Origin: Candidatus Latescibacterota bacterium
GTDB lineage: Bacteria > Latescibacterota > UBA2968 > UBA8231
NCBI GenBank assembly: GCA_965261395.1
Contig: OZ253462.1
Location: forward strand, 704,001 to 768,000
Reading direction: 5' to 3'
Length of the DNA stretch: 64,000 bases
Under the pieces are notes generated by a model. The model worked only from the letters and a program-made list of their open reading frames with translations, did not search any database and was not told the origin of the DNA. A program made the translations under genes and the position numbers. This document shows positions 1-64,000 of this stretch, piece after piece; within the stretch, counting starts at the first letter, position 1, and the number at the start of each line of letters is the position of its first letter.

Positions 1-463
1 GTACACCGCCCTGCATCGCAGCATTGGCCCCAAGACCGGGAACCGAGCAGATGCCGAGCGCGACGATCGCCTGTACGGCGAGGTGCCAGTGACGCTCTAT
101 CCCACGCTGACGGACAGTGGGCCGATCTTCCACGTCCGCGTCGGCGACGAGGTCGAGACCGAGGGTCAGTTGGCTGCCGCCGAGTTGCAGATCGAAATGG
201 CCCATTGGTCGCCCGCCGATCAGATCGAGGTGGTGTTGGACGGGGTCGCATTGGCAGCGCCAGTGGTGCGCGATGCTGCGGCTGAAGATGCGGCCGATCC
301 GGGCGATGTGTCAGAGAACGCTTGGCTTTGCTGGCGCTTGACCGCAGCACAGGTGAGGCGCGGCGTTCACCAAGTCCGGCTGCGGCTGCTAGAGCGAGAT
401 GAGCGGTTGCGGGTGCCCTTGCGGGTCGAACACGTGGAAATCTATTTGCAGTACCGCCGATAG
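1..463 (+). CDS. Partial (5'-truncated by the window) GHL10/DUF187-like TIM-barrel protein, C-terminal beta-sandwich part
   Basis: The frame is open from position 2 (YTALHRSIG...EVPVTLYP). The C-terminus (RRGVHQVRLRLLERD...LRVEHVEIYLQY) resembles the C-termini of the paralogs at 1980-3551 and 38194-39771. Confidence 0.6.
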   Translation, partial: YTALHRSIGPKTGNRADAERDDRLYGEVPVTLYPTLTDSGPIFHVRVGDEVETEGQLAAAELQIEMAHWSPADQIEVVLDGVALAAPVVRDAAAEDAADPGDVSENAWLCWRLTAAQVRRGVHQVRLRLLERDERLRVPLRVEHVEIYLQYRR

Positions 464-497
464 CTCCCCTCTAAAAACAAAAGGTAAAGAGAAGATT

Positions 498-671
498 ATG
501 AAGAAGGTTGAGACTGAGATGGACGACGAACTTCGTTCGGAATACGATTTGAAGAGTTTACAGGTGAGACAGGTTGGCCCTAAGCGAAAGAATTTCAGGA
601 AACGATCTGTCCAGTTGGAACCAGATGTCGATGCGATTTTTCCAGACCGAAATTTTGAGGAAGCCTCATGA
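498..671 (+). pseudogene. Truncated small antitoxin-like (BrnA-like) protein remnant
   Basis: MKKVETEMDDELRSEYDLKSLQVR...VQLEPDVDAIFPD resembles a widespread small protein family usually paired with BrnT. It ends where a VNEALR-type helix would be expected. No toxin gene lies upstream, and the stop overlaps the next ATG (ATGA). Confidence 0.45.
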
Positions 672-1921
672 AAGTCACTAAGATAGAAGTACACGAAATC
701 AGCCTAGAGTACCAAGACTGGATCGCCTATCCGGTCAGCCACTACCAAGGCGTGAACCGGCGCACGGTGTACGTGGTCCACACCGATACCGGTCTGATCG
801 GCCTAGGCGAGAGCGGCCGCACCGAGCCGCAGGAAGTAATCGACCAGTACCTGGGTAGCAATCCCTTTGAATGGATGGGCGACGAAGTCTCCATCGGGCT
901 GGGTACGGCCATGTACGATTTGATGGGCCAAGCCGCGGGCGTGCCGGTGTACAAGTTCTTCGGCCAAAAGTACCGCTCGTGGGTGCCAGTGGGCAGTTGG
1001 ACCGTGTCGAGTGCCCCTAAGCACATGGCCGAGGCCGTGGAGCGCTACGCCGCCCAAGGATACACTTGGCTCAAGTTCCATCTGTCGCCCTTTGAGAATG
1101 TCTTCGACCAGACCGAGGCCATGCAGGCCGTGGCCCCGCCCGGGTTCAAGATCCACTACGATTTCACCGGCGGCGGCACCAATGACTACATGCCGGATCT
1201 GCTGGCTAGGTTGGCCCAATATCCCATTGCCGGCTGCTTTGAAGATTCGCTCGATGCCGGCGACACCTTGGCGTCGATTGACTTGCGCCGGCGCATTCCC
1301 CTACCCATCGTGCGCCATCAAGCACCGCTGAACGCTACGTACGAGGTGCTGATGGGAGCGGGAGATGTGTACATGCGCGGCCACCAGAAATTCGGTGAGG
1401 CGATCCGCGCCGCCGGGCTGTTCGCCGCTGGCAATATACCGTTCATGTTGCAAAACGTGGGCGGCTCGATTACCCGGGCCATGGTTTGCCATATGATGGC
1501 GGCCTTCCCCTCCGCCACCTTTCACTTTGTCGATAGCAGCGAAACTCTCAAGGACGAGGTAGTGCACGAGCGTCTGGAGCCGGTCAATGGACTTATTCGC
1601 GTGCCGGAAAAGCCGGGCTTGGGCCTGACTCTGGACCGCGACGAGTTGGAAAGGCTAAAGAACCGGGAATTGCCACCCATCAAGCCGTGGATCGTCAAAT
1701 CGCAATTCGCCAATGGGACGCGGATGTACAACAGATACGACCCCCTGACGACGCGCCATTTCCTAGTCCGGCCCGACTGGACCCGAGGCGGGCTGCCCCA
1801 TAGCTACGCCGCGCCCATTGAGACCGAGTACTGGGACGACGACGGTACGCCTGAATTCGCCCAGATGATGGCGCGATTGGTGGAGGAGGGGATGGTGTTG
1901 GAGCCCCCAAGTTCCGTATGA
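668..1921 (+). CDS. Mandelate racemase/muconate lactonizing enzyme family (enolase superfamily) protein
   Basis: MKVTKIEVH start, VHTDTGLIGLGES, YDLMGQAAGVPVYKFFG, KxH (WLKFHL), metal ligands HYDF and FEDS, and NGLIRVPEKPGLGL. Confidence 0.85.
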   Translation: MKVTKIEVHEISLEYQDWIAYPVSHYQGVNRRTVYVVHTDTGLIGLGESGRTEPQEVIDQYLGSNPFEWMGDEVSIGLGTAMYDLMGQAAGVPVYKFFGQKYRSWVPVGSWTVSSAPKHMAEAVERYAAQGYTWLKFHLSPFENVFDQTEAMQAVAPPGFKIHYDFTGGGTNDYMPDLLARLAQYPIAGCFEDSLDAGDTLASIDLRRRIPLPIVRHQAPLNATYEVLMGAGDVYMRGHQKFGEAIRAAGLFAAGNIPFMLQNVGGSITRAMVCHMMAAFPSATFHFVDSSETLKDEVVHERLEPVNGLIRVPEKPGLGLTLDRDELERLKNRELPPIKPWIVKSQFANGTRMYNRYDPLTTRHFLVRPDWTRGGLPHSYAAPIETEYWDDDGTPEFAQMMARLVEEGMVLEPPSSV

Positions 1922-1979
1922 CGGTAGGAGGCCGGGCGGACTGGCCACGAACTTATTGGCAGATCAACGCCCCCATTCA

Positions 1980-3551
1980 TTACACCTTGCGCTCGGAAGG
2001 CCCCAAGTCTGGATCGACATAAGCGCGGTGAAAATTCCTGCCCTTCAGGTATTTGGTCTCCAACTCGACATCGGTCAGGGTGCAGAAGGGATCGGCCAAA
2101 TCCGCGTCGCGCTCCAACAGCGTCACTTCAATGCGGTTTTTCCCCCGCACCGGCCAGTGCGCCGCGTCCAATTTGAAAATGTGCCAGTACCCGCCCATCA
2201 CCCGGTAGCGCGGGCCGTCCATGTTGTAGAGCGAATTGATCTTGCGCAGCAGATCGTCGGGCAAAATTTGACCATTGAGCGCAAATTGGATGCGATCAGT
2301 CTCGACATTGCCGTGGATGCGGAAACGCAGCAAAACCTCGTGGACGCGGTCGAACTCCCCCCATTTTTGCAGGTCATCGGCAATGGTCAATGCCAATTCG
2401 ACGGGTTGGTTCAGATTCAATTGACGTGGTAGCGGATTAGGACGGCTGACCGGCAGCCCCCCCTCGGTGGCGGTAGGCAAGAAGTAGTATTTGTCCTTGG
2501 CCGCCATAATGCTGGGGTAGGGCAGTTCCCTGAGCTTTTCATAAAAGGACGCCTCGTACGGCCACAAGTGGAACCACTCGGAGACGTACAGGCCGTCAAC
2601 GCCCTGATCCCAAAAATTGCAGACCGCGGCCCGTAGCATGGACAGGGGCGCGTCGAGCAGGCGGTCGGAAAAGACCATGCTGTTTAAGGGGGCCAATAGG
2701 CGGCAGGACGTCCCTTGGGTGAGGCCGATGAATTCGGCGTAGTCGGCCTGCATTTTCAGGCGGTAATTCTCGCCGAAACTTTCCGTTACAATAACATCAA
2801 CCAGACCCCGTTTGACCCATTCCTCGGGATCGAGTCCGGCGCGGGCGCAATCGTCCAAGCGGTCGGGAATGTGCACCACCAGTTCTTTGTCGGGGCCGCT
2901 TTGTTTTACCGCTTCGTGGACCCGGCCGATCCAGTCGGTCATCAGGGCGCGCCCAGCGTCGATTTCGTCGGGGTGAAAGAAATAGGGCATTTGGTTGAGC
3001 TGCAGTTCAAAGCCGTCGGCCGGATACTCGCCCATCACTTCTTCGACAATGGCAAAGCGTTCGTCGCGGACCTCCGGGTGCTTGAAGTCGAGGCCGTCAA
3101 AGCCGGGGTAGTCCGGGTCGAGATTGCCGGCCGCGCCAATTTCAAGATGCTGGTTCTCAATGCGGAAATTGGAGCAGCGCACCGAGGCGTGGTCAACGCC
3201 GCCGCGCTGCACGATTAGGGTGGGATACACCTCGATGCCCAACTCGTGGGCTCGGTCGCAGACCAAGCGCAGGGGATCGTGGCCAGCGTCGATGAGAGAC
3301 TGGGCGTTTTGCCAAGCGCGGCGAAAGACGTGGTGATCCCAAACCTCGACATTGTGCCCCATCAACTCGCCGGCCCGGGTGTCGTGCAGCATGGTGCGGC
3401 CCTCGCCCAAGCAGAAGGCGATGGCTTCGACCGTGGTGCCGGCCAATTCATCGACCAAGGCGATGTATTCCTCGGGGGCCATGGGCGGCTCGTAGCGATA
3501 GATGTGGGGATGCCGGCCGTCGTGGTAGTACATGATTTTGGGTTGGTTCAT
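1980..3551 (-). CDS. GHL10/DUF187-like TIM-barrel putative glycoside hydrolase
   Basis: Motifs DPLRLVCDRAHELGIEVY, LDFKHPEVRDERFAIVEEV, YPADGFELQL, GLDPEEWVKRGLVDVI and QGVDGLY, followed by a C-terminal beta domain. Confidence 0.65.
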   Translation of the reverse strand: MNQPKIMYYHDGRHPHIYRYEPPMAPEEYIALVDELAGTTVEAIAFCLGEGRTMLHDTRAGELMGHNVEVWDHHVFRRAWQNAQSLIDAGHDPLRLVCDRAHELGIEVYPTLIVQRGGVDHASVRCSNFRIENQHLEIGAAGNLDPDYPGFDGLDFKHPEVRDERFAIVEEVMGEYPADGFELQLNQMPYFFHPDEIDAGRALMTDWIGRVHEAVKQSGPDKELVVHIPDRLDDCARAGLDPEEWVKRGLVDVIVTESFGENYRLKMQADYAEFIGLTQGTSCRLLAPLNSMVFSDRLLDAPLSMLRAAVCNFWDQGVDGLYVSEWFHLWPYEASFYEKLRELPYPSIMAAKDKYYFLPTATEGGLPVSRPNPLPRQLNLNQPVELALTIADDLQKWGEFDRVHEVLLRFRIHGNVETDRIQFALNGQILPDDLLRKINSLYNMDGPRYRVMGGYWHIFKLDAAHWPVRGKNRIEVTLLERDADLADPFCTLTDVELETKYLKGRNFHRAYVDPDLGPSERKV

Positions 3552-3608
3552 GGCGCGATCCTTTTCGTTAGAGATGCCCGGCCCTGCGCAAAAAAGCGGG
3601 CCGATCCC

Positions 3609-4502
3609 TCAACGGACATCAACGCCCACCTTTTGCGCCAACTCTTGAATGTAATTGCACGCCCGAGTGTTTTCCCAGTCTGTGTCGGGGTAATTGACGT
3701 ACACCGGCGAGGCGACCGTGCCCGAAACGCCGACATCCCGGTAGTGCTCTATGGTGAGCAGCACGTCCGCGTCGAGTTCGCCCAGGCGTTTCAGATAGGT
3801 CTCGTAGTCGAGCTCGCCCATCCCTAGGGGCACCTCGTCGAGTTTGATCACCCAGTGGGAAGTATCCAAAGACACATCCTTGGCGTGGGCCGCGATAATG
3901 TCCGGGCCCAGCAAATCGAAGGTATAATCGAGGAAGGCCGTGGTATTGTAATAGGTCCGGTGGGTGGTCATATTGACCGGATCGAGGATCACTTTGAGCC
4001 TCGGCGAGGCCACGTCGTCGAGCAGGCGGCGCAGTTGCGCGGGCGCATCGAGCGGCCCGCGATTGCCGGGATGGACACCCAGATCGACGCCTAGGTCTTC
4101 GGCTTCGGCCACCACTTCGGCCATGCCTTGCACCAGCCGGTGCCAGACTTCGTCGGACCACAGGTCGCCTTCTTCGGGACCGTTGGCAATGACGCTGACG
4201 CCGACGCAGTGGGCTTTGAGGGCGCAGGCGGCGCGCAAGCCTTGGGACAAGGATTCGCTGGCTTCTCGACGGATATTGGGATCGGGGCTGGCTAGAGGCC
4301 ATCCACAGTGGTACAGGGTGACCTCGCCGACAAAGCAGCCCTGTGTTTCGACCGCGGCTCGGCACGACTGCCACTGTTCCGGGTGCCAGTTGTGCGCGGC
4401 GATATGGCCGATTCCTTTGACGCCTATGCGGGCTAGACGCTGCAAGGTTTCGTCGATGTTGTCGGGGTTGACGCCGCTCCAGAATGCCACACCTAAGCGC
4501 AT
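3609..4502 (-). CDS. Sugar phosphate isomerase/epimerase (xylose isomerase-like TIM barrel)
   Basis: Start re-assigned to MRLGVAFW, which has a GGGAG RBS. Motifs LKVILDPVNM, AAHAKD, VPLGMGELDY and LTIEH. Confidence 0.85.
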   Translation of the reverse strand: MRLGVAFWSGVNPDNIDETLQRLARIGVKGIGHIAAHNWHPEQWQSCRAAVETQGCFVGEVTLYHCGWPLASPDPNIRREASESLSQGLRAACALKAHCVGVSVIANGPEEGDLWSDEVWHRLVQGMAEVVAEAEDLGVDLGVHPGNRGPLDAPAQLRRLLDDVASPRLKVILDPVNMTTHRTYYNTTAFLDYTFDLLGPDIIAAHAKDVSLDTSHWVIKLDEVPLGMGELDYETYLKRLGELDADVLLTIEHYRDVGVSGTVASPVYVNYPDTDWENTRACNYIQELAQKVGVDVR

Positions 4503-4753
4503 GGTTGTACTCCCTGTTGGATTCGGGGCTAATATTGGGCGATTGGCCGCCGTGGACAAGCGGTCGGTGCGACTGCGACTAGGAGATCGCGGCGTTTGAC
4601 TTTCTGCGCGAAAATATCTTGAATACCGGATTGCCCTCAGCGCACTAGGTGCTCTGCGGACAAATTGCATTTTCGCTGGGTAGCCCGCGTGGTTGCCCAG
4701 TATCTATGGACTATCGAACCAAAAAAAACCAGTGAAGAAGGAGAATTGAATCC

Positions 4754-5593
4754 ATGAGCGAGTCGAAGAGTGATGCAACATATACGATGGGACGCACCCA
4801 AGGGGAAGAGGATCGTCTAATTCAGCAGTCGCAACTGTACGACGCCGTGACGCGGCGTTTCTTTAGAGCGGCGGGCATCAGCAGCGGGATGAAGGTGCTC
4901 GACATTGGCAGCGGCACCGGGGATGTGGCCCTGACAGCCGCCGAGTTGGTCGGTCCAGCAGGGGCCGTCGTGGGCGTGGATGTAAATCCGGCGATTCTCA
5001 AAACGGCGCAGGCACGGGCACAGGTAGCCGGGTTTACCAACGTCGAATTCGTCGCGGGGGACGCCCGGACTCTAGACCTAGGAAACGACTTCGACGCCCT
5101 AACCGGCCGGCTAGTCCTCATGTACATGGCCGATCCCGCCGACGCCCTGAAACAGCTCGCGACCCGCCTGCGCCCAGGAGGGATCGTAGCCTTTCAGGAG
5201 GCTGATTTCACCCCCTATCAGCAAATGCCTCACTCTCCAGATACGCCCCTCGCAAACGAGCTGATCGGTTGGATCCTCGAAGTATTCGAGCGTTCTGGGG
5301 CGCATATTGACATGGGCTTCGGCCTGTACCGGGCTTTCGTCGAGGCGGGTCTGCCCGAGCCGTACATGCATTGCGAGTATCCGGTCGGCGGTCCGGAGGG
5401 CTGGGCCGGATACTCATACGCTGCCAACAGCTTGCGCAGCGTACTCCCACTCCTCGAAGATTACGGGATCGCCACGGCGGAAGAGCTTGATGTGGACACC
5501 CTAGCCGAGCGGGTTCGGCAAGAAGTGGTGACGTCGAAACGCCCGATTCGCTTAGCGCCCCATGTAACCGCTTGGGCACAGCTTGCGAGCTAA
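4754..5593 (+). CDS. Class I SAM-dependent methyltransferase
   Basis: VLDIGSGTG motif I, VVGVDVN, FVAGDA, GRLVLMY and LRPGG. AAGGAG RBS. Confidence 0.9.
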   Translation: MSESKSDATYTMGRTQGEEDRLIQQSQLYDAVTRRFFRAAGISSGMKVLDIGSGTGDVALTAAELVGPAGAVVGVDVNPAILKTAQARAQVAGFTNVEFVAGDARTLDLGNDFDALTGRLVLMYMADPADALKQLATRLRPGGIVAFQEADFTPYQQMPHSPDTPLANELIGWILEVFERSGAHIDMGFGLYRAFVEAGLPEPYMHCEYPVGGPEGWAGYSYAANSLRSVLPLLEDYGIATAEELDVDTLAERVRQEVVTSKRPIRLAPHVTAWAQLAS

Positions 5594-5746
5594 CCTTCCC
5601 GGCGGCCTGCGTCCGGCTACAAAAGCCATCGGCGCAGGCCGCGTCAAGATCAACGCCTTCCTTGTTCTACATAAATAAGTCGGTTGACCCGCCTTGGCTG
5701 TCGATTTTTCGCTACGTAATTGATCGGTATTGCTTTGGGAGAAGAC

Positions 5747-7141
5747 ATGTACGAATACCGTATACACCAAGACGCTATTTCCAACTTCGATAGTAAAGCT
5801 TTATCTATAGTTGAAAGGGTCTCTTTCACACCACATGGGGTTGATAGACAACCAATTCATGGAACTGTAATAGAAAATTCAGGTACTGAACGACCTCAAC
5901 CATCTGGACCTGATTTCCATGTGTCTGGTGTGATTACGGAATCAGACATCGTAGGTGAGGTGGACATAGGGCAGGTGGATGGAGATGGAAATAGAATTTC
6001 GTACCAGTGGTACGATGAGCCCGGCCAGTTCAGTATATCAGAGCATAACTACTCAGATGTCCGAGGCCTCGCCGCTCAACTCTTGAAAAACCAAGATATA
6101 GATTCTGCTATCTCACGCGAGACGGTAGAAGGACTTATCTGTAGGTGGGTACGCCAATTTTATACGAAAATCACCAAACAGAGTTTTATTGAATTTTTTC
6201 GTGCGGAAGCAGAAAAATGTGTTTGCAAGCTTCAAGTTTGGGCACCGATTCGTAGTTTGTGCATACAAAAGGCATTCAAACTCGGCGTGGTAACTTTCGT
6301 GCCCATAGGCCGAACTCGGATTGATGAATGGGAAAGACAATCGCTCGTAAAAGCGAAAGAACACAAAGAGTCGATCAAACAATATTTCGAGAATGAAGTG
6401 CGGCCAGTTCAAGGGTACACCGCAGCAGTAATGGAAGTTACTGCTGAGCAAAAAAAGGCACATGGCCTTCTACTTGATGAGGCCAATAAGGCACTAGGCT
6501 TGGTTAGGGTATTCACACCCTCATCCTTGCTTCCGAGTGAGACTTCTTCCTGTGTTCTATGGGGTACTGGACATATCGACCAATCGTTTATCTTCACAGT
6601 CTCTGACGGAAAGTTTGAAGGCTCTCAAAAAGGGTTTCTTGGCCCTAGTAATCAACCTGTAATACTGAGTTCTGAGATCATCGATAACAGCTTTCATCTC
6701 GGTTTGCATCGCCTACATGAAATGTTAGTTTCAAACAGTAGATCTGATTTAGAAGAAGCGGTACTCGAAGCCGTTCTACTATACTCAAGATGCACCATAG
6801 CAAAAGAGCCTACTGATAAACTCGTCTACATCCTCGTAGGCCTAGAAAGCATACTTCTTAAAGATTCGAATGAGCCAATTACGCAGAATTTGTCTGATAG
6901 AATAGCATTCCTCGTAGGTCGCAATTTGCAACAAAGAAAAGATATAGTGCAGTCTACTAAAAAGGCCTACAAATTGCGTTCCGATTTCGTTCATCATGGT
7001 GCTTCGATTGAATCCCTAGAGATTCTTCGAAAATTTATGGAGATCGCATGGCGTGTGATACTAGCACTGATTGGCTCTACTAGTCAACTGAGAACACGCC
7101 AGGAGCTTCTAGATCATCTGGATGACAAACGGCTTTCGTGA
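5747..7141 (+). CDS. ApeA-like HEPN-domain protein (putative defence RNase)
   Basis: Low-GC ORF. The C-terminal HEPN signature is LVYILVGLESILL...LSDRIAFL...AYKLRSDFVHHG (RxxxxH). The ATG at 5747 has a GGGAGA RBS. Confidence 0.7.
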   Translation: MYEYRIHQDAISNFDSKALSIVERVSFTPHGVDRQPIHGTVIENSGTERPQPSGPDFHVSGVITESDIVGEVDIGQVDGDGNRISYQWYDEPGQFSISEHNYSDVRGLAAQLLKNQDIDSAISRETVEGLICRWVRQFYTKITKQSFIEFFRAEAEKCVCKLQVWAPIRSLCIQKAFKLGVVTFVPIGRTRIDEWERQSLVKAKEHKESIKQYFENEVRPVQGYTAAVMEVTAEQKKAHGLLLDEANKALGLVRVFTPSSLLPSETSSCVLWGTGHIDQSFIFTVSDGKFEGSQKGFLGPSNQPVILSSEIIDNSFHLGLHRLHEMLVSNSRSDLEEAVLEAVLLYSRCTIAKEPTDKLVYILVGLESILLKDSNEPITQNLSDRIAFLVGRNLQQRKDIVQSTKKAYKLRSDFVHHGASIESLEILRKFMEIAWRVILALIGSTSQLRTRQELLDHLDDKRLS

Positions 7142-7292
7142 ATTAAGAATACAAACTTCGGCCAATACTATACTTCTGAGTAATACCAGCTCAACACAGC
7201 TTCGGGAGCAAACCACACGGTCAGGAGACCTCACTGTTTAAGCTTGGTCTGACTAGCTCCGAACCGGATACACGAAGTTTGAACAGCGGGGC

Positions 7293-7321
7293 TTGACGGT
7301 GTACTGAGGGTACGATATTGT
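7293..7321 (+). promoter_or_regulatory. Possible sigma70-type promoter for 7402-8301
   Basis: TTGACG, a 17-nt spacer, then TATTGT. Confidence 0.3.
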
Positions 7322-7401
7322 TGCACACGACAGGCTTCTTGGATGAATCTGAGCTGAACACAAAAAGCGAGATATTTTCTTTTAGAACGGATTAGAACAA
7401 T

Positions 7402-8301
7402 ATGATAACTGACCTTTTCTCGAAACGGCAGAAACGGAATCGAGGCGAAGTTCCTGACGTGTACCAGTACGAGACCATTCCTCCTGAATTACGGATTCAG
7501 ATTTTCCAAATCTGGACAGATGCCTTTGGGGATACTAGCACGAGAGGTGCCGTCAGTGCATACGGGTATATCAACAAAGTGCTGTGTCGTGAGTATGGCA
7601 TGCTTACACTTACTGAATATAGTGATTCCTATTTTGAGTCAGTCTCCAAATTCTTCCTCCAGACAGAGGATACAGAAAAGATAGTTGATATCATTGAGCT
7701 TTTATTCCAGTATATAGATAAATATCTCCGTGGCTACACTCCTGAATTCAGTAATCAGGAAGTATCACCCGATGAGGCGATTGATGAATTAAATTATCGG
7801 TTCCGCGAACACGGCGTGGGGTATCAATACGAATCCGGTCAAATAATCCGAGTTGATTCTCAGTTCATCCACTCTGAAGTGGTGCGACCTGCGCTGAATA
7901 TGCTTTCTGCTCCAATGTACGAAGGAGCGAATGCGGAATTTTTGAGTGCGCACGAGCATTATCGATCAAAGAGGTACAAAGAATGCCTGAACGACTGTCT
8001 CAAAGCATTCGAGAGTTGCATTAAAGCGATTTGCAAAAAGAGGAAGTGGGGCTATAATGAAAAAGATACTGCTAGTCGTCTAATTGAGATCGTGTTCTCT
8101 AACGATCTAATTCCACCTTTCATGCAATCACACTTTTCGGCACTAAGGAACACGTTGACGGATGGAATTCCTACTGTTCGCAATCGCCTGTCGGGACATG
8201 GACAGGGGTCAGAAGAAGTCGCTGTTCCAGAATACATAGCCGCATACGCACTTCACTTGACTGCATCAAATATTCTCTTGTTGGCGAGAGCTGACGAGTA
8301 A
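7402..8301 (+). CDS. STM4504/CBY_0614-family protein (AbiJ-type N-terminal domain plus HEPN/Abi-C-like domain)
   Basis: N-terminus FSKRQKRNRGEVPDVYQYETIP..LRIQI, then AIDELNYRFREHGVGYQYE, CLKAFES and C-terminal RNRLSGHGQG. Low GC. Confidence 0.75.
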   Translation: MITDLFSKRQKRNRGEVPDVYQYETIPPELRIQIFQIWTDAFGDTSTRGAVSAYGYINKVLCREYGMLTLTEYSDSYFESVSKFFLQTEDTEKIVDIIELLFQYIDKYLRGYTPEFSNQEVSPDEAIDELNYRFREHGVGYQYESGQIIRVDSQFIHSEVVRPALNMLSAPMYEGANAEFLSAHEHYRSKRYKECLNDCLKAFESCIKAICKKRKWGYNEKDTASRLIEIVFSNDLIPPFMQSHFSALRNTLTDGIPTVRNRLSGHGQGSEEVAVPEYIAAYALHLTASNILLLARADE

Positions 8302-8426
8302 ATAAAATAGGAGTCAACATGCTGAAAAGTTTTGATAAAAAAAACTGATCGAACTGCTTATAACCGCCCCTTGTTTCGTCGATGGTGATGTGGATATAAC
8401 GGCGAAATGGATCGAGGAGCTAAACA

Positions 8427-9503
8427 ATGAGCAAGTGGAAAATCGCCGGAATCAACTTCGACCATCTGCACATGGGCGACAATTTGCGCATGGCCTTTGA
8501 GCACGCAGACGTCGAAATCGTCGGCATCTGCGACGAGCAGCCCGAACGCATGAAACAGGCGTGCGAAGATTTCGCCATTCCAGCCGATAGAGTTTTCAGC
8601 GACTACCGAGCGTGTCTAGAAAAGACCCAGCCGGACATCGTCCTTTTGTGCCCAGCTACCGCCGAACACGGGGAGTGGACCGAAAAGGTCGCGCCTTTCG
8701 GGGTGCACATTATCATGGAAAAACCCTTCGCCGCCACCCTCGCCGAGGCAGACCAGATGCAGCGGGCCATGGAGGGGACGGGCAAGCTGTTGGCGATCAA
8801 CTGGCCGCTGGCTTGGTATCCACCGCACCGCACCGCGCAACGGCTCATCGCCGCTGGCGAGATCGGCGAGGTGATCGAAGTCCACTACTACGACGGCAAC
8901 CGAGGGCCGCTGTGGCATCTCGCCGACAAAGTGGAGCGCACCGCCGACGTCGTCGAGCGGGAAAAGCCCACGAGTTGGTTTTACAAAAAGGCGGCGGGCG
9001 GCGGCTCCCTGCTGGACTACCTAGGCTACGGCACCACATTGGGTACTTGGTACATGGACGGCCGGGCACCGATTGAGGTGACGGCCACCGTAGATCAGCC
9101 CCAAGGACTCGAAGTGGATGAGCACTGCATTGCAGTGGCGCGCTACGAGCGGGGTCTGTCGAAATTCGAGACGCGCTGGGGCACCTTTACCGACCCCTGG
9201 ACCCTGCAACCCCAACCCAAGTGCGGCTTCGCGATCGTCGGCAGCGAGGGCACGATCAGTTCCTACGACTACGAGGAGGTAATCCGCGTGCAGACGCGGG
9301 CGCAGCCAGCAACCGAAGAACGGCCGGTGGACGTGCTCGAACCGCCGTTCCAGAATCCCGTTCAGTACGTGATCCACTGCATTGAAGAGGACCAACCCAT
9401 CGAGGGGCCGCTCTCGCCGGTGCTGTGTCGCATCGGACAACAAATCGTCGATACCGCTTATCAAAGCGCTGCGCAGAAGCGCACCTTACCTCTGATTCAA
9501 TAG
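8427..9503 (+). CDS. Gfo/Idh/MocA family oxidoreductase
   Basis: HIIMEKPFA, GGGSLLDYLGY, IGEV and IVGSEGTI. GAGGAG RBS. Confidence 0.9.
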   Translation: MSKWKIAGINFDHLHMGDNLRMAFEHADVEIVGICDEQPERMKQACEDFAIPADRVFSDYRACLEKTQPDIVLLCPATAEHGEWTEKVAPFGVHIIMEKPFAATLAEADQMQRAMEGTGKLLAINWPLAWYPPHRTAQRLIAAGEIGEVIEVHYYDGNRGPLWHLADKVERTADVVEREKPTSWFYKKAAGGGSLLDYLGYGTTLGTWYMDGRAPIEVTATVDQPQGLEVDEHCIAVARYERGLSKFETRWGTFTDPWTLQPQPKCGFAIVGSEGTISSYDYEEVIRVQTRAQPATEERPVDVLEPPFQNPVQYVIHCIEEDQPIEGPLSPVLCRIGQQIVDTAYQSAAQKRTLPLIQ

Positions 9504-9506
9504 CGT

Positions 9507-10625
9507 ATGGCAGAAAGCCAAGACAGCGGCTATGGCCGTGGCAAGACCGGATCAGGAGTCGAAGTAGCAGCCCCAGACTTACCCTACCAGCCGCGCGACC
9601 CGGCGACTTATCGTCCGCAGATCGGCCTAATCGGCTGCGGTGGCATTTCCGAGATGCACTTGCGGGCCTATAAAAACGCCGGCTATGAGGTCGCGGCCCT
9701 GTGCAGCCGTGATCAGGGGCGCGTCGAGCAGCGGCAGCGGGAATTCTACCCCGCGGCCGACACCTATCTCGACTATCGGGACCTGCTCGCCCGCGATGAC
9801 ATCGAAGTAGTGGACCTTACACCCCATCCGCAGGAGCGGCTGCCGATTCTCGAAGCGGCCATTGATGCTGGTAAACACGTCCTCAGCCAGAAGCCTTTTG
9901 TGCTCGACTTGGATGTGGGCGAGGCGCTCATTGCACGGGCCGAGCGGCGCGGCGTGCAACTGGCCGTCAATCAGAATGGCCGCTGGGCACCGCATTTTAG
10001 CTACATGCGCCACGCGGTGGCCGCTGGATTGGTCGGCCAAGTGCAGAGCGTCGAGTTCGCCGTGCATTGGGACCACAACTGGATCGCCAGCTCCGCCTTT
10101 GACTCGGTAGAGGATCTAGTGCTCTACGACTTCGGGATGCACTGGTTCGATATGGCAGTGGTGCTCTTAGGCAGCGAGATGCCGCAAAGGGTCCACGCCT
10201 CAGCCCGGCACGCAGCCGGCCAGGAAGCTAAACCGCCGCTTTTGGCCCAGGCGGCGATTGAGTGCGCGGGCGCGCAGGCGACAATCTTTCTCAACGGCAA
10301 CACTCGCCAAGGTCAACAGGACCGCACTTATTTGGTCGGCACAGAGGGCACCATAGACGCCAGCGGCATAGATCTGACCGCGCAGGAAGTCGCGCTATAT
10401 ACCGCTGCGGGCGTGGCCCGACCGCAGCTTGTGGGGACGTGGTTTGAGCAGGGGTTTCACGGGACCATGGGCGAACTGCTCTGCGCCGTCGAAGAGGGCC
10501 GCGAACCCAACAACAGCGCCCGCGAAAATCTCGCAAGCTTGGCGCTGTGCTTTGCAGCCGTAGCCAGCGCCCACCGTGGTGAACCCGTGGTGCCGGGAGC
10601 GGTGCGGCGATTGCCCGGCCATTAA
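9507..10625 (+). CDS. Gfo/Idh/MocA family oxidoreductase
   Basis: IGLIGCGGI Rossmann motif, AGKHVLSQKP, VNQNGRWAP and LYDFGMHWFD. It starts 3 nt after the upstream paralog, suggesting an operon. Confidence 0.9.
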   Translation: MAESQDSGYGRGKTGSGVEVAAPDLPYQPRDPATYRPQIGLIGCGGISEMHLRAYKNAGYEVAALCSRDQGRVEQRQREFYPAADTYLDYRDLLARDDIEVVDLTPHPQERLPILEAAIDAGKHVLSQKPFVLDLDVGEALIARAERRGVQLAVNQNGRWAPHFSYMRHAVAAGLVGQVQSVEFAVHWDHNWIASSAFDSVEDLVLYDFGMHWFDMAVVLLGSEMPQRVHASARHAAGQEAKPPLLAQAAIECAGAQATIFLNGNTRQGQQDRTYLVGTEGTIDASGIDLTAQEVALYTAAGVARPQLVGTWFEQGFHGTMGELLCAVEEGREPNNSARENLASLALCFAAVASAHRGEPVVPGAVRRLPGH

Positions 10626-10704
10626 GCCGCCTACAATGGGCTGGATCTTCGGTCCGCCACTTCGTTTTCCTGCCGCCAGACGGCAGTCTCCAAAGGAGTT
10701 TTCT

Positions 10705-11553
10705 ATGGATTCGACCTGCCTGCAACACACCTTGACCGAGGAGGAGCGTCGCCAATTTGCGGAGGACGGCTTCTTCATCGTCCGCGATGTGCTGCCTCGG
10801 GATTTGGTAGCACAGCTCATCCCCATCGTCGATCGACTCGCTGCCGAGTACCGGCCGAAAAAGGGGCTGGAAAAACACCAGATGCACAACTTGTTCGACT
10901 TTATCGGCAAAGATGAACTTTTTCTGGAGTTGCTCGACTGGCCAAAGACGTTTGCCAAGGTCTTCGGGATTTTGGGCTGGCACATTCAGCTTTACCACTC
11001 GCACTTGATCGTTACCCCGCCTTTAGACGGCGTCGTGCCCAAACGCAAGCGGCTGGGCTGGCATCAAGACAGCGGGCGGCTCAACATCGACTTGGAGACT
11101 CATCCCCGGCCGAGGGTCTCGCTCAAGGTGGCGTATTTTCTCACGGACTGCACCGAGACCAATCGCGGCAACTTCCACGCCGTGCCCGGCTCTCACCTAA
11201 GAAACAAGCTGGAAATGCCCGAGGACGAAGACTTAGACCCACCGGGCGCGGTGCCGATTCAAGTGGCGGCGGGAGACGCGGTCTTTTTCGACCGGCGGAT
11301 TTGGCACTCGGCCGGCCACAACTTTTCGCCCGACGCGCGCAGGGCGCTGTTTTACGGCTATAGCTACCGCTGGTTGCGGCCACGCGATGACATGACCGTG
11401 GAGCACCTGATGGACCGCTGCGATCCGATCCGGCAGCAGCTACTCGGTGCTGGCCCGAGCGGCGGGCACGGTTACACTTCGCCGAAAGAGGAAGACGTGC
11501 CGCTGAGAGAGTGGATCCGCGAGCATCTGGGTGCCGAAGCGGTGGTGCAATAA
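10705..11553 (+). CDS. Phytanoyl-CoA dioxygenase (PhyH)-family Fe(II)/2OG dioxygenase, EctD-like
   Basis: ATG after AAAGGAG. FAEDGFFIV, WHQD, VPGSH, GDAVFFDRRIWHSAGHN and a distal R. Confidence 0.9.
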   Translation: MDSTCLQHTLTEEERRQFAEDGFFIVRDVLPRDLVAQLIPIVDRLAAEYRPKKGLEKHQMHNLFDFIGKDELFLELLDWPKTFAKVFGILGWHIQLYHSHLIVTPPLDGVVPKRKRLGWHQDSGRLNIDLETHPRPRVSLKVAYFLTDCTETNRGNFHAVPGSHLRNKLEMPEDEDLDPPGAVPIQVAAGDAVFFDRRIWHSAGHNFSPDARRALFYGYSYRWLRPRDDMTVEHLMDRCDPIRQQLLGAGPSGGHGYTSPKEEDVPLREWIREHLGAEAVVQ

Positions 11554-11572
11554 ATACCGGCAGGTATTCAGA

Positions 11573-13930
11573 TCAGTAGACTATTGAGACCAACTCGACA
11601 GCCAACTCGGTGCTCCCATCCCCTTTGACCTTCAACCGCGCTATATAATTGCCCGGCGGCACTTGCCCTCTCGTCCCGGTGCGCCCGTCCCACGCCAACC
11701 GCAGCGGTCCGGCCATGCCCATCGACTCTACCCCGGCCACGCGTCGTCCCGCCAAATCGAAAATCTCCAGCTGCACGGGCCGCGCTGTCAAAACATCGAC
11801 CAGATCCAGTGCGACGACCAACTCGTCATTGACCCCGTCGCCGTTGGGCGTCAACACGCTGGGGGCAATGGACATATTGGCCCACAAGGATCGACCCAGC
11901 GGCAAGCGCACCACATTGGTGCTGCTTTCCACCAACTCCGCAGCATCCCCTGGTTCGACCCGCTGGCGCACGGGCTCGGCCAGACGACTGTCCTCCAAAA
12001 ACAGCTCAAAGCGAGTGGCGTCGAGGAATATGGCCGCGGCAAAATCCACTTCCACCAACTGCCCCGAGCGCACTGGCTGCGGCAATTGCACGGCAAAACC
12101 ATCCTCCACCGCGGCCACTGCCACTTCCCGCACCACCCCATCCACCCGCATCTGGTCGAACTGCAAATCCGTCGAGGCCCGCACCAATAGTCGGTCAAAG
12201 CCGTTGCGCGTGCGCACGGGCCGCACATAGTACGTAAAAATTTCCTGCCGACCCGGTTGCACCAGCACGGGTGCCAGTTCCGCGACTACCTGCTGGGCCA
12301 GGGGCTCGGAAAAATCCAGCACCACCCAATCCAGCCACGCCCCCATCGCCGGATCGCCGGATACCAGCCGCCCTTCCAACTGCACATAGCGCCGCATGGA
12401 GGGCGACTGGAAGGGCTGGTCCGGCTCCAAGTACACCGGACTCCACGGACTCCAATCCACCCCTGGCACAAAGACCGTGTCAATGGGCCCGCGAAAAGAG
12501 GGGATGCGCCGCTCCCACTGCCGCTGAGTGATTTCCTTGCCCTCTGGACTGCGGTATATCACCTCAGTATCGAGCGTATTGCCCGAGCGGCTGCGCAGCT
12601 CCAGACGCGTGCCCCCCGGGGCCTGACCGCCCCAGCGCAAGGCATTGATATTCTTCTGTCCCTGCAAATCCAAAATGGGCGAGCGCAGATCTACCTGGAC
12701 CGGCGCGCCGCGGCCAAAGACCTGGAGTTCGGAGATAGTACCAGAAGCTCCGCAGCCGCGCGCATCCTCGCCGCCGAACTCGTCGCCGCAGTTGGCGTCC
12801 CACGTCTTCCATCTGATGCGCACAAAGCGGACCGGTAGACTGGTAAAACGGTGATCGGCTAAGCCCTGTACCCGGTTGAGCCAGCTACCCCAACCGGAAA
12901 AGTGCTTGGTCCAGCGCAGCGAGCCGTCCGGAGCCCGTGAACCGTCCGAGGTCAATACCTCGTAGAAATTGAACGAGAACCCGCGGTACTGGCCGGAAAA
13001 GGTGAGCAGCCGCACCTGGTCAACCCAGTAAACAGCCCCCAGATCTAGGGTGATCTGGGCAATCACATCGACATCGGCCCGGGTCGCCCGGATATTGGAC
13101 CAGACTGTGCTGATGCGGCCGTCCATCAACTGCAGGGCATTGGCCAGATTCGGGGTATCGGGATTCTTGGTATCGACCCCCACGACAATGTCCACGCTGC
13201 CGCCTCGCTCGATGGCCCCCTGTACCAGATTGTCGCCAAAGGCCTCCACCTCGATCTCGACCAGTCGCGCCTCGGGCGCCGCTTTCAGGGCCTCTACCCG
13301 CACGAAGTGCACTGGGAAGGGCTCGTCCGGGTTCAATTCATAGGTGATCCGGCGGCGGCGGTCCTCGGTAAAGCGCTCTTTAATCCGGTACGCCAAGGTG
13401 CCTTCTATCTGCGTGCGGGTCTCGTCGCGGAACTGTTCGCCAGTGGACAGCAGCAGATCGAAAATCTCAAAGGGAGGGCCTCGCTCGGAAAAAATCAGAT
13501 GCACCCGGTGGGCCGAAACCACCCGGCCCAGATCCACTTCGACAAACCAGTCCTCGACCCTCTCGTCCAAATCCGGCCCCCAGCCCGTGTCCCCGTCCCC
13601 GTCCAGCACCCCCGGCGCCTCCAGGGCATTGGAACCCACCCGGCTGATCCCCCCGCCAAAGGCCACCGCGTCCAGGACCGCATTGTTGTTCCGGCGCACC
13701 GCCACCGGCCGAATGATCCCCTCCCGCGTCAGTTCCACCGCCCCCAGGGGCAACTCCCACTGGTGCCACTGAGCCGCTGTTGCAAAGCGCAACTCGTCGC
13801 CGGCGCCCTTTTGCCAAGGGGCCAACAGAATGCCGATGGCGAGCAAAAACGCCCGGCCTGAATCCATTGCCGCACGACGGAAAATGCCCCCACTCGCCGC
13901 ATCCCGGCGGATTTCTACTCCCTGCTCCAT
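11573..13930 (-). CDS. Secreted discoidin/F5-8-like repeat protein with a C-terminal FlgD Ig-like domain
   Basis: Signal-peptide-like RAFLLAIGILLAPW. VDLGR and LDLGAVYWVDQVRL discoidin-type motifs. C-terminal PSVLTPNGDGVND..IFDLAGRRV..WDGR...VPPGNYI (FlgD_ig). The start is uncertain (13930 or 13867); the longer ORF extension overlaps the upstream gene. Confidence 0.7.
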   Translation of the reverse strand: MEQGVEIRRDAASGGIFRRAAMDSGRAFLLAIGILLAPWQKGAGDELRFATAAQWHQWELPLGAVELTREGIIRPVAVRRNNNAVLDAVAFGGGISRVGSNALEAPGVLDGDGDTGWGPDLDERVEDWFVEVDLGRVVSAHRVHLIFSERGPPFEIFDLLLSTGEQFRDETRTQIEGTLAYRIKERFTEDRRRRITYELNPDEPFPVHFVRVEALKAAPEARLVEIEVEAFGDNLVQGAIERGGSVDIVVGVDTKNPDTPNLANALQLMDGRISTVWSNIRATRADVDVIAQITLDLGAVYWVDQVRLLTFSGQYRGFSFNFYEVLTSDGSRAPDGSLRWTKHFSGWGSWLNRVQGLADHRFTSLPVRFVRIRWKTWDANCGDEFGGEDARGCGASGTISELQVFGRGAPVQVDLRSPILDLQGQKNINALRWGGQAPGGTRLELRSRSGNTLDTEVIYRSPEGKEITQRQWERRIPSFRGPIDTVFVPGVDWSPWSPVYLEPDQPFQSPSMRRYVQLEGRLVSGDPAMGAWLDWVVLDFSEPLAQQVVAELAPVLVQPGRQEIFTYYVRPVRTRNGFDRLLVRASTDLQFDQMRVDGVVREVAVAAVEDGFAVQLPQPVRSGQLVEVDFAAAIFLDATRFELFLEDSRLAEPVRQRVEPGDAAELVESSTNVVRLPLGRSLWANMSIAPSVLTPNGDGVNDELVVALDLVDVLTARPVQLEIFDLAGRRVAGVESMGMAGPLRLAWDGRTGTRGQVPPGNYIARLKVKGDGSTELAVELVSIVY

Positions 13931-14001
13931 CGACACCCACTTCCCCTTTGACAGAGTTTGTGGGTATCTATAGTAAACAAAAAGCGACGCATGCGTCGCC
14001 C

Positions 14002-16934
14002 CTAGGCCGGTAGCCCTGCAAAGAGCCGGCTGAACAGGCTGGTCAAGGGCTCGGTCTCGCCGCGCTGGGCCGCCCGGGCAAAGACTACGCCGGGCTGGGC
14101 CGCCCGCACTGCCCGGCCCAAAATGTGGTAATCGGCACGGCTGGGCCGTTGGGCCGCTTCCCGCGCCTCGCTCCAGCCCTGGTTGGTGGCGGCTAGACCC
14201 CATAGGGCACGCGGTGCCCGCACCTTGGTCTCCTCGACCGACAGGCCGTCGCGCCAACAACCACGCTGAGCGAATAGACTACCATCTTCCCGATAGATCA
14301 GCCCACCGCCCACGTATTGAATCAACTGCTGTTGGTTGCCCCGCGCGCCCGACAGGGCCAACAGAGCCAAGGGCCCCAAGTCGTTGTCGTCGAAATCGGC
14401 CTGCTGGTGGAAAGCCGCCACCAACTCGTCGCTGTACATTTGCCACTCGTCCCAATTGATCTCTGCGGGCTGCTCAGGCCACTCCTTGCCCGAACCCAAG
14501 AAGGGGTTGAAGGAAGCCCCCGACTGCTTGCAGACCTCAAAACCGCGCCGCGTCAGCCGGTCGAGTACCTCCAGTGATCGCTGCAAACCCTCACGCTGCA
14601 GCACCTGCGCTAGCAAGCGGTTGAGATCGTGCTTGGCGAACAGTCGGCTGCCATCCACAGCCACTCCAGTCAGTTCCTCCACTTCAGCGCGGCCTTCCTC
14701 CGTGCGGCACAGCCGCGCCAAGCCCCATATCATGCCGTGGTAGTTGTCGGCCACGTAGCGCCATACATCCGCATCGCGCTGTATGTGTCCGGCCACCGAC
14801 AGCGCGGTTCCGGCTTCGGCCTGGGCTTCCTCCGTGAGAGGCAAAAACACCTCGATATGGTCGCCGTCGAAATCTAGCTCCATCAGTCGGCAGACGCGCG
14901 GATGGACGCGCACTGCGGCCCCGGCCAAACGCTGCGGACGAAAGGCCACCATCGCGGTGGGCGGCACGTGGAACATCGGACCTTCTTCAACCAGCACCCG
15001 CTGGGCGCTGTACAGCAGCACCCACGAGCGCGCCATGATCGCGTCCAAAACCTCAGCCGCATGGGCCGAACGCCGCGCCACTTCCTCAGCGCGACCTATT
15101 TCCCGCTCCACCTGAGGCCCGAACAAAGCCCAGGCCATTTCCTCGGGCAGGCCCACTTGGTCAAGATTCAACTCAAACCCCGAAACAAGCGCGGCCCGGC
15201 CGCTAAACAGCGGTCTGGCCCGGAAGTGAAGGTGCTCTGGGCGCAACAACGCGGTAAAAAAATCCTCCACCCGTTGGGCCACCTGCGCCACTGCCGGTCC
15301 GACTAGGACCTCGGGGGCCTCGCTATCGACGACGCGCTGCAAGCGCGCATTGGCTTCGACCAAATCCTCGTAGCAGCCCCGGACCGGGTCGAACTCGGTC
15401 CCCACTGGCAAAGCGACGGGGGCTCCCACCGTCCCGACCTGGCGTCCCGGGGCCCACGGGTGCGGCACTGGCCGGGCTAGGGTCAGTCCCTCGGGCTCGG
15501 CAAAGGAGAAGCGCAACTCCCCACTCGCTAACTCGGCCCGTATCCCGGCCATACCCAACAACTGCTGCAACAAAGCAAAGCGCGGGGACGGTGGTGGGGA
15601 CAGGGATATCGGGCCGGTGGTTAGGCGCTGGCCCAGCGCATTGGCATCGGGTCGCTCGGCCGCGGCCGTGTTGAACAAAGCGTGGATATTGGCTACGGCC
15701 CCGGCCTCGCACAAAGCTCCGTAGGCTATCATATCCAGTTCTGGTCCGCCGACTCCTGTCACCGCAGTTTCCAAGCGCTCGGCCGCGGTGTGGGCCGCCA
15801 GAAGGCCCCAGTACACCCAACCCACAGTACTGCGATAGGGTAGCTTTGCGCCTTTGAGGGTCAGTTGCTCCATGCCATCTTCGGACAGTCCCGCCTCGAA
15901 TAGACGCGCTTTCAACATCTCTTCGCTGGGTGCCTGAAAAGGTGGTACCACCGACGGGTGCCCGGCGACTTGGGCGAGGCGACCCATGACCGCCTCGCGC
16001 TGCTGGCCGAAATTGAGCCGCGAGACCATACTGGTGGGGCTGAAGATGAGTTCTATCGGCGCACCATCGGGCAACTGCGGCATGTCGGCGTCGGGCAGGA
16101 TGCGCGTCACCACCGCTTTGGCACCGTGGCGGTTGCTCATGCGGTCGCCCACCCCCACTGCGGCGGGAAAATCCATCCGCGCCGCGGCCGATTCGCTAAT
16201 GACCAAGCCATCCTCAAACGTGTCTCCATCCCACATGATGAAGGCGGTCAACAGATTGTAGCCACCCCAAAAATCGACGGCCCCGGACTCGTATCCCGTC
16301 TGCACTAGGGCCGGTTCGGGCTTGTGGCCCTTGGAGGCCAAGCGCTGGTCGTACTGTTGGCGGAACCAACCCGTGGAGTGGATCGGTGCCGCTGTATCGG
16401 CTGCGCTCGTCCACTGGCGCATCATATTGATGCCCATTAGGGCGCGATTGGTATCGTCGTGTTCGAGAAAGGGCACCATAGAGGCCGAAAAACCCAAGAT
16501 GCTGTCGGGCGCTTTGTCGGTTCGTTCGAGCTTGCCGTCGCGGATGCGGGCACCGCGGGCCACTTCCAGCATTCGACCGATATTGGGGCCTTCGGGGATG
16601 CAGTAGGGGCACACTAGGCCGTATTGGCTGTAGGGGAAAACGTCTTGGTCGTCAAAGGGCTCGACGACGATGGGGATCAGCGTCAGCCGCCGCAAATGGG
16701 TATAGCGGTCGAGCCAATTGGTCGCCTGTAGATACTGCGAAGTTTCCTCCAAGTGGAAGTCGCGCATCCAGGCGTCCAGCGGCAGCCAGTTGCGCACCAA
16801 GTCGCCATCCCAAGCCAACTGCTCGGGGGCCGCCTCCAACCTTTGGTCAATAAAGTCGTATAGCTGTTCGCCCACACACAGAATTCGCGCTTGAAAGACT
16901 CCCTATGCCAGGGTACGTCGAGATTCAATGTCAT
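14002..16934 (-). CDS. Miniaturised single-chain RNA polymerase beta/beta-prime (RpoB-RpoC) fusion-like protein; 5' end frameshifted near 16895
   Basis: The 957-aa frame (14002-16875) has RpoB blocks SQYLQATNWLDRYTHLRR, VCPYCIPEGPNIG, PFLEHDDTNRALMGINMMRQ, FEDGLVISE and VGDRMSNRHGAKAVV..LPDADMP. RpoC blocks follow: FSGRAALV, VRVHPRVCRLMELDFDGD and SGARG. The strong GGAGG RBS precedes the ATG at 16934, in a different frame. Confidence 0.85.
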
Positions 16935-16975
16935 TAATGTTCCTCCGGGTTATTATTCGCGCTATGAGTTGTGGG

Positions 16976-17022
16976 TCCGGTATCTGCATCGAGGCCCTCC
17001 GCAGATAAAGACGCCGCCCGGA
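16976..17022 (-). promoter_or_regulatory. Stem-loop in the 5' leader of the mini-RNAP gene
   Basis: TATCTGC (16981-87) pairs with GCAGATA (17001-07). Flanking TCCGG/CCGGA could extend the stem across a bulge. Confidence 0.35.
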
Positions 17023-17169
17023 AAGTACAGGTTCAAGGTCGAAGGTAAAAAAGTCCCGAAACCTCATTGGAGGCTGGCTTCTTTTACGAGTTGACTCACT
17101 AGTCGAGCAGGGTATCTTACCACCCACCGTCCGAATACCAACCTTAACCCTTACAGGTGCTCTTGCCTT

Positions 17170-18123
17170 ATGAGACTAACACCAGCCCAACTCGACCAGT
17201 TTTACCGCGACGGCTACATCATCGTCCCCGACCTGTTCACTGCCGACGAGATGGACGCCGCCCTAGCGGCGATGGAACAGACTTTCTACGGCCAATTCTT
17301 CCAGCAGTGGCTGACCGATTGCGACCAAGGCGATGCCTCCGGGGTCTCGGACGGCTTCACCACCACGCACGACCACTCCGAGGGCCGCTCGCAATTTCCC
17401 GTGGGTGCGCCAGCCTTGGATCGGCTAATAGAAAACGAGACCTACCTCGACATTTTCGAGCAATGTCTGGGCGCAAAAGCCAGCTACTGCAACGCCCACC
17501 TCTTCATGCGCTCGGGGCCTACCGACAAGCGCCATCCCGACAACCCTTGGGAGGGCTACCACATTGACCACTACACCAATTGCCTGCTGCCGCCCTACGA
17601 CCAAACAGGCCGTTTCGACTACGTCAATTCGGGGGTGTATCTGCACGATGTCGAAGACGACGGTGCCCCCATGCAGATCATCCCCGGCTCGCACAAAGTA
17701 GCTGGCCCCGCTTTTGTGCGGGCGCTTGCCCAAGGCAACGCCACGGGTGGGTCCTTCAAGGACCTGCGCCAAGCCACCGAACTAGCCGCTCCGGTCCCCG
17801 CTACCGGTCGGCGCGGGGCGGCTGCCTTCTACTCGTCGTATCTGGTACACGCGGCGCAACCCTTTGCCAATAAGCGCAAGCAGCGCGCCTTTTGGACTTT
17901 GTCCATGTGCCGCCGCGACAACGATCGCTGGACCCGGTTCGCCAATCCCTTCATCTACGGCGAACGCGAGCACATGTTGCCCTTTTTCACGGCCACCACG
18001 CCCCGGGTGCGCGGCCTGTTCGGCTGGCCCGAACCCGGCCACCCGTACTTCACCAGCCAAACCCTGGAACTTTTGCAGCATACCCTACCTGGCATTGATA
18101 CAGGTCCCTATCGCGAAAGTTGA
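17170..18123 (+). CDS. PhyH-family Fe(II)/2OG dioxygenase
   Basis: FYRDGYIIV, YHID, IIPGSH and YLVHAAQP. Confidence 0.85.
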   Translation: MRLTPAQLDQFYRDGYIIVPDLFTADEMDAALAAMEQTFYGQFFQQWLTDCDQGDASGVSDGFTTTHDHSEGRSQFPVGAPALDRLIENETYLDIFEQCLGAKASYCNAHLFMRSGPTDKRHPDNPWEGYHIDHYTNCLLPPYDQTGRFDYVNSGVYLHDVEDDGAPMQIIPGSHKVAGPAFVRALAQGNATGGSFKDLRQATELAAPVPATGRRGAAAFYSSYLVHAAQPFANKRKQRAFWTLSMCRRDNDRWTRFANPFIYGEREHMLPFFTATTPRVRGLFGWPEPGHPYFTSQTLELLQHTLPGIDTGPYRES

Positions 18124-18162
18124 AAGATTGCCAACTGTGGATCGAAAGGTCGTCTCCCATCT

Positions 18163-19080
18163 ATGGCTCCGACAATCACCCTGCGACAAAAAGTAAAAGT
18201 AATAGAAGGGGCTCAAAAAGGTCCCAACCTGCTGATCCTAGGCGGCGTCCACGGCGATGAGTTCGAGTCTATGGCAGCCATTCGCCGCCTGCTAGACCAC
18301 CTCGACCCAGCGGCTTTGCGGGGTCGCCTCACCGCCATCCCCGTAGTCAACGAGGCGGCCTATTGGCGCGGCCAGCGCACAGCCGAGGACGAGCTGGACT
18401 TGGCCCGCACCTGCCCGGGCCGGGCTGACGGCTCGATCACCGAGCGCACGGCCCACGCCGTCAGCCAGGAAATCCGCCGGGCCGACTATCTCATTGACCT
18501 ACACAGCGGCGGGCTAGTCATGGAATTCTATCCCACCGTGGGGTACACCCTGCATCCCGATAAAGCCATCCTCGATGTGCAACGACGCATGGCCCGAGCA
18601 CTGAATATGCCCATCATCTGGGGCACCTCGGCCCGGCTCGACGGACGCACACTCTCGGTGGCCCGCGACGCCAACGTGCCGGCCATCTACGCCGAGTGGA
18701 TGGGGGGTGGCACGTGCGATCCCCGAGGCGCGGATGCTTATTTCGAGGGCTGCTTAAACGTCTTGGCCGAACTAGGTATGATCGACCGCGCTCTGCCGCC
18801 CCTGCGCACCGAGTACACCATAGAGGACGACCGCGACAACGCAGGTCACATACAGATCAATTACCCGGCACCCTTTGCCGGTTATTTTGAGCCCCAAGTA
18901 ACATTGAAAGCGCCCGTGCAACCGGGCGATGTGATCGGCACGGTGGTCGATCATCTAGGACAGCGGCGCGAGGAAGTCGTATCGACCCAAGCGGGCTTGA
19001 TCCTGTGTCTGCGGGTCTTCAACCGCGTCCACCAAGGCGACAGCTTGGCCGCGGTTTTGGAACTCGACCCTTCCCAATGA
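18163..19080 (+). CDS. Succinylglutamate desuccinylase/aspartoacylase family (M14) metallohydrolase
   Basis: GGVHGDE, DLARTCPG, LIDLHSGG and IYAEW, followed by a C-terminal biotinyl-like hairpin. Confidence 0.9.
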   Translation: MAPTITLRQKVKVIEGAQKGPNLLILGGVHGDEFESMAAIRRLLDHLDPAALRGRLTAIPVVNEAAYWRGQRTAEDELDLARTCPGRADGSITERTAHAVSQEIRRADYLIDLHSGGLVMEFYPTVGYTLHPDKAILDVQRRMARALNMPIIWGTSARLDGRTLSVARDANVPAIYAEWMGGGTCDPRGADAYFEGCLNVLAELGMIDRALPPLRTEYTIEDDRDNAGHIQINYPAPFAGYFEPQVTLKAPVQPGDVIGTVVDHLGQRREEVVSTQAGLILCLRVFNRVHQGDSLAAVLELDPSQ

Positions 19081-20411
19081 TCACCTGTTCCGCGCCGCTG
19101 GACTCTCGCCGTTTCCAGGCCGCGCTACTGCTTCTTTTAGGCCCCCTGTTCATCGGGGTCTCCTTTGTCCTTATGCTGCGACGGGTGGAACCTGTGACCA
19201 CCTTGTTTTATCTGTGCGCTTGGTACGGTACCATTTGGACCCTAGATCGACTCATCCAGTGGCGGGAAGGGCGCTCGCTCATCGCCCGCTGCGGTCCTGC
19301 TTTTTTGCTGATCCTTTTTTGGTCCGCGGTAGTGTGGTACGCTTTCGAGTTGATCAATTTCCGTCTGCAAAACTGGTATTATATCTTCGTCCTCGACCAT
19401 CCTGTTTTGCAGACGCTGAACGCCTTCTTCTCCTTTGCCACTGTTTTTCCCGGTCTGCTGTGGTTGGAATATTACTTGGGGCTGCGCGGCGTAGCTGCCG
19501 GTTGGCAAGGCCGTCGTTGGCCGCTAAACCCCCGTCGCCTAATTCTCCTACAAATAGCCGGACTGATCGGGCTAGTGCTGGTCCTTTTGTGGCCGCGCTA
19601 CTTCTTCCCGCTCATTTGGCTCGCCTTTATCCTGCTCTTGGCTCCCGTCGAATATCGCCGCCTGCCCAACAGCTTGCTGCATCAATTGGCACGCGGCGAC
19701 TACGCCCCATTGACCCGCCAGTTGCTGGCTGGATTCATCGCCGGTGGTCTGTGGGAGTTCTTCAACTACTGGGCCCAAGTCAAGTGGATCTACACAGTGC
19801 CTTTCTTTTCAGAATTGAAACTCTTTGAAATGCCGCTGGCCGGCTTTTTGGGCTTTCCTCCCTTTGCCGTGGAATGCGCTCTAGTCTATCGCCTGTTGGT
19901 CTGGTACAGATTAGCACCACCATTGGGAGCGCACCGAGACCAGCGACCGGGGCCGACCAAGTTCTGGAGTGCGCTCGTCGTCCTTTTGGCCGCGGCTTTC
20001 GCCCTGACGGTCAACCACTACATACACTTGAATATCGGCTCGGTGAAGCCGCGCTTGGCCAAAGTGGACAGTCTGGATACCACTGCCCGCGCTTTTTTGC
20101 AGGACAAAGGCATCGTCTATCTGACCGATTTAGAAGCTGGAGGATCGGCGGAAATTTGGCGGCAAATGGAAGGAGAATTGGGCCGTGAACGCACCCAATC
20201 TACCCGCAGCCGCATCGAACTATACCTGCACCAAGGCATTGGGGTAGCATACGGCAATCTGCTAGTCAAAGCCGGGATCCGTTCACTGGCGGATTTGGCT
20301 ACCTCATCTGCCGAGCAAGTAGAGGAGCGGATAAACGCGCTTTCCGGGAATGTCCGACGGCCCACCCCAGTGCAAATTCGCCTGTGGATCCGGCGGGTTC
20401 CAAGCCCTTGA
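19077..20411 (+). CDS. Multi-pass membrane protein with a C-terminal DUF4332-like helix-hairpin-helix region
   Basis: ATGA overlap with the upstream gene. Several TM helices, WEFFNYWA..KWIYTVP..KLFEMPLAGFLGFPPFAVE, and C-terminal GIGVAYGNLLVKAGIRSLADLA. Confidence 0.7.
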   Translation: MITCSAPLDSRRFQAALLLLLGPLFIGVSFVLMLRRVEPVTTLFYLCAWYGTIWTLDRLIQWREGRSLIARCGPAFLLILFWSAVVWYAFELINFRLQNWYYIFVLDHPVLQTLNAFFSFATVFPGLLWLEYYLGLRGVAAGWQGRRWPLNPRRLILLQIAGLIGLVLVLLWPRYFFPLIWLAFILLLAPVEYRRLPNSLLHQLARGDYAPLTRQLLAGFIAGGLWEFFNYWAQVKWIYTVPFFSELKLFEMPLAGFLGFPPFAVECALVYRLLVWYRLAPPLGAHRDQRPGPTKFWSALVVLLAAAFALTVNHYIHLNIGSVKPRLAKVDSLDTTARAFLQDKGIVYLTDLEAGGSAEIWRQMEGELGRERTQSTRSRIELYLHQGIGVAYGNLLVKAGIRSLADLATSSAEQVEERINALSGNVRRPTPVQIRLWIRRVPSP

Positions 20412-20565
20412 CTACCCAAACCGGGCGATCCGGCCGAAGGGGGAATTGCCATTGCACGTCGGTCGGATTGGCCGGATATTGATTCGCCGATTTGCCGTAA
20501 TCGTACGCAATCAGCCCCCGCGATGGACGGGGCGCACCGCATTGGAGGAAACAAGGGAGTAACAC

Positions 20566-21495
20566 ATGTTTCGCGAAGCAATCGGTTTATTCGTCCCTGA
20601 ACCAACGGCCAAACTCTACATCCCCAAGAACAGTGGTCTGCATGAGTATGTGAACAATCTCCTGAGTGAAGTTGGCGTTAGCGACAGAGGCGAATTCACT
20701 CGCACTGACGAGAGCGCGGGAACCCTCGAAATAATATCGGCGCGCGGTGAGGATGTACCCCAACGGGTTGACGATTGTCTCTTACGTGGAGAAGTCGCGT
20801 ATGGCCTCACTGGAGACGATCTATTCGATGAGTACATGTTGGGTGCTGGGGACTCTCCACTTGGGATCCTCAATACCTACGATTGGTTCGATCCAAGTGC
20901 TCAATTTTATCGGCCGGCCCTTTGTCTGTTAAATCGCGAGGGACGGATTCCAGATTCGTCCGCGATGGTGTCCATTGCCGTGAACAAGAAGTATGAACTG
21001 TCCTCTCGCCAATACCTGTCGCAGCGCTTACAATCCAGCAAACTGCAGATCAGTATCGTTGCTTATGCTGGCGACACGGAAAACACCGTAGCAGAGGGCA
21101 CGCACGACTGGTGTGTCGAGGTGGTGTATCGCGGGGAACGCTCGCCCGCAAGCGCGATGGCCAAGACTGGACTCAAGGTCGCCGAGGTCGTCCGATTCAG
21201 CGATATCTCATTGATCGGACGGGAAATCGTCAATCCTTGGGAAGAGGAGTACCGGAGAATCTCCACGGTCGCGCAAAAGCCCACAGGCTCCAGTACGTCC
21301 AAGCTCCTTGCAGACAGCAATGAGATTTGCAAGAAAGTCGGCGAGGAATCTGCTGAATTTGTGAGGGCGTTTACCCAAGAAACGGGGCTTCCAGAAGAGT
21401 TTAACGGCGTCGTGTATGCGTTGATGGTCGCAGCCGCAAAACTGCACGTTCCCTGGCAGGAAATCGAGGCGGACCTGAAATCTAGGTGGTCGTAA
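20566..21495 (+). CDS. Divergent short-form ATP phosphoribosyltransferase (HisG-like) fused to a phosphoribosyl-ATP pyrophosphohydrolase (HisE-like) domain
   Basis: N-part: LYIPK, ARGEDVP, YGLTGDDLFDE, KKY, GDTE and VVYRG. C-part: KPTGSSTSKLL..ICKKVGEESAEFV..VVYALMV..VPWQEIEADLKSR. Confidence 0.75.
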   Translation: MFREAIGLFVPEPTAKLYIPKNSGLHEYVNNLLSEVGVSDRGEFTRTDESAGTLEIISARGEDVPQRVDDCLLRGEVAYGLTGDDLFDEYMLGAGDSPLGILNTYDWFDPSAQFYRPALCLLNREGRIPDSSAMVSIAVNKKYELSSRQYLSQRLQSSKLQISIVAYAGDTENTVAEGTHDWCVEVVYRGERSPASAMAKTGLKVAEVVRFSDISLIGREIVNPWEEEYRRISTVAQKPTGSSTSKLLADSNEICKKVGEESAEFVRAFTQETGLPEEFNGVVYALMVAAAKLHVPWQEIEADLKSRWS

Positions 21496-21502
21496 TCGAC
21501 CT

Positions 21503-22039
21503 ATGTTGCTGATTAGACATTGTCAGTCCTCAGGGCAAGACCCGGATGCGACGCTGACAGAGACTGGGCGAAAACAGGCAGAAGCACTCGCTGGGTTCTT
21601 GTCCGACTACCCGATCGACATGATCGTCTCCAGCTCCTACAAGCGGGCACAGCAAAGCATTGAACCATTTGCTGCCAAAGTGGGATTGCCTGTTCACTTG
21701 GATCACCGCCTAATTGAACGGACGCTTTCGGGGAGTCCAATTGACAACTGGCGCGAGGTGGTCCGCGATTCATTTGGAGACTTGGAATTGCGAGTACCGG
21801 GCGGCGAATCGGCACGCGAAGTGTTAGACCGAGGCTGGGCCGCCATCACCGAGCTGCTCGACGGTAATCACCGGTTCCCAATTGCGGTAACCCATGGCAA
21901 TCTCTTGAGTCTGATCCTGAACTCACTGGACCCTACTTTCGGCTACGATGGATGGGAATCTCTATCGAATCCAGACGTATTTGCACTCAAAGAAGCCGAC
22001 GATGGGCGATTGGTATTCGAGAGGCTCTGGTCTGAATAG
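21503..22039 (+). CDS. Histidine phosphatase (phosphoglycerate mutase) family protein
   Basis: LLIRHCQS (RHG variant), LTETGRKQA, SSSYKRAQQS, PGGES and VTHG. Confidence 0.9.
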   Translation: MLLIRHCQSSGQDPDATLTETGRKQAEALAGFLSDYPIDMIVSSSYKRAQQSIEPFAAKVGLPVHLDHRLIERTLSGSPIDNWREVVRDSFGDLELRVPGGESAREVLDRGWAAITELLDGNHRFPIAVTHGNLLSLILNSLDPTFGYDGWESLSNPDVFALKEADDGRLVFERLWSE

Positions 22040-22234
22040 GCACTGAGCCGCTTAACAACGCGGTTCGGGCACAGTGGGAAAAGAAGTAGCGGGAAGGAGA
22101 TTGACCTGCGTCACCAGCAGTATTACTGTACAAATATCATCTATCATCACAGTCTGCGTCGTCCCACCGGATACGGCTCTAGGTGGTCGTGAGTTAGAAG
22201 CGGATTTCAGGAATTACCGCGAATAAGGATTGAA

Positions 22235-22504
22235 ATGCCTGAAATTTCCCGATTTTTCGGCATCATAATACGAATGTATGCTGAGCCTCATGTACCTCAT
22301 CACCGACCTCACCTTCACGCTTATTACCAAGAGGACGTTGGCGTATATGCCATTGATACTATTGAACTGATCGCGGGACAACTTCCCCGGCGACAGCAGC
22401 GTCTAATTGAGGCTTGGATGGAGTTACACCATGAAGAATTACTGGCAGATTGGGAGCGATTACAATCAGGTCAAGCACCTTTCAAAATCGACCCTCTTCA
22501 ATAA
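22235..22504 (+). CDS. DUF4160 protein (DhiT-like toxin)
   Basis: MPEISRFFGIIIRMY..HHRPHLHAYY..G.LPRRQQRLIEAW.ELHHEELLADWE..PFKIDPL. Confidence 0.9.
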   Translation: MPEISRFFGIIIRMYAEPHVPHHRPHLHAYYQEDVGVYAIDTIELIAGQLPRRQQRLIEAWMELHHEELLADWERLQSGQAPFKIDPLQ

Positions 22505-22515
22505 AGGAGATCGAC

Positions 22516-22818
22516 ATGCGTCATCCTATATACCGCGTAATCTTTTTTGAAATACAAGCACCCTATACACTCCGAGTTTGTTTTGACGATGATACGGAAC
22601 AGATTATCGATTTCCAGGCCATATTGGAAGGTGAACTATTCGGTCCACTTCGCGATGTATTCCTATTCAATCAAGTTCGGATTGATCCTGAGGTCCATAC
22701 TCTGGTATGGCCGAATGGGGCTGATTTTGATCCAGCCACTTTACATGATTGGCCCGAGCATCTTCCTGAACTTAAGCGCATGAGCAAGCGTTGGTCTCTC
22801 GTTGAGATGGAGGACTAA
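22516..22818 (+). CDS. DUF2442 protein (DhiA-like antitoxin)
   Basis: YTLRVCFDD..FGPLRD..FNQVRID..TLVWPNGADFDPATL. AAGGAG RBS. This is the usual partner of DUF4160. Confidence 0.9.
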   Translation: MRHPIYRVIFFEIQAPYTLRVCFDDDTEQIIDFQAILEGELFGPLRDVFLFNQVRIDPEVHTLVWPNGADFDPATLHDWPEHLPELKRMSKRWSLVEMED

Positions 22819-22878
22819 CGCGGTTTGGCCGATACAGATAATGATTTTTGATGTCGGAATACGAGGAGTAATCAGGTA

Positions 22879-22980
22879 ATGATAAGGGCCATCACGTCAG
22901 AAGACTTGAGAGATTGCGCACGTCTATTCGTGAAGGTTTTCTCCGAATGGGCGTACGAGATGTTGGTACGCCCTGAGTAA
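22879..22980 (+). pseudogene. N-terminal remnant of a GNAT acetyltransferase
   Basis: A GAGGAG RBS precedes MIRAITSEDLRDCARLFVKVFSE, a typical GNAT beta1-alpha1 start. It stops after 33 aa. Confidence 0.5.
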
Positions 22981-22993
22981 AGAAAGATGGTCC

Positions 22994-23963
22994 ATGCCCA
23001 CGTTCCCTCTCGAATCAATCGGGGTTGGTTCCCAGCTATACCTTACAGCGGCACCCGGTATCGAGCTTGGAACTCGCCTAAATGGCGGCCACTTCAGAGA
23101 CACTGTCGAGCAAGGTGTTGTGACTGATCATGGTTCTATTCTGGAAATTATGTGGGAATTGGTTCGCATGCGCGAATTTCCGTCGCGACCATGCCGATTC
23201 GACGCGCTCTTTCTTTGGCCAGATGAAGTTATCGCACGAGGATGGCATTACCGCCAAGGCTTTTTCGATTCCGAAACAGGCTCACAGCGCGGGCTGTACC
23301 AAGTTGAGGTGGAACGGATTTGTCAAATCTGGGCCGCCGACATGCACTTGATCAGTTACATCCGCGATGGCGAAACAGTTGAGGCGCTGATGCAGCGCGC
23401 GTCAATACTGGAAATCTGTTCCTAGCAAAAATCATCCAGAGATTCTTCTACACGGTCAGGTGATCGTTCGCCAGAATCTGCGTGATTTGGGAATAGAGCG
23501 AATTGTTCCCATACAAGATGCAAGTGTTGATGGGCTGATACGCGAACGCCTTTGGTCCGATTTGTCTGGTCATTCATGCCTGCTGTCGCAGAGCGGTGAC
23601 TCTCGTTACCTATTGAGTCTGCAAATGACCGTGGCAACTGATCTGCCAACGCCGCTGGCCGGCTGGATCGGTCTGGAAATCGAAGGGCTGAATGAGGTAT
23701 TGAAACCGAGACGAGGAAGGGAACCGATTCTTGTGACCGGACATGCACCACTTAGTTACAGACTAGATGATGAGAGTGGTGTTTGCGAAACTCCATATGA
23801 GTTTAAGGATCCAGTAGTAGCTGATGCGGCGAGGGAGTGCGTGCTAGGGAAAAGGCGCTTTCGACCTGTATTGATCTGTAATCGGGAAGCGGCTCACTAC
23901 TGGCAGTTGCCTTCCTATTGGGATGGCCAAATTCCCGGAAATTGGACTACAGGTAAAACATGA
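22994..23963 (+). pseudogene. Frameshifted DUF2441-like (ART-fold) protein with a C-terminal extension
   Basis: ORF 22994-23425 has ELVRMREFPSRPCRFDALF..LYQVEV. The expected YW....PEILLHGQV motif lies in the +1 frame from about 23400 and runs without a stop into ORF 23460-23963. The break is in a CGCGCG run. Confidence 0.65.
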
Positions 23964-24037
23964 GCAAGTTCGCGTACTTTCTCAATTCTTAGTTTAATCT
24001 TTGGCATGGCGTTTTCAGTGAAGCTATTTAGGTCCAC

Positions 24038-24790
24038 TTAGGTGATTTCTATTCTAAATTCACGGTCAGACTTTTTCGCCTGGACATACTGAATATTGCG
24101 CTCCTTGCAGAGAGTCTCTATACAGGACTTGAACCATTTTTCTATTCTTACCCCAAGAATAACACGTGAAATTGGCCACGATAGAGGATATTCTTTATCA
24201 CCACAATCCGTTATTAAGCGCCATTCTTTCTCGTACGCCCATTCCCATGACTTGGTTTTCATCATGAGCCTTATCGTCTCGCCATCTTGGTTAATCAACA
24301 TCTACCCAAGATCGATTGGTGGATAATGCCTTTCATATCTTACCGGCGAACACCTTTCTTCATCGCCAAGATAGTTATTTTCGGCACGGGTAAACTCAAA
24401 GCAAACACCTTTGTGATTTTGTGCATAATGGGACCACATAAGTATTGAATCGCAGACTTCTGACAGGCATACGACTCCTGAGTTCTTGTTTTCTTTTTCG
24501 AAATTTCTAACTATTTCGTTCAATCGTTTCCGTTCTTCTATGGTAAATTTCCCATTGGCATCAAGCTTCGATGTCTTGTATTCGGCAACTTGACTTTCGT
24601 TCCGCCATCGGCGTGCTGCCTCTAAGACACTTTCTTCGGTTATGTCTTTTTCAATCTCCAAATCACAGTCAAATGGATCATTGAATCGCTCTGGTTTTGA
24701 TGCCCAAAGGCGACCGTTGATCAAGATGTCTAATGTATAGGCGTCTGGGGGTTTGTACATGTAAAGTTTCTTGATAAGAGGGTAGAGCAT
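24038..24790 (-). pseudogene. DUF2971 family protein interrupted by an in-frame TAG (24302-24304)
   Basis: LWASKPERFNDPFD, VVCLSEVCDSILMWSHYAQNHKGVCFEF and VRY come before the stop. TKSWEWAYEKEWRL..ISRVILG continues in the same frame after it. Confidence 0.8.
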
Positions 24791-24830
24791 CTATTATGTC
24801 TCCTAACGGTTTTTCACATATACTCAACTT

Positions 24831-26216
24831 CTACCCAAGCTTGCGCTGTTCCGCTTCAATAATTTCCAGTTGCGCCTCTATTGCGGCGTAGTACTCGGGT
24901 AGCGGATCTACCTCATACAGCATGTCAACACCTTGCTGCTGGCAGTTATCGAATAGGATCATGCCCCCCTCACTCGGTTCCTCCATATCCTGTACAGCCT
25001 CTCGAAGGTCGACATAGAAGCTACGCGAGGCTGCATGTTCGGTCTTCAGTTCCTTGGACGCCATTCTATAAAATGTGGTCTTTGCACTTGGAAACATCAT
25101 TCGCTTGAAGAAGCCTTCCTCGGCGACCCCCTCTGTCGCAACTTCTAGGTGCTTCTCAAAAAACAAGTCCATTGCACCTACGACATTATGATACAACTCC
25201 ATAAATGCATCCCGAAACTCGGCAGCGAGATACCGGAGATCCTCAAGAGCTCTGCGAAGATGTCGCTCCTTGACCCATCCGCTGATTCCCTTGCCGGTAA
25301 AGATGCCGGCCAAGCTGCCTAATACTGGTAGAACAACGGCCGATAGGCCCCCTGTCACGGGTGCTAACGCCAGCCCCCAACCAAGCCCAGCCGTGCCTCC
25401 GAGCCAACCGCCAACACCGCTAGCAGTCGCGTCGAGCGCGGTGTGTTCTGCCGCGATCTTCCAGTTTATATCGCCTTTGCGCAATTTATGGATATTCTTA
25501 CATGCGTTGATGGCCAACGAAATGAAGGGAACGCTGTCGATCCCATCTCCGAGGTCGGCAATCCCCTCAAACGTGTCGGCCGTGCTGTGAAATGCTTCTT
25601 GAGAAGAGAGTTCAGAATTGATTACAACTCGGGGGTTGTCGCGGAAGGCGTCGGCCATCTCCCGGTTTGCGATTACGTCGATATCTGGATGCTTGTCGAG
25701 GTGGTCTTGGATATACCGTCGTTCATCTGTGACCTTAACGTTGTACGGCTTCCCATCTATTATATGGTCCCATCCCTCGTTAGTACCTGAACCTGGAGTC
25801 TCGACGTCATGCCCTCTATCTCGGTAATAGTCTGCTACAGCATCCTCGGCGGTGTAGCCCTTATATTTGTCGATCATCCGGTCCCAAGCTTCCGATCCAG
25901 GCTCGGACTTGATGATCTTGCTTTTCATAAAGTCCATGAGGTCACCAAGATTATCGAAGCCTTGTGCGTGGTGCAGATGCTTCATCCCCTCCAGAGCGTT
26001 GGGGTCTAGTTTCATCGTGTTGTATAGCACATCAAACGTGCTTACACCTGTCACGACAGCTCCGTCCACTCCTAACTCTCGCGCTACACTCTTCCGTAGC
26101 GGTTCGTCAACCTTGAGCGTCTTTGTGAGGAAGGCCCGCTGGCGCGACCGATGGAAGTATGAGGCTGTGCTGAGTACGACAGTCGCAACAGCTATACATA
26201 TAAGGATGACTTCCAT
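24831..26216 (-). CDS. Hypothetical membrane-anchored protein with a PD-(D/E)XK-like central motif and a glycine-zipper hairpin
   Basis: N-terminal TM helix, then KGYTAE...NEGWDHIIDGKPYNVK, then Gly-rich hydrophobic GVGGWLGGTAGLGWG..PVTGG..GSLAGIFTG, and a helical C-terminus. Confidence 0.6.
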   Translation of the reverse strand: MEVILICIAVATVVLSTASYFHRSRQRAFLTKTLKVDEPLRKSVARELGVDGAVVTGVSTFDVLYNTMKLDPNALEGMKHLHHAQGFDNLGDLMDFMKSKIIKSEPGSEAWDRMIDKYKGYTAEDAVADYYRDRGHDVETPGSGTNEGWDHIIDGKPYNVKVTDERRYIQDHLDKHPDIDVIANREMADAFRDNPRVVINSELSSQEAFHSTADTFEGIADLGDGIDSVPFISLAINACKNIHKLRKGDINWKIAAEHTALDATASGVGGWLGGTAGLGWGLALAPVTGGLSAVVLPVLGSLAGIFTGKGISGWVKERHLRRALEDLRYLAAEFRDAFMELYHNVVGAMDLFFEKHLEVATEGVAEEGFFKRMMFPSAKTTFYRMASKELKTEHAASRSFYVDLREAVQDMEEPSEGGMILFDNCQQQGVDMLYEVDPLPEYYAAIEAQLEIIEAEQRKLG

Positions 26217-26255
26217 AGCGCGATTCCTTTTCGCCTCATGTCATGCTGGTACTTA

Positions 26256-27210
26256 TTGACCTCTGCATTTTTAAAGGAATAGTTATATTCATTTATATGC
26301 GACCTAAAGGTAGTGCCGATCGGCTGGAATATCGTCGTCAATGGGCGGCTCAGTTGCTTGATGAAGGCAAAGGCGTCAACGAAGTAGCTCGTCTGGTCCA
26401 AGTCTCCCCCTCCTCGGTGTCTCGTTGGAAGGCGATGAAAGCGCAAGCCGGCGAGGCGGGGCTCAAAGCCAAACCGCATCCGGGGCGGGGCTGTCAGTTG
26501 AGCCCCCAAGACCAGGATCAGTTGAAGCAGCTTCTGCTTCAGGGCCCTCAGGCGGCTGGCTTTGATACGGCGCTGTGGACCTGTGGGCGTGTAGCGCAGG
26601 TCATTGCACAGACGTTTGGGGGGTCCTATCATCCCGATCATGTAGGTCGTCTGCTGCATGGGTTGGGTTTTTCGTGCCAGTATCCCCAGCAACGCGCCCG
26701 GGAACGGGACGAGGAAGCCATCCGTCAATGGCGCTTGGTCGAGTGGCCACGGATTAAAAAAAAGCCCGACAAAAGGGGGTGACCATCGCCTGGATCGATC
26801 AGAGCGGCTTTATGTTGCAACCCACCCGTCGCCGAACAGGGGCTTTGCGGGGGATGTGGGGTCCTTTGTCGGTCATCTGCTGCGTATGATACGGCGCAAG
26901 GTCGTGCTCATTTTGGATCGGTGGAGTGTGCATCGCGCCGCGGTGGCGATCTTGCAGAAAAGGTATCCGGATCGACTCACCATCGAATGGTTACCCGCCT
27001 ATGCACCCGAATTGAATCCGACTGAACAGGTCTGGAATCATACCAAGTATGGCGATCTAGCCAACTTCATTCCAGACCACATCGAGGACTTAGCAGATGC
27101 GGTCTGCATGTCGATCACCGCCCAGCATCATGATAACAACCTGATTCGAGGCTTCTTCAAGTATGCACAACTTGAACTGTAAAACATTCCTTTATATTTG
27201 CAGTCCTCAA
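26256..27210 (+). mobile_element. IS630-family insertion sequence, internally deleted
   Basis: Imperfect TIRs TTGACCTCTGCATTTTTAAAGGAAT and (rc) TTGAGGACTGCAAATATAAAGGAAT are flanked by a TA duplication (26254-55, 27211-12). The element contains HTH and DDE coding segments. Confidence 0.85.
26297..27182 (+). pseudogene. IS630 transposase (HTH orfA, A-run frameshift site, then a DDE domain with an internal deletion)
   Basis: orfA has VARLVQVSPSSVSRW, LWTCGRVAQVI and WPRIKKK on an A8G run. The -1 frame gives WIDQSGFMLQPTRRRT. A third frame then resumes with ILDRWSVH and LPAYAPELNPTEQVW. Confidence 0.8.
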
Positions 27211-27270
27211 TAATAGGCCAAGTTAAGCTGTGATCGGGTTACGACCTAAGCGCGGTTTGCAAACGGTGCC

Positions 27271-28242
27271 TTAAGCGCAGACGGCCGCGTCGGCGCTCCA
27301 GCGGTTGAAGGGGGTGTGCGCCTCTTGCGCCAGCCGGTCGCGGGTGTCGCGCCAGAGCTTTTCCCACGCCACTGGATCGCGCAGGACGCTTTCTGGGTTG
27401 GCTCTACTGCGGGCGACAAAGCCGGGAAAGATATCGCGACCGGTGGTTTGGCCGACGGGATTGTAGCGCAGGTCGAAGCTCCAGCGCACGTCGTCGCTGT
27501 GGTTGGACAGCGAGCCGTGGATGGTGTGGCGGGTGAGGAAGAGCACGTCGCCGGGCTGCATCGGTACCGGTATAGCCGATTCCATATCCATAAGTTGTTC
27601 GGGGATGCGCAGGCCGCTGGGATGGCCGGGGCAGTGGGTGTGCAGGCCCGAGCGATGGCTTTTGGGCATAATCTGCAGACAGCCGTTTTCGAGCGTCGCC
27701 TCATTGAGCGGAAACCACACCGTCAACACCTTGGACGCATCGGCTTCGGGCAGAACCACGCCGCTATCCTGGTGCCAGTTGGTGGCGCTGACCAGCGCTT
27801 GGCCGTTGTGGTCTTTGGGCACTAGGTGCTCGGGCGGCTTGAGGCGCACGTGCTGGACGGGATTGGACCAGATCTCGGGACCGACGATCGACTCGGCCAC
27901 GTCGAGCAGAGTGGGGTCGGTAATGCAGCGGAAGACGGCCGGTCCGGCCCAGAAGGGGGTGTCGGCCTCAATGCCCGTCTGGGGCAAGGAGAAGTCGAAG
28001 TACTGGGCGTGGATCTGGCCGCTCTCGACGACTATTTGCGTCAGGCGCTTGCCAAAGGGCAGGTCGTCGTACGTGGATGCGATCTGGCCGGCTTGGTAGA
28101 GCTCACGAGCTAGGTTGTCGAGGACGCCGTGGTATTCGTCGATAATGGGTTGGATGACCTTCTCGACGTCGAGCATCCCCCTCACTAGTAGATAGCCTTC
28201 TTCGTCAAAGTGTGTGAGTTGTTCGTCCGTCAAGCATGGCAT
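27271..28242 (-). CDS. PhyH-family Fe(II)/2OG dioxygenase
   Basis: Start MPCLTDEQ after GGAGG. FDEEGYLLV, WHQD, ENGCLQIMPKSH, TIHGSLSN and RWSFDLRY. Confidence 0.9.
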   Translation of the reverse strand: MPCLTDEQLTHFDEEGYLLVRGMLDVEKVIQPIIDEYHGVLDNLARELYQAGQIASTYDDLPFGKRLTQIVVESGQIHAQYFDFSLPQTGIEADTPFWAGPAVFRCITDPTLLDVAESIVGPEIWSNPVQHVRLKPPEHLVPKDHNGQALVSATNWHQDSGVVLPEADASKVLTVWFPLNEATLENGCLQIMPKSHRSGLHTHCPGHPSGLRIPEQLMDMESAIPVPMQPGDVLFLTRHTIHGSLSNHSDDVRWSFDLRYNPVGQTTGRDIFPGFVARSRANPESVLRDPVAWEKLWRDTRDRLAQEAHTPFNRWSADAAVCA

Positions 28243-28350
28243 ATGCTTTCCTCCGTGGGTTGCAGAATCCAATCTGCGCTTGAATATAGCGCGATATGGT
28301 CCGTTTGCGAATAGCTGAAAGGAGGAGCGACGCTCCGTTGTCGCGTCGCA

Positions 28351-29280
28351 ATGTCTATGGAGTTTCCCAAACTCGACGACGCCCTGCGCCTTGAGCGCTT
28401 GAAGCCGCCGACAGGCAAGGTGCGGATGGTGCTCGACACCGATACGTACAACGAGATCGACGATCAGTTCGCAGTGGTCCAGACGCTGCTCTCGCCCGAC
28501 CAGCTCGCAGTCGAGGCGATCTACGCGGCACCTTTCTATAACAGTCGTTCGTCCGGGCCGGGCGACGGGATGGAGAAAAGCTACGAGGAAATCCTGCGGC
28601 TATTGGAGCGTTTGGATATTGCGCCGGAAGGATTGGTGTTCCGGGGAGCGACGGATGTGCTGCGGGACGGCGCACCGCAGAAAAGCGCAGCGGTCGATGA
28701 CCTGATCGCCAAGGCCCAAACCGCCGACCCGCTCTACGTGGTGGCCATCGGCGCGCTCACCAACGTGGCTTCGGCTATGCTGCAAGATCCTTCCATAATC
28801 GAGCGAATCGTCGTGGTCTGGCTCGGCGGCCACGCGCACTACTGGCCGACGGCTAACGAATTCAACCTCCAAGGCGATCTCGTAGCATCGCAAGTAGTCT
28901 TCGACAGCGGCGTGCCCTTAGTCCAGATCCCATGCCACCCGGTGGCCTCGCACCTGCTGACGACGCTGGCGGAGCTGGAGCGCTTCGTCAAGGGGCGAGG
29001 GGCGATAGGCGACTATCTGGTCGAGATCTTCGCCGCCTATTCCCAAAACCACTTCGCCGCTTCCAAGGTGATCTGGGACATGTCGGCGGTCGCTTGGCTG
29101 CTCGACGCATCGTGGGTGCCGACCGACGTGGTGCATAGCCCGGTATTGACCGAGCAGAAGACTTGGAGCCACGATCCGTCGCGGCACTTTATCCGGGTGG
29201 CGCAGACGGTGCGGCGCGATGCGATTTTCGGGGATTTCTTCGAGAAACTGGAGAGGTGGGTGGGGAAGCTCGAAGCATAG
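28351..29280 (+). CDS. Nucleoside hydrolase (IUNH family)
   Basis: VLDTDTYNEIDDQFA, AIGALTNVA, EFNL and VIWD. Confidence 0.9.
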   Translation: MSMEFPKLDDALRLERLKPPTGKVRMVLDTDTYNEIDDQFAVVQTLLSPDQLAVEAIYAAPFYNSRSSGPGDGMEKSYEEILRLLERLDIAPEGLVFRGATDVLRDGAPQKSAAVDDLIAKAQTADPLYVVAIGALTNVASAMLQDPSIIERIVVVWLGGHAHYWPTANEFNLQGDLVASQVVFDSGVPLVQIPCHPVASHLLTTLAELERFVKGRGAIGDYLVEIFAAYSQNHFAASKVIWDMSAVAWLLDASWVPTDVVHSPVLTEQKTWSHDPSRHFIRVAQTVRRDAIFGDFFEKLERWVGKLEA

Positions 29281-29333
29281 AAGGGCAATGGTCAATCATT
29301 GCGCCGGAGCTAGTCGATTAGTAGCATACTTCC

Positions 29334-31832
29334 ATGGCCACCGTCGTCCTCACCGAAAAGCCCAGTGTGGCGCGCGATATTGCCCGGGTCCTAGGGGCCA
29401 ACAAGCGCGGCCAAGGCTATGTCGAAGGCAGCGGCTATATCGTCACCTGGGCACTAGGGCACCTCGTGCAATTCGCCGAGCCAGACGATTACGGCCCGCC
29501 TTGGAACAGCCGCTGGTCCTTTGCCCAGCTACCGATGATCCCCGAGCAGTGGAAGCTCAAGACGACGCGCTCGACCTCCGACCAGTACCAAATCGTCAAA
29601 AAATTGCTCAACAGCCCGCAGACGGAGCGCGTCATCTGTGCTACGGACGCCGGGCGCGAGGGCGAGCACATCTTTCGCCTGATCTACGAACATGCCCGCT
29701 GCAAAAAGCCGTTTAGCAGGCTGTGGGTTTCGAGCCTGACCGACGAGGCAATTCAGGGCGGCTTCCGCGCCTTGCAGGAGGGAGCGGCCTTCGATCCTCT
29801 CGCTGCGGCCGCACGGGCGCGCGGCCAAGCCGACTGGATAATGGGCATGAACCTGACCCGCGCCTATACCGTCCACAACAAGGTGCTCTGCACCATCGGC
29901 CGAGTGCAGACGCCGACCCTGTCCTTGGTAGTCAAGCGCGATGCGGCAATTGCCAGTTTTGTAAAGGCGTACTTTTATGAGTTGGTGGCGCAGTTAGAAG
30001 AGGGCTTTGCCGTCAAGTACTGCAAGGATGGCCAGACGCGCATCGACAAGAAGGAGGAAGCCGATCGCCTGCATCGCCAGCTCAGCCCCAACAAGGTCGG
30101 CACCGTCCGCAAAGTTGAGAAGAAAGTCAAAAAAAATCGGCCACCCGCCCTCTACGACCTCAACAACCTCCAGCGCGACGCCAACCGCTACTTTGGCTTT
30201 ACCGCGGCGCAAACCCTCGAACGCGCCCAAGCCCTGTACGAAACCCACAAGCTCATCACCTACCCGCGCACCGAGAGCCGTCACATCTCCGAGGACATGG
30301 TGCCCAAGCTGCCTGGCATCTTGGAAAAGCTAGCGCACCCTCAGGCAGCGGCTGCACTGGCGCGCCTGCGCGGCGGGCACCGGCTCGGCAAGGCGTATGT
30401 CGATCGCACCAAACTCACCGATCACCACGCCATTATTCCCACCGGGCAGCAGCCCGCCCCCAATCTCGCACCGGACCTACAAAAGGTGTACGACTTGGTG
30501 GTGGCGCGCTTTGTCGGCATTTTCCTGTCCGACCAAGTGGTCGAGGAGACGACCGTCTTGCTCGACATCGGCGGTGCCGACTTTGTGGCCAAAGGCTCTG
30601 TCGTCTTAGAGGCAGGTTGGACGGTGGTCGCCATGCGGCCTCCAAACGCTGCAAAGGGCAAAGAGAAAGACGACGACCACCAGCGACAGGTGCTCCCGCC
30701 GTTGCAACAAGGTCAGCAAGTTCACGTAACGCGCATGGATGTGGTCGAGAAAGAAACCCAGCCGCCCCGGCCGTACAACGACGCCACGCTGCTAGCGGCG
30801 ATGAAGAACGCCGGCCGCGAAATCGAGGACGATGAGTTGGCCGCGGCCATGAAGGAATCGGGGCTGGGCACGCCGGCCACGAGGGCCGAGACCATTGAGA
30901 AGTTGATCCGTACCGGCTATGTAGTCCGCGACCGCAAGGCGATCACCTCGACGGAGAAGGGCAAAGCACTGGTGGGTTTGGTGGCCGAACCGCTGCGTAG
31001 CCCGGAGTTAACGGCCGAATGGGAGCAGCAACTCAAGGAAGTCGAAGAAGGACAGCGGCCGGTGGCGGGTTTCTACGAAGGGATCGCCGACTTGGTGAAG
31101 ACGCTGGTGCCCAAGGTCCAGCAGGGGCCGGCGCTCTCGCCCGAGCAAGCGGCGCAGGCACAAGACAAGAAGACGGGGAAGGGGAAGGGCCGCGGCAAGG
31201 TGTTAGGGCCTTGTCCCAAGTGCAAAGAGGGCCAAGTAGTAGAAAACACCAAGGCGTATGGATGCAGCCGCTACCGGGAGGGCTGCAACCTGACTATCTG
31301 GAAGACGGTGGCACGCAAGAAACTGACCGAAAAGCAGGCGCAGTTGTTGATGGCCAACGGCCGCACTGAAAAGATGCAGGGCTTTATCTCCAAGGCCGGT
31401 AAGAAATTTGAAGCGCGGCTCAAATTCGACGATGAATTCAAGGTCGTCTTCGAGTTTGATGATCAGCCGCGGAATGGCTCCTCTAAGTCGGAACGACGCC
31501 CCTCAGTCCAAGAGGAGCCGCCAGCGGAGTCTACCCGACCCGCCGCCGACCCATCGGCCGCCCTCACCTGCCCCAAGTGCCAGCAGGGCCAAATAATCGA
31601 GGGCCAGCGCGGCTTTGGCTGCAATCGCTATCGCCAAGGGTGCGACTTTGTGGTGTGGAAGGAAATGGCGGGCAAGAAGCTAACGGAACGGCAGATACAG
31701 ACCTTGATCGCCAAAGGCAAAACCGGGATAATCAAGGGCTTCAAAAGCAAAAAGGGCAGCAAATTCGACGCGCGGTTGAAGCTCGGGCCGGAGTGCAAGG
31801 CTGCGTTTGATTTTCCCGCCGCTGCACGCTGA
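29334..31832 (+). CDS. topB: DNA topoisomerase III with two C-terminal Zn-ribbon/Crpt repeats
   Basis: TEKPSVARDIA, WALGHL, CATDAGREGE, GRVQTPTL, catalytic ITYPRT and GLGTPATRA. Two CPKC..GC..Y..GC.. repeats follow. Confidence 0.95.
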   Translation: MATVVLTEKPSVARDIARVLGANKRGQGYVEGSGYIVTWALGHLVQFAEPDDYGPPWNSRWSFAQLPMIPEQWKLKTTRSTSDQYQIVKKLLNSPQTERVICATDAGREGEHIFRLIYEHARCKKPFSRLWVSSLTDEAIQGGFRALQEGAAFDPLAAAARARGQADWIMGMNLTRAYTVHNKVLCTIGRVQTPTLSLVVKRDAAIASFVKAYFYELVAQLEEGFAVKYCKDGQTRIDKKEEADRLHRQLSPNKVGTVRKVEKKVKKNRPPALYDLNNLQRDANRYFGFTAAQTLERAQALYETHKLITYPRTESRHISEDMVPKLPGILEKLAHPQAAAALARLRGGHRLGKAYVDRTKLTDHHAIIPTGQQPAPNLAPDLQKVYDLVVARFVGIFLSDQVVEETTVLLDIGGADFVAKGSVVLEAGWTVVAMRPPNAAKGKEKDDDHQRQVLPPLQQGQQVHVTRMDVVEKETQPPRPYNDATLLAAMKNAGREIEDDELAAAMKESGLGTPATRAETIEKLIRTGYVVRDRKAITSTEKGKALVGLVAEPLRSPELTAEWEQQLKEVEEGQRPVAGFYEGIADLVKTLVPKVQQGPALSPEQAAQAQDKKTGKGKGRGKVLGPCPKCKEGQVVENTKAYGCSRYREGCNLTIWKTVARKKLTEKQAQLLMANGRTEKMQGFISKAGKKFEARLKFDDEFKVVFEFDDQPRNGSSKSERRPSVQEEPPAESTRPAADPSAALTCPKCQQGQIIEGQRGFGCNRYRQGCDFVVWKEMAGKKLTERQIQTLIAKGKTGIIKGFKSKKGSKFDARLKLGPECKAAFDFPAAAR

Positions 31833-31833
31833 T

Positions 31834-32412
31834 ATGGCTCTCCAACGCTGCCCGTGGCTCGACCTCGACAAACCCGATTACGTCGCTTACCACGACCGCG
31901 AGTGGGGTGTCCCGGTCCACGATGACCGCAAGCACTTCGAGTTTCTCACCCTCGAATCCGCTCAAGCCGGCCTCAGTTGGTACACCGTCCTCCGCAAGCG
32001 TGCCAACTACCGCAAAGCCTTCGCCGAATTCGACCCTGCCGCGGTCGCTCGCTTCAGCGCGGCCAAGGTCGAACAGATGCTCCAAGACCCCGGGTTGATT
32101 CGCAATCGCCGCAAGATCGGCGCGGCTGTGGAAAACGCTCGGCACTTCCTCGCCGTACAGGACGAATTCGGCAGTTTCAGCGCCTATATTTGGCGTTTTG
32201 TCGATGGCAAGCCCATAGTCAACGAGTGGCGCACCCTCGCCGATTTACCAGCCACCAGCCGCGAATCCGACGCCCTGAGCAAAGACCTCAAAAGCCGCGG
32301 CTTCAAGTTCATCGGCTCGATTGTCATCTACTCCCACATGCAGGCCACCGGCATGTTCAACGATCACGCGCTCGACTGCTTCCGCCGCGACCAGCTCCTC
32401 AGCGCGGGATAG
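31834..32412 (+). CDS. tag: DNA-3-methyladenine glycosylase I
   Basis: RCPW, YHDREWG, LESAQAGLSW, IRNRRKI, LSKDLKSRGFKF and NDH..C. Confidence 0.95.
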   Translation: MALQRCPWLDLDKPDYVAYHDREWGVPVHDDRKHFEFLTLESAQAGLSWYTVLRKRANYRKAFAEFDPAAVARFSAAKVEQMLQDPGLIRNRRKIGAAVENARHFLAVQDEFGSFSAYIWRFVDGKPIVNEWRTLADLPATSRESDALSKDLKSRGFKFIGSIVIYSHMQATGMFNDHALDCFRRDQLLSAG

Positions 32413-32441
32413 GCACCCGCACACTCCACAGGAGAGTTCCC

Positions 32442-33239
32442 ATGCTCAGCAACGAACAATACCAGCACTTTCAGACCTTTGGCTTTGTCATCCTGCGCCA
32501 ATTCTTTACCGCCGACGAAATGGCCACCTTGCGCGAAGAGTTTGAAACGGGTCTCAACCTCGCTTATGGACACCGCCCCTTCGACGGCTCTGAGCGCCAT
32601 TGGGTGCCGCAAATGGGGCCGAGTACCCCCTTGTACGCCAGCTTGCTAGAGGACGAGCGCTTCTGGTCGATTGCCGCGCAGCTCTACGGCGAAGATGCCT
32701 TTGCCGTGGGCGTGGATGCCAACCGCTACGTCGGCGACACTCGCTGGCACCCCGACCACCGCGTCGATCCCACCCAAGACTGCTACGGAATCAAGTTTGC
32801 CTTCTATCTCGATCCAGTCGGCCCAGATACAGGTGCCCTGCGCCTCGTGCCCAGCTCGCACAAAAACCCGCTGCACGACGACCTGCGAGCATACATTCAG
32901 GACCAAGGCATGGAACTGGCGGACATCCCCTCGTACACCTGTTCCTCCGAGCCGGGCGACGTCGTCGCCTTTGACGTCCGCTGCTGGCACTCCAGCTCTG
33001 GTGGGCAGCAGGGACGCCGTATGAGTACCTGCGTGTACTACAAAAACCCCGAGACCCCGGAGCAAGAACAAGCGGCCCGGCAACGCGCCCAAAGCAGCCA
33101 CCAAGCACCCGCGCAATACCACCGCCCCGGCGACCCGCTCTTCCACCCCCATTGGATCGCCAATCACTCGGCCAGCCCCTTGCGCCAACGCTGGATCGAA
33201 CGGTTAGACGATCTCGGATTTTTGCATCCAGCGGCCTGA
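32442..33239 (+). CDS. PhyH-family Fe(II)/2OG dioxygenase
   Basis: Start MLSNEQ after AGGAG. FQTFGFVIL, WHPD, GALRLVPSSH and PGDVVAFDVRCWHSS. Confidence 0.85.
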   Translation: MLSNEQYQHFQTFGFVILRQFFTADEMATLREEFETGLNLAYGHRPFDGSERHWVPQMGPSTPLYASLLEDERFWSIAAQLYGEDAFAVGVDANRYVGDTRWHPDHRVDPTQDCYGIKFAFYLDPVGPDTGALRLVPSSHKNPLHDDLRAYIQDQGMELADIPSYTCSSEPGDVVAFDVRCWHSSSGGQQGRRMSTCVYYKNPETPEQEQAARQRAQSSHQAPAQYHRPGDPLFHPHWIANHSASPLRQRWIERLDDLGFLHPAA

Positions 33240-33310
33240 AAAATTGTCAAACTAGCGCCGCTTGCGTACCGTTTCCGACCCGGCCCTTTCACCCCACCAA
33301 GGAGCCTCTC

Positions 33311-34309
33311 ATGCACGTCGGCACCCAGCAGTTCAATACATCGGACGAAGACCTCGAATATCTGGCCCGCCATGGGGTCTTCAACAAGAACGAAAACTTC
33401 ATCGCGTTCCACCGCGAATACGGTTGGGACGTCGAAGAGTTGGTCGCCAAGAAGGAGAAGTGCACTCGCTTTGGCATCAATCTGGAAATGGTCGCCCTGC
33501 CCATGGCCCAGTTCAACATCAACGGCGATAGCGTGCCCAACTTCATGATGGGCAACTACGAAGAGGGCGACAAAGAGATCGAACTGGTCATCAACATGGT
33601 GCGGCAGGCGGCCGAAGCCGGCATCCCAGCCATCAAATACTATCTCTGCGCCCTCGAAAACCAGCGCACCGAAAGCACGCCCCCCGGTCGCGGTGGCTCC
33701 ATGTACAGCACTTGGGACCTCGAAAAGGCCGACGCTGATACGCCGCGCTACGACAAACCAGTCACCGCAGAGGAAAACTGGCGTCGCATCACGTATTTCT
33801 TGGAGCGGGTCATCCCGGTCGCCACTGAGTGCAAGGTCCGCATGGCCTGCCATCCCTGCGACCCGTGGCTGCCGCCCGGCTATAAGGGCGTTGATCGCGT
33901 GATGGGCGGCTTTGACGGCTTCAAGCAGTTTATCGAGATCTGCCCTAGCCCCTACCACGGCGTCAATCTCTGCTTGGGCTGCATGGCCGAGAGCGTCGAA
34001 GATCCGCTCAACGAGGTGCCCGACATCATCCGCTACTTAGGCTCGCGCAACAAGATTTTCCTCTGCCACTTCCGCAACATCGTCGGTAAGCGCAACAAGT
34101 TCCAAGAGGTCTGGCCCGATGAGGGGGTGATGAACATGCACCGCAACATGCAAGCGCTCAAAGAAGTGGGCTACCAGCACATGTGCGTCCCGGATCACGC
34201 GCCCGGACACAAAGATCCCCACAGCTCGCGCCAGGCTTGGGCCTATGAGTTCGGCTATATACAGGCCATGATCCAGGCGGTGATGGACGAGAATGGAGCG
34301 AGCGCGTGA
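33311..34309 (+). CDS. uxuA: Mannonate dehydratase family protein
   Basis: Start after AAGGAG. NWRRITYFLERVIPVA, MACHPCDP, HFRN, EVWPDEG, PDHAP and GYIQAMI. Confidence 0.8.
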   Translation: MHVGTQQFNTSDEDLEYLARHGVFNKNENFIAFHREYGWDVEELVAKKEKCTRFGINLEMVALPMAQFNINGDSVPNFMMGNYEEGDKEIELVINMVRQAAEAGIPAIKYYLCALENQRTESTPPGRGGSMYSTWDLEKADADTPRYDKPVTAEENWRRITYFLERVIPVATECKVRMACHPCDPWLPPGYKGVDRVMGGFDGFKQFIEICPSPYHGVNLCLGCMAESVEDPLNEVPDIIRYLGSRNKIFLCHFRNIVGKRNKFQEVWPDEGVMNMHRNMQALKEVGYQHMCVPDHAPGHKDPHSSRQAWAYEFGYIQAMIQAVMDENGASA

Positions 34310-34325
34310 CCGTATTTTCGGCGTG

Positions 34326-34365
34326 GCACTCGGCAAGGGGCCACTGGCAGCCTCTTGCCGAGTGC
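34326..34365. repeat. Palindromic stem-loop downstream of uxuA (terminator or REP-like)
   Basis: A perfect 12-bp stem, GCACTCGGCAAG / CTTGCCGAGTGC, with no clear U-tract. Confidence 0.5.
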
Positions 34366-34575
34366 GCTACCGCTCTATGGAGGAATTTTACGCGGCTTGG
34401 CAGCAGGCGAGGCGGCTAGGGAGCAGATGATAGGTTCCGTCTGCTGTACCCTTTAGGTACCAACGCCGTACCGCCTAGTTCCCATTCTGCATTTCAACAT
34501 CTCTACCGGCCTCAGAGCACATCCCGCTGGCACGGTTCTTGTTTCCTTCTGCTAGTCTCAACGGAAAGGAACCGC

Positions 34576-36102
34576 ATGCCCTCCACCGTCCTCTCGGCCG
34601 CTACGCTCGGAATTGACGCGTACCCGGTCCACGTCGAAGTCGATACCGACCGCAGCTTACCGACCTTCACGGTCGTCGGCCTGCCCGACTCCGTGGTGCG
34701 CGAAAGCAAGGAGCGCGTCTTAGCGGCCATCAAAAACGCCGGCTATCAGTGGCCGCGCCGCAAGATCACCATCAATCTCGCGCCAGCCGATCGCAAGAAA
34801 GAAGGCTCGGCTTTCGACCTGCCCATAGCCGTCGGCGTCTTGGCGGCCTCCCAGCAGATCAAGCCCGTGTGTCTCGCCGAGTTCGCGCTCTTGGGCGAGC
34901 TCTCGCTCAACGGCAGCGTGCGCCCGGTGCACGGCATGCTTTCCATGGCCACATCCCTGCACCAGCAGGGCCTCTACGGCATGATCGTACCGACGCAAAA
35001 CGCCCGCGAGGCCGCCATTGCCAATGGGCCGCTCATCTATGGCGTCAGTTCACTAAACGAAGCTCTAGCTATTCTGACCGGCGACGCGCGTCAACGGCCC
35101 TACGAATTGAACGTGGAGGAGCTATTTAGCAGCAACGCCAACTACGGGGTTGATTTTGCGGAAGTGCGCGGCCAAGATCACGCCAAGCGCGCCCTCGAAG
35201 TCGCCGCCAGTGGGGGGCACAATTTGCTCATGGTCGGGCCGCCTGGGTCGGGCAAGACCATGCTCGCCCGCCGCCTACCCACGATCCTCCCGGCACCGAC
35301 CCTGCGAGAGGCGCTCGCCACCACCAAGATTCATTCGGTCGCCGGGATTCTTGCCCCAGGCCAAGCCCTAGTCGCCACCCGGCCCTTCCGCGCCCCGCAC
35401 CACACCATCTCGGACGCCGGTCTCATCGGCGGCGGCGCGTATCCCCGCCCGGGCGAGGTGTCGCTCTCCCACCACGGCGTGCTCTTTCTAGACGAACTGC
35501 CCGAGTTCCGCCGCAACGTCGTCGAGGCCCTGCGTCAGCCGCTCGAAGACCACACCGTCACCATCACGCGGGCGCAGATCTCGCTCGCCTATCCGGCGGA
35601 CTTTACCCTCGTCGCGGCGATGAATCCCTGCCCTTGCGGCTACCTTGCGGACGCCCGCCACACCTGCACCTGCTCCCCGGCCGCAATCCGCCGCTATCGC
35701 GCGCGCGTTTCCGGGCCGCTGCTCGACCGCATCGACATCCACATCGAAGTGCCAGCCCTCGCCTACGACGACTTGGCCAACAAGCAAGGCGGCGAAAGCT
35801 CAGCGCAAATCCTCCAGCGCGTCAACGACGCTCGCCAGCGGCAACTCGACCGCTTTGCCGGCGAGCTTTTCTGCAACGCCCATATGAGCACGCGGCACAT
35901 CCGCCGCCACTGCGCGCTCGACGACGCCGGGCAGGCCCTACTCGAAAAAGCCATGGCCCGCCTCGGCCTCTCGGCCCGGGCCTACGACCGCATCCTCAAA
36001 GTCGCCCGCACCATAGCCGACTTGGCCGACGCCCCCATCCAGTCGCAGCACCTAGCGGAAGCCATACAATATCGGGCACTTGATCGCAGCGGCCTTCTGT
36101 AG
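34576..36102 (+). CDS. comM: YifB/ComM Mg-chelatase-like AAA+ ATPase
   Basis: VGLPD..VRESKERV, INLAPAD.KKEGSAFDL, Walker A GPPGSGKT, RPFRAPHH, LFLDELPEF, AAMNPCPCG and LSARAYDRILKVARTIADL. Confidence 0.9.
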   Translation: MPSTVLSAATLGIDAYPVHVEVDTDRSLPTFTVVGLPDSVVRESKERVLAAIKNAGYQWPRRKITINLAPADRKKEGSAFDLPIAVGVLAASQQIKPVCLAEFALLGELSLNGSVRPVHGMLSMATSLHQQGLYGMIVPTQNAREAAIANGPLIYGVSSLNEALAILTGDARQRPYELNVEELFSSNANYGVDFAEVRGQDHAKRALEVAASGGHNLLMVGPPGSGKTMLARRLPTILPAPTLREALATTKIHSVAGILAPGQALVATRPFRAPHHTISDAGLIGGGAYPRPGEVSLSHHGVLFLDELPEFRRNVVEALRQPLEDHTVTITRAQISLAYPADFTLVAAMNPCPCGYLADARHTCTCSPAAIRRYRARVSGPLLDRIDIHIEVPALAYDDLANKQGGESSAQILQRVNDARQRQLDRFAGELFCNAHMSTRHIRRHCALDDAGQALLEKAMARLGLSARAYDRILKVARTIADLADAPIQSQHLAEAIQYRALDRSGLL

Positions 36103-36204
36103 CTGGAAACGCGGGCGGTCAGAGATGCCGACAACGTAGCGTATTAAACACCCGCGCTTCATATTTCTATCTAAATAGCCGCTCCCCACAAAAAGGAAAC
36201 GACC

Positions 36205-37134
36205 ATGGCCCCTAGTCCCGACTCGCGAATTCCCTGGTACACCCCCGTCGATCCGGTAACCGTAGAAAAGCACACCCCGGACAAACCCCACCAAGGCAAG
36301 GTGCTGGCCGCCATCCAAGCCCACGCCGACGATATTCCCCTCTTCTGCGCCGGCCTCGTCGCCAAGCTCATCGCCGAAGGCTACACGGCCTATTTGATCC
36401 AGACCACCAACGACGAGAAGTGCGGCCCGGGCACGATGGGCGAGACCATTCTCCAAAACGAGCGCGAAGTCGACGTGCTAGCCGGGGAGTTGGGCTTCAA
36501 ACAGGTCATCCACCTCGGCTACCGCAATCACTTCCTCGACGAAGCCGCCCCCACCGAGCTAAGGGCACGGCTGGTCTTTCTGATCCGCGCCCTCAAAATC
36601 GACACCATCACCACCTTCAGTCCTTGGGGCCATTGGGAGGAAAACCCCGATCACTACGTCACTGGCCAAGCCGTCGAAGCGGCCCGCTGGATGGCTGGTA
36701 TGGGCAAGGATTACCCCGAGCAGTTGGCCTGTGGGATGCAGCCGCACTCGGTTGGGGATCTCTACTATTGGGCGATGCGCCCCGGCCAGCCCTACAACAC
36801 CGTCGTCGATATAGCGCCTCATCTCGACGAAAAGGTCGCCGCCATGAGCGCCAACAAGGCCCAAGGTCCGGCGGGTGCCCACGGCCGTCGCCTCAAGGAA
36901 CGGCTAGCGCGCCAAGGCAAATATCTACCCGCCTTGGGCGACGACGACGAGGAAGCCGACCGCCAGTACATCCGCCTCTTTGGCTTGCAAGAATACCAAC
37001 GCCTCGGCGCGCCCTATGGCTTGGACTACGCCGAGGCGTTCTACTATATGCCCCCCGGCGGAACCTTTACCGGCGCAATGAGCACAGCGGAGATCGAGCG
37101 CTACATCGAAGAACACGCCGAGGACTTGGGCTGA
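36205..37134 (+). CDS. PIG-L/LmbE family deacetylase
   Basis: AIQAHADD metal motif and NPDH motif. AAAGGA RBS. Confidence 0.8.
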   Translation: MAPSPDSRIPWYTPVDPVTVEKHTPDKPHQGKVLAAIQAHADDIPLFCAGLVAKLIAEGYTAYLIQTTNDEKCGPGTMGETILQNEREVDVLAGELGFKQVIHLGYRNHFLDEAAPTELRARLVFLIRALKIDTITTFSPWGHWEENPDHYVTGQAVEAARWMAGMGKDYPEQLACGMQPHSVGDLYYWAMRPGQPYNTVVDIAPHLDEKVAAMSANKAQGPAGAHGRRLKERLARQGKYLPALGDDDEEADRQYIRLFGLQEYQRLGAPYGLDYAEAFYYMPPGGTFTGAMSTAEIERYIEEHAEDLG

Positions 37135-37245
37135 GAAGTGTGGGATCGCGCTGTTGCGGAACGGAGACGGAAACACGCCGAGCCGTTTACAGCTTGGTAA
37201 TGGTTTCTTTAATTTGCCCGCACAACTGATTGGGGAGGAACCGCG

Positions 37246-38130
37246 ATGAAACTCACGACGGAACAGATCGCAGAATTCAACACCCGCGGCGTCATCATCG
37301 CCCGCGAGGCACTAGCCCACGACGACTTGCAGCCGGTGATCAACGAGCTGTCGGCGTGGATTGACGCCCGCGCGCGGACGCTGCATGAGGAGGGCGAAAT
37401 AGCGGACCTGCACGAGGACGCCCCGTTTGCCACGCGCTACGGCTTGCTGTTCAAACAGTGCCCTGAGGCCGGGCGCGGCATGGACATTATGCACTATCGG
37501 GGCCGGGCGATGTTCGCCTTCCTCCGCAATGAAAACTTGCTCGACCTCATCGAATCCCTTTTGGGTCCTGAGCTGATCTGCAACCCCATCCAGCACCTAC
37601 GATCCAAGCCACCGCAAGCCTACGAAAACCGCGAAGGCCCCTCTTTCCACAACGCGCCCTGGCACCAAGACGCCGGCGTGATGATGCCAGAAGCCGAAGG
37701 CTCTGACGTCGTCACCTGCTGGCTGCCTTTGGCCGCAGCCACGGTAGAGACCGGCTGCATGGAGGTCTTGCCCGGCCTCGTCGAAACCGGCTATCTCCGG
37801 CATTTGGCGGCCGGCGGCACTACCATCGCCCCCGAGGCCATGCCCCAAATTGAACCCTTCCCCTTGGAGTGCAAGCGCGGCGACGTAGTGCTCATGAGCC
37901 GCTTTACGCCCCATCGCTCCACCCCCAATTACTCAGACCAATGCCGTTGGTCCCTCGACCTGCGCTATCAGCCCACTGGCGAGCACACCGGCCGCACCGG
38001 CCACCCCGACTTTGTCGCGCGCTCCCGCCGCGGTCCGTCCAGCGAACTGACCGACTACGAGGAATGGTGCCGCCTGTGGATTGACGCCTTTGATAATCCC
38101 CATGGCGTGGTCGCACACCGCGGGGAATAG
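37246..38130 (+). CDS. PhyH-family Fe(II)/2OG dioxygenase (close paralog of 27271-28242)
   Basis: NPIQHLR, WHQDAGV, TPHRSTPN and RWSLDLRYQP. GGAGG RBS. Confidence 0.9.
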   Translation: MKLTTEQIAEFNTRGVIIAREALAHDDLQPVINELSAWIDARARTLHEEGEIADLHEDAPFATRYGLLFKQCPEAGRGMDIMHYRGRAMFAFLRNENLLDLIESLLGPELICNPIQHLRSKPPQAYENREGPSFHNAPWHQDAGVMMPEAEGSDVVTCWLPLAAATVETGCMEVLPGLVETGYLRHLAAGGTTIAPEAMPQIEPFPLECKRGDVVLMSRFTPHRSTPNYSDQCRWSLDLRYQPTGEHTGRTGHPDFVARSRRGPSSELTDYEEWCRLWIDAFDNPHGVVAHRGE

Positions 38131-38193
38131 CGCGGCGCTACAAGCAAACTTGGCGAATGGCTGGCTGCGCTGAGCGATTGCAAGGAGACGACG

Positions 38194-39771
38194 ATGGCCA
38201 AACCACGCATTTTTTTCGACCACGACGGTCGGCACCCGCTGATCTACATGTACGAGCCGCCGATGCAGAAAGAAGAGCTGGAGGCGGCGGTAGACGAGTT
38301 GGTGGGGACGCCAGTCGAGGCGCTGTCGCTGACCCTCGGCGATGCGCAGAGCCTGCTCTACGATTCTTAGGTGGGCGCGTTGTGGGGACGGGATATAAAG
38401 AAGTGGCCGCATCTGATCTGGAAGCGGGCCAACCAGAATTTTACCCAATTGATCAAAGCCGGATGCGATCCGCTCCAGGTGCTCTGCGACAAAGCCCATG
38501 CCAATGGCCTGCTGCTCTACGCGATGCTATTGCCGCAGCAGGGGCCGCGGGAGTGGATGTTGAAAAGCTGGGAAAATCCGCGCTTCGCCGCCGAGCAGCG
38601 CGACCCGCAGCCGTTGGAGATCGGCAGCAAGGGCGGTGTGGACGCGGAGTGGCCGGGGTATCGCGCGTGGGATTACGCTCGTGATGCAGTGCGCGAGCGG
38701 AATTTGGCGATTGTCGAGGAAGTGCTCGCGCGCTATCCCGTTGACGGTTTTGAGCTACAGCTCAATTACTGCCCCTATTATTTTCACCCCGATGAGATTG
38801 CGGCGGGGATGGGGATTATGACCGAGTGGATAGGGCGGGTTTATGCGGCGGTAAAAAAGAGCGATCCGGCACGAGAATTGGTCCTGCGCGTACCGGCGAA
38901 TCTGGATGGATGCCGGGCGGTGGGGCTGGAGCCATTGGAGTGGATGCGCCGGGGCATTGTCGACGCGATCGTGCCCGAGGCATCGGGAGCGGCGGATCCG
39001 TCGGCGGATTTCAGCGCCTTCGTCAAAGCGGCACGCGGGACGGTGTGTCGGGTCTTGCCGGCGTTACAGAGTCGGATCGACAGCGACCGGGTCGGCGAGG
39101 GGACGATCGAAATGGTGCGGGCGGGGGCTTGCAACTATTGGGCGCAGGGAGTCGACGGCCTCTATATCGCGCATTGGTTTGGCTGTTGGCCGTATAAGGC
39201 CGATTTCTACCAGAAGCTGCGCGAGGTGTCCTTCCCCGAGACGATGGCGGCCAAGGACAAGGTCTATCGAATCCCCAGCGAGGGCAGCGCGCCGGCACCG
39301 GAGGCGATTGCGCCGCATGTCGCTAATCCGCTACCCATTGAGTTGGCAAAGGGACAGGCGCAACAGGTGGGTTTTGCGGTGAGCGATGATCTGAAAAAAT
39401 GGGACAAGGTCGATCGGGTCCACGAGGTGATCTTGCGGGTGCGAGTGCAGGAGACGACGGAGCGGGACCGCTTGCGCTTTGCTTTTAACGGCAAAGAATT
39501 ACCGCAATCGCTGCTGCGCAAAATCAATCAGATGTACGTGATGGATGCGCCGCGCTATCGGGTTTTTGGCTATTGGTATGTCTTTCGTTTGGACGAAAAA
39601 TTTAGGCCGGTGCAGGGGTGGAATGTGCTGGAAGTCGAACTGCTCAAACGGGACGGGCAGGCGCTACCGGCTGTCGTATTGCGCGATGTAGAGCTGGAAA
39701 TCAAGTACTTGATGGGGAAGAATTACCATCGGGGTTTGATCGATGCAGATCTGGGACCGGGTGAATTGTAG
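38194..39771 (+). pseudogene. GHL10/DUF187-like protein interrupted by an in-frame TAG (38368-38370)
   Basis: ATG at 38194 after AAGGAG gives MAKPRIFFDHDGRHPLIYMYEPPM...LLYDS*VGALWG. This is collinear with the intact paralog at 1980-3551 (MNQPKIMYYHDGRHPHIYRYEPPM). Confidence 0.8.
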
Positions 39772-39795
39772 CTTCTCTGCACGGGGGCCTAGGTA

Positions 39796-40413
39796 ATGGT
39801 GCGCCGCTACGGGCTTTATTTGCTGCTGGCTGTTTGTCTGGGGTGGTTTGCATACCAGCAGGTGCGTCCGGCTCCTCAAGACGATCCAGACGCGGTCGTT
39901 ATCTGGAGTGGTTGGGGCGAGGAAAGTCCAGCGTTTGAGCTCTATCACCAGTGGTGGGCTGAACTAGAGCGGGAAAAAGGCATCCGGGTTTCTCACGTTT
40001 CGCTAAAGAATTCGGTGATGATCCAGCAGGCCAACCGCGCCCTGGTGCTGGGGGGCGCTCCAGCCCTGTTTCAGAGTTTCGGTGGGTATGGGCTGGCGCT
40101 CCAGGGGAAGTACGGGCTGCTGGAAAATATCTATCCCGAGATCGAGCGGCGGGGTTGGGACCAAGTGCTCGAAAAAAAATGGTTGGATATCGTTACCTTC
40201 GACGGGGAATTTTACGGCATTCCCATCGAAGCCGCCACGTTCGGGATCATCGCCAATACGACCCTCTTCGACCGTCATGGCATCGAGTATCCCACGGATT
40301 GGCCGACGTTTGTGCGGGCCTGCGAAGCGTTCAAGGCGCGCGGTATCCAGCCGCTGCTGATAGCCGGCAAGGAAGAAGGCGGCGGCAATAAGACGCAGAT
40401 TGACGCTTTCTAA
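39796..40413 (+). pseudogene. Truncated ABC sugar-binding (family 1) protein
   Basis: N-terminal TM/signal, FDGEFYGIPI, IANTTLFDRHGIEYPTDWPTFVRACEAFKARGIQP. It is only 205 aa, about half the usual length, and no permease genes follow. Confidence 0.65.
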
Positions 40414-40785
40414 GCTGCTTTGCAACTTAGATCCGGTGTACATATTAGGAACCCGACTATCGCCTTTTAGGATGACGATTATGCCGCCCCAGCAAACCCT
40501 CTATCCTGCCGAAGAAACGGCTCGGCGATGGCGACGTGGGAGAAAATCCATTCGGCATGGGCATTCGGGCATACTATATTCGGGGCGGGCAACGGCAGGC
40601 CTTGCGCAGATACCAGAGACGTATCAGCCGAGGAACTCACGGAGATTAGGGCGACTGGCGATGGTGGGGGAAGGTAGCCCATTGTCAAAGTACTCTGAAA
40701 GGTGTCGGCATAGATGTCAAAGAAACCCACCGCTATATATGAAGCGTCTATATAATCCATATCTATATGTGAAAGGAGCCGTTGC

Positions 40786-41472
40786 ATGACACGGGATAGA
40801 ACGCGTAGCAACGGGGGGAGTGAGCCGAGCATCGAGATTGTCGAGTTCTCCGTTGTCGTGATCGCAACTGCAAACAATCCGTCCATCTTAAATCTTGATT
40901 TCTTGCGATACAACGAAATCGTGAATCCAGATTGGCAAGAACAGGGGGCTTCCGTTTCAACTCCGGCTTTTGCCCAGGTATCATTTGAGGGCGGGCTTAC
41001 CGTTAAAGCTGACCAGCAACGTGTCATCTTCGAGCAACTCGGAGACGGATTGGTCGTACCAGAAGTGGCTAAGCGCTATTTTCAGCAGGTCCCGTATGTT
41101 CCTTATTCCGGCATCGGCATCAATCCCAAATTCTTTCTGCGCTCAACGGGAGAGCATCTGCCGCTTATGGAGAGTGTAGTGCGCGATCAAGGTGCTTGGA
41201 TGTCGTTCAAGGATGTAGCGCCGATGGTTCAACTGAAATTAATCTATAGTTACGAAGAAAGAACTATTTCCCTTGATGTTGTCCAGATTGAACCAACGAT
41301 AGATGGCCAGACGGTCTCTGGGATACTGTTCCAAGCGAATGTCCATCGTGATGTCGATGGACCGAACGCACAGGCCCGAAACAAGCACATCCAGTCTATT
41401 TTGGATAGGTGGGAAGACGATCTGGAGGATGTTCGTCTGTTGAGTAAGACTCTGTTAGGAGGAATGAAATGA
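40786..41472 (+). CDS. Hypothetical protein (TIGR04255-like), first gene of a three-gene module
   Basis: AAAGGAG RBS. SVVVIATANNPSIL..DFL, SGIGINP and LFQANVHRD. It overlaps the next gene (ATGA). Confidence 0.55.
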   Translation: MTRDRTRSNGGSEPSIEIVEFSVVVIATANNPSILNLDFLRYNEIVNPDWQEQGASVSTPAFAQVSFEGGLTVKADQQRVIFEQLGDGLVVPEVAKRYFQQVPYVPYSGIGINPKFFLRSTGEHLPLMESVVRDQGAWMSFKDVAPMVQLKLIYSYEERTISLDVVQIEPTIDGQTVSGILFQANVHRDVDGPNAQARNKHIQSILDRWEDDLEDVRLLSKTLLGGMK

Positions 41473-42389
41473 CTGCGGTTTTCGATGAATCCGTACCGAT
41501 TACATACGACTGGAACGAACCCGCATCGCCAACGGCTGTGGGTCCTACTCCAGTCATATCGCCGGAGCCTCCTGCGGAAGATGATTCGGCAGACGTGTAT
41601 CCGGACCCGGTTACGGCAGAAGAACTACTCAGTGTCTCTCAGTTTGGAGAAGGCTCAGAAGCCGAACTCATATCCCCGACAACGGCATATGCGGGATATT
41701 CAATGTGGGGTGGAGTTGGAGAGTACCTTTTTACGAGTCAGAGTACGGAAGGGGTTCCCGGGGGACTTCCTAATGCCTTATTCGGCCTTGAGCAAAGCAG
41801 TGACGCAAAGGAAAAGGGCTTATTGGAATCACTCCAAACGGCCGTACCGAACGTCCTCGATACTTCCAAACAGCCTTATAATATCTATTCCATGCCAGTG
41901 TGGACGTCTCCAGTGTGGAACGAGGTAGGCAAGCACCACGTTCCGGGTCTGACACCAGAGAACAGAACATCCGCGTTTTTTGATGCCGTACTCTCTTTTG
42001 AGCAGATCGTTGAAAACGCAACGGGAGAAGACTTACCTGCTCCGCTCGCCAATGCCCTACTCGATCTTCATGAGATAAACGACGAGGCCGACGAAGAAGG
42101 AATTCCACCGCCTTCCGAATCGGCTATTGCCAACGCGGATCGTCTGATACGAGAAATCTATGACATATTGCCACGTCAATATCTAGTGGAACTCCTGCCG
42201 GAAGGGGTTATTGCTATCACCGTTCCCGGCGGATTTCGGCGTTCAGTTATATTATTGTGCGAATCTAAGGGCGGGGCACTGTGCTCTGTCAACATGAACG
42301 GCGAACATCGGCGCAAACGGTATCCACACGCGGACCAACTGCCGGATAGATTTCTGCATGAAGCCTTGAGTGAACTGGGACAGGAGTAA
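41469..42389 (+). CDS. Hypothetical protein with an acidic, low-complexity N-terminus and a small folded C-terminal domain (antitoxin-like)
   Basis: Pro/Glu/Ser-rich N-half. C-terminal DEADEEGIPPPSESAIANADRLI..LPEGVIAI. Translationally coupled to the upstream gene. Confidence 0.55.
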   Translation: MTAVFDESVPITYDWNEPASPTAVGPTPVISPEPPAEDDSADVYPDPVTAEELLSVSQFGEGSEAELISPTTAYAGYSMWGGVGEYLFTSQSTEGVPGGLPNALFGLEQSSDAKEKGLLESLQTAVPNVLDTSKQPYNIYSMPVWTSPVWNEVGKHHVPGLTPENRTSAFFDAVLSFEQIVENATGEDLPAPLANALLDLHEINDEADEEGIPPPSESAIANADRLIREIYDILPRQYLVELLPEGVIAITVPGGFRRSVILLCESKGGALCSVNMNGEHRRKRYPHADQLPDRFLHEALSELGQE

Positions 42390-42394
42390 GTTGG

Positions 42395-42847
42395 TTGGCT
42401 CGCACGAGCCTCCCTCAGAGCATATCTCCGAACGAGACTTTGGGGAGGGGCGTATTTTCAAGCAGACAGGCACGCCAAGCTAGACGCGGGACGAAAATGC
42501 CCCTCAGTGCATTCCTCGAAGCGTGGGGGAAAGTGAAACTCTCCGTTGACCGGCTTGATTTCGCGGAACCTGAAGAGATGGCGGCGCTTGGCGACAGTGT
42601 AGCAGTTGGCCGTAGTGTAGATCGTACGGTCACATTTTATGGCTGGGCCGTCATTGCTGCTAAAGACGCCGAAAACAATGGGCGGCAGGTGGTTTACACT
42701 CCACAACCCGATAATCCATACCATACAGACATTATCTTGCCAGACTCCACAGCGGAGGACCGCGACGAACAAATTAGTCACGCCCAAGAGTTGGCGGATG
42801 CGTCCCTATGGCGCGAACGTCCAAACTCCACGAAAACTGACGAATGA
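42395..42847 (+). CDS. Putative ADP-ribosyltransferase/RES-like small toxin
   Basis: ETLGRGVF, SAF, LSVDRL, FYGWAVI and PQPDNPYHTDI. TTG start after an AGGAG RBS. Confidence 0.5.
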   Translation: MARTSLPQSISPNETLGRGVFSSRQARQARRGTKMPLSAFLEAWGKVKLSVDRLDFAEPEEMAALGDSVAVGRSVDRTVTFYGWAVIAAKDAENNGRQVVYTPQPDNPYHTDIILPDSTAEDRDEQISHAQELADASLWRERPNSTKTDE

Positions 42848-42984
42848 CTCTTCGCGGGTGGACTCAAGCGAAAATAAAACCGACCTAGTCCGCTCCTTGA
42901 ACCGCCTCGCACCAGCTTGACCAAGCAGGCGGTTTGCATTAACTCACTCTAGGCTACCGAAGCTAACCGAAAGACAGGTGCAAC

Positions 42985-44925
42985 GTGGACCTAGACGCAC
43001 TGCTGCGCGACGTGGATCTAGACGAAATGATGCGCCTCTACGACGAGGCGGCTGAGGAGCTGCTGCAAGTCGCGATAAGCGACGGCCACTTTGCCGACCG
43101 CGACCCAAGCGAAATCACCTGGCCGGTGGGCGCAGACCTCGACGCACTCACGCGACGCGCCGAGCTGATCGGCACCATTCACGAGGGCACCCCCCCGCTC
43201 CGCGACAAGCGCCTGCAAGAGGCATACGACCACTACGAGCGCGTCGGCCCCGCCTACCACCAAGCGAATCGCCTCTACCTAGCAACGCGCCGGCTCTTCG
43301 TCGAACGCGGGCGCGGCGACGCACTCGATTTCCACGCGCTCTACCAATCGGTCTATCTACACGCCTTGGGCCGCGACAACCCCTACACCCTTGACGAAGG
43401 TGAGGCTGCCCTCGTTAAGCTGCGGGTCGCCCGCGTGCCGCTGTCCCACGCCCACGCCGTCGCCGAGAAGCTGGAAGCCAGTGCGGCACAAAAAGAACCC
43501 GCGACCGACTCGGCCGACGATCCGCGCTTGGCAGAGCACTACGCCTGCGAAATTGACGGGGTGCGCCACGCCGGGACACTCGGCGATCTGCTTGACGAGG
43601 TTGCCGAGCGCGTCGTCGATTACCTCGCCGCTGGCGAGCACTTCGCCATCCGCTTTAACACCTATAGCAACTTCATCTATCTCGGTATATCGGTGTGGAA
43701 GGCCATCACGGACGCCGACTTGCTCTTGGCCCGCATTGAGGGCCGGGTGCGCGCCCAATGGCACCAAAAGCTGTGCAAGCTGGTCCTGCTGGGTAAGGGC
43801 ATGCTACTCAAGTTCCTCCAAGCCCACTCCGAAGATCCCGCCCAAATCAAGCCGAGGGAATTTTGGTACGGCCAAGAGTATAGCTACCTGACCCGCGACA
43901 TGATCGACCTAACGCGCCGCTTAGTCGGCTACGTCAACCGACTAGCGAGCCGGGTACACGGAGAGGTTGATCCGGTGATCCTGCCCCCCCTGCTCGACGG
44001 CAAGGCCAAGGGCCGCTTTCTCGAATACCAGCACGTCGGGCGACGCCAGAGCCTCGGCTCATGGAGCCGTCGGACGCGCCTCTTGCGCTGGGCTCTCCTC
44101 TACTACCGCACCGGCAAGAAAAAAATGAGCCTCCTAGCGGCTCAACTCCCAGAAGCAGAGCGCCTCAAAGCCGCCAGTGCCCAAAGCAGCGAATGGGGGC
44201 GGAAATCGCTGGACATTTTCGGCATTGAAGTGGCCATAAGCGCCGACCCGCTCTTCGCCGCCACTGCCCGCGACCTCGACCTAGCCAACAAACAGGAGAA
44301 GGTCCTGTTCCTCCCCACGCACCGCAGCCTCTTCGACCATCCGGTGATGAGCAGCCTGCTCCACGATCCTCGCTTCCTCGAGCTGATCGGCTGGCGCGAA
44401 CCCCCCACGCCCGTGAGCCTCGCCCGCGCCCGACTCACCGAACCCGCAACCCTGCGCATTGGTGGCCGCTCTTTTTCGCTGATTGGCTTTACTACCGAGG
44501 AGGTTGACCACATGATGGAGGCCGTTGACGGGCACGTCATTATGAGTCGCTCGGCCGACACAAAGAATCCCACGCGCCGCTTTGCCGAGCTCCTCACAGA
44601 GCGACCGGGCATCGTCTATGGCGAGGGCACCACTGCCGCCTTCGAGAATCAGTGCCTGCCCATGCAGCACGCGCTCTTTGCGTACCTGCCGCCCGACGTG
44701 ATCATCGTGCCGCTGGCTTTTCGCGGCCTCCATTCCCTATGGCCCAAGTGCCCGCGCGGCAATCTCAACATCGGCAGCGGCCGGGTCGAAGTAGTAGTTT
44801 GCCCGCCGATGCTCGGCGAAACCACGCTCCTGCCGCGCAAGCGCGCCCTGCGCACGCAGCTAGAGCCAGCGACGCTCTTCCAAGCCGTACACATCGCGCG
44901 GCTTTTCAACCCGGAACCAGCCTAG
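42985..44925 (+). CDS. Glycerolipid acyltransferase (PlsC-like) domain protein with a long helical N-terminal region
   Basis: C-terminal FLPTHRSLFD (HxxxxD), YGEGT and IVPLAFRG. The N-terminal ~400 aa are not recognised. Confidence 0.7.
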   Translation: MDLDALLRDVDLDEMMRLYDEAAEELLQVAISDGHFADRDPSEITWPVGADLDALTRRAELIGTIHEGTPPLRDKRLQEAYDHYERVGPAYHQANRLYLATRRLFVERGRGDALDFHALYQSVYLHALGRDNPYTLDEGEAALVKLRVARVPLSHAHAVAEKLEASAAQKEPATDSADDPRLAEHYACEIDGVRHAGTLGDLLDEVAERVVDYLAAGEHFAIRFNTYSNFIYLGISVWKAITDADLLLARIEGRVRAQWHQKLCKLVLLGKGMLLKFLQAHSEDPAQIKPREFWYGQEYSYLTRDMIDLTRRLVGYVNRLASRVHGEVDPVILPPLLDGKAKGRFLEYQHVGRRQSLGSWSRRTRLLRWALLYYRTGKKKMSLLAAQLPEAERLKAASAQSSEWGRKSLDIFGIEVAISADPLFAATARDLDLANKQEKVLFLPTHRSLFDHPVMSSLLHDPRFLELIGWREPPTPVSLARARLTEPATLRIGGRSFSLIGFTTEEVDHMMEAVDGHVIMSRSADTKNPTRRFAELLTERPGIVYGEGTTAAFENQCLPMQHALFAYLPPDVIIVPLAFRGLHSLWPKCPRGNLNIGSGRVEVVVCPPMLGETTLLPRKRALRTQLEPATLFQAVHIARLFNPEPA

Positions 44926-45025
44926 AGATCCTAACAAAACCTGCTAGGCGATCCTCGGAACGCGGGCGTCCCGCCCACCCATGTCATTCCCGCGAAAGCG
45001 GGAATCCAGTTTTGTTAGGGCCTCT
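44924..45025. mobile_element. MITE/REP-like palindromic element between convergent genes
   Basis: Terminal IR AGAGATCCTAACAAAAC / GTTTTGTTAGGGCCTCT (15/17 match). Internal hairpins GCGGGCGTCCCGC and ATTCCCGCGAAAGCGGGAAT. Confidence 0.65.
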
Positions 45026-45029
45026 TAGA

Positions 45030-48000
45030 CTAAAAGAGCGATAGCTGCTCAGCCCCCCGTCGGCGCGGCATTGCCACATCCTCGCGCGCGAGCAACCGAG
45101 CGGGGATCTCGTCCACAAACGGCGATAGCGCACATTGCACCCGCTCGCCATAGCGCTGGCGGCTGCGCGCCCGCAGCAACACTAGCTCCTCCTCCGCTCG
45201 CGTCATGCCCACGTAAAAGAGCCGTCGCTCCTCGGCGAGGTCGGCGTCCCGCTCCCGGAAGGGGATGAGTCCATCCTCCACCCCACAGACAAATACCACT
45301 GGAAACTCCAAGCCCTTGGCCGCGTGCAAGGTCATCAGCGCGACAGCCTCCGGGCCTTGGGGACCGCCCCGCTCCTCGTAGTCGGCCTCCGCGCCTAGGA
45401 GCACGGTCTCCAGTAGCTGTGCGAGCGTTCCGGCCGCGTCGGCTACTCGGGCCAAGTGCTCTAAGTCCTCGTCCTCCGGGTCGCCGAACTCAGCCTGCCA
45501 GCGGCGCACCCAAGCACCCGCCCCCTCCTGCGCGGCCCATTGCCTGTACTCTGCTATTCGCGCCTCTAGCGCCTCGACCCGATCCTGTGCCGCAGCCGAC
45601 AGTTCCCCTCGCCGCACTTGGCGCAAAATGTGCGGCTCCACGCCCATGGCCTCTAGTGCCTGCCAGCGGCGCACATCCTCTTGCGAGATTGAAGCGTAGC
45701 GAGCAAACGCCAAAGCGGCCCGCACCGCCGGCGCTTGCAGAAAGCCTTTCTGCCCGACGAGCCGATAGGGCAGGCCCTCCTTGCGGAAGCATTCCTCTAG
45801 CGCTCGGCCCTGTTGGCCAGTGCGGAAGAGCACGGCAAAGTCGGCGAAGCTGCGCGTACCCTCTGCGCCAGCATCGGTCTGCACCATGTCGGTACCGCCG
45901 ACCATGCGGGCAATCTCCCGCACCACCGCAATGCCTTCAGCCGTCTCGCCCTGTACCTCCATTAGGCGGATTCGCTCCTTTCCCGGGCGCACGGCCGCGA
46001 GTTCTATGGCCTCGCGCCCCGGATTGTGGCCGACGACGGCCGCGGCGGCCTCGACAATATGTCCCTGTGAGCGGTAGTTCGCACCCAGATGAAAGAGTCG
46101 CGTATCCGAAAAACGGTCGCGCAAGTGAACGAAGTGGGCGGGCGAAGCACCGCGAAAGCTGTAGATCGCTTGATCTGGGTCGCCGATAGCCATCAGACCC
46201 GTGCCCTCACCCGCTAACTGGAGGACCAATCTATACTGCGCGGCGTTGAGGTCTTGGAACTCGTCTATTAGCAGGTAGGGAAAACGCGCTCGCACCTGTT
46301 CCCGCACGGCTGCATCCGCTTCTAAGAGACGCAGCAAATCCAAGAGAATGTCATCGTAATCGCAGGCTCCAGACGCATGTAGAGCCGCCTGATAGGCGTC
46401 GTAATGCGGTCGCCACTCCTCGGCGATCTCATCCGGCCCTTGCGCGGCGGCCTTGGCCAGCGAGATGGCTCGACCGGCAGCGGCGACCGGCCCCGGTAAA
46501 CCGGCGTCTGCCAGCGCCCCTTCCAGCACCCGGCGCGCTTCCACCTCGTCGAGCACCAGCTTTGGCTCGCAGCCCAACTCCCGCAAGAGCGACAACGCCA
46601 AGCGGTGGAAGGTCCCCACCTGCATCGCGCCCAGCCCGGACTCACCGCCCAACAATGCGCTCAGCCGCTGCCGCATCTGTCCTGCCGCTCGCCGGGTAAA
46701 GGTAATGGCCATGATCTGCCCCGGATCCACGCCGCTTGCGACCAGCCGCGCAATGCGCCGCGTCAGCACTCGGGTCTTGCCCGACCCTGGCCCGGCTACG
46801 ACCACTAAAGGTCCTCCTTCGGCCTCTTCGATTTGCCGCTGTGCGGCGTCGAGCGCATCCGCGTCCTGCTCCGCTTGTGCGGTGCTAGCGGGCCTTGGCG
46901 GCGGCATCGGCACCACTTCCTCAGCCGTCTTAGCGGCCGCCGGGCCCAAGTCGAACAGCGCACCTTGCCCTTTTAAGCGCGCCCGCTCCTCCTCGCTGAA
47001 CACGCTGACCACGCCGTACTCCCCATCGTGGCCGGGGTAGATGTCCACCTCGCCGCAGCGCATCCGGCGCACACCCTCGGCCACCAACGGCCCGCCGCAG
47101 CTCTCAATCGCTGCGAGCCCGGCGTGGCGCAATACGTCGAGTTCCGGGCCGATCTCGGCCAAGAGTCGGTCGTACACGGCGCGAACTTTTTTGCTCTTAG
47201 GGCCAACGCCAACCGCTGCGCCGATAACTTCGTCGAGTGGGATCAAGTACTCGTAGGGTGGGGCAACCTCCGGGCGGAACCCCTCCGGGCGATCGGCCAG
47301 TAGTTCCACTCGGTGCAAAACCCCCACCGTCAGCTTGCGTCCGCACACCGGGCAGATTCCCTCAGCGGCCAGCGTTTGCGCCGGCTTGTAGCACACCGCG
47401 CACTTGCGATGCCCGTCGTAGTGGTATTTGCCTTCTTCGGGATAGAACTCCAAGGTGCCTAAAAAGCGCGCTGGGTCGCGGTCTTTGAGCGCAGCGTAAA
47501 TGCCCGGATACGAGCACTCGGTGTCAAAGCACGTGGCCTCACGGGCCAGCTTCTGCGGAGAATGGGCGTCGGAATTAGATATGATCGCATAGCGGTCGAG
47601 GGCCGACAGCCGCCAGTTCATCGGCGGATCCGAGGACAGGCCAGTCTCCACCGCGAAGATGTGCGGCAGCAAATCCTCGTAGCACTCCTCCAACGAGTCA
47701 AAGCCCGAAGAGGCCCCCAAAGCGGCAAAGTGCGGCGTCCATATATGGGCCGGGACGAAGAGCACGTTCTCGTCGGCTTCGAGACAGATTTCTAAAAGGT
47801 CGCGGCTGTCCAGCCCCAAGATGGGCCGGCCGTCGGACTTCAAGTTGCCAATAGCGCCGAGGCGGCGATTGAGTCGGGCGACGGATTCGAGGGAGGGCAG
47901 AATGACGACGTGATGGATCTTGCGGGTCTTGTCGCCCTTCTTGTAGATGGTGCTTATTTCCACCGAAAGCATGAAGCGCACGGCGCGGCGGCAGTGCTCG

Positions 48001-48236
48001 GGCAACTCTTGTTCCACCGCTTCACTCCACGCCGCTTTGAGCTGGTACAGGCCCTCTTCGGCTGGTTCAAGTTGCTCAGATAGTTCGGCGAACCACTCAG
48101 GATGCGTGTAGTCGCCCGTTCCAACCACGTCAACGCCCTTGAGCGCCGACCACTTGTGCAAGTTGGAAGGGTTGAGGTCGCGGCTCGTCGCCCGGGCAAA
48201 GCGCGAGTGCAAATGCACATCGATTATGAACTGCAT
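45030..48236 (-). CDS. Endonuclease Q-like PHP domain (TIGR00375) fused to a UvrD/REP SF1 helicase
   Basis: N-part: DVHLHSRFARATS, GTGDYTHP, VETGLSSDP, SNSDAHS, EGKYHYDGHRKC..C and CPVCG. C-part: AGPGSGKT, LIDEFQD, GDPDQAIYSFRG, MTLHAAKGLEF and EERRLFYVGMTRA. Confidence 0.9.
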   Translation of the reverse strand: MQFIIDVHLHSRFARATSRDLNPSNLHKWSALKGVDVVGTGDYTHPEWFAELSEQLEPAEEGLYQLKAAWSEAVEQELPEHCRRAVRFMLSVEISTIYKKGDKTRKIHHVVILPSLESVARLNRRLGAIGNLKSDGRPILGLDSRDLLEICLEADENVLFVPAHIWTPHFAALGASSGFDSLEECYEDLLPHIFAVETGLSSDPPMNWRLSALDRYAIISNSDAHSPQKLAREATCFDTECSYPGIYAALKDRDPARFLGTLEFYPEEGKYHYDGHRKCAVCYKPAQTLAAEGICPVCGRKLTVGVLHRVELLADRPEGFRPEVAPPYEYLIPLDEVIGAAVGVGPKSKKVRAVYDRLLAEIGPELDVLRHAGLAAIESCGGPLVAEGVRRMRCGEVDIYPGHDGEYGVVSVFSEEERARLKGQGALFDLGPAAAKTAEEVVPMPPPRPASTAQAEQDADALDAAQRQIEEAEGGPLVVVAGPGSGKTRVLTRRIARLVASGVDPGQIMAITFTRRAAGQMRQRLSALLGGESGLGAMQVGTFHRLALSLLRELGCEPKLVLDEVEARRVLEGALADAGLPGPVAAAGRAISLAKAAAQGPDEIAEEWRPHYDAYQAALHASGACDYDDILLDLLRLLEADAAVREQVRARFPYLLIDEFQDLNAAQYRLVLQLAGEGTGLMAIGDPDQAIYSFRGASPAHFVHLRDRFSDTRLFHLGANYRSQGHIVEAAAAVVGHNPGREAIELAAVRPGKERIRLMEVQGETAEGIAVVREIARMVGGTDMVQTDAGAEGTRSFADFAVLFRTGQQGRALEECFRKEGLPYRLVGQKGFLQAPAVRAALAFARYASISQEDVRRWQALEAMGVEPHILRQVRRGELSAAAQDRVEALEARIAEYRQWAAQEGAGAWVRRWQAEFGDPEDEDLEHLARVADAAGTLAQLLETVLLGAEADYEERGGPQGPEAVALMTLHAAKGLEFPVVFVCGVEDGLIPFRERDADLAEERRLFYVGMTRAEEELVLLRARSRQRYGERVQCALSPFVDEIPARLLAREDVAMPRRRGAEQLSLF

Positions 48237-48267
48237 ATTGGATCCCCGTTGACTTGCGGAGGTTGCC

Positions 48268-49164
48268 CTAATCCCTCCCAACCCAGTTGGCCACCACAAT
48301 GCCCAACGCCACCAACCCCATGCTGGCCAGCAGATAGGGCGATATGGCCTCGTCCAAGAGCGCGGCACTCAACAGCACGCCCACCACCGGCGTGACAAAG
48401 CTGAAGCCCCCCAATCGCCCCGGCGAGTGATGTCGGAGTAGAAAGACTAGGATAATAAAACACAGCCCGGCGACGGCGATGCCTTGGTAAAGCACGCCGG
48501 CGACGACCGGGCCGGTTAGGACGTATTCGGCCTCGGATTCTAAGAGCGCGCTCCAAGCGGCGAACAGCGGCAGGCTCAGCACGGCCTGCCAGAATAGTAC
48601 TTGATAGGGGTTAAGCCCCTGCACCAGCCGCTTGATTACCACCTGCCGCAAACCCAATAACAAGCCGCTGGCGGCCACCATCGCGTCCCCGAGCAGGTAC
48701 TGCGTGTCGGCTAGCGCAAGCGACTCCCAAAACAACAGCACCACGCCGGCAAACGAAATGGCCAAACCGAACCACCGACCCAAGCCCAAGCGGTCGCCGA
48801 CGAGCAAGTGCGCGAAGAGTGCCGTGGAGAAGGGGTAGATATTGACCACCACCCCCGAGCGGCTGGCTGTGGTGTATTGAGTGCCCGCGTTCAGCAGCCA
48901 TATTTGCAGCGCGAACAGCAGCGCCAAGCCACTCAGCCCCTTCCATTCGCCGGGGGGTATGCGCAGCCGAATACCAGCAAAAAGTGCCCCGACCCATACG
49001 GTCAGAGCACCCAATGCGAAGCGCAAGCCAGCCATCGCCGCGGGCGGCACCCCGTCGAGACCCATCTTGATCGCCACCGGATTGCCGCCCCACAGCACGG
49101 CGGTCACAAGGGCTAGGGTCCCGGCCTGTAGCCCGACGGCTTCATTGCGGATTTCGGCGGCCAA
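48268..49164 (-). CDS. EamA/DMT family transporter
   Basis: About 10 TM helices in two repeats. LWGGN..AIK and AGLRF. Confidence 0.9.
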   Translation of the reverse strand: MAAEIRNEAVGLQAGTLALVTAVLWGGNPVAIKMGLDGVPPAAMAGLRFALGALTVWVGALFAGIRLRIPPGEWKGLSGLALLFALQIWLLNAGTQYTTASRSGVVVNIYPFSTALFAHLLVGDRLGLGRWFGLAISFAGVVLLFWESLALADTQYLLGDAMVAASGLLLGLRQVVIKRLVQGLNPYQVLFWQAVLSLPLFAAWSALLESEAEYVLTGPVVAGVLYQGIAVAGLCFIILVFLLRHHSPGRLGGFSFVTPVVGVLLSAALLDEAISPYLLASMGLVALGIVVANWVGRD

Positions 49165-49165
49165 C

Positions 49166-49807
49166 TTATTCGATGATCTCGGCCTTGACGATATAGTCTA
49201 GGTTGGGAAAGTTTTCTTCGAGATAGGCGTTGCCGCGCCCGGTGATCTGCCCTTGGGAAGGCTGCTGGCCGTACTCGGCGTTGATCGCATCAACCACCTC
49301 CATGCCTTCTACGACTTCGCCGAAGGGCGCAAACCCCATGTCGTCGAGGTTGGCGTTGTCGCCCGAGTTAATAAAAAGCTGGGTCGTGCGCGTATTGGGC
49401 TGATTGGATTTGGCGTACGTGATCCGTCCGCGCTCATTGATCTGCTTGACGGGATCGTCGAGGATATGGGCCCGATGCCAAACTTGGTTCAACTCTGGAT
49501 TGCCGCTCAGGCCCCACTGCACCACAAAGCCGGGTACCACGCGGAAGAAGCGCTGCCCGTCGTAGAAACCGTTGCGGACCAAGTTGTAGAAGCGGTCGGC
49601 ACCGCGCGGTGCCCAGTCGCGCGTCACTTGGATGACCACCGGGCCGGCGCTGGTCTCCAAACGCACTGAGAATTCGTCGGGTGCCTGCTCGTTTAAGGCT
49701 TTGCCTGCAGGATCCATTAAGATCTCCTTGATTGGTTCCCCACCTTGGTCGCCGGTTCCACAGCCGAAAGCCCAAAGTGCGATGATTAGTAGTGTGATCC
49801 GCTTCAT
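49166..49807 (-). CDS. Cyclophilin-type peptidyl-prolyl isomerase, lipoprotein
   Basis: Lipobox-like AFGC. WAPRGADRFYNLV..GFYDG.RFFRVVPGFVVQWG and FAPFGEVVEGMEVVD. Confidence 0.9.
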   Translation of the reverse strand: MKRITLLIIALWAFGCGTGDQGGEPIKEILMDPAGKALNEQAPDEFSVRLETSAGPVVIQVTRDWAPRGADRFYNLVRNGFYDGQRFFRVVPGFVVQWGLSGNPELNQVWHRAHILDDPVKQINERGRITYAKSNQPNTRTTQLFINSGDNANLDDMGFAPFGEVVEGMEVVDAINAEYGQQPSQGQITGRGNAYLEENFPNLDYIVKAEIIE

Positions 49808-49846
49808 TTTTAATGCCTTTTTGCTTGGTGTGTTTGTTGATCTCCG

Positions 49847-52084
49847 CTACAGCCCGCTCACGGCTGCGACGAGCGCCTCGGTCGTAATGCCGAAGTGCGC
49901 CCACGTCTCTAGATGGCCTTCTGACGGAGCCGTCGTCGGGTCGGTAATGCCGATGTGCGCCGCCGGAATTCCCAAGTCGCTAGCGGCACCCGCCACTAGC
50001 CCAGCGAAACCGCGCACGCCGGCGTTGGCTGCGCCGATCAGGCCGTCTTCTATCGTTGCCACACCCTTGGGATAGCGGCCCACTAGCTCTTCCAAGGCAG
50101 CGGCAGGTAGCGGCAGCCCGTTGATTATATGTGCATCCACCGCGCCTTCGAGCTGTGCGACCGCCTCGCCGGCGAGAAAAGCCGGCGCGCCAAAAGCCAA
50201 GATCGCCCGCTCGGCTCCGGAGTATGTGCGATAGGCGGTCATCGGCTCCCAAGCGTCGCCTGATTCCCACAGCGGACCCGAGCCGTCTTGCTTGTCGAGG
50301 ATGGGCAGGGAGTCGCGCGGGATGCCAATGATGTGCCCTCCGTAGTGCGCCGCCATATCGCAGACGGCCAAAAACGCCGCCCGCGCATCGGCTGGCCCGT
50401 AGAAGCGGTGCAGATAGGGCAAATAGCTCAAGCCGAGGTTGATCCACTCCAAGCCCCAGCCCGAGAAGTGATCGCGCCCGGTGCAGGCCCCCACGTGCGA
50501 GATGTGAAACGCGACGTTGAGGCCCTCGTTGACGCCGGTGAGGTTGCGCTGATAACGCCAGACGTCAAAGCCCTCGCGGGCAATGCCCTCGTAAAAGGCG
50601 GCAAATGTCGATACCACATTGAGCTGCGGACCCGGTCCGCTCATCGCCAACCCATCGGTAATCAGACAAGCGGCTTGCTCCTCAATGCTCATCTCGAATT
50701 GGTGGTCGGCGGCCAAGAAACCGCGCGCCTTCGCCAGTTTGGTCGAGGGATCAAGGTCGCAGCTAACGACGAAGACGTCATCGGGAAAATGCGCGGCCAC
50801 CGCTGCGTATCCGGCTTCGGAACCGGCGCGCGGGCTTTCGCTCGTACCCACCGCGGGCAGGCTGACCTCTTCCTTGATGCTTGCGGGTAGGACCAAGTTG
50901 CGGCTGCCGGGAGCAGGTCTCGCTCGGGTCTCGACTTGGCGCTTTTCGTCTTGGCGCAGCGTCGCCAGGGCTTGGCACGCGGCCGCTGTTTTTTGGAACA
51001 TCGGGTTGCTCAGCACTTGCGCGGCGTCGCGGCCCTTCATGTGGCCGTCGTGATGTCCTTCACCGCCGGGTAGCTTGTTGACCAAGAAGATGCACTCGAG
51101 CATCGGCACTACGTCGCGGTAGCTCATCAACGAGCCGGGGACCCAGATGCGGGTGCTGAGATCAACGCCGTGCTCGGCGGCAAACGTTGCGACCTCGGAA
51201 CCAAGGCCTAGGCGCTCGCCAAAGTCGCCGAGGTGCTCGTGCGTTCCCGTGGGATAGATCAGCGCCGGCCGGCCCTGTTGCGCCAGTTTGTAACCCTTGA
51301 GATAGGTTTCGTAGAGCGTCGCGGTGTCGTGCAGGGTCTCGACCTCAATGACTTCCACGCCCATCGCCGCGACGATCGGGCGCGGATCCTTGTCCATAAT
51401 GCCCTCGGTTGTGCCCGAAAGCTGGATGCCGTTGCGGTGCATGACGAAGGTGATCGGCGCCCCGTGTACGGCTGCGCCGTTGAAGCCGTTGAGCGCTTGG
51501 CCCGAGATGTAGCCAGCGTCGCCACAGTGGCAGATGACCCAGCTACCCTCGCCGAGCTTGGCCCGCTTGCCGAGGGCTTGGCCCACGGCCACCGGAATCA
51601 TCACCCCCAAGCGCCCGCCGTTGAGTTGGGTGCCGCCTGGCAGCCAAGACACGTGCCCGGGAACGTCGAGCCCGCGGCGAAAACCCTCGACGACAATCTC
51701 CTCATCGACAAAGCCCTGCGCCGCCAATGCCGCGTAGTAGCCCACGGAGGTGTGGGCGTGTTCGATGGTGTATTCGATGCGCTCGTAGTCGGTGATCGCC
51801 AAGGTCAGCAAGAGCGGCGGAATCAGCTCTAGGCCGCCGCCGAGGTGATCCAACTCGCCGAGCTTGGCCAGCGAGGCCAGCGAGCGGATCGCGACCTCGG
51901 CTGCTTCGATCTGCAAGCCCTCTAGAGCGGCGATTTGCCCTTGGTGCAGCGCTTGCTGTTTGCCGATAGCCACGGTGAGCGGCAAGACCGCGGAATGCAC
52001 CTTCTCGCCTAGGTAGCGCACTCCGCCCAACAGCTCTTTGTTGCGCTGCTGTTGGCCTGCTTGCGCCGCTTCAATCCCCCGCAT
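49847..52084 (-). CDS. Divergent single-chain transketolase-like TPP enzyme
   Basis: DHLGGGL, EHAH, PGH, GRLG, TPP motif CGDAG...HRNG, CDLDPSTKL, SIEEQ, STFAAF, SHVG..TGRDH and TIEDG. Confidence 0.8.
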   Translation of the reverse strand: MRGIEAAQAGQQQRNKELLGGVRYLGEKVHSAVLPLTVAIGKQQALHQGQIAALEGLQIEAAEVAIRSLASLAKLGELDHLGGGLELIPPLLLTLAITDYERIEYTIEHAHTSVGYYAALAAQGFVDEEIVVEGFRRGLDVPGHVSWLPGGTQLNGGRLGVMIPVAVGQALGKRAKLGEGSWVICHCGDAGYISGQALNGFNGAAVHGAPITFVMHRNGIQLSGTTEGIMDKDPRPIVAAMGVEVIEVETLHDTATLYETYLKGYKLAQQGRPALIYPTGTHEHLGDFGERLGLGSEVATFAAEHGVDLSTRIWVPGSLMSYRDVVPMLECIFLVNKLPGGEGHHDGHMKGRDAAQVLSNPMFQKTAAACQALATLRQDEKRQVETRARPAPGSRNLVLPASIKEEVSLPAVGTSESPRAGSEAGYAAVAAHFPDDVFVVSCDLDPSTKLAKARGFLAADHQFEMSIEEQAACLITDGLAMSGPGPQLNVVSTFAAFYEGIAREGFDVWRYQRNLTGVNEGLNVAFHISHVGACTGRDHFSGWGLEWINLGLSYLPYLHRFYGPADARAAFLAVCDMAAHYGGHIIGIPRDSLPILDKQDGSGPLWESGDAWEPMTAYRTYSGAERAILAFGAPAFLAGEAVAQLEGAVDAHIINGLPLPAAALEELVGRYPKGVATIEDGLIGAANAGVRGFAGLVAGAASDLGIPAAHIGITDPTTAPSEGHLETWAHFGITTEALVAAVSGL

Positions 52085-52162
52085 GTAGAACTCCCCTAAG
52101 TGGGTATTTTTAGTTGAATAAAGAACCGTAAAAAGTATAAACCCAGCACCGAATGCGGGCAA

Positions 52163-53173
52163 TTAACGCGGCTTGAACTGCACTGCCAATTTCTCTGCCC
52201 ACGCCTTGTTCGCGTCGATCGTGCGCCCGGCGTTGTGCGGCGTATGCACCACGTTGTGCCGCCCCAGCAGTGGGTCGTCTAAAGGCAGCGGCTCTCGATC
52301 CCACACGTCCGCCGCTAGGCTCAGTTCATCGGCCATCACTCGTCGCCGGATTGCGTCGGTATCGCAGATCTTGGCTCTGGTCACCAGCACCACCAGACAG
52401 CCCTTGGGCAGCGCGTCGATGTGCCCGGCCTCGACCAAGCCGCGCGTCGATTCCGTCAGCGGCACCATGGGCGCGAACACTTCGGCATCGGCGACTAGCT
52501 GCTCCAGATGGTACTCGCGGCGCGACCCGGCCCGGTGAAAGCACGGCTCCGTGGCAAACGGATCCCAAGCCGCCACCTCGGCTCCCAGCATCGCGGCGAA
52601 ACTGGCGTAGCGGCTGGCGATATTGCCGGCCCCGACGATCCGCACCCGCTTGCCGCACAGCGTGCCGCTGGCAAAGGCAGGGTTGTCGCCAAACTGGTGG
52701 CCGCGCGCCCCGGGCCGGCCTTGACCCTCGGGCGGCTCGTAGTTCCAAGGCGCTTGGCTTTGGATGATCTCGCGGTGCAACTGCGGAATCCGCCGCAGAC
52801 CGCACAGCGTCAAGGCCAAGCCAAACTCCGCCACGGTCTGCGACCAAAACCCCTCGCTCGGATGGTCGTACACCGCGACGCCGGCCTCGGCCAAATACTC
52901 GTTACAGCCCCCGCCTAGCCGCCGGCCATAAGACCCCTGAAAGGTCGCTTCCTGCAAGGCCGTAAAAAGTCGCAGACACGTCAGGCTTACTGGCACCCCT
53001 AGCGTAGCCAACCGCGTCACGCGGCTCGGATCCTCGACGAGCTCGCCCAAGGGCCGCTCGTCTCCGTGCGCTAGGCGCACAAAGCCCGCTTCGGGCCACA
53101 AGGTGCGGAAGTGGTCGGCGGCAAAGGGCCAAACTCCGTCAAAATCTGGATGAACGACGATCAAATCGCCCAT
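52163..53173 (-). CDS. D-isomer-specific 2-hydroxyacid dehydrogenase (NAD-binding)
   Basis: VAEFGL, RIVGAGNIA, AWDP, VPLTESTRGL, DVWDREPLP and HTPHNAG. Confidence 0.9.
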   Translation of the reverse strand: MGDLIVVHPDFDGVWPFAADHFRTLWPEAGFVRLAHGDERPLGELVEDPSRVTRLATLGVPVSLTCLRLFTALQEATFQGSYGRRLGGGCNEYLAEAGVAVYDHPSEGFWSQTVAEFGLALTLCGLRRIPQLHREIIQSQAPWNYEPPEGQGRPGARGHQFGDNPAFASGTLCGKRVRIVGAGNIASRYASFAAMLGAEVAAWDPFATEPCFHRAGSRREYHLEQLVADAEVFAPMVPLTESTRGLVEAGHIDALPKGCLVVLVTRAKICDTDAIRRRVMADELSLAADVWDREPLPLDDPLLGRHNVVHTPHNAGRTIDANKAWAEKLAVQFKPR

Positions 53174-53174
53174 G

Positions 53175-54065
53175 TTATTCGCTCTCCTGACAAAAAAACG
53201 GCTGCGTCCAAGCAAACGCCTCTCCTGCGCCCCAGCACTCAAAGCGCACGTACCCCGCCTGTGCCGGCACTTCCACCTCAATTTCCCGCCCATCGGCCAC
53301 GGCTATCCGCTTTGCGCCGGCGCGCAAGGCCACGATCCGCGCTGCATTCTCCGTCTCAATCCAAATCCTGTTTCCCTCGACTTGGATCTGGTTGATCTCA
53401 ACTCCCGTCGAGGCGTAAAAGCGACCGGCGCACAGGGCCTCCATCACGCCACTGGCCGTCTCCTCCTCCACATAGGCCACATTCCACCCCAATCCCACAT
53501 CGCCCTCGGCCGCGTGGCTGTCGTCGTTGGCAAACCCCCACAGGCGTCTTCCCGCGCTCAGCAGCATGTCCCAGCGATTCGTCGCGTAGGGGCTGCCGTC
53601 CAAGCGGCTGATCACGCCGTTGTATATTTCCAAGCCCACATAGCCCTCGCAGGCTTGCAAAAGCTCCTGCGGACAGTGGTTGAAATTGCCGTGCCAGTTG
53701 GGATGGTTGAAAAGGGCAAAACCACCGCCCGATTCGTCGACCTCGTCGATTACCTGCTGTCGGTCCGCATGGGGTGCAACCCACGCTGTGGACCCTACGT
53801 GCAAAACGTGCGGGCCGTTGGCGGAAATCTCATTGCCCGGCACCAAAATCATTCCTTGGGCGTCGTATTGCTCGTAGTCTTCCAAGGACGTATGGATGTC
53901 GTGATCGGTGATCGCCAAGAAGCCGTAGCCGCGGCCCGCGTAGTCGTCGATTACCGCTTGGTGATCGCGCTCGCCGTCGCTGGCGGTGGTGTGCGCGTGT
54001 AGGTTGCCGACTAGCCAGCGTCCTTCGCGCAAATTCTGCAAATTCTGATAGGGATGTTCGATCAT
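53175..54065 (-). CDS. PHP-domain metallohydrolase (CehA/McbA-like)
   Basis: GNLHAHTTASDG, AITDH, PGNE, NHP, EIYN and ANDDSH. AGAGGAG RBS. Confidence 0.85.
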   Translation of the reverse strand: MIEHPYQNLQNLREGRWLVGNLHAHTTASDGERDHQAVIDDYAGRGYGFLAITDHDIHTSLEDYEQYDAQGMILVPGNEISANGPHVLHVGSTAWVAPHADRQQVIDEVDESGGGFALFNHPNWHGNFNHCPQELLQACEGYVGLEIYNGVISRLDGSPYATNRWDMLLSAGRRLWGFANDDSHAAEGDVGLGWNVAYVEEETASGVMEALCAGRFYASTGVEINQIQVEGNRIWIETENAARIVALRAGAKRIAVADGREIEVEVPAQAGYVRFECWGAGEAFAWTQPFFCQESE

Positions 54066-54236
54066 CGGATTCTCCTCTGTTGGAAAGTGTCTCAAGATAT
54101 GGGAGCACCCTGCGGGCGACAAGGGAAGAGTGCCGCCGGGGCAGTATTGACGCAAAAAGTAAGTGGCCCTTTAATACAGGCCCGTAAAGAAATAAATTTT
54201 AAGCACGCATAATTGAACTTTCGCCACAGGATCCCG

Positions 54237-54421
54237 ATGAAAATCACCGATATCCGCACGCTCTCGCTCTCGCGCACCCACTGGCTTGGTTTGAGGAGCC
54301 GGTCGAAGCCGGCCACTTGATTCTGCCCGACGCCCCAGGCTTCGGCGTCGAACTGGCCGACGATCTTGAGACTCGCTTTCCTTATATTGAAGGCTCTTGG
54401 GGCAATCCCGTCCAACGCTGA
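54237..54421 (+). pseudogene. Collapsed remnant of an enolase-superfamily (mandelate racemase-like) gene
   Basis: MKITDIRTLSLSRTH is the N-terminus. Another frame gives LAWFEEPV (middle of the protein) joined directly to EAGHLILPDAPGFGVEL...WGNPVQR* (C-terminus). Confidence 0.7.
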
Positions 54422-54427
54422 GGACTT

Positions 54428-55261
54428 ATGGTCACCGACCTCGAAAATTATCTCTTCGACCTGCGCGGCTACTTGCACTTAGAAGGGGCACTTAGCGCCA
54501 ACGAGGTCAAAGATCTCAACGATTGCCTCGACGCCATCCCGCCGCTAGAGCCGGGCGACTGGTACGGCCCTGTCCACGCCCATACCTATGGCACCGTCGA
54601 TGGCCTCAACTTGCAGCAGATCTACGAGGCGGGCGAACCTTTTGAGCGGATGATTGACCATCCCGCTTGGATCGAGAAAGTGCAGCACTTCGTCGGCGGC
54701 GAGGGCACGTTCGACTACGCACACGGGCCGCTCTTCATCGACGAAAACTTTGCCAATTTTCGCCAGCCCGGGGAGGCTATCGGCCTGCACTCCGGCGGCT
54801 ATCCGCCCATCATGCGCAACCAATTTCGCTACCACGGCGGACGCTACATGTGCGGCCAAATCAACATCCTCGTCGCGCTCACGGACATCGGCCCGGGCGA
54901 CGGCGGAACCATGCTGATCCCCGGCAGCCACAAGTCCAACTTCACGCATCCCGACTTAGACCGGCATCGCATGCGGCCCGAAGGTGCCACCGTCGAGGGC
55001 ATCACCGGTGCGGTCGAGTGCCAAATGGCCAAGGGCGACGCCTTGCTCTTTGTCGATGGCCTCTCGCACGGCTCGGCTCGGCGCCAAAACGAGGGCACCC
55101 GCCGTATTTTCGTCTATCGCTACGGGCCATCTTGGGGCAACTTTCGCCACGGCTACCATCCCTCGGACGAGCTGTTGGCGCGCCTGACGCCCGAGCGGCG
55201 GCAGATTGTCTGGCCGCAGAGGCCCCGTCCCCAAGGACCGCAAAAAAAGGCTACTGAGTAG
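54428..55261 (+). CDS. PhyH-family Fe(II)/2OG oxygenase with HxG in place of HxD
   Basis: FDLRGYLHL, IGLHSGG, GDGGTMLIPGSHK, GDALLFVDGLSHGS and RR..VYRY. GAGGA RBS. Confidence 0.85.
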   Translation: MVTDLENYLFDLRGYLHLEGALSANEVKDLNDCLDAIPPLEPGDWYGPVHAHTYGTVDGLNLQQIYEAGEPFERMIDHPAWIEKVQHFVGGEGTFDYAHGPLFIDENFANFRQPGEAIGLHSGGYPPIMRNQFRYHGGRYMCGQINILVALTDIGPGDGGTMLIPGSHKSNFTHPDLDRHRMRPEGATVEGITGAVECQMAKGDALLFVDGLSHGSARRQNEGTRRIFVYRYGPSWGNFRHGYHPSDELLARLTPERRQIVWPQRPRPQGPQKKATE

Positions 55262-55266
55262 ATTCC

Positions 55267-56148
55267 ATGAAGGGCATCATTCTCGCCGGCGGCCAAGGCA
55301 CGCGCCTTTACCCCTTGACCGTATCGGTCTCCAAGCAGATCCTGCCGATCTTCGACAAGCCGATGATCTACTACCCGCTCTCGGTGCTCATGCTGGCCGA
55401 TATCCGCGAGATCCTCATCATCTCCAGCCCAGAGTACATCGACCTCTATCGCCAGCTCTTCGGCGACGGCGAGCGGCTGGGGCTGAGCATTGAATACGCG
55501 GTCCAAGACCGGCCCGAGGGCGTGGCCCACGCCTTTGTCGTGGGGGCCGATTTCGCCGACTGCGACCCCTGTGCCTTGATATTCGGCGACAACTTCCTCT
55601 ACGGGCACGGCCTGACGGCGATTCTACAGCGCGCCTGCCAACTGCGGGAGGGAGGGTTGGTCTTCGCTTACTACGTAAAGGATCCCACGCGCTACGGAGT
55701 CGTCGAATTCGATGCCGAGGGCAACGCTATCAGCATTGAAGAGAAGCCGCAAAACCCCAAGTCCAACTACGCGGTCATCGGCCTTTACTTTTACGACGGG
55801 GAGGTCGTTGACATCGTCCGCGGCCTCAAACCCTCGACCCGCGGCGAGCTGGAGATTACCGATGTCAACATCGAGTATCTGCGCCGCCAGCAGCTCAAGG
55901 TCGAGGTGTTGGGGCGGGGCTTTGCCTGGCTCGACACCGGCACGCACGAGAGTCTGCTAGAGGCCAGCAACTTCGTCCAAACCATCGAGCACCGGCAGGG
56001 GCTCAAAGTGGGCTGCGTCGAGGAAATAGCGTACCGCAAGGGCTACATTGGCGAGGAACAGCTCCTCCGCATCGCCAATTACTCCCCAGACAATGCGTAT
56101 TGTCTCTATCTGAAGCACCTCGTCGAACAGCCCGGGCCGACGTTCTAA
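55267..56148 (+). CDS. rfbA: Glucose-1-phosphate thymidylyltransferase
   Basis: MKGIILAGG.GTRLYPLT..VSKQILP..DKPMIYYPLS, EEKP..PKSNYAV, RGELEITD and GRGFAWLDTGT. Confidence 0.95.
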   Translation: MKGIILAGGQGTRLYPLTVSVSKQILPIFDKPMIYYPLSVLMLADIREILIISSPEYIDLYRQLFGDGERLGLSIEYAVQDRPEGVAHAFVVGADFADCDPCALIFGDNFLYGHGLTAILQRACQLREGGLVFAYYVKDPTRYGVVEFDAEGNAISIEEKPQNPKSNYAVIGLYFYDGEVVDIVRGLKPSTRGELEITDVNIEYLRRQQLKVEVLGRGFAWLDTGTHESLLEASNFVQTIEHRQGLKVGCVEEIAYRKGYIGEEQLLRIANYSPDNAYCLYLKHLVEQPGPTF

Positions 56149-56222
56149 CGCCTTTTGACTTATCGGCCCGCCGCCCTACCTTAATATTTTTCACTTTCCG
56201 CGCAGTCATTATAGATATAGAC

Positions 56223-56474
56223 ATGAAGCAACTCGCACTCGACAGCCCAATCGCCCAGGGGCTCGACCTAGCCTTCGTGGGCATGAGCATCGTCTTCACT
56301 GCCCTGGTATTGGTCAGCGTTTTTATCGCCGTCTTGCCGAGAATCCTCGCCGCGATCAACCCCTATATTCCCCCAGCACAACTCCACACACAGAGCCAGG
56401 ACAAGGAAACCGACGCAGCCGCAATCGCCGCGGCCATCGGCTTCGCCCTGCACGCGCGCCGCCAAAACGACTAA
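56223..56474 (+). CDS. oadG: Na+-translocating decarboxylase gamma subunit
   Basis: A single TM helix GMSIVFTALVLV, a Pro-rich linker and AAAIAAAI. Located directly upstream of oadB. Confidence 0.8.
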   Translation: MKQLALDSPIAQGLDLAFVGMSIVFTALVLVSVFIAVLPRILAAINPYIPPAQLHTQSQDKETDAAAIAAAIGFALHARRQND

Positions 56475-56480
56475 ACGGCC

Positions 56481-57608
56481 ATGGAGATTCTCCTCGAATT
56501 CCTCACCACCACGGCCGTGGCCAACATGTCGGGCGGCAACCTGTTGATGATCGCTATCGGCGCGGTCTTCATCCTCCTCGCCATCCGCAAAGACTACGAG
56601 CCGCTGCTGCTGTTGCCGATTGGCTTCGGCTGCATCGTGGGTAATCTCCCGTCTATCTCCAGCATGGCCATCGGCGTGTACGACAAAGGCAGCGTGCTCT
56701 ACTACATCTACTTTGGCGTCAGCCAAGGGATCTTTCCGCCGCTGATCTTTCTCGGCATCGGCGCGATGACCGATTTCTCGACCATGCTCTCCAGCCCTCG
56801 GCTGGTGCTGCTGGGGGCTGCGGCGCAGACGGGCATTTTCCTGACCTTGATCGGCGCGCTTTACCTAGGCTTCACTCCTACCGAGGCCGGGGCCATCGGC
56901 ATTATCGGCGGGGCCGACGGGCCGACGGCGATCTTCCTCGCGGCCAAGCTGGCTCCTCACCTGCTCGGGGCTATCGCCATTGCTGCGTACTCCTACATGG
57001 CCCTCGTGCCGGTCATCCAGCCACCGGTGATGAAACTTTTGACCACTCGCCGCGAACGGCTGATTCGCATGAAGCCCCCGCGCGAGGTCTCGCAGCGCGA
57101 AAAGATTATCTTTCCCATCGCCGCCTTCCTCATCTGCGCGCTCCTCGCCCCGGGCGCGATCGGCTTGATCGGCATGCTGTTCTTCGGCAATCTGCTCAAG
57201 GAAAGCGGCGTCACCGAGCGCTTGGCCCAGACCGCCCGCACCGCGATGGTCGATATCGTCACCATCCTCCTCGGGTTCTCAGTGGGCTGCTCGACCCAAG
57301 CCCAAACCTTTCTCACGCCGCAGTCGGTACTCATCTTCAGCCTCGGCGCTCTGTCCTTTGCAGTCGCCACGGCCAGCGGCGTACTCTTCGCCAAGTTTTT
57401 GAACCTCTTCACCAAAGACAAAATCAACCCTCTCGTCGGCGCTGCCGGGGTCTCGGCTGTGCCCGACTCGGCCCGCGTGGTGCAGATGATGGGCCAGCGG
57501 GAAGACCCCAATAACTACCTGCTGATGCATGCGATGGCCCCCAATATCGCCGGGGTCATCGGCTCGGCGGTAGCTGCCGGCGTCTTGTGGTCCGTGCTGG
57601 TGGGATAG
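56481..57608 (+). CDS. oadB: Na+-translocating decarboxylase beta subunit
   Basis: YEPLLLLPIGFG, GIGAMTDF, IGIIGGADGPTAIF, AAYSYMALVP, GVSAVP and HAMAPN. Confidence 0.95.
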   Translation: MEILLEFLTTTAVANMSGGNLLMIAIGAVFILLAIRKDYEPLLLLPIGFGCIVGNLPSISSMAIGVYDKGSVLYYIYFGVSQGIFPPLIFLGIGAMTDFSTMLSSPRLVLLGAAAQTGIFLTLIGALYLGFTPTEAGAIGIIGGADGPTAIFLAAKLAPHLLGAIAIAAYSYMALVPVIQPPVMKLLTTRRERLIRMKPPREVSQREKIIFPIAAFLICALLAPGAIGLIGMLFFGNLLKESGVTERLAQTARTAMVDIVTILLGFSVGCSTQAQTFLTPQSVLIFSLGALSFAVATASGVLFAKFLNLFTKDKINPLVGAAGVSAVPDSARVVQMMGQREDPNNYLLMHAMAPNIAGVIGSAVAAGVLWSVLVG

Positions 57609-57625
57609 ACAACGAGGATGCGACC

Positions 57626-59425
57626 GTGAACAAGAAGAAAGTTCGCTTCATGTGTACCGCCTTTCGCGACGGCTTCCAGTCGGTCTATGGAGCGCGCGTT
57701 TTCACGTCCGATTTTCTGCCCGCCGTCGCCGCGGCCAAGGAAGCTGGCATCGACTACTTCGAGGCCGGCGGCGGGGCTTGCTTCCAATCGTTCTACTTCT
57801 ACTGCGGCGAAGACGCCTTTGCCGCGATGGACGCCTTTCGCGCAACGGTCGGCCCGGATGCCGACCTACAAACCTTGGCGCGGGGAGTCAACGTGGTCGG
57901 TCTCGAATCGCAGCCGAGCGACATCGTCAAGCTCCACGCCGAGCTCTTCAAAAAGCACGGCATCACGACCATCCGCAATTTCGATGCGCTCAACGATGTC
58001 GATAACCTCATCTACTCGGGGCAGTGCATCGTCGATGCCGGGCTCAAACACCAAGTCTGCATCACGCTGATGGAGCTGCCTCCGGGCTGCTCTGGTGCCC
58101 ACGACGCGGCCTTCTACACCGATACCTTGCGCCAGATACTAGACGCCGGCATCCCGTACGACGCCGTCTGCTTCAAGGATGCCTCGGGCACGGCCGTCCC
58201 CGCCAAAGTCTATGAAACCATCTCCGAGGCGCGTCTCATGCTGCCCGAGGACACCTTCATCCACTTCCACACGCACGAAACGGCCGGCATTGGCGTCAGT
58301 GCCAACATGGCCGCCCTCGACGCCGGTGCCAACGCCATCGACCTGTCTATGGCTCCTTGCTCTGGCGGCACCTGCCAGCCCGACATCATCGTCATGTGGC
58401 ACGCGCTGCGCGGCTCCGACTACGACCTCGACATCGACATCGACAAAATCCGCGACGCCGAGGAAGTCTTCAAGGAGTGCATGGCCGACTACTTCCTGCC
58501 GCCCGAAGCGGTGGCCGTGGAGCCGATGATTCCCTGGAGCCCCATGCCCGGCGGCGCGCTGACGGCCAACACCCAGATGCTGCGCGACAACGGCATCATG
58601 GACAAGTACCCGGATATGATCAAGGCCATGCGCGAGGTCGTCGAAAAGGGCGGGTTCGGCACCTCGGTGACGCCGGTCTCGCAATTTTACTTTCAGCAGG
58701 CTTTCAACAACGTCATGTTCGGTCCTTGGGAGCGGATCGCCGCGCCCTACGGCCAGATGGTCTTGGGCTACTTCGGCAAGACGCCGGTCGCGCCCGACCC
58801 CTCAGTCGTCGAAATCGCCGCTCAACAGCTCGAGCTAGAGCCAACGACCCAAAATCCACTCGAACGCAACGACGCCGACCCAAACAAGGGCGTCGAACCG
58901 GCCCGCAAACAACTACAAGAAGCCGGCCTCGCCGAGACAGACGAAAACATTTTCATCGTCGCCACCTGCCAAGACAAGGGCCTCGCCTTCCTCCAGGGAG
59001 AAGGCGAGATCGGCGTGCGCAAGGTGGAGAGAAAGCAAAAGGAAGAGGCCCCAACCGACGGTCCGGCGCACTATGCGATCACCGTCGATGGCCGTCGCTA
59101 TGCCGTAGCCATTGATGGCGACACGGCCACCGTGGATGGCCGCCGCTTCCAAGTCAGCTTGGATCCAGCGACCGATGGGGCGGCTCCCCCGCCGGCGCCC
59201 AAGGCTGATGGGGGCACACCCGTGCAAGCCCAGATGCCCGGGAAAGTAATCCGCTATCTTGCCCAAGTCGGCGACCGCGTAGAAGCGGGCGACGGAATCA
59301 TAGTGCTCGAAGCCATGAAAATGGAAATGCCGGTAACGGCTCCCGTCGGGGGCACGGTCACCGATATTTCGGTGGATGCCGGAGATCAGGTGGCCAACGG
59401 ACAGGTGCTAGCGCACATAAGCTAA
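57626..59425 (+). CDS. oadA: Oxaloacetate decarboxylase alpha / pyruvate carboxylase beta-type carboxyltransferase with a biotinyl domain
   Basis: FRDGFQS, NFDALND, FKDASG, HTH, MPGG, VTPVSQ and C-terminal EAMKME. GTG start after GAGG. Confidence 0.85.
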   Translation: MNKKKVRFMCTAFRDGFQSVYGARVFTSDFLPAVAAAKEAGIDYFEAGGGACFQSFYFYCGEDAFAAMDAFRATVGPDADLQTLARGVNVVGLESQPSDIVKLHAELFKKHGITTIRNFDALNDVDNLIYSGQCIVDAGLKHQVCITLMELPPGCSGAHDAAFYTDTLRQILDAGIPYDAVCFKDASGTAVPAKVYETISEARLMLPEDTFIHFHTHETAGIGVSANMAALDAGANAIDLSMAPCSGGTCQPDIIVMWHALRGSDYDLDIDIDKIRDAEEVFKECMADYFLPPEAVAVEPMIPWSPMPGGALTANTQMLRDNGIMDKYPDMIKAMREVVEKGGFGTSVTPVSQFYFQQAFNNVMFGPWERIAAPYGQMVLGYFGKTPVAPDPSVVEIAAQQLELEPTTQNPLERNDADPNKGVEPARKQLQEAGLAETDENIFIVATCQDKGLAFLQGEGEIGVRKVERKQKEEAPTDGPAHYAITVDGRRYAVAIDGDTATVDGRRFQVSLDPATDGAAPPPAPKADGGTPVQAQMPGKVIRYLAQVGDRVEAGDGIIVLEAMKMEMPVTAPVGGTVTDISVDAGDQVANGQVLAHIS

Positions 59426-60126
59426 GCCACCTCCCCGGTCCACACCTCGCGCCGCGTCCCGTCGTCCTCGCGCAGCAGCAGTTGTCCGGCGGCACCAAAG
59501 CCTAGCACCACGCCCGTGTGCCCACCGACTGCGACGTACTGGCCTAAGTTGGCGCAGTGAGACTCCCACGCCGCACTCAGCGCCGCAAAGCCGCCTTTTC
59601 CCCAGCGCCCGATCCACACCTGCAAATGCGCCAGCAGTTCGTCCAAAGTCCTCTCGACATCTCGCTCGGCCCCCGTCTCAATCCGCAGCGAAGTAGCGGG
59701 CTGGCCGATGGACGCCGCCTCGTCGGCATCCATGTTGACGTTGAGGCCGATTCCGAGGACGACCCCATTGCAGCGCTCGGCCAAAATGCCGCAGATCTTG
59801 CGACCGCCCACTAGCACATCGTTGGGCCACTTGGTCTGAGCCGCCAAGCCCTTTTCCTCTAAATAGGCCACCACACCCAAAGCAGCGGCCTGCGGCAGCG
59901 ACAGAAACTGCAACGGCGACGCATCGCTCCGCAACAACACGGAAAAGGTCAGATTGCGGCCGGGCCGGGCGAGCCACTGCCGCTCGTAGCGACCCCGGCC
60001 AGCGGTCTGAGAACGAGCGGCGAGCACGAAGCCGTCGGGCAGGTCTCGGCCCTCGCGCAGCCACTCGACCAAGGTTGTATTAGTCGAGGGCAGTTCATCG
60101 TGCCACTGGGGTTTTTGGAATTGCAT
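59422..60126 (-). CDS. birA: Biotin-protein ligase (no HTH domain)
   Basis: STN, QTAGRGR, KWPNDVLVGGRKICGILAE and GIGLNVN. Confidence 0.95.
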   Translation of the reverse strand: MQFQKPQWHDELPSTNTTLVEWLREGRDLPDGFVLAARSQTAGRGRYERQWLARPGRNLTFSVLLRSDASPLQFLSLPQAAALGVVAYLEEKGLAAQTKWPNDVLVGGRKICGILAERCNGVVLGIGLNVNMDADEAASIGQPATSLRIETGAERDVERTLDELLAHLQVWIGRWGKGGFAALSAAWESHCANLGQYVAVGGHTGVVLGFGAAGQLLLREDDGTRREVWTGEVA

Positions 60127-60256
60127 CGTTCTAAAATATATATGACGAAGGTCGTGCGCCGGGAGAGCTCGCATTTGACCATGAGCTACGCCTTGGTATT
60201 ATTGTACAAGTTCCCTTCGAGCCGATCTCATGCCTTTTATCTATGGAGCCTCTCTC

Positions 60257-61630
60257 ATGCCTGTTTCTAGACGCCAATTCCTCAAAAGCGCGGCGGCCGT
60301 TTCCATCGGCTTTGCCGGCCTCCATCGTCACCTCGCGTGGGGCGCTCCAGCGCTCGAAAATAGCTTTGGGCCGCTCGTGCCCGACCCCGGAGGCATCCTC
60401 GACCTGCCCGAGGGTTTTAGCTATCGGGTTCTCGCACGCGCCGGCGAACTCATGGACGATGGTCTGCGATTGCCGGGCGCAGCCGACGGGATGGCTGCCT
60501 TCCCCGGGCCAGAAGGCCGCGTCGTTTTGGTGTGCAACCAAGAGCTGAGCCCCGGGTCGAAAGAAGCCGGTGCCTTTGGCGACGACAACGAGAATCTGGG
60601 CAAACTGCCCAAAGAAGATCTGTACGACTGGGGCCAAGGCCAGATGCCGTCCTTGGGCGGCACCACGAACATCGTGTACAACGCGCAAACCGGCGCAGTG
60701 GAGCGAAAATTTCTCAGCTTGGCCGGCACGGTGCGCAACTGCGCCGGTGGGCCGACCCCTTGGCATAGCTGGATTAGCTGCGAAGAGACGACCCAGCGGA
60801 TCGACGGGCCGATCGAAAAAGACCATGGCTACAACTTCGAGGTCCCCGCTACCACAGAAATCCGCCGCGCCGCGCCAGTGCCGCTCAAGGCCATGGGGCG
60901 CTTCGTGCACGAGGCCATCGCCGTCGATCCTCGCTCGGGAATCGTCTATCAGACCGAAGATACCGGCGACAGCTTGATCTACCGCTACATCCCCGACGCA
61001 CCGGGCAAACTAATAGCCGGCCGACTGCAAGCCTTAGCCGTAATCGACCATCCCGGCTTGGACACCCGCAACTGGGAAAAAGAGCTGGTGCGCCCAGGCG
61101 AGCCGCTCGCCGTGCGCTGGGTCGATATAGAAAACGTCGAGTCGCCAGACAACGACTTGCGCATTCAGGGCTTTGAGGGCAAGGGCTGCGCCCGCTTTGC
61201 CCGCGGCGAGGGCATGTGGTACGGCCGCGATGCGATTTACTTTGTCTGCACCAGCGGCGGCCGCAAAAAGAAAGGCCAGATCTTCCGCTACCAGCCTAGC
61301 CCGCACGAGGGCACGGCCGATGAGGGCAAGGCTCCGGGGACGCTCGAACTCTTTGTCGAGCCAAACGACGGCGACCTAGTCGACAACGCCGACAACCTCA
61401 CGGTCTCGCCCTTTGGCGACTTGATCGTCTGCGAAGACGGCAGCGGGGAAAACAACCTAGTCGGCGTAACGCCCGCCGGCCAGCTCTACCGCTTCGGGCA
61501 CAACCGCATGAACAATTCCGAATTCGCCGGCGCGACCTTCTCGCCCGACGGCCAAGTGCTCTTCGTCAATATCCAGCATCCCGGCACCACGCTGGCCATC
61601 TACGGCCCCTGGGATCAGCGGCGGTCCTGA
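60257..61630 (+). CDS. phoX: PhoX/DUF839 alkaline phosphatase with a Tat signal
   Basis: SRRQFLK Tat motif, DGMAAF, NCAGGPTPW.SWISCEE, MGRFVHEA, ARGEG, DNL, CEDG, EFAGATFSPDG..LFVNIQHPG. Confidence 0.9.
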   Translation: MPVSRRQFLKSAAAVSIGFAGLHRHLAWGAPALENSFGPLVPDPGGILDLPEGFSYRVLARAGELMDDGLRLPGAADGMAAFPGPEGRVVLVCNQELSPGSKEAGAFGDDNENLGKLPKEDLYDWGQGQMPSLGGTTNIVYNAQTGAVERKFLSLAGTVRNCAGGPTPWHSWISCEETTQRIDGPIEKDHGYNFEVPATTEIRRAAPVPLKAMGRFVHEAIAVDPRSGIVYQTEDTGDSLIYRYIPDAPGKLIAGRLQALAVIDHPGLDTRNWEKELVRPGEPLAVRWVDIENVESPDNDLRIQGFEGKGCARFARGEGMWYGRDAIYFVCTSGGRKKKGQIFRYQPSPHEGTADEGKAPGTLELFVEPNDGDLVDNADNLTVSPFGDLIVCEDGSGENNLVGVTPAGQLYRFGHNRMNNSEFAGATFSPDGQVLFVNIQHPGTTLAIYGPWDQRRS

Positions 61631-61701
61631 ACGTCCAAGCAGGGCAGCTAGTTCTCAAAGCCATTTGCAGTGGCTAGTCCCCTCCGGGGATGGCTGAGCC
61701 T

Positions 61702-61721
61702 GAGTCCGGCAGACGATACAG
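61702..61721. repeat. Direct repeat, copy 1
   Basis: GAGTCCGGCAGACGATACAG, identical to 63262-63281, with further partial identity on both sides. Confidence 0.8.
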
Positions 61722-61988
61722 AGTTGTGATTAGGGTGAGCTTGAGTTCGTTCCTCGATTTTGACGATTCCGGCGTCCAATCCGCAATAAGCTCGGAAGCT
61801 TCGAGCGCCTTCAGCGATAGGCGAATAAAGCTTTGAATCCGGCCACTCCTAGCCGCGTTTTCCCTTCCGCGTCTTGGCTTCAAACACCGGATCTGCCTTT
61901 TTATGGGACTCACACATCCAATGTCCCCACACTGATTAGTATAAAATAGGGGTTGACAAGGGGTTTATGGCCTTGACAATTTCAACAT

Positions 61989-62393
61989 ATGGCCAAAAAA
62001 ACTAAAAAAACTAAAACCAATGACATCGATAACACCGATCTTGAGTTTAGGAAGTACGTCTTACGATACAGGATTTTCGAAAAGACCACACCCTGGTTCT
62101 GGGGTTGCATATTGGCCTTTATCTTCTATCTAACAGTGGATAGCTTAGCCGGTAAAACAACCTTGGTTGATTTTGCTCTTAAGACTATTCTTGATCTTTC
62201 TCTTGATAGGTACGCTTCTTACCTCCTTACGCTCTTTGCAACTTCTTGGGCCATAAAAGAAAGTATACTGCGGAAAAAGACCATAAAGGAACTTGCCCCG
62301 GCGAAAGAAAATTCTGAGAAACTTATTGATCCTAACCGCGTCTCAAGTGACCTGACAGAAACAGGCGATACCCGACCGGAGGATAAGCTATGA
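61989..62393 (+). CDS. Hypothetical low-GC membrane protein (2 TM)
   Basis: Two hydrophobic segments and a C-terminal tail EKLIDPNRVSSDLTETGDTRPED. It overlaps the next gene (ATGA). Confidence 0.65.
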   Translation: MAKKTKKTKTNDIDNTDLEFRKYVLRYRIFEKTTPWFWGCILAFIFYLTVDSLAGKTTLVDFALKTILDLSLDRYASYLLTLFATSWAIKESILRKKTIKELAPAKENSEKLIDPNRVSSDLTETGDTRPEDKL

Positions 62394-62992
62394 ATCTCGA
62401 AATGGAAGCAATCGTAGCAGGCATTAGGCTTTTAGTTTGCCTGTCTATCGGGTGGATCATTTACTTCTGGGGCTATCGGAAGTACCGGACTGATTTACTC
62501 CGATACAAACTATTTATACTGCGGGATTCACTTTTCAGAACAACTTATAACATGGGGATTCCCTTTGACTCCCCCGCATATGTAGCGGTCCGTGACGTGC
62601 TAAATGGGCTTTTGCGTCATGCTCACAGAGTGAATCTTGGGGGATTACTGATTGTCTATTGGTGGAAAGACAAAGTCCCACAAAAAGAAGTAGAAGATTT
62701 AGAAGGAGTATTCGCAGCTATAAATGATGAAAAATATAAGAAGGTTATAATTGATACCTGTGAACGTATTATAAAAGAATTATTTTGGCACATACTAAAA
62801 GGTGCCCCTATCCTTTTTCTGTACTTGGTGTTCAAATTTTGCGCCGCGCTTACTCAAGAAAGCCGCAAGGCGTTCAAATTCAATATACAATCTTTGCAAC
62901 GCTTAGTTTGGGAAACTCACGTAAGATACGCAGCGGTGTTGACTGCATGGATATTCAAGACCTCTCCTACTCATAAGCACCTTGGAGGATAG
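62390..62992 (+). CDS. Hypothetical low-GC membrane protein
   Basis: N-terminal TM helix followed by DLLRYKLFILRDSLF..FDSPAY..R..LNGLLR.AH. GGAGG RBS. Confidence 0.65.
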   Translation: MNLEMEAIVAGIRLLVCLSIGWIIYFWGYRKYRTDLLRYKLFILRDSLFRTTYNMGIPFDSPAYVAVRDVLNGLLRHAHRVNLGGLLIVYWWKDKVPQKEVEDLEGVFAAINDEKYKKVIIDTCERIIKELFWHILKGAPILFLYLVFKFCAALTQESRKAFKFNIQSLQRLVWETHVRYAAVLTAWIFKTSPTHKHLGG

Positions 62993-63261
62993 GTCTCCCT
63001 TTCTTGTCATTCCGTAACACATTGCGTAACATACTATTACGGACAATCCTCCACGCCACAGGAAGGGGCCACTCAAAGCCAACAGCCTCCTTCTAAAACG
63101 CTCCTATGTCTAAGCAACAACCCATCTCGTGAAGGATCATCGGATAGAGCTAGCCCTCTGTCTGGGCTAGCGTAATGTTGTCCGGGTCCACGGCGATCCT
63201 GAACGTCCAAGCAGAGCAGCTAGTTCTCAAAGTCATTTGCAGCAGATCGTCCGCCGCGCCC

Positions 63262-63281
63262 GAGTCCGGCAGACGATACAG
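63262..63281. repeat. Direct repeat, copy 2
   Basis: GAGTCCGGCAGACGATACAG, 1560 bp downstream of copy 1. Confidence 0.8.
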
Positions 63282-63445
63282 CGCTGTGTAGTATTCTGCA
63301 CAGCGCTTTTTGCGGCATGCGCCTGTCTTCTCTGAAAATTGGGCTTGCAAAGCACTGGTACGCCAATTGCAAGAGTCTTGGGCCGACTGCTCAGGCGAGT
63401 TATATTTTTCCGCGAGGTCCTACCACGCCGATCCAATCCTCTCGA

Positions 63446-63514
63446 ATGACCAAACATAAAAACGTCCTCTTGCTCATCGCCGATAATTGGTCGCGGCTAG
63501 CCACCTGTTTTTGA
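63446..63514 (+). pseudogene. N-terminal remnant of a sulfatase-like gene
   Basis: MTKHKNVLLLIADNW resembles the sulfatase N-terminal NVLLIxxDD strand. It stops after 22 aa. Confidence 0.45.
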
Positions 63515-63524
63515 GCGCGGTATT

Positions 63525-64000
63525 ATGAGCCAGCCCTGCATCAGCGACGCCTCCTCCCTCAAGCCTCCCCCAGCCGTTCTCGACGCCGCGCTGGGCCGGC
63601 TCGGCTTTGCGAGTTTTCTACCCGGTCAACGCGAGGCCATAGAAACCCTGCTCGACATCGGTCGCCTGCTTTTGGTCGCCCCCACCGGCGGTGGCAAGAG
63701 CTTGACCTACCAGCTACCCGCGGCCCTCCTGCCGGGCACGGCCTTAGTGGTCTCGCCGCTCATCGCCCTGATGCACGATCAAGTCCAAGCACTAGAGCGG
63801 CGCGGCCTCGCCGCCACGTACCTATCCTCGACCCTCGATGGCGACGAGTTGCGCCGCCGCATGTACGGGGTGGCCCAAGGCCAGTACAAGCTGGTCTATG
63901 CCGCGCCCGAGCGGCTGACCTTCTCCGGCTTCCGCGCGCTCCTGAGCCAGATCAAGTGCTCGCTTATTGCCGTGGACGAGGCCCACTGCATCAGTGAGTG
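63525..64000 (+). CDS. recQ: RecQ family ATP-dependent DNA helicase (3'-truncated by the window)
   Basis: Not in the ORF track; translated by hand: GFASFLPGQREAI, APTGGGKSLTYQLPA, VVSPLIALMHDQV, YAAPERL and AVDEAHCISE. Confidence 0.9.
   Translation, partial: MSQPCISDASSLKPPPAVLDAALGRLGFASFLPGQREAIETLLDIGRLLLVAPTGGGKSLTYQLPAALLPGTALVVSPLIALMHDQVQALERRGLAATYLSSTLDGDELRRRMYGVAQGQYKLVYAAPERLTFSGFRALLSQIKCSLIAVDEAHCISE

Follow-up and report, generated by a model that had tools for sequence, protein, structure and literature searches.

The gene examined here belongs to what seems to be an undescribed family of single-chain RNA polymerases of about 1050 amino acids, each a reduced fusion of the bacterial beta and beta' subunits; no description of such a fusion family was found in a literature search. 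Relatives occur in at least seven bacterial phyla, where the polymerase gene usually follows the gene for an ECF sigma factor. Comparison of these loci leads us to propose, tentatively, that the polymerase and its own ECF sigma could act as a holoenzyme, which would give these bacteria a second, orthogonal, self-reinforcing transcription system. The unit in the window (the whole 64,000-nucleotide stretch analyzed, C1:704001-768000) is best read as a young relic.

A miniaturized RpoB–RpoC fusion

The fusion gene and its parts are arranged in the window as follows.

14002..16875 (-): mini beta-beta' fusion open reading frame as it stands, 957 codons plus a TAG stop, with a GTG start
15529..16875 (-): beta-like (RpoB) half, with the fork/Rpb2_3 block, PFLEHDD block, FED motif, barrel and beta C-terminal block
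16057..16149 (-): beta-barrel basic motif GDRMSNRHGAKAVVTRILPDADMPQLPDGAP
14005..15480 (-): beta'-like (RpoC) half, with LARPVPHPW, clamp coiled-coil, switch 2, DFDGD barrel, SGARG/bridge-helix block and C-terminal block
14860..14874 (-): DFDGD catalytic aspartate triad, preceded by E-L, not N-A, in the window's clade
13980..14003 (-): terminator-like GC hairpin and T-run, directly after the stop codon of the fusion gene

All 18 motif strings from the blocks that the original prediction had read as RpoB followed by RpoC were located in this single frame. DFDGD lies exactly at the predicted 14860-14874, and the passage from beta to beta' without a stop is placed between 15529 and 15480. Within the beta half, GDRMSNRHGAK sits in the double-psi barrel and the C-terminal block ends FALLQQLLGMAGIRAEL; within the beta' half, the clamp coiled-coil starts YEDLVEANARLQRVV and the C-terminal block is AAQRGETEPL. 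A Pfam scan, which had been suggested as a check, placed three domains above cut-off in one frame: RNA_pol_Rpb2_3 (residues 47-111, 23.2 bits, cut-off 21), Rpb2_6 (residues 241-357, 98.5 bits, cut-off 23.4) and Rpb1_2 (residues 627-690, 46.7 bits, cut-off 25.3).

Separate canonical rpoB (1818.9 bits) and rpoC (1763 bits) genes, whose existence had been anticipated, are adjacent at C1:4758637-4766417 on the same 6.55-Mb contig, about 4 Mb from the window. With these genes present and a conserved family around the fusion, its description as an accessory, miniaturized RpoB-RpoC protein is borne out. The window gene has PhyH, AstE/AspA-like and F5/8-CHU_C genes as neighbors. An AbiJ-like gene lies 6 kb from the fusion gene, within a low-GC stretch.

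A phmmer search of 1.84 billion representatives returned 306 matches at E<=1e-30, and 91 of the best 150 listed are 943-1101 amino acids long. Relatives of about 1000-1075 amino acids form more than 100 clusters, from Latescibacterota, Poribacteria, Chloroflexota, Planctomycetota, Armatimonadota and other phyla, and of 261 stretches put forward from species genomes, 228 proved to be members. Compared with this family of about 1050 amino acids, the open reading frame in the window is truncated at its 5' end. The dN/dS values proposed as a further check are 0.13-0.18 in all 24 within-genus pairs computed, which indicates purifying selection along the whole length.

That the gene encodes a YonO-like polymerase of a phage or mobile element is barely credible, as is the idea of a one-off rpoBC that has decayed or been misassembled. 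Within the phylum 66 of 168 genomes carry a member, and within the genus 21 of 30; this patchiness might point that way, as might the AbiJ-like gene and its low-GC surroundings. Against a mobile origin, a search of a viral contig collection yielded just two matches, both weak and partial (about 100-220 residues, 35% and 28% identical). PADLOC showed none, and PHROGs matches were confined to full-length phage rpoB/rpoC-like families. Moreover, the genes on either side are ordinary ones whose order is shared within the genus, and the family tree largely follows phyla. The one-off explanation is contradicted by the hundreds of relatives that share the same deletion boundaries.

Retained and missing polymerase parts

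Among solved bacterial subunits, the family profile picks out beta with an E value of 1.9e-88 and beta' with one of 4e-54. Against E. coli beta, the family HMM aligned with residues 448-579, 652-707, 791-821, 1054-1148 and 1177-1342, and against beta' with residues 268-516 (iE 1.4e-42) and 590-793 (2.2e-12); weak matches cover beta 118-147 and beta' 76-130 and 1320-1354. Homology is collinear over about 900 profile positions. Judged by alignment, the fusion is a single-chain, reduced RpoB plus RpoC of bacterial beta/beta' descent. The family retains the two catalytic barrels, fork, switch 2, bridge-helix region, clamp coiled-coil and C-terminal blocks. No counterpart was found in alignments to the E. 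coli subunits for the lobes and flap of beta, or for the zinc finger, lid, rudder, trigger loop and jaw of beta'. In the window protein, SGRAALVSG...GLPEEMAWALF aligned to switch 2, and the SGARG...GLA.T block aligned weakly (9.3 bits) to the bridge helix. Switch 2 together with the funnel/bridge region has been proposed as a mark of DNA-dependent two-barrel members (available text of PMC2919709), and the fusion has both in the family HMM alignment to beta' 268-516 and 590-793.

The catalytic residues are highly conserved among 110 aligned members. The three catalytic aspartates are kept in 105, 107 and 104; the beta residues G-D in 110, K/R in 109, R in 110 and K in 101; and the acidic pair E-D in 100 (E) and 105 (D). 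Eight residues are called invariant in two-barrel polymerases in the portion of PMC2919709 consulted, including R and P of the beta' 'RAP' turn, which this family keeps in 83 and 84 of 110 members. In the window's clade, S-A-Q replaces 'RAP' beside an insertion of about 10 residues around which the alignment is uncertain; the remaining six positions are unchanged except for one K-to-R substitution. The residue before A-DFDGD is N in 57 members, D in 27 and E in 20, with E in the window. The S/Q/E combination is present in 13 of 110 members, and these changes mean that the chemistry of this clade may differ. We take the R-to-S and N-to-E positions to be ribose contacts of the incoming nucleotide. 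With both changed, there is a slim prospect that sugar selectivity is altered.

A dedicated ECF sigma factor and its promoter

In 75 of 80 related loci, the polymerase gene is preceded on its own strand by a sigma gene. The stop of the sigma gene overlaps the polymerase start in 37 of these 75, and a gap of 0-150 nt separates the two in 27. The next gene downstream of the sigma gene is the polymerase in 68 loci; in the other seven, an ABC-transporter or unknown gene is inserted ahead of the polymerase gene. The term 'stand-alone' in the original prediction must thus be given up, as in this family the gene is paired with that of a dedicated ECF sigma in a two-gene unit behind an ECF-type promoter. 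All six upstream proteins scanned carry Sigma70_r2 and r4_2. The three tested against NCBIfam matched TIGR02937 (ECF superfamily) at 96-112 bits (cut-off 42.9); only this model passed, and no equivalog fits the partner sigma.

The promoter TGAACY-N14-GG[T/C/A]GTC was found in 68 of 76 loci having a sigma match, with a spacing of 14 in 67 of the 68. Terminator-like hairpins follow the polymerase stop in many of 31 loci inspected by eye. In relatives the unit therefore runs from an ECF-type promoter through the ECF sigma gene to the polymerase gene, with a hairpin behind it in many loci. Searches for further promoters gave no excess over controls: the core motif had 24 matches versus 24 for the reversed pattern in five genomes with intact units, and matches away from the sigma-upstream site numbered 12 versus 12 within 81 loci. 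Each of the 10 genomes scanned with the extended clade motifs has a single occurrence. Promoter-motif scans of the genomes tested thus found no regulon for the sigma.

The reading that we prefer, with reservations, is that the family is an accessory single-chain RNA polymerase using its own sigma as initiation factor, and that the window holds a young relic of it. The fusion protein would be an active RNA polymerase, and the cognate sigma would dock on the retained clamp coiled-coil to make a two-protein holoenzyme. This holoenzyme would start at TGAAC-N17-(C/T)GTC promoters, its own included, and could thereby sustain an accessory transcription system that reinforces itself and runs alongside the normal RNA polymerase. 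Findings that count against this reading include the null regulon search, the absent trigger loop and the altered 'invariant' positions of the window's clade.

For -35 recognition, sigma region 4 is held in place by the flap. Given the ordinary ECF promoter geometry, its invariant spacing and a fusion that lacks the flap, lobes, lid and zinc finger, a sigma that works on the host core fits at least as well. Under this alternative, which is a serious one even if we consider it somewhat unlikely, the sigma is an ordinary ECF factor that uses the host core only and has its own unit as sole task. The mini-polymerase would then be a sigma-free effector that works, for example, together with other host factors or on templates that are single-stranded, nicked or foreign. 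The single promoter per genome agrees with such a role, as does one locus (L083) in which the promoter stands directly before the polymerase gene with no sigma gene between. Purified YonO alone is active in elongation on assembled scaffolds, and the part of its report available leaves promoter-recognition factors open (PMC5467207). The host-core alternative does not explain why the clamp coiled-coil is kept while almost all other peripheral modules are gone, or why the two genes overlap so often. It is also opposed by the unusual conservation of the sigma clade across phyla (40-55% identity to the first sequence between phyla, mean column identity 60%) and by the absence of an anti-sigma gene from the unit.

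A co-transcribed anti-sigma gene is usual but not universal in ECF units; here, no anti-sigma domain was found among the neighbors scanned either. The fusion gene occupies the usual anti-sigma slot, which could suggest that its product is mainly a mimic of core polymerase, serving as a sigma sink or anti-sigma or as a decoy for polymerase inhibitors, with catalysis irrelevant. The retained sigma-docking coiled-coil and the two altered 'invariant' positions of the window's clade are compatible with this idea. A decoy would not need the three aspartates, the beta K/R..R..K and the E-D, all kept in 100-110 of 110 members, and selection acts on the whole length. Such a function is very unlikely.

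Comparison with known polymerases and sigma factors

Canonical RpoB/RpoC and the full-length RpoBC fusions of Helicobacter and Wolbachia type (NF007172, NF011417) share with the present family the collinear order of beta then beta', the catalytic motifs, fork, switch 2, clamp coiled-coil and bridge-helix region. Canonical RpoBC has about 2700-2900 amino acids, compared with about 1050 here. Full-length models matched the window protein in pieces and far below their cut-offs (TIGR02013, 149.3 versus 801.15 bits; TIGR02386, 95.2 versus 963.5; NF007172, 154.2 versus 5372). Whereas canonical genes lie in an rplL-rpoBC cluster, the fusion gene lies outside such a cluster in a genome that also has normal rpoBC.

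The yeast pGKL2 polymerase (Orf6 plus Orf7) is similar in being a fusion of Rpb2::Rpb1 type of about 980 amino acids with about half of each subunit deleted and no lid or rudder (PMC2919709 and PMC6211774, in the parts available). As described in the same portion of PMC6211774, it has a poxvirus-like origin and a second small subunit corresponding to the beta' C terminus, is without sigma and clamp coiled-coil, and represents a fusion unknown in any other polymerase. By contrast with this description, the present family is bacterial, consists of a single chain, keeps the coiled-coil and has an ECF sigma partner. Because the sigma-less yeast enzyme, as there described, lost the coiled-coil and the present family kept it, the comparison favors use of the family's own sigma.

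YonO of the Bacillus prophage SPbeta is likewise a single chain of about 100 kDa with a two-barrel core and no trigger loop. The accessible text of PMC5467207 presents it as an efficient DNA-dependent RNA polymerase, so that a single chain of this kind can suffice, and limits its homology with the cellular enzyme to the barrels. Measured against that description, the present family is chromosomal and sigma-partnered and aligns over the fork, hybrid-binding, clamp and switch regions at E 1e-88. This agrees with the earlier view that YonO is far more divergent from bacterial beta/beta'.

The partner resembles ECF (group 4) sigma factors with autoregulated promoters in having regions 2 and 4 only and a GAAC...CGTC-type promoter before its own gene. 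It differs in that its co-transcribed neighbor is a polymerase, not an anti-sigma, and in that no further promoter copies were seen in the genomes tested. The main text of the published ECF classification, in the portion available, does not mention RpoB, RpoC or Rpb.

Implications of a proposed sigma-directed mini-polymerase

Two-barrel polymerases of reduced size have been described in phages, viruses and yeast plasmids; in our literature search, none turned up that was cellular, chromosomal, of bacterial type and paired with a sigma. If the preferred reading is true, sigma-directed, promoter-specific initiation would proceed without alpha, omega, flap, lobes, zinc finger, lid, rudder, trigger loop and jaw, and this would be the smallest sigma-dependent polymerase known. 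Such a holoenzyme would amount to a natural deletion experiment that defines the minimal parts for sigma-dependent initiation and elongation, and would inform ideas on how evolution assembled the large enzyme. It could also offer synthetic biology a compact (about 3.8 kb) orthogonal sigma-polymerase pair. Many of the parts missing from the fusion are docking sites of antibiotics, phage inhibitors and regulators. If the sigma instead only induces the unit, the cell's use for a second, stripped polymerase becomes a directly testable question.

Degeneration of the copy in the window

The region upstream of the fusion gene in the window retains pieces of the ancestral unit.

17010..17035 (-): ECF-type promoter of the sigma-polymerase unit, still present as TGAACC-N14-GGCGTC
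16935..16989 (-): what is left of the partner ECF sigma gene, with ATG at 16989, about 12 codons and then the last approximately 7 codons
16893..16934 (-): remnant of the family's true start MTLNLDVPWHRESF, ATG plus 13 codons, out of frame with the long open reading frame

Alignment to two relatives (L007 and L019) reveals two deletions. One of about 541 nt lies within the sigma gene, with its junction near 16952/16953. The other, of 238 nt relative to L019/L007 with its junction near 16892/16893, took the conserved N-terminal 80 or so residues of the polymerase. As it shifts the frame after 14 codons, the long open reading frame can only restart at GTG 16875. The predicted continuity of the frame to 16934 is broken. 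The statement that no sigma gene lies nearby is correct for the window, where the upstream sigma gene has been almost wholly deleted, and fails for relatives, in which it precedes the polymerase gene. A 1756-nt contig (X1) spans both junctions with 0 differences, and a 1541-nt contig from a different study (X2) spans them with 1 difference.

No other sigma of the partner family was found in the window's genome, in which the best match scores 105 bits versus 248-327 for members. With the sigma gone genome-wide and the N-terminal domain lost, the remaining 957-codon frame is very probably no longer made or no longer works; the window does not hold an intact example of the family.

It is unlikely that the 957-residue form is a working, N-terminally shortened isoform. 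For such an isoform speak the intact frame, dN/dS versus orthologues of 0.13-0.17, which is no higher than between intact copies, the retained promoter and the recovery of the doubly deleted allele on contigs from two studies. A second genome (P0001) also carries the truncated form, with 24 of 957 residues different. These points are opposed by the loss of the cognate sigma and of N-terminal positions conserved in 90% or more of members, among them Y35, P66, G72, F74, V83 and P85. The restart GTG lies 59 nt downstream of the old ATG, with, as we read the sequence, no ribosome-binding site before it. Other alleles with the same truncated start carry further lesions, one being 837 amino acids long (P0045) and another frameshifted (P0056).

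Decay as a young relic also has parallels in the genus, where one member (L018) lost promoter and sigma independently and another (G141) keeps a C-terminal remnant alone. This recurrent loss within one genus suggests a conditional or costly function.

An extra, single-chain RNA polymerase gene

The gene under study encodes a fusion of reduced RpoB and RpoC portions, which we call a mini-polymerase, and the three Pfam RNA polymerase domains detected in it share one frame.

The mini-polymerase gene in the window and its Pfam domains
14002..16875, minus strand: mini-polymerase ORF, 957 aa, GTG start
Residues 47–111 of the fusion: Rpb2 domain 3
Residues 241–357 of the fusion: Rpb2 domain 6 (E 5.9e-28)
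Residues 627–690 of the fusion: Rpb1 domain 2 (E 5.4e-12)

The original prediction had been built on a series of RpoB and RpoC motif blocks, and all 18 strings derived from them were located in the ORF. The DFDGD motif lies at 14860–14874, where it had been placed, and the proposed read-through from β into β′ is evident from the β C-terminal block, which runs directly into β′ blocks (15529 to 15480). NCBIfam models for rpoB, rpoC and full-length rpoBC match the ORF piecewise, with scores far under their cut-offs. A separate canonical rpoB (1818.9 bits), whose presence had been proposed as a check, adjoins rpoC (1763 bits) on the same 6.55-Mb contig, ~4 Mb from the window gene, which is therefore an extra copy. 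Being under the NCBIfam cut-offs and not the sole copy, the family to which this gene belongs is not canonical RpoB or RpoC.

Distribution and conservation of the family

An exhaustive phmmer search recovered 306 representatives with E ≤ 1e-30. Of the best 150 that were listed, 91 are 943–1101 aa in length; the longer matches listed (1948–2522 aa) align in 5–7 pieces around the barrel at ~190–205 bits. In a word-indexed search, the relatives listed extend to identities as low as 43% with 100% coverage, and all source names among them read "hypothetical protein." With one genome taken per species, confirmation was obtained for 228 of 261 candidate stretches. The record titles of the best 80 loci, many of them on complete chromosomes, name Latescibacterota, Poribacteria, Chloroflexota, Planctomycetota, Armatimonadota, Hydrogenedentota, Gemmatimonadota, and a Moanabacter. 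In a FastTree phylogeny of 47 proteins, prepared by removing 30 near-duplicates from 77 rows, the proteins cluster largely by phylum with some mixing.

The gene is present in 66 of 168 genomes of the window's phylum and in 21 of 30 genomes of its genus. Single-contig genomes that do not carry it exist (for example, G138), and one genome in the survey (G141) retains a C-terminal remnant only. Pairwise dN/dS values, also proposed as a check, are 0.13–0.18 within the genus, with the window copy in the same range. Some genomes hold two diverged copies of the gene with its upstream sigma gene (45% and 42% identity to the query; loci L030 and L079 of one record, and also genomes G076, G042, and G014), each with its own sigma gene and the same promoter motif.

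Only two matches to the fusion, both weak and partial, turned up in a viral contig collection. In PADLOC the polymerase had no match and the sigma factor a marginal one (E 0.0011), and matches in PHROGs were limited to phage rpoB/rpoC-like and sigma families. For one homologous protein (P0049), the Protein Atlas contains two look-alike clusters of the same kind, with 73 and 135 members of ~1006–1026 aa. It also contains single-protein clusters of 1164–1787 aa with both Rpb2_6 and Rpb1_2; other fused polymerases of intermediate size may exist.

Parts of the cellular enzyme that are retained

The family profile matches solved bacterial β with an E value of 1.9e-88 and β′ with 4e-54. It aligns to Escherichia coli K-12 β at residues 448–579, 652–707, 791–821, 1054–1148, and 1177–1342, and weakly at 118–147; in β′ the aligned segments are 268–516 and 590–793, with weak matches at 76–130 and 1320–1354. 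Structural elements were named from their general positions in the E. coli subunits. On this basis, the β parts that are presumably kept include the N-terminal strand, fork, hybrid-binding block, barrel, switch 3, and the C-terminal part of the clamp. We take the retained β′ parts to be the clamp coiled-coil, switch 2, the barrel with the active site, the F-loop/bridge region, and the last conserved block. The β lobes and flap presumably have no counterpart in the fusion, and we assume the same for the β′ zinc finger, lid, rudder, trigger loop, and jaw.

The catalytic columns are retained in 100–110 of 110 aligned members. In the clade that includes the window copy, the R and P of the β′ "RAP" turn are replaced by S and Q next to an insertion, and the N preceding A-DFDGD is replaced by E, a combination found in 13 of the 110 members. 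Judged from its sequence, the fusion is a conserved, selected, accessory β–β′ protein with intact catalytic motifs. The conserved catalytic residues fit poorly with the proposal that the protein is a passive decoy or an anti-sigma factor, which we consider highly improbable.

Comparison with known polymerases

The family appears to fall among the non-canonical two-barrel polymerases. YonO illustrates that a single chain without a trigger loop can be an efficient polymerase (PMC5467207). A YonO-like identity was rejected for the fusion, which shares extensive homology with the cellular enzyme and lies in a chromosomal context. The closest architecture is that of the yeast plasmid Orf6 fusion, but the two differ in descent, in the parts that are kept, and in the sigma partner. 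According to its authors, the Orf6 fusion was not known from any other polymerase (PMC6211774). In the literature searched, we found no description of a ~1000-aa bacterial β–β′ fusion, or of a sigma factor paired with one.

A sigma factor gene precedes the polymerase gene

A simple longest-ORF rule supplied the ORFs around 80 loci, and these were clustered. One neighbor recurs across phyla: a protein of ~200 aa encoded directly upstream of the polymerase on the same strand. Sigma-70 regions 2 and 4 were present in all six of these proteins that were tested, and the ECF superfamily model was the sole model passed in three of three. By tblastn, this sigma gene lies upstream of the polymerase gene in 75 of the 80 loci. 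In 37 of these 75 the genes overlap at the sigma stop and the polymerase start, a gap of 0–150 nt separates the genes in 27 and of 190–263 nt in four, and one gene is inserted between them in the remaining seven. Two of the five loci without sigma begin at a contig edge (L065 and L067), and L078 has a partial match at the edge. The others are L018, from which promoter and sigma gene are deleted, and a Chthonomonadaceae record (L083:4900–5230) in which a TGAAC-N14-GGTGTC promoter stands immediately before the polymerase gene, where a sigma gene would otherwise intervene; no cognate sigma was found within the L083 locus.

An alignment of the sigma clade shows strong conservation: mean column identity is 60%, and a linker motif, VPxWMIDxxxLGPD, is conserved. 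The Ktedonobacteraceae locus L056 was excluded from this alignment because its sigma gene (L056:1636–2232) has an in-frame stop, at codon 65, which may reflect decay, sequencing error, or read-through. Apparent sigma–polymerase fusion proteins, seen as open frames of 1194–1244 aa, were rejected because they reflect an alternative frame that stays open across the sigma gene; no in-family match among the best 150 representatives listed exceeds 1101 aa.

Other neighbors vary by clade and include BlaI/BlaR1-TonB, PhyH, an ABC transporter, a dethiobiotin-synthase-like P-loop protein, and a short-chain dehydrogenase.

Genes flanking the polymerase locus
17170–18123 and 10576–11553 of the window, plus strand: PhyH family genes, which flank both sides in the window's genus
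L027:11191–12036: PhyH family gene flanking the related locus
11576–13927 of the window, minus strand: 784-aa protein with F5/8 type C and CHU_C (type IX secretion sorting) domains, encoded immediately past the polymerase terminator

An F5/8 type C and CHU_C gene is also found downstream of the polymerase in L013, L019, and L022, and not in other clades. In one Latescibacterota clade, a 344-aa protein that carries a DksA/TraR C4 zinc finger (cluster c14; L071:3378–4409 and 11 other loci) is followed by a 316-aa protein of no known family (cluster c15; 11 loci), just upstream of the sigma gene and on the same strand. DksA-type fingers bind the polymerase secondary channel.

Promoter and terminator of the unit

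Of 76 loci, 68 have the sequence TGAACY-N14-GG[T/C/A]GTC ahead of the sigma gene, and the spacing is 14 in 67 of the 68; the other eight loci mostly carry near variants, as judged by eye. Most loci also have a purine-rich element 8–20 nt downstream of the −10 element (AGTAGAGGG, AGTGAAAG, AATAGAGGGG), which may mark a conserved transcription start or the first stretch to be transcribed. It is distinct from the ribosome-binding site in loci with a separate GGAG after it.

Promoter-region elements in the window
17010–17035: ECF-type promoter, retained
About 16992–17005: conserved purine-rich element

A hairpin with a T-run directly follows the polymerase stop in many loci, including the window. 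The sigma, promoter, and hairpin data therefore define a unit in which a promoter is followed by a sigma gene and then a polymerase gene, with a terminator-like hairpin at the end in many loci.

Further promoter targets were sought with strict patterns only. In five genomes with intact units, the core motif occurs at chance (24 matches vs 24 in the control). The ECF-type promoter is conserved, and extended clade motifs, applied to ten genomes, find it once in each: at ≤3 mismatches, the single match per genome is the unit's own promoter (10 of 10). Across 1.37 Mb from 81 loci, 70 of 82 motif matches are likewise the unit's own promoter, and the other 12 equal the control level (12). Thus, no target besides the unit itself was found under strict promoter patterns. 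An Rfam scan of seven loci gave no matches. The adjacent ECF sigma factor is dedicated to the unit, and it appears to serve this unit alone.

Evidence for expression is weak. One RNA-library run (X15) contains contigs from a relative that are 90–99% alike to the window; a 444-nt contig spans the intact sigma 3′ end and the polymerase 5′ end, and a 2080-nt contig covers the polymerase 3′ half. These contigs are not counted as demonstrating expression because such libraries can contain DNA.

Possible roles of the sigma factor

We tentatively favor a model in which the sigma factor would be the fusion's own initiation factor. It would dock on the retained clamp coiled-coil, and the fusion would initiate transcription with it. 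This model is favored because the sigma and polymerase genes are tightly coupled, because the sigma appears dedicated to the unit, and because the coiled-coil survives while almost every other peripheral module is gone. The yeast plasmid polymerase, which is sigma-less, also argues for it, since this enzyme has lost the coiled-coil (PMC6211774). Three observations count against this model: the fusion has no flap or lobes, its promoter has the geometry of ordinary ECF promoters, and no regulon was found with the strict patterns. They favor the main alternative, in which the sigma factor would act with the host core and merely induce the unit, and the fusion would be a sigma-independent effector polymerase. 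We regard this alternative as somewhat less likely than the first model.

The window copy is damaged

Close relatives of the window copy are ~100 residues longer. Two of these proteins, P0002 (97% identity, 1057 aa) and P0003 (96%, 1056 aa), start with MTLNLDVPWHRESFDLF. The ATG at 16934 in the window encodes exactly MTLNLDVPWHRESF, which is followed by an out-of-frame jump to ...QARILCVGEQL. Alignment with two loci of the same genus (L007 and L019) revealed two deletions, an internal one of ~541 nt in the upstream gene and one of 238 nt (79 codons plus 1 nt) in the polymerase gene, with a 59-nt island left between them. Both junctions are spanned by a 1756-nt public contig with no differences (run X1) and by a 1541-nt contig with one difference from a different study (X2). 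The window may derive from the sample behind run X1. Loose ends in runs X7 and X15 correspond to intact versions in co-occurring relatives. Among other alleles, P0001 is truncated to the same 957 aa but has 24 residue differences, and the same truncated start is accompanied by further damage in P0045 (837 aa) and P0056 (frameshifted). The window genome has no other member of the sigma clade, as its best match scores 105 bits vs 248–327 bits for members.

The window copy is most likely a relic, because both the sigma gene and the conserved N-terminal segment have been lost. There is some room for the 957-aa form still working as a short form, given that its frame is intact and its dN/dS is unrelaxed. 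Elsewhere in the genus, an independent clean deletion (L018:7700–8010) removed the promoter and nearly the whole sigma gene and left the polymerase gene (1047 aa) intact. This is a second route to sigma loss in the window's genus.

An abortive-infection-like gene in the window

One further gene lies in a low-GC stretch at 6001–8000 (GC 0.44 vs ~0.6 around it).

AbiJ-like gene in the window
7402–8298, plus strand: 299-aa protein with AbiJ N-terminal domain 4 and DUF7014 (E 1e-28 and 3e-48)

It resembles an acquired gene of the abortive-infection type. A second low-GC stretch (GC 0.48) is present at 22001–26000.

Follow-up and report, generated by a model that had tools for sequence, protein, structure and literature searches.

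Two described single-chain proteins are among the closest known counterparts of the protein analysed here. The YonO protein of the Bacillus subtilis SPbeta prophage shares only few catalytic residues with cellular RNA polymerases (RNAPs), and it is described as synthesizing RNA efficiently although no trigger loop can be recognised in it (PMC5467207). The yeast killer plasmid pGKl2 encodes Orf6, a 982-aa Rpb2::Rpb1 fusion in which about half of each subunit has been deleted and whose presumed role is that of a minimal enzyme of transcription (PMC2919709). Here we analysed a stretch of bacterial DNA of 64,000 nucleotides, referred to as the window, and found that one of its open reading frames (ORFs) is a single chain of the minimal catalytic cores of the bacterial RNAP subunits beta and beta-prime. 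We call this protein the mini-RNAP.

The identity of the ORF was established by several searches. Pfam recognised the domains Rpb2_3 (residues 47-111), Rpb2_6 (241-357) and Rpb1_2 (627-690) in its 957 residues, and a phmmer search of the PDB with the ORF reached bacterial beta with an E-value of 1e-42 and beta-prime with 8e-22. The protein also matched a beta/beta-prime fusion model (E 1.8e-45), and it stayed below the cut-offs of the models for the canonical subunits, with 149.3 bits against 801 for TIGR02013 (rpoB) and 95.2 bits against 963.5 for TIGR02386 (rpoC). Since the window's genome also carries a canonical rpoB (1819 bits), the mini-RNAP gene is an extra copy. A full-length relative of 1057 aa, P0003, to which the window protein is 97% identical, was modelled with AF2 as one confident fold (pLDDT 93.8, pTM 0.91). 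In PDB and viral fold searches with this model, RNAP subunits, both cellular and giant-virus ones, were the best matches, headed by bacterial and plastid beta/beta-prime chains (E down to 5e-22). The polymerase matched no defence-system family in PADLOC and only RNAP-beta-like phage families in PHROGs, and no prophage context was seen. An earlier note on this DNA, made by reading the letters, had placed the protein at 14010-16220; this is the right gene, but the span begins at FEDG, runs to the stop codon and leaves out the gene's 5' part. The features of the locus are collected in Table 1.

Table 1. Features of the mini-RNAP locus in the window, with the basis of each assignment
Feature	Position	Strand	Basis or remark
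ECF-type promoter motif TGAACC-N16-GCGTC, still present	17010..17035	(-)	family motif scan
Sigma gene 5' remnant, ATG + 11 codons, MQIPDPQLIARI	16954..16989	(-)	aligns with L018 7405-7440
Sigma gene 3' remnant, last 23 nt, now out of frame	16931..16953	(-)	L018 7982-8004
Original mini-RNAP start, ATG 16934, 41 nt encoding MTLNLDVPWHRES	16894..16934	(-)	L018 8001-8041
Fused beta/beta-prime mini-RNAP body	14002..16893	(-)	ancestral frame opens with QARILCVGEQ; 957 codons open from GTG 16875
Mini-RNAP ORF	14002-16875	(-)	957 aa from GTG at 16875
Beta-type barrel motifs: FEDG, linker, GDRMSNRHGAKA (K1065->R; R1069, H1070, K1073 kept)	16114..16218	(-)	alignment
FEDG = E813/D814	16207-16218	(-)	profile alignment to E. 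coli beta
19-residue linker ISESAAARMDFPAAVGVGD replacing the flap region	16144-16200	(-)	alignment to E. coli beta
HGAK = K1073, GDR = K1065->R	within 16114-16149	(-)	alignment
SRLN = beta R1106	16012..16023	(-)	alignment
AAHT, His aligned with H1237 of LNHLVDD	15787-15798	(-)	PDB phmmer alignment and E. coli numbering
Beta-prime clamp helices (coiled coil)	15244..15372	(-)	aligned to E. coli beta-prime 263-309; model helices 592-616 and 621-642
LLYSAQ vs LLNRAP: N424->Y, R425->S, then clade-specific insertion	15001..15018	(-)	alignment
ELDFDGD vs NADFDGD: Asp triad retained, N458->E	14860..14880	(-)	alignment
Bridge helix	14152..14238	(-)	alignment to beta-prime 787; P0003 model helix 979-1007; window coordinates converted from P0003 residue numbers by a fixed offset

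The mini-RNAP retains the two double-psi barrels, the fork region, the clamp helices, the F-loop and the bridge helix, and it is without the lobes, the flap, the beta-prime N-terminus, the rudder and the trigger loop. In the window protein itself the features of a two-barrel core, a beta-type barrel, a beta-prime-type barrel with DFDGD and a bridge helix, are all present. Residues were equated through profile alignments to E. coli beta and beta-prime, for which the E. coli numbering was verified, and FEDG, GDRMSNRHGAK, SRLN and HDDTNRAL all aligned to E. coli beta motifs, R678 included. These alignments bore out the residue-level points that the earlier note had read by eye. The Asp triad, beta D814, K1073 and R1106 are kept; the histidine of AAHT, which had been called only probably equivalent to H1237, does align with it; and K1065 is replaced by Arg, N458 by Glu and R425 by Ser. 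The flap and the beta-prime Zn-ribbon part are missing, as had been stated: the linker stands in place of E. coli beta 815-1062 (about 250 residues, including the flap), and the beta-prime alignment begins at residue 263, with no counterpart of the N-terminal Zn-binding part. The clamp helices are present and poorer in basic residues, also as described: a hand count on the alignment gave 3 Arg/Lys where the matching part of E. coli beta-prime has 9. The insertion that follows LLYSAQ is the sole stretch of the model with a pLDDT below 50 (residues 732-736).

In canonical RNAP, R425 and N458 contact the ribose of the NTP and the trigger loop speeds up catalysis, while the clamp helices are the docking site of sigma region 2 and the flap that of sigma region 4. 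With the flap absent, a predicted sigma region 4 would have no canonical dock on the mini-RNAP. At its far end the beta-prime alignment stops at residue 787, within the bridge helix; beyond this helix the P0003 model has only three short helices, and the chain ends about 50 residues later. No counterpart of the E. coli trigger-loop motif (beta-prime 924-936) was found in the mini-RNAP, either in the alignment or in the AF2 model. The proposal that the chain jumps from the bridge helix straight to the C-terminal tail was thus correct about the trigger loop. A match made by eye between the conserved tail PGVVFARAA...SRLFVGL and the beta-prime C-terminal region found no support: when the final 50 residues of P0003 were compared with E. 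coli beta-prime by BLASTP, the best E was 2.1, and we do not claim that the tails are equivalent.

The window protein belongs to a family of about 1000-1070 aa with relatives in 176 species genomes of several phyla. The homology search returned 4135 matches, with about 120 near-full-length sequences among the matches listed, and the full-length cluster representatives went down to 33-37% identity. The window protein shares the pruned layout of its relatives and can be aligned over its whole length even to those of about 35% identity. Wherever the source supplies a name, the genes are called 'hypothetical protein'. In the literature searched, which included few subscription journals and no supplements, and in a term look-up in PMC8999054, we found no description of the family, nor of any beta/beta-prime fusion that is paired with a sigma gene. 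The mini-RNAP family is apparently undescribed and unnamed. Its pruned layout is common to about 130 diverse full-length relatives, and dN/dS among close relatives is about 0.16. Because the layout is so widely shared, the fold is confident and dN/dS is low, our results support the view that the module-wise pruning is a selected architecture of the family, and with it the earlier argument that the removal of whole modules points to selection more than to decay.

The polymerase gene has an ECF-type sigma gene directly upstream and on the same strand in 75 of the 77 loci that could be assessed, and this arrangement recurs across phyla. All five upstream neighbours tested contained Pfam Sigma70_r2 and r4, and the sigma proteins scored 99-112 bits with TIGR02937 (cut-off 42.9); they passed only this superfamily model and reached the cut-off of no named equivalog. 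In PADLOC the sigma had one weak CARF-type match (E 2.7e-4), which we read as a likeness of helix-turn-helix type. The mean column identity of the sigma is 62%, and its stop codon and the polymerase start overlap by 4 nt in 20 loci, which belong to the window's own clade. At most 250 nt upstream of the sigma gene, the motif TGAAC-N16-G[CT]GTC was present in 65 of 74 related loci; the controls gave 0/74 inside the gene, 0/74 on the reverse complement and 1/1480 in shuffled sequences. A stricter form of the pattern had 0-2 sites per genome in five genomes (controls 0-1). The regulon search with this strict pattern recovered the operon's own promoter in four of the five genomes and one extra site in each of two, and it named no regulon. 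In its strict form the promoter motif is almost limited to the operon itself. The sigma might just as well act with the core enzyme of the host. No neighbour other than the sigma gene was common to different clades.

We also examined a predicted complex between the sigma and polymerase residues 286-1057. It scored 0.45, compared with 0.01 for the best of three controls, and the runs agreed in at least 31% of contacts with a partner pLDDT of at least 66. The mark applied is reached by 58 of 80 solved complexes and by 2 of 110 mismatched pairs, and at a score of 0.60 or below only 7 of the 80 solved complexes reach it, together with both passing mismatches. The prediction gives weak support to a pairing of sigma and mini-RNAP, and its pass may stem from likeness to solved sigma/beta-prime complexes.

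These findings bear on the earlier proposal that the protein is sigma-independent and acts alone as a slow or non-canonical enzyme, with an altered sugar specificity or an activity as nucleotidyltransferase or nuclease. Such an enzyme would fit the missing flap, the loss of basic residues from the clamp helices and the replacement of both ribose-reading residues in the window protein, whose ORF is intact despite the loss of its sigma gene (see below). It would also fit locus L017, where a polymerase gene of 1047 aa is intact while the sigma gene and the promoter are deleted, and where a search of the genome did not find an orthologous sigma (best match 85 bits against about 290). However, the sigma gene adjoins the polymerase gene in nearly all loci, the overlapping ones of the window's clade among them, the sigma is well conserved, and the predicted complex, weak as it is, points the same way. 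Furthermore, the sigma-less cases lie in a genus that is visibly losing the system, in which 4 of 18 congeners showed only the canonical subunits when searched with the mini-RNAP. The mini-RNAP is dispensable beside a normal rpoB. Given the dedicated sigma gene, which overlaps the polymerase gene in 20 loci, sigma independence is not supported, and we consider a lone enzyme very unlikely.

The residues of the active site were then compared across the family. Outside the window's clade (n=115), the Asp triad is kept in 110 sequences, R425 in 104, N458 in 76, K1065 in 110, K1073 in 112 and R1106 in 114; over the whole family, the R1106 position holds Arg in 173 of 174 sequences. This strong retention of the triad and of NTP-contacting residues suggests that the family in general has been selected for catalysis, with RNA synthesis as its putative form. 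Within the window's clade (n=19), none of the sequences keeps R425 or N458, K1065 is kept in 5 and K1073 in 13, and the R425/N458 loss is confined to this one derived clade. The earlier note had asked whether the triad, K1073 and R1106 are invariant among homologs while N458 and R425 vary; outside the clade the first part was nearly so, but R425 and N458 are mostly kept there and are lost in all 19 clade members. It had also named variable catalytic Asp residues as evidence against its reading, and these were found in part. Of the 134 family sequences compared, 123 have an unbroken triad; the exceptions are 6 of the 19 clade members and 5 of the 115 others. In the clade, the third Asp is changed to Asn in P0058, P0065, P0067 and P0071, and the first to Ser in P0062 and to Tyr in P0064. 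As far as sequences can tell, the 11 broken triads show that the fold can persist without catalysis.

It is conceivable, at least for the window's clade, that the protein is a pseudo-enzyme or decoy that binds sigma through the clamp helices and holds it, or hands it over, without synthesizing RNA. The clade's losses of active-site residues speak for this, as does the finding that its triad-broken members are still full-length; L025, apparently the locus of P0064, even retains the adjoining sigma gene. The gene order is suggestive as well: anti-sigma factor genes typically follow directly behind the gene of an ECF sigma, and the mini-polymerase gene lies exactly there. On the other hand, the catalytic residues are strongly retained outside the clade, and the window protein and its close relatives (at least 75% identity) retain DFDGD, D814, R1106, R678 and R731. 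A chain of about 1050 aa would also be a costly sigma binder. For the window's clade at least, the broken triads make the pseudo-enzyme option of the earlier note worth keeping in mind, though we consider it unlikely.

At the window's locus, the 5' end of the mini-RNAP gene is deleted and frameshifted, a point absent from the earlier note. The sizes and junctions of the deletions were taken from a long-gap pairwise alignment to locus L018, after MAFFT had misplaced the gaps. A deletion of 541 nt in the sigma gene (L018 7441-7981 has no counterpart in the window) leaves only 36 + 23 nt of it, and a frameshifting deletion of 238 nt (L018 8042-8279) removes polymerase codons 14-93 in part. No sigma orthologue was found elsewhere in the window's genome, in which the best sigma-like match is 33% identical.

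The source assembly is of metagenome type with 8% estimated contamination, and full-length alleles occur in other samples, so that the deletions might be taken for assembly artefacts that conceal an intact gene pair. Contigs of X4 and X15 carry on into undeleted sequence at 16894/16897 and 16953/16955, and beyond 16953/16955 their reverse complement, read by eye, gives QLSQAWQAI, the sigma C-terminus. The RNA run X15 contains contigs of a relative with 90-95% identity, one of which spans the sigma 3' end to the polymerase 5' end; as contigs assembled from RNA libraries are no proof of transcription, X15 shows only that the undeleted form exists. However, independent contigs of two studies bridge both junctions, one from run X1 (15503-17258) with 0 differences and one from run X2 (15448-16988), of a different study, with 1 difference. 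X2 is the independent support, because X1 may be the source sample. An artefact is hardly credible.

A truncated 957-aa protein might still be made from the GTG at 16875 or from a later start and work without the N-terminal domain and without sigma. All 957 codons that are left are intact. An estimate from three taxa puts dN/dS on the window branch at 0.11-0.14; this does not exceed the value of intact relatives and shows no relaxation. Another assembly contains a second form of 957 aa, P0002, which has 24 differences in 956 positions and is closer to the window protein than any other sequence in the comparison, and the deletion allele is present in samples of two studies. These observations stand against the word 'disabled', as a truncated protein could be made and selected. 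However, at a window-branch dS of about 0.12 the low dN/dS cannot date recent deletions. The lost residues 14-93 belong to an N-terminal domain (residues 1-99 of P0003) that is conserved in the family and incomplete in the window copy; W9, H10, G72, F74 and P85 of this domain are invariant or nearly so, and the deleted stretch is confidently folded in the P0003 model (pLDDT 82-97). Moreover, no Shine-Dalgarno-like purine run was seen by eye upstream of the GTG, and the operon promoter fits the conserved motif of the very sigma that is missing. A working truncated protein is, in our judgement, quite unlikely.

We favour, with a probability of roughly 0.6, the reading that the window gene stems from a sigma-coupled mini-polymerase system and has been disabled recently. 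In such a system, sigma would dock on the retained clamp helices of the mini-polymerase and steer it to TGAAC-N16-G[CT]GTC promoters, at least to its own, and the two proteins would together make up a second, small machinery of transcription that, like YonO, does without a trigger loop. The window copy would be a recently disabled remnant and most likely no working enzyme. A wider picture, which we put forward tentatively and at slightly less than even odds, is that bacteria of at least six phylum-level groups carry a two-protein second transcription machine, an ECF-type sigma with a single-chain RNAP of 1050 aa without flap and trigger loop, that starts at TGAAC-N16-G[CT]GTC. The sub-lineage of the window would have given up the ribose-reading residues and, in several members, a catalytic Asp, and may be turning to another substrate or to the role of a non-catalytic sigma partner, with piecemeal loss in the window's genus.

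Should the pair prove active, no smaller sigma-dependent relative of cellular RNAP would be known. It would then reveal what promoter-directed RNA synthesis requires of the ~400-kDa enzyme, and it might provide a compact module for orthogonal transcription. Natural variants of R425, N458 and the Asp triad occur in the derived clade, and with them these residues could be tested in a minimal active site. The window copy should be annotated as a damaged gene next to a deleted sigma gene.

Compared with known systems, the mini-RNAP has the order of canonical rpoB/rpoC and of natural beta::beta-prime fusions (NF007172, NF011417), beta and then beta-prime, and it shares with canonical RNAP the catalytic motifs, fork, clamp helices, F-loop and bridge helix. 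Canonical RNAP comprises about 2750 aa and has the lobes, flap, beta-prime N-terminus, rudder and trigger loop that the mini-RNAP, with about 1050 aa, has shed, and the mini-RNAP gene stands behind a dedicated ECF sigma gene, unlike canonical rpoB/rpoC. YonO, compared by description only and from the accessible part of PMC5467207, is similar in being a single two-barrel chain of about 100 kDa that is related to multisubunit RNAPs and in which no trigger loop can be recognised. The mini-RNAP aligns with bacterial beta/beta-prime over hundreds of residues, unlike YonO, which is prophage-encoded and for which that part of PMC5467207 mentions no sigma partner. Orf6, again compared by description only, from the accessible part of PMC2919709, resembles the mini-RNAP in fusion order, size and pruning; it differs in its descent from eukaryotic Rpb2/Rpb1, its cytoplasmic linear plasmid and, in that account, the lack of a sigma factor. 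Finally, the operon resembles those of ECF sigma and anti-sigma factors in its apparently autoregulated ECF-type promoter, in the sigma gene coming first and in a second gene that is often translationally coupled, here through the 4-nt overlap. In those operons the second gene encodes the anti-sigma factor, whereas here it encodes a polymerase homologue.

The fused beta/beta-prime ORF of the mini-RNA polymerase (mini-RNAP) has the Pfam domain order Rpb2 domain 3, Rpb2 domain 6 and Rpb1 domain 2. It matched the NCBIfam models for rpoB, rpoC and the beta/beta-prime fusion with scores far under the cut-offs (149 bits versus 801 for rpoB, 95 versus 963 for rpoC), and a PDB sequence search returned bacterial beta chains at E 1e-42 and beta-prime chains at ~1e-21. 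The window's genome, a single 6.55-Mb contig, also carries a separate normal rpoB (1819 bits), and therefore the mini-RNAP gene is an additional copy.

Next to these matches, a 25-member family profile was aligned to E. coli rpoB and rpoC, with the numbering checked. The window's protein retains E813 and D814 (FEDG), R1069, H1070 and K1073 (RHGAK), R1106 (SRLN), D460, D462 and D464 (DFDGD), and also H1237, the His of AAHT pairing with that of LNHLVDD. Every residue that the earlier note had listed as kept (the Asp triad, D814, K1073, R1106 and H1237) was confirmed, as were its changes, K1065 to Arg, N458 to Glu and the loss of R425 (here Ser); N424 is replaced by Tyr. Beta residues 443-1342 correspond to family residues 87-551 with large gaps, in one of which 19 residues stand for beta 815-1062, flap included, and beta-prime 263-787 corresponds to family residues 586-977. 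The alignment recovered no counterpart of the flap, the beta-prime N-terminus or the stretch from the bridge-helix end to near the beta-prime C-terminus, trigger loop included, as had been proposed. The clamp helices are retained and, by manual count on the alignment, hold 3 Arg/Lys versus 9 in the matching E. coli stretch, in agreement with the reported loss of basic residues. The chain had also been read as jumping from the bridge helix to the C-terminal tail: the jump past the trigger loop stands, and equivalence of the conserved mini-RNAP tail to the beta-prime C-terminus could not be shown.

A word-indexed protein search gave 4135 family matches; the 120 listed were mostly 1000-1070 aa and had no name or were called 'hypothetical protein'. 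Among the matches listed in an exhaustive search of 50%-identity representatives, full-length members reached down to 33-37% identity, and past E ~1e-58 proteins of ~2250-2500 aa, taken for full-length beta/beta-prime fusions, began to show among leftover fragments. Scanning one genome per species, we found a relative in 176 genomes, from which 80 places were retained, giving 79 distinct loci. The relatives were labelled Latescibacterota, Poribacteria, Gemmatimonadota, Hydrogenedentota, Planctomycetota, Chloroflexota (Anaerolineae, Ktedonobacteraceae, Herpetosiphonaceae), Armatimonadota (Chthonomonadales) and a Moanabacter. One Latescibacterota chromosome holds two divergent sigma/mini-polymerase pairs (L030 and L074), whose identities to the query are 45% and 42%.

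The full-length relative P0003 (97% identical to the window's protein) was folded with AF2 from an alignment of 134 relatives. The model had a mean pLDDT of 93.8 and a pTM of 0.91, and its sole segment with pLDDT <50 (residues 732-736) lies within the insertion after LLYSAQ. The bridge helix (979-1007) is followed by three short helices to the chain end. Top Foldseek matches were bacterial and plastid beta and beta-prime chains, and those in the viral library were giant-virus RNAP subunits. The pruned layout is kept in ~130 diverse full-length relatives, with this confident model and a dN/dS of ~0.16 among close relatives, supporting the view that the removal of whole modules reflects selection.

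We compared motif strings in 174 sequences and built a tree of 134, comprising all full-length matches <85% identical to P0003 and 8 closer ones; the 40 left out were near-identical to these 8. The window's protein belongs to a monophyletic clade of 19 sequences, marked by YS[AG]Q with an insertion and by E-x-DFDGD. Judging from the retention counts, the family overall appears to be a functional polymerase whose substrate contacts are canonical, and the window's clade has an active site that is remodelled and partly degenerate.

Retention of active-site residues (E. coli numbering) in the window's clade and in the rest of the family
Residue	Window's clade	Rest of family
R425	0/19 (S 15, G 3, N 1)	104/115
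N458	0/19	76/115
K1065	5/19	110/115
K1073	13/19	112/115
R1106	19/19	114/115
D814	19/19	110/115
Asp triad intact	13/19	110/115

Thus the loss of R425 and N458 is real in the window's protein but not family-wide. The four outgroup sequences closest to the clade (P0101, P0125, P0129 and P0134) likewise have no Arg at the R425 position. Within the clade, the third Asp is Asn in P0058, P0065, P0067 and P0071, and the first is Ser in P0062 and Tyr in P0064. A pseudo-enzyme, one option raised before, may accordingly describe this clade, with the triad broken in 6/19, but fits poorly with the rest of the family. There the triad is lacking in P0088 and P0100 (first Asp to Asn), P0074, P0125 and P0194; in P0125 and P0194, both full-length, the metal site is fully degenerate (GFSAQ and GFGGL for DFDGD). 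Of DxDGD, K1073 and R1106, all expected to be invariant, R1106 was kept in nearly every sequence, and the other two varied, mostly in the window's clade.

ORFs were called in the 79 loci and neighbouring proteins clustered. Directly upstream of the mini-RNAP, on the same strand, lies a cluster of ~200-aa proteins; no other neighbour was common to different clades. These proteins are ECF-type sigma factors: all five tested carried Sigma70_r2 and r4, and scores against TIGR02937 were 99-112 bits (cut-off 42.9), with no equivalog model reached. By an HMM built on them, the sigma lies upstream in 69/76 loci with a called polymerase ORF (75 related loci and the window). By match coordinates it also adjoins the polymerase in L025 and L075, where the ORF call began too far upstream, and in L022, L028, L052 and L053, which had no ORF call. 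Excluding L061 and L063, which have no upstream sequence, 75 of 77 assessable related loci have the gene, counting one cut by a contig start (L073) and one split (L027); L017 and L077 lack it. The sigma stop and polymerase start overlap by 4 nt in 20 loci. These results do not support the proposal that the protein is sigma-independent.

The sigma family is well conserved, with a mean column identity of 62% (37 sequences). Its linker between regions 2 and 4 (alignment columns ~100-130) is acidic and then carries a nearly invariant P-x-W...P...E stretch, which could be a substitute for flap-dependent docking. When sigma was modelled in complex with polymerase residues 286-1057, the score was 0.45 (best of 3 controls, 0.01), with contact agreement of at least 31% and partner pLDDT of at least 66 across runs. 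The mark it passed was reached by 58/80 solved complexes and 2/110 mismatches, but at scores <=0.60 by only 7/80 solved complexes and both passing mismatches. The model thus weakly supports binding, and the pass may reflect likeness only because sigma/beta-prime complexes are already solved. In seven Latescibacterota loci (L050, L055, L058, L067, L069, L070 and L071) one extra gene of ~380-600 aa (~6100-7990; cluster c26 in five) separates sigma from polymerase, and a 128-aa gene (c24) and a 580-920-aa gene (c9) follow downstream on the same strand.

In 65 of 74 loci, TGAAC-N16-G[CT]GTC precedes the sigma gene (controls: 0/74 in same-size intragenic stretches, 0/74 for the reverse complement, 1/1480 shuffles). 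We read this motif as a putative ECF-type -35/-10 pair, and hence infer autoregulation. A stricter form gave 0-2 sites per genome in five genomes (controls 0-1), including the operon's own promoter in four, and no regulon was visible in this search. The window's genome has a second exact strict match at G000:C1:661974-661999 (-), ~42 kb before the window start; ~0.2 is expected by chance, and a congener (G018) has no second site.

Features of the damaged locus
Feature	Window position	Strand	Remark
Fused beta/beta-prime ORF	14002..16875	-	957 codons, GTG start
Missing segment	between 16894 and 16893		238 nt of L018
Missing segment	between 16954 and 16953		541 nt of L018
Promoter motif copy	17010-17035	-	retained in damaged locus
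Downstream ORF (longest form)	11573-14260	-	overlaps polymerase 3' end

Close relatives begin MTLNLDVPWHRESFDLF... and are 1046-1070 aa long. Compared with the intact locus L018 (94% identical), the window lacks two segments, neither a multiple of three in length, and of the sigma gene only 36 nt at the 5' end and 23 nt at the 3' end remain. The ATG at window 16934 encodes MTLNLDVPWHRES, followed after 41 nt by an out-of-frame jump to the QARILCVGEQ codons. Logan contigs from two studies span both junctions (run X1, 15503-17258, 0 differences; run X2, 15448-16988, 1 difference). Contigs from X4 (DNA) and X15 (RNA library, 90-95% relative) part from the window sequence exactly at the junctions, and their continuations, reverse complemented and translated by eye (VPYPDQRELD, FDLFVHQRLP, QLSQAWQAI), are the undeleted forms. 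No orthologous sigma was found elsewhere in the window's genome (best match 33% identical).

The downstream ORF, with F5/8 type C and CHU_C type IX secretion sorting domains, looks like a later insertion outside the mini-polymerase system; a gene likened to it by size (~785 aa) and place occurs only in L012, L018 and L021. G+C is low at 6001-8000 (0.44) and 22001-26000 (0.48) versus ~0.60 elsewhere in the window.

The window's genus is losing the sigma/mini-polymerase system. Among 18 congeneric genomes, a full-length copy was present in 13; with the mini-RNAP query, four others (88-95% complete) gave canonical subunits only, and one (58% complete) gave no match. In the congener L017 an independent deletion at 7900-8010 took the promoter of the operon together with nearly all of the sigma gene; its polymerase ORF survives full-length (1047 aa), and no orthologous sigma was found in that genome (best 85 bits versus ~290 for orthologues). 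The truncated 957-aa protein may still work: dN/dS is 0.13-0.17 for the window ORF against 19 relatives and 0.11-0.14 on its own branch, versus a median of 0.16 for intact pairs (171 pairs), and a second 957-aa form, P0002, known as protein only, occurs in another assembly (24/956 positions differ; nearest of five compared). These data fit a very recent loss equally well. Loss is favoured because the missing part is a conserved domain with a confident predicted fold, because the partner sigma is gone and because no ribosome-binding purine run was seen by eye before the GTG. We therefore favour the reading that the window's copy belongs to a sigma-coupled mini-RNA-polymerase system and was broken recently.

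A description of such a system was not found, which does not mean not published: the literature searched, with few subscription journals, yielded neither the family nor a fusion of this kind paired with a sigma gene, and a review of non-canonical ECF sigmas gave no match to terms for one. Single-chain two-barrel RNAPs are known: YonO has no recognisable trigger loop and is nonetheless active (PMC5467207), and others are the Rpb2::Rpb1 fusion pGKl2 Orf6 and the Corynebacterium NCgl1702 protein (PMC2919709).
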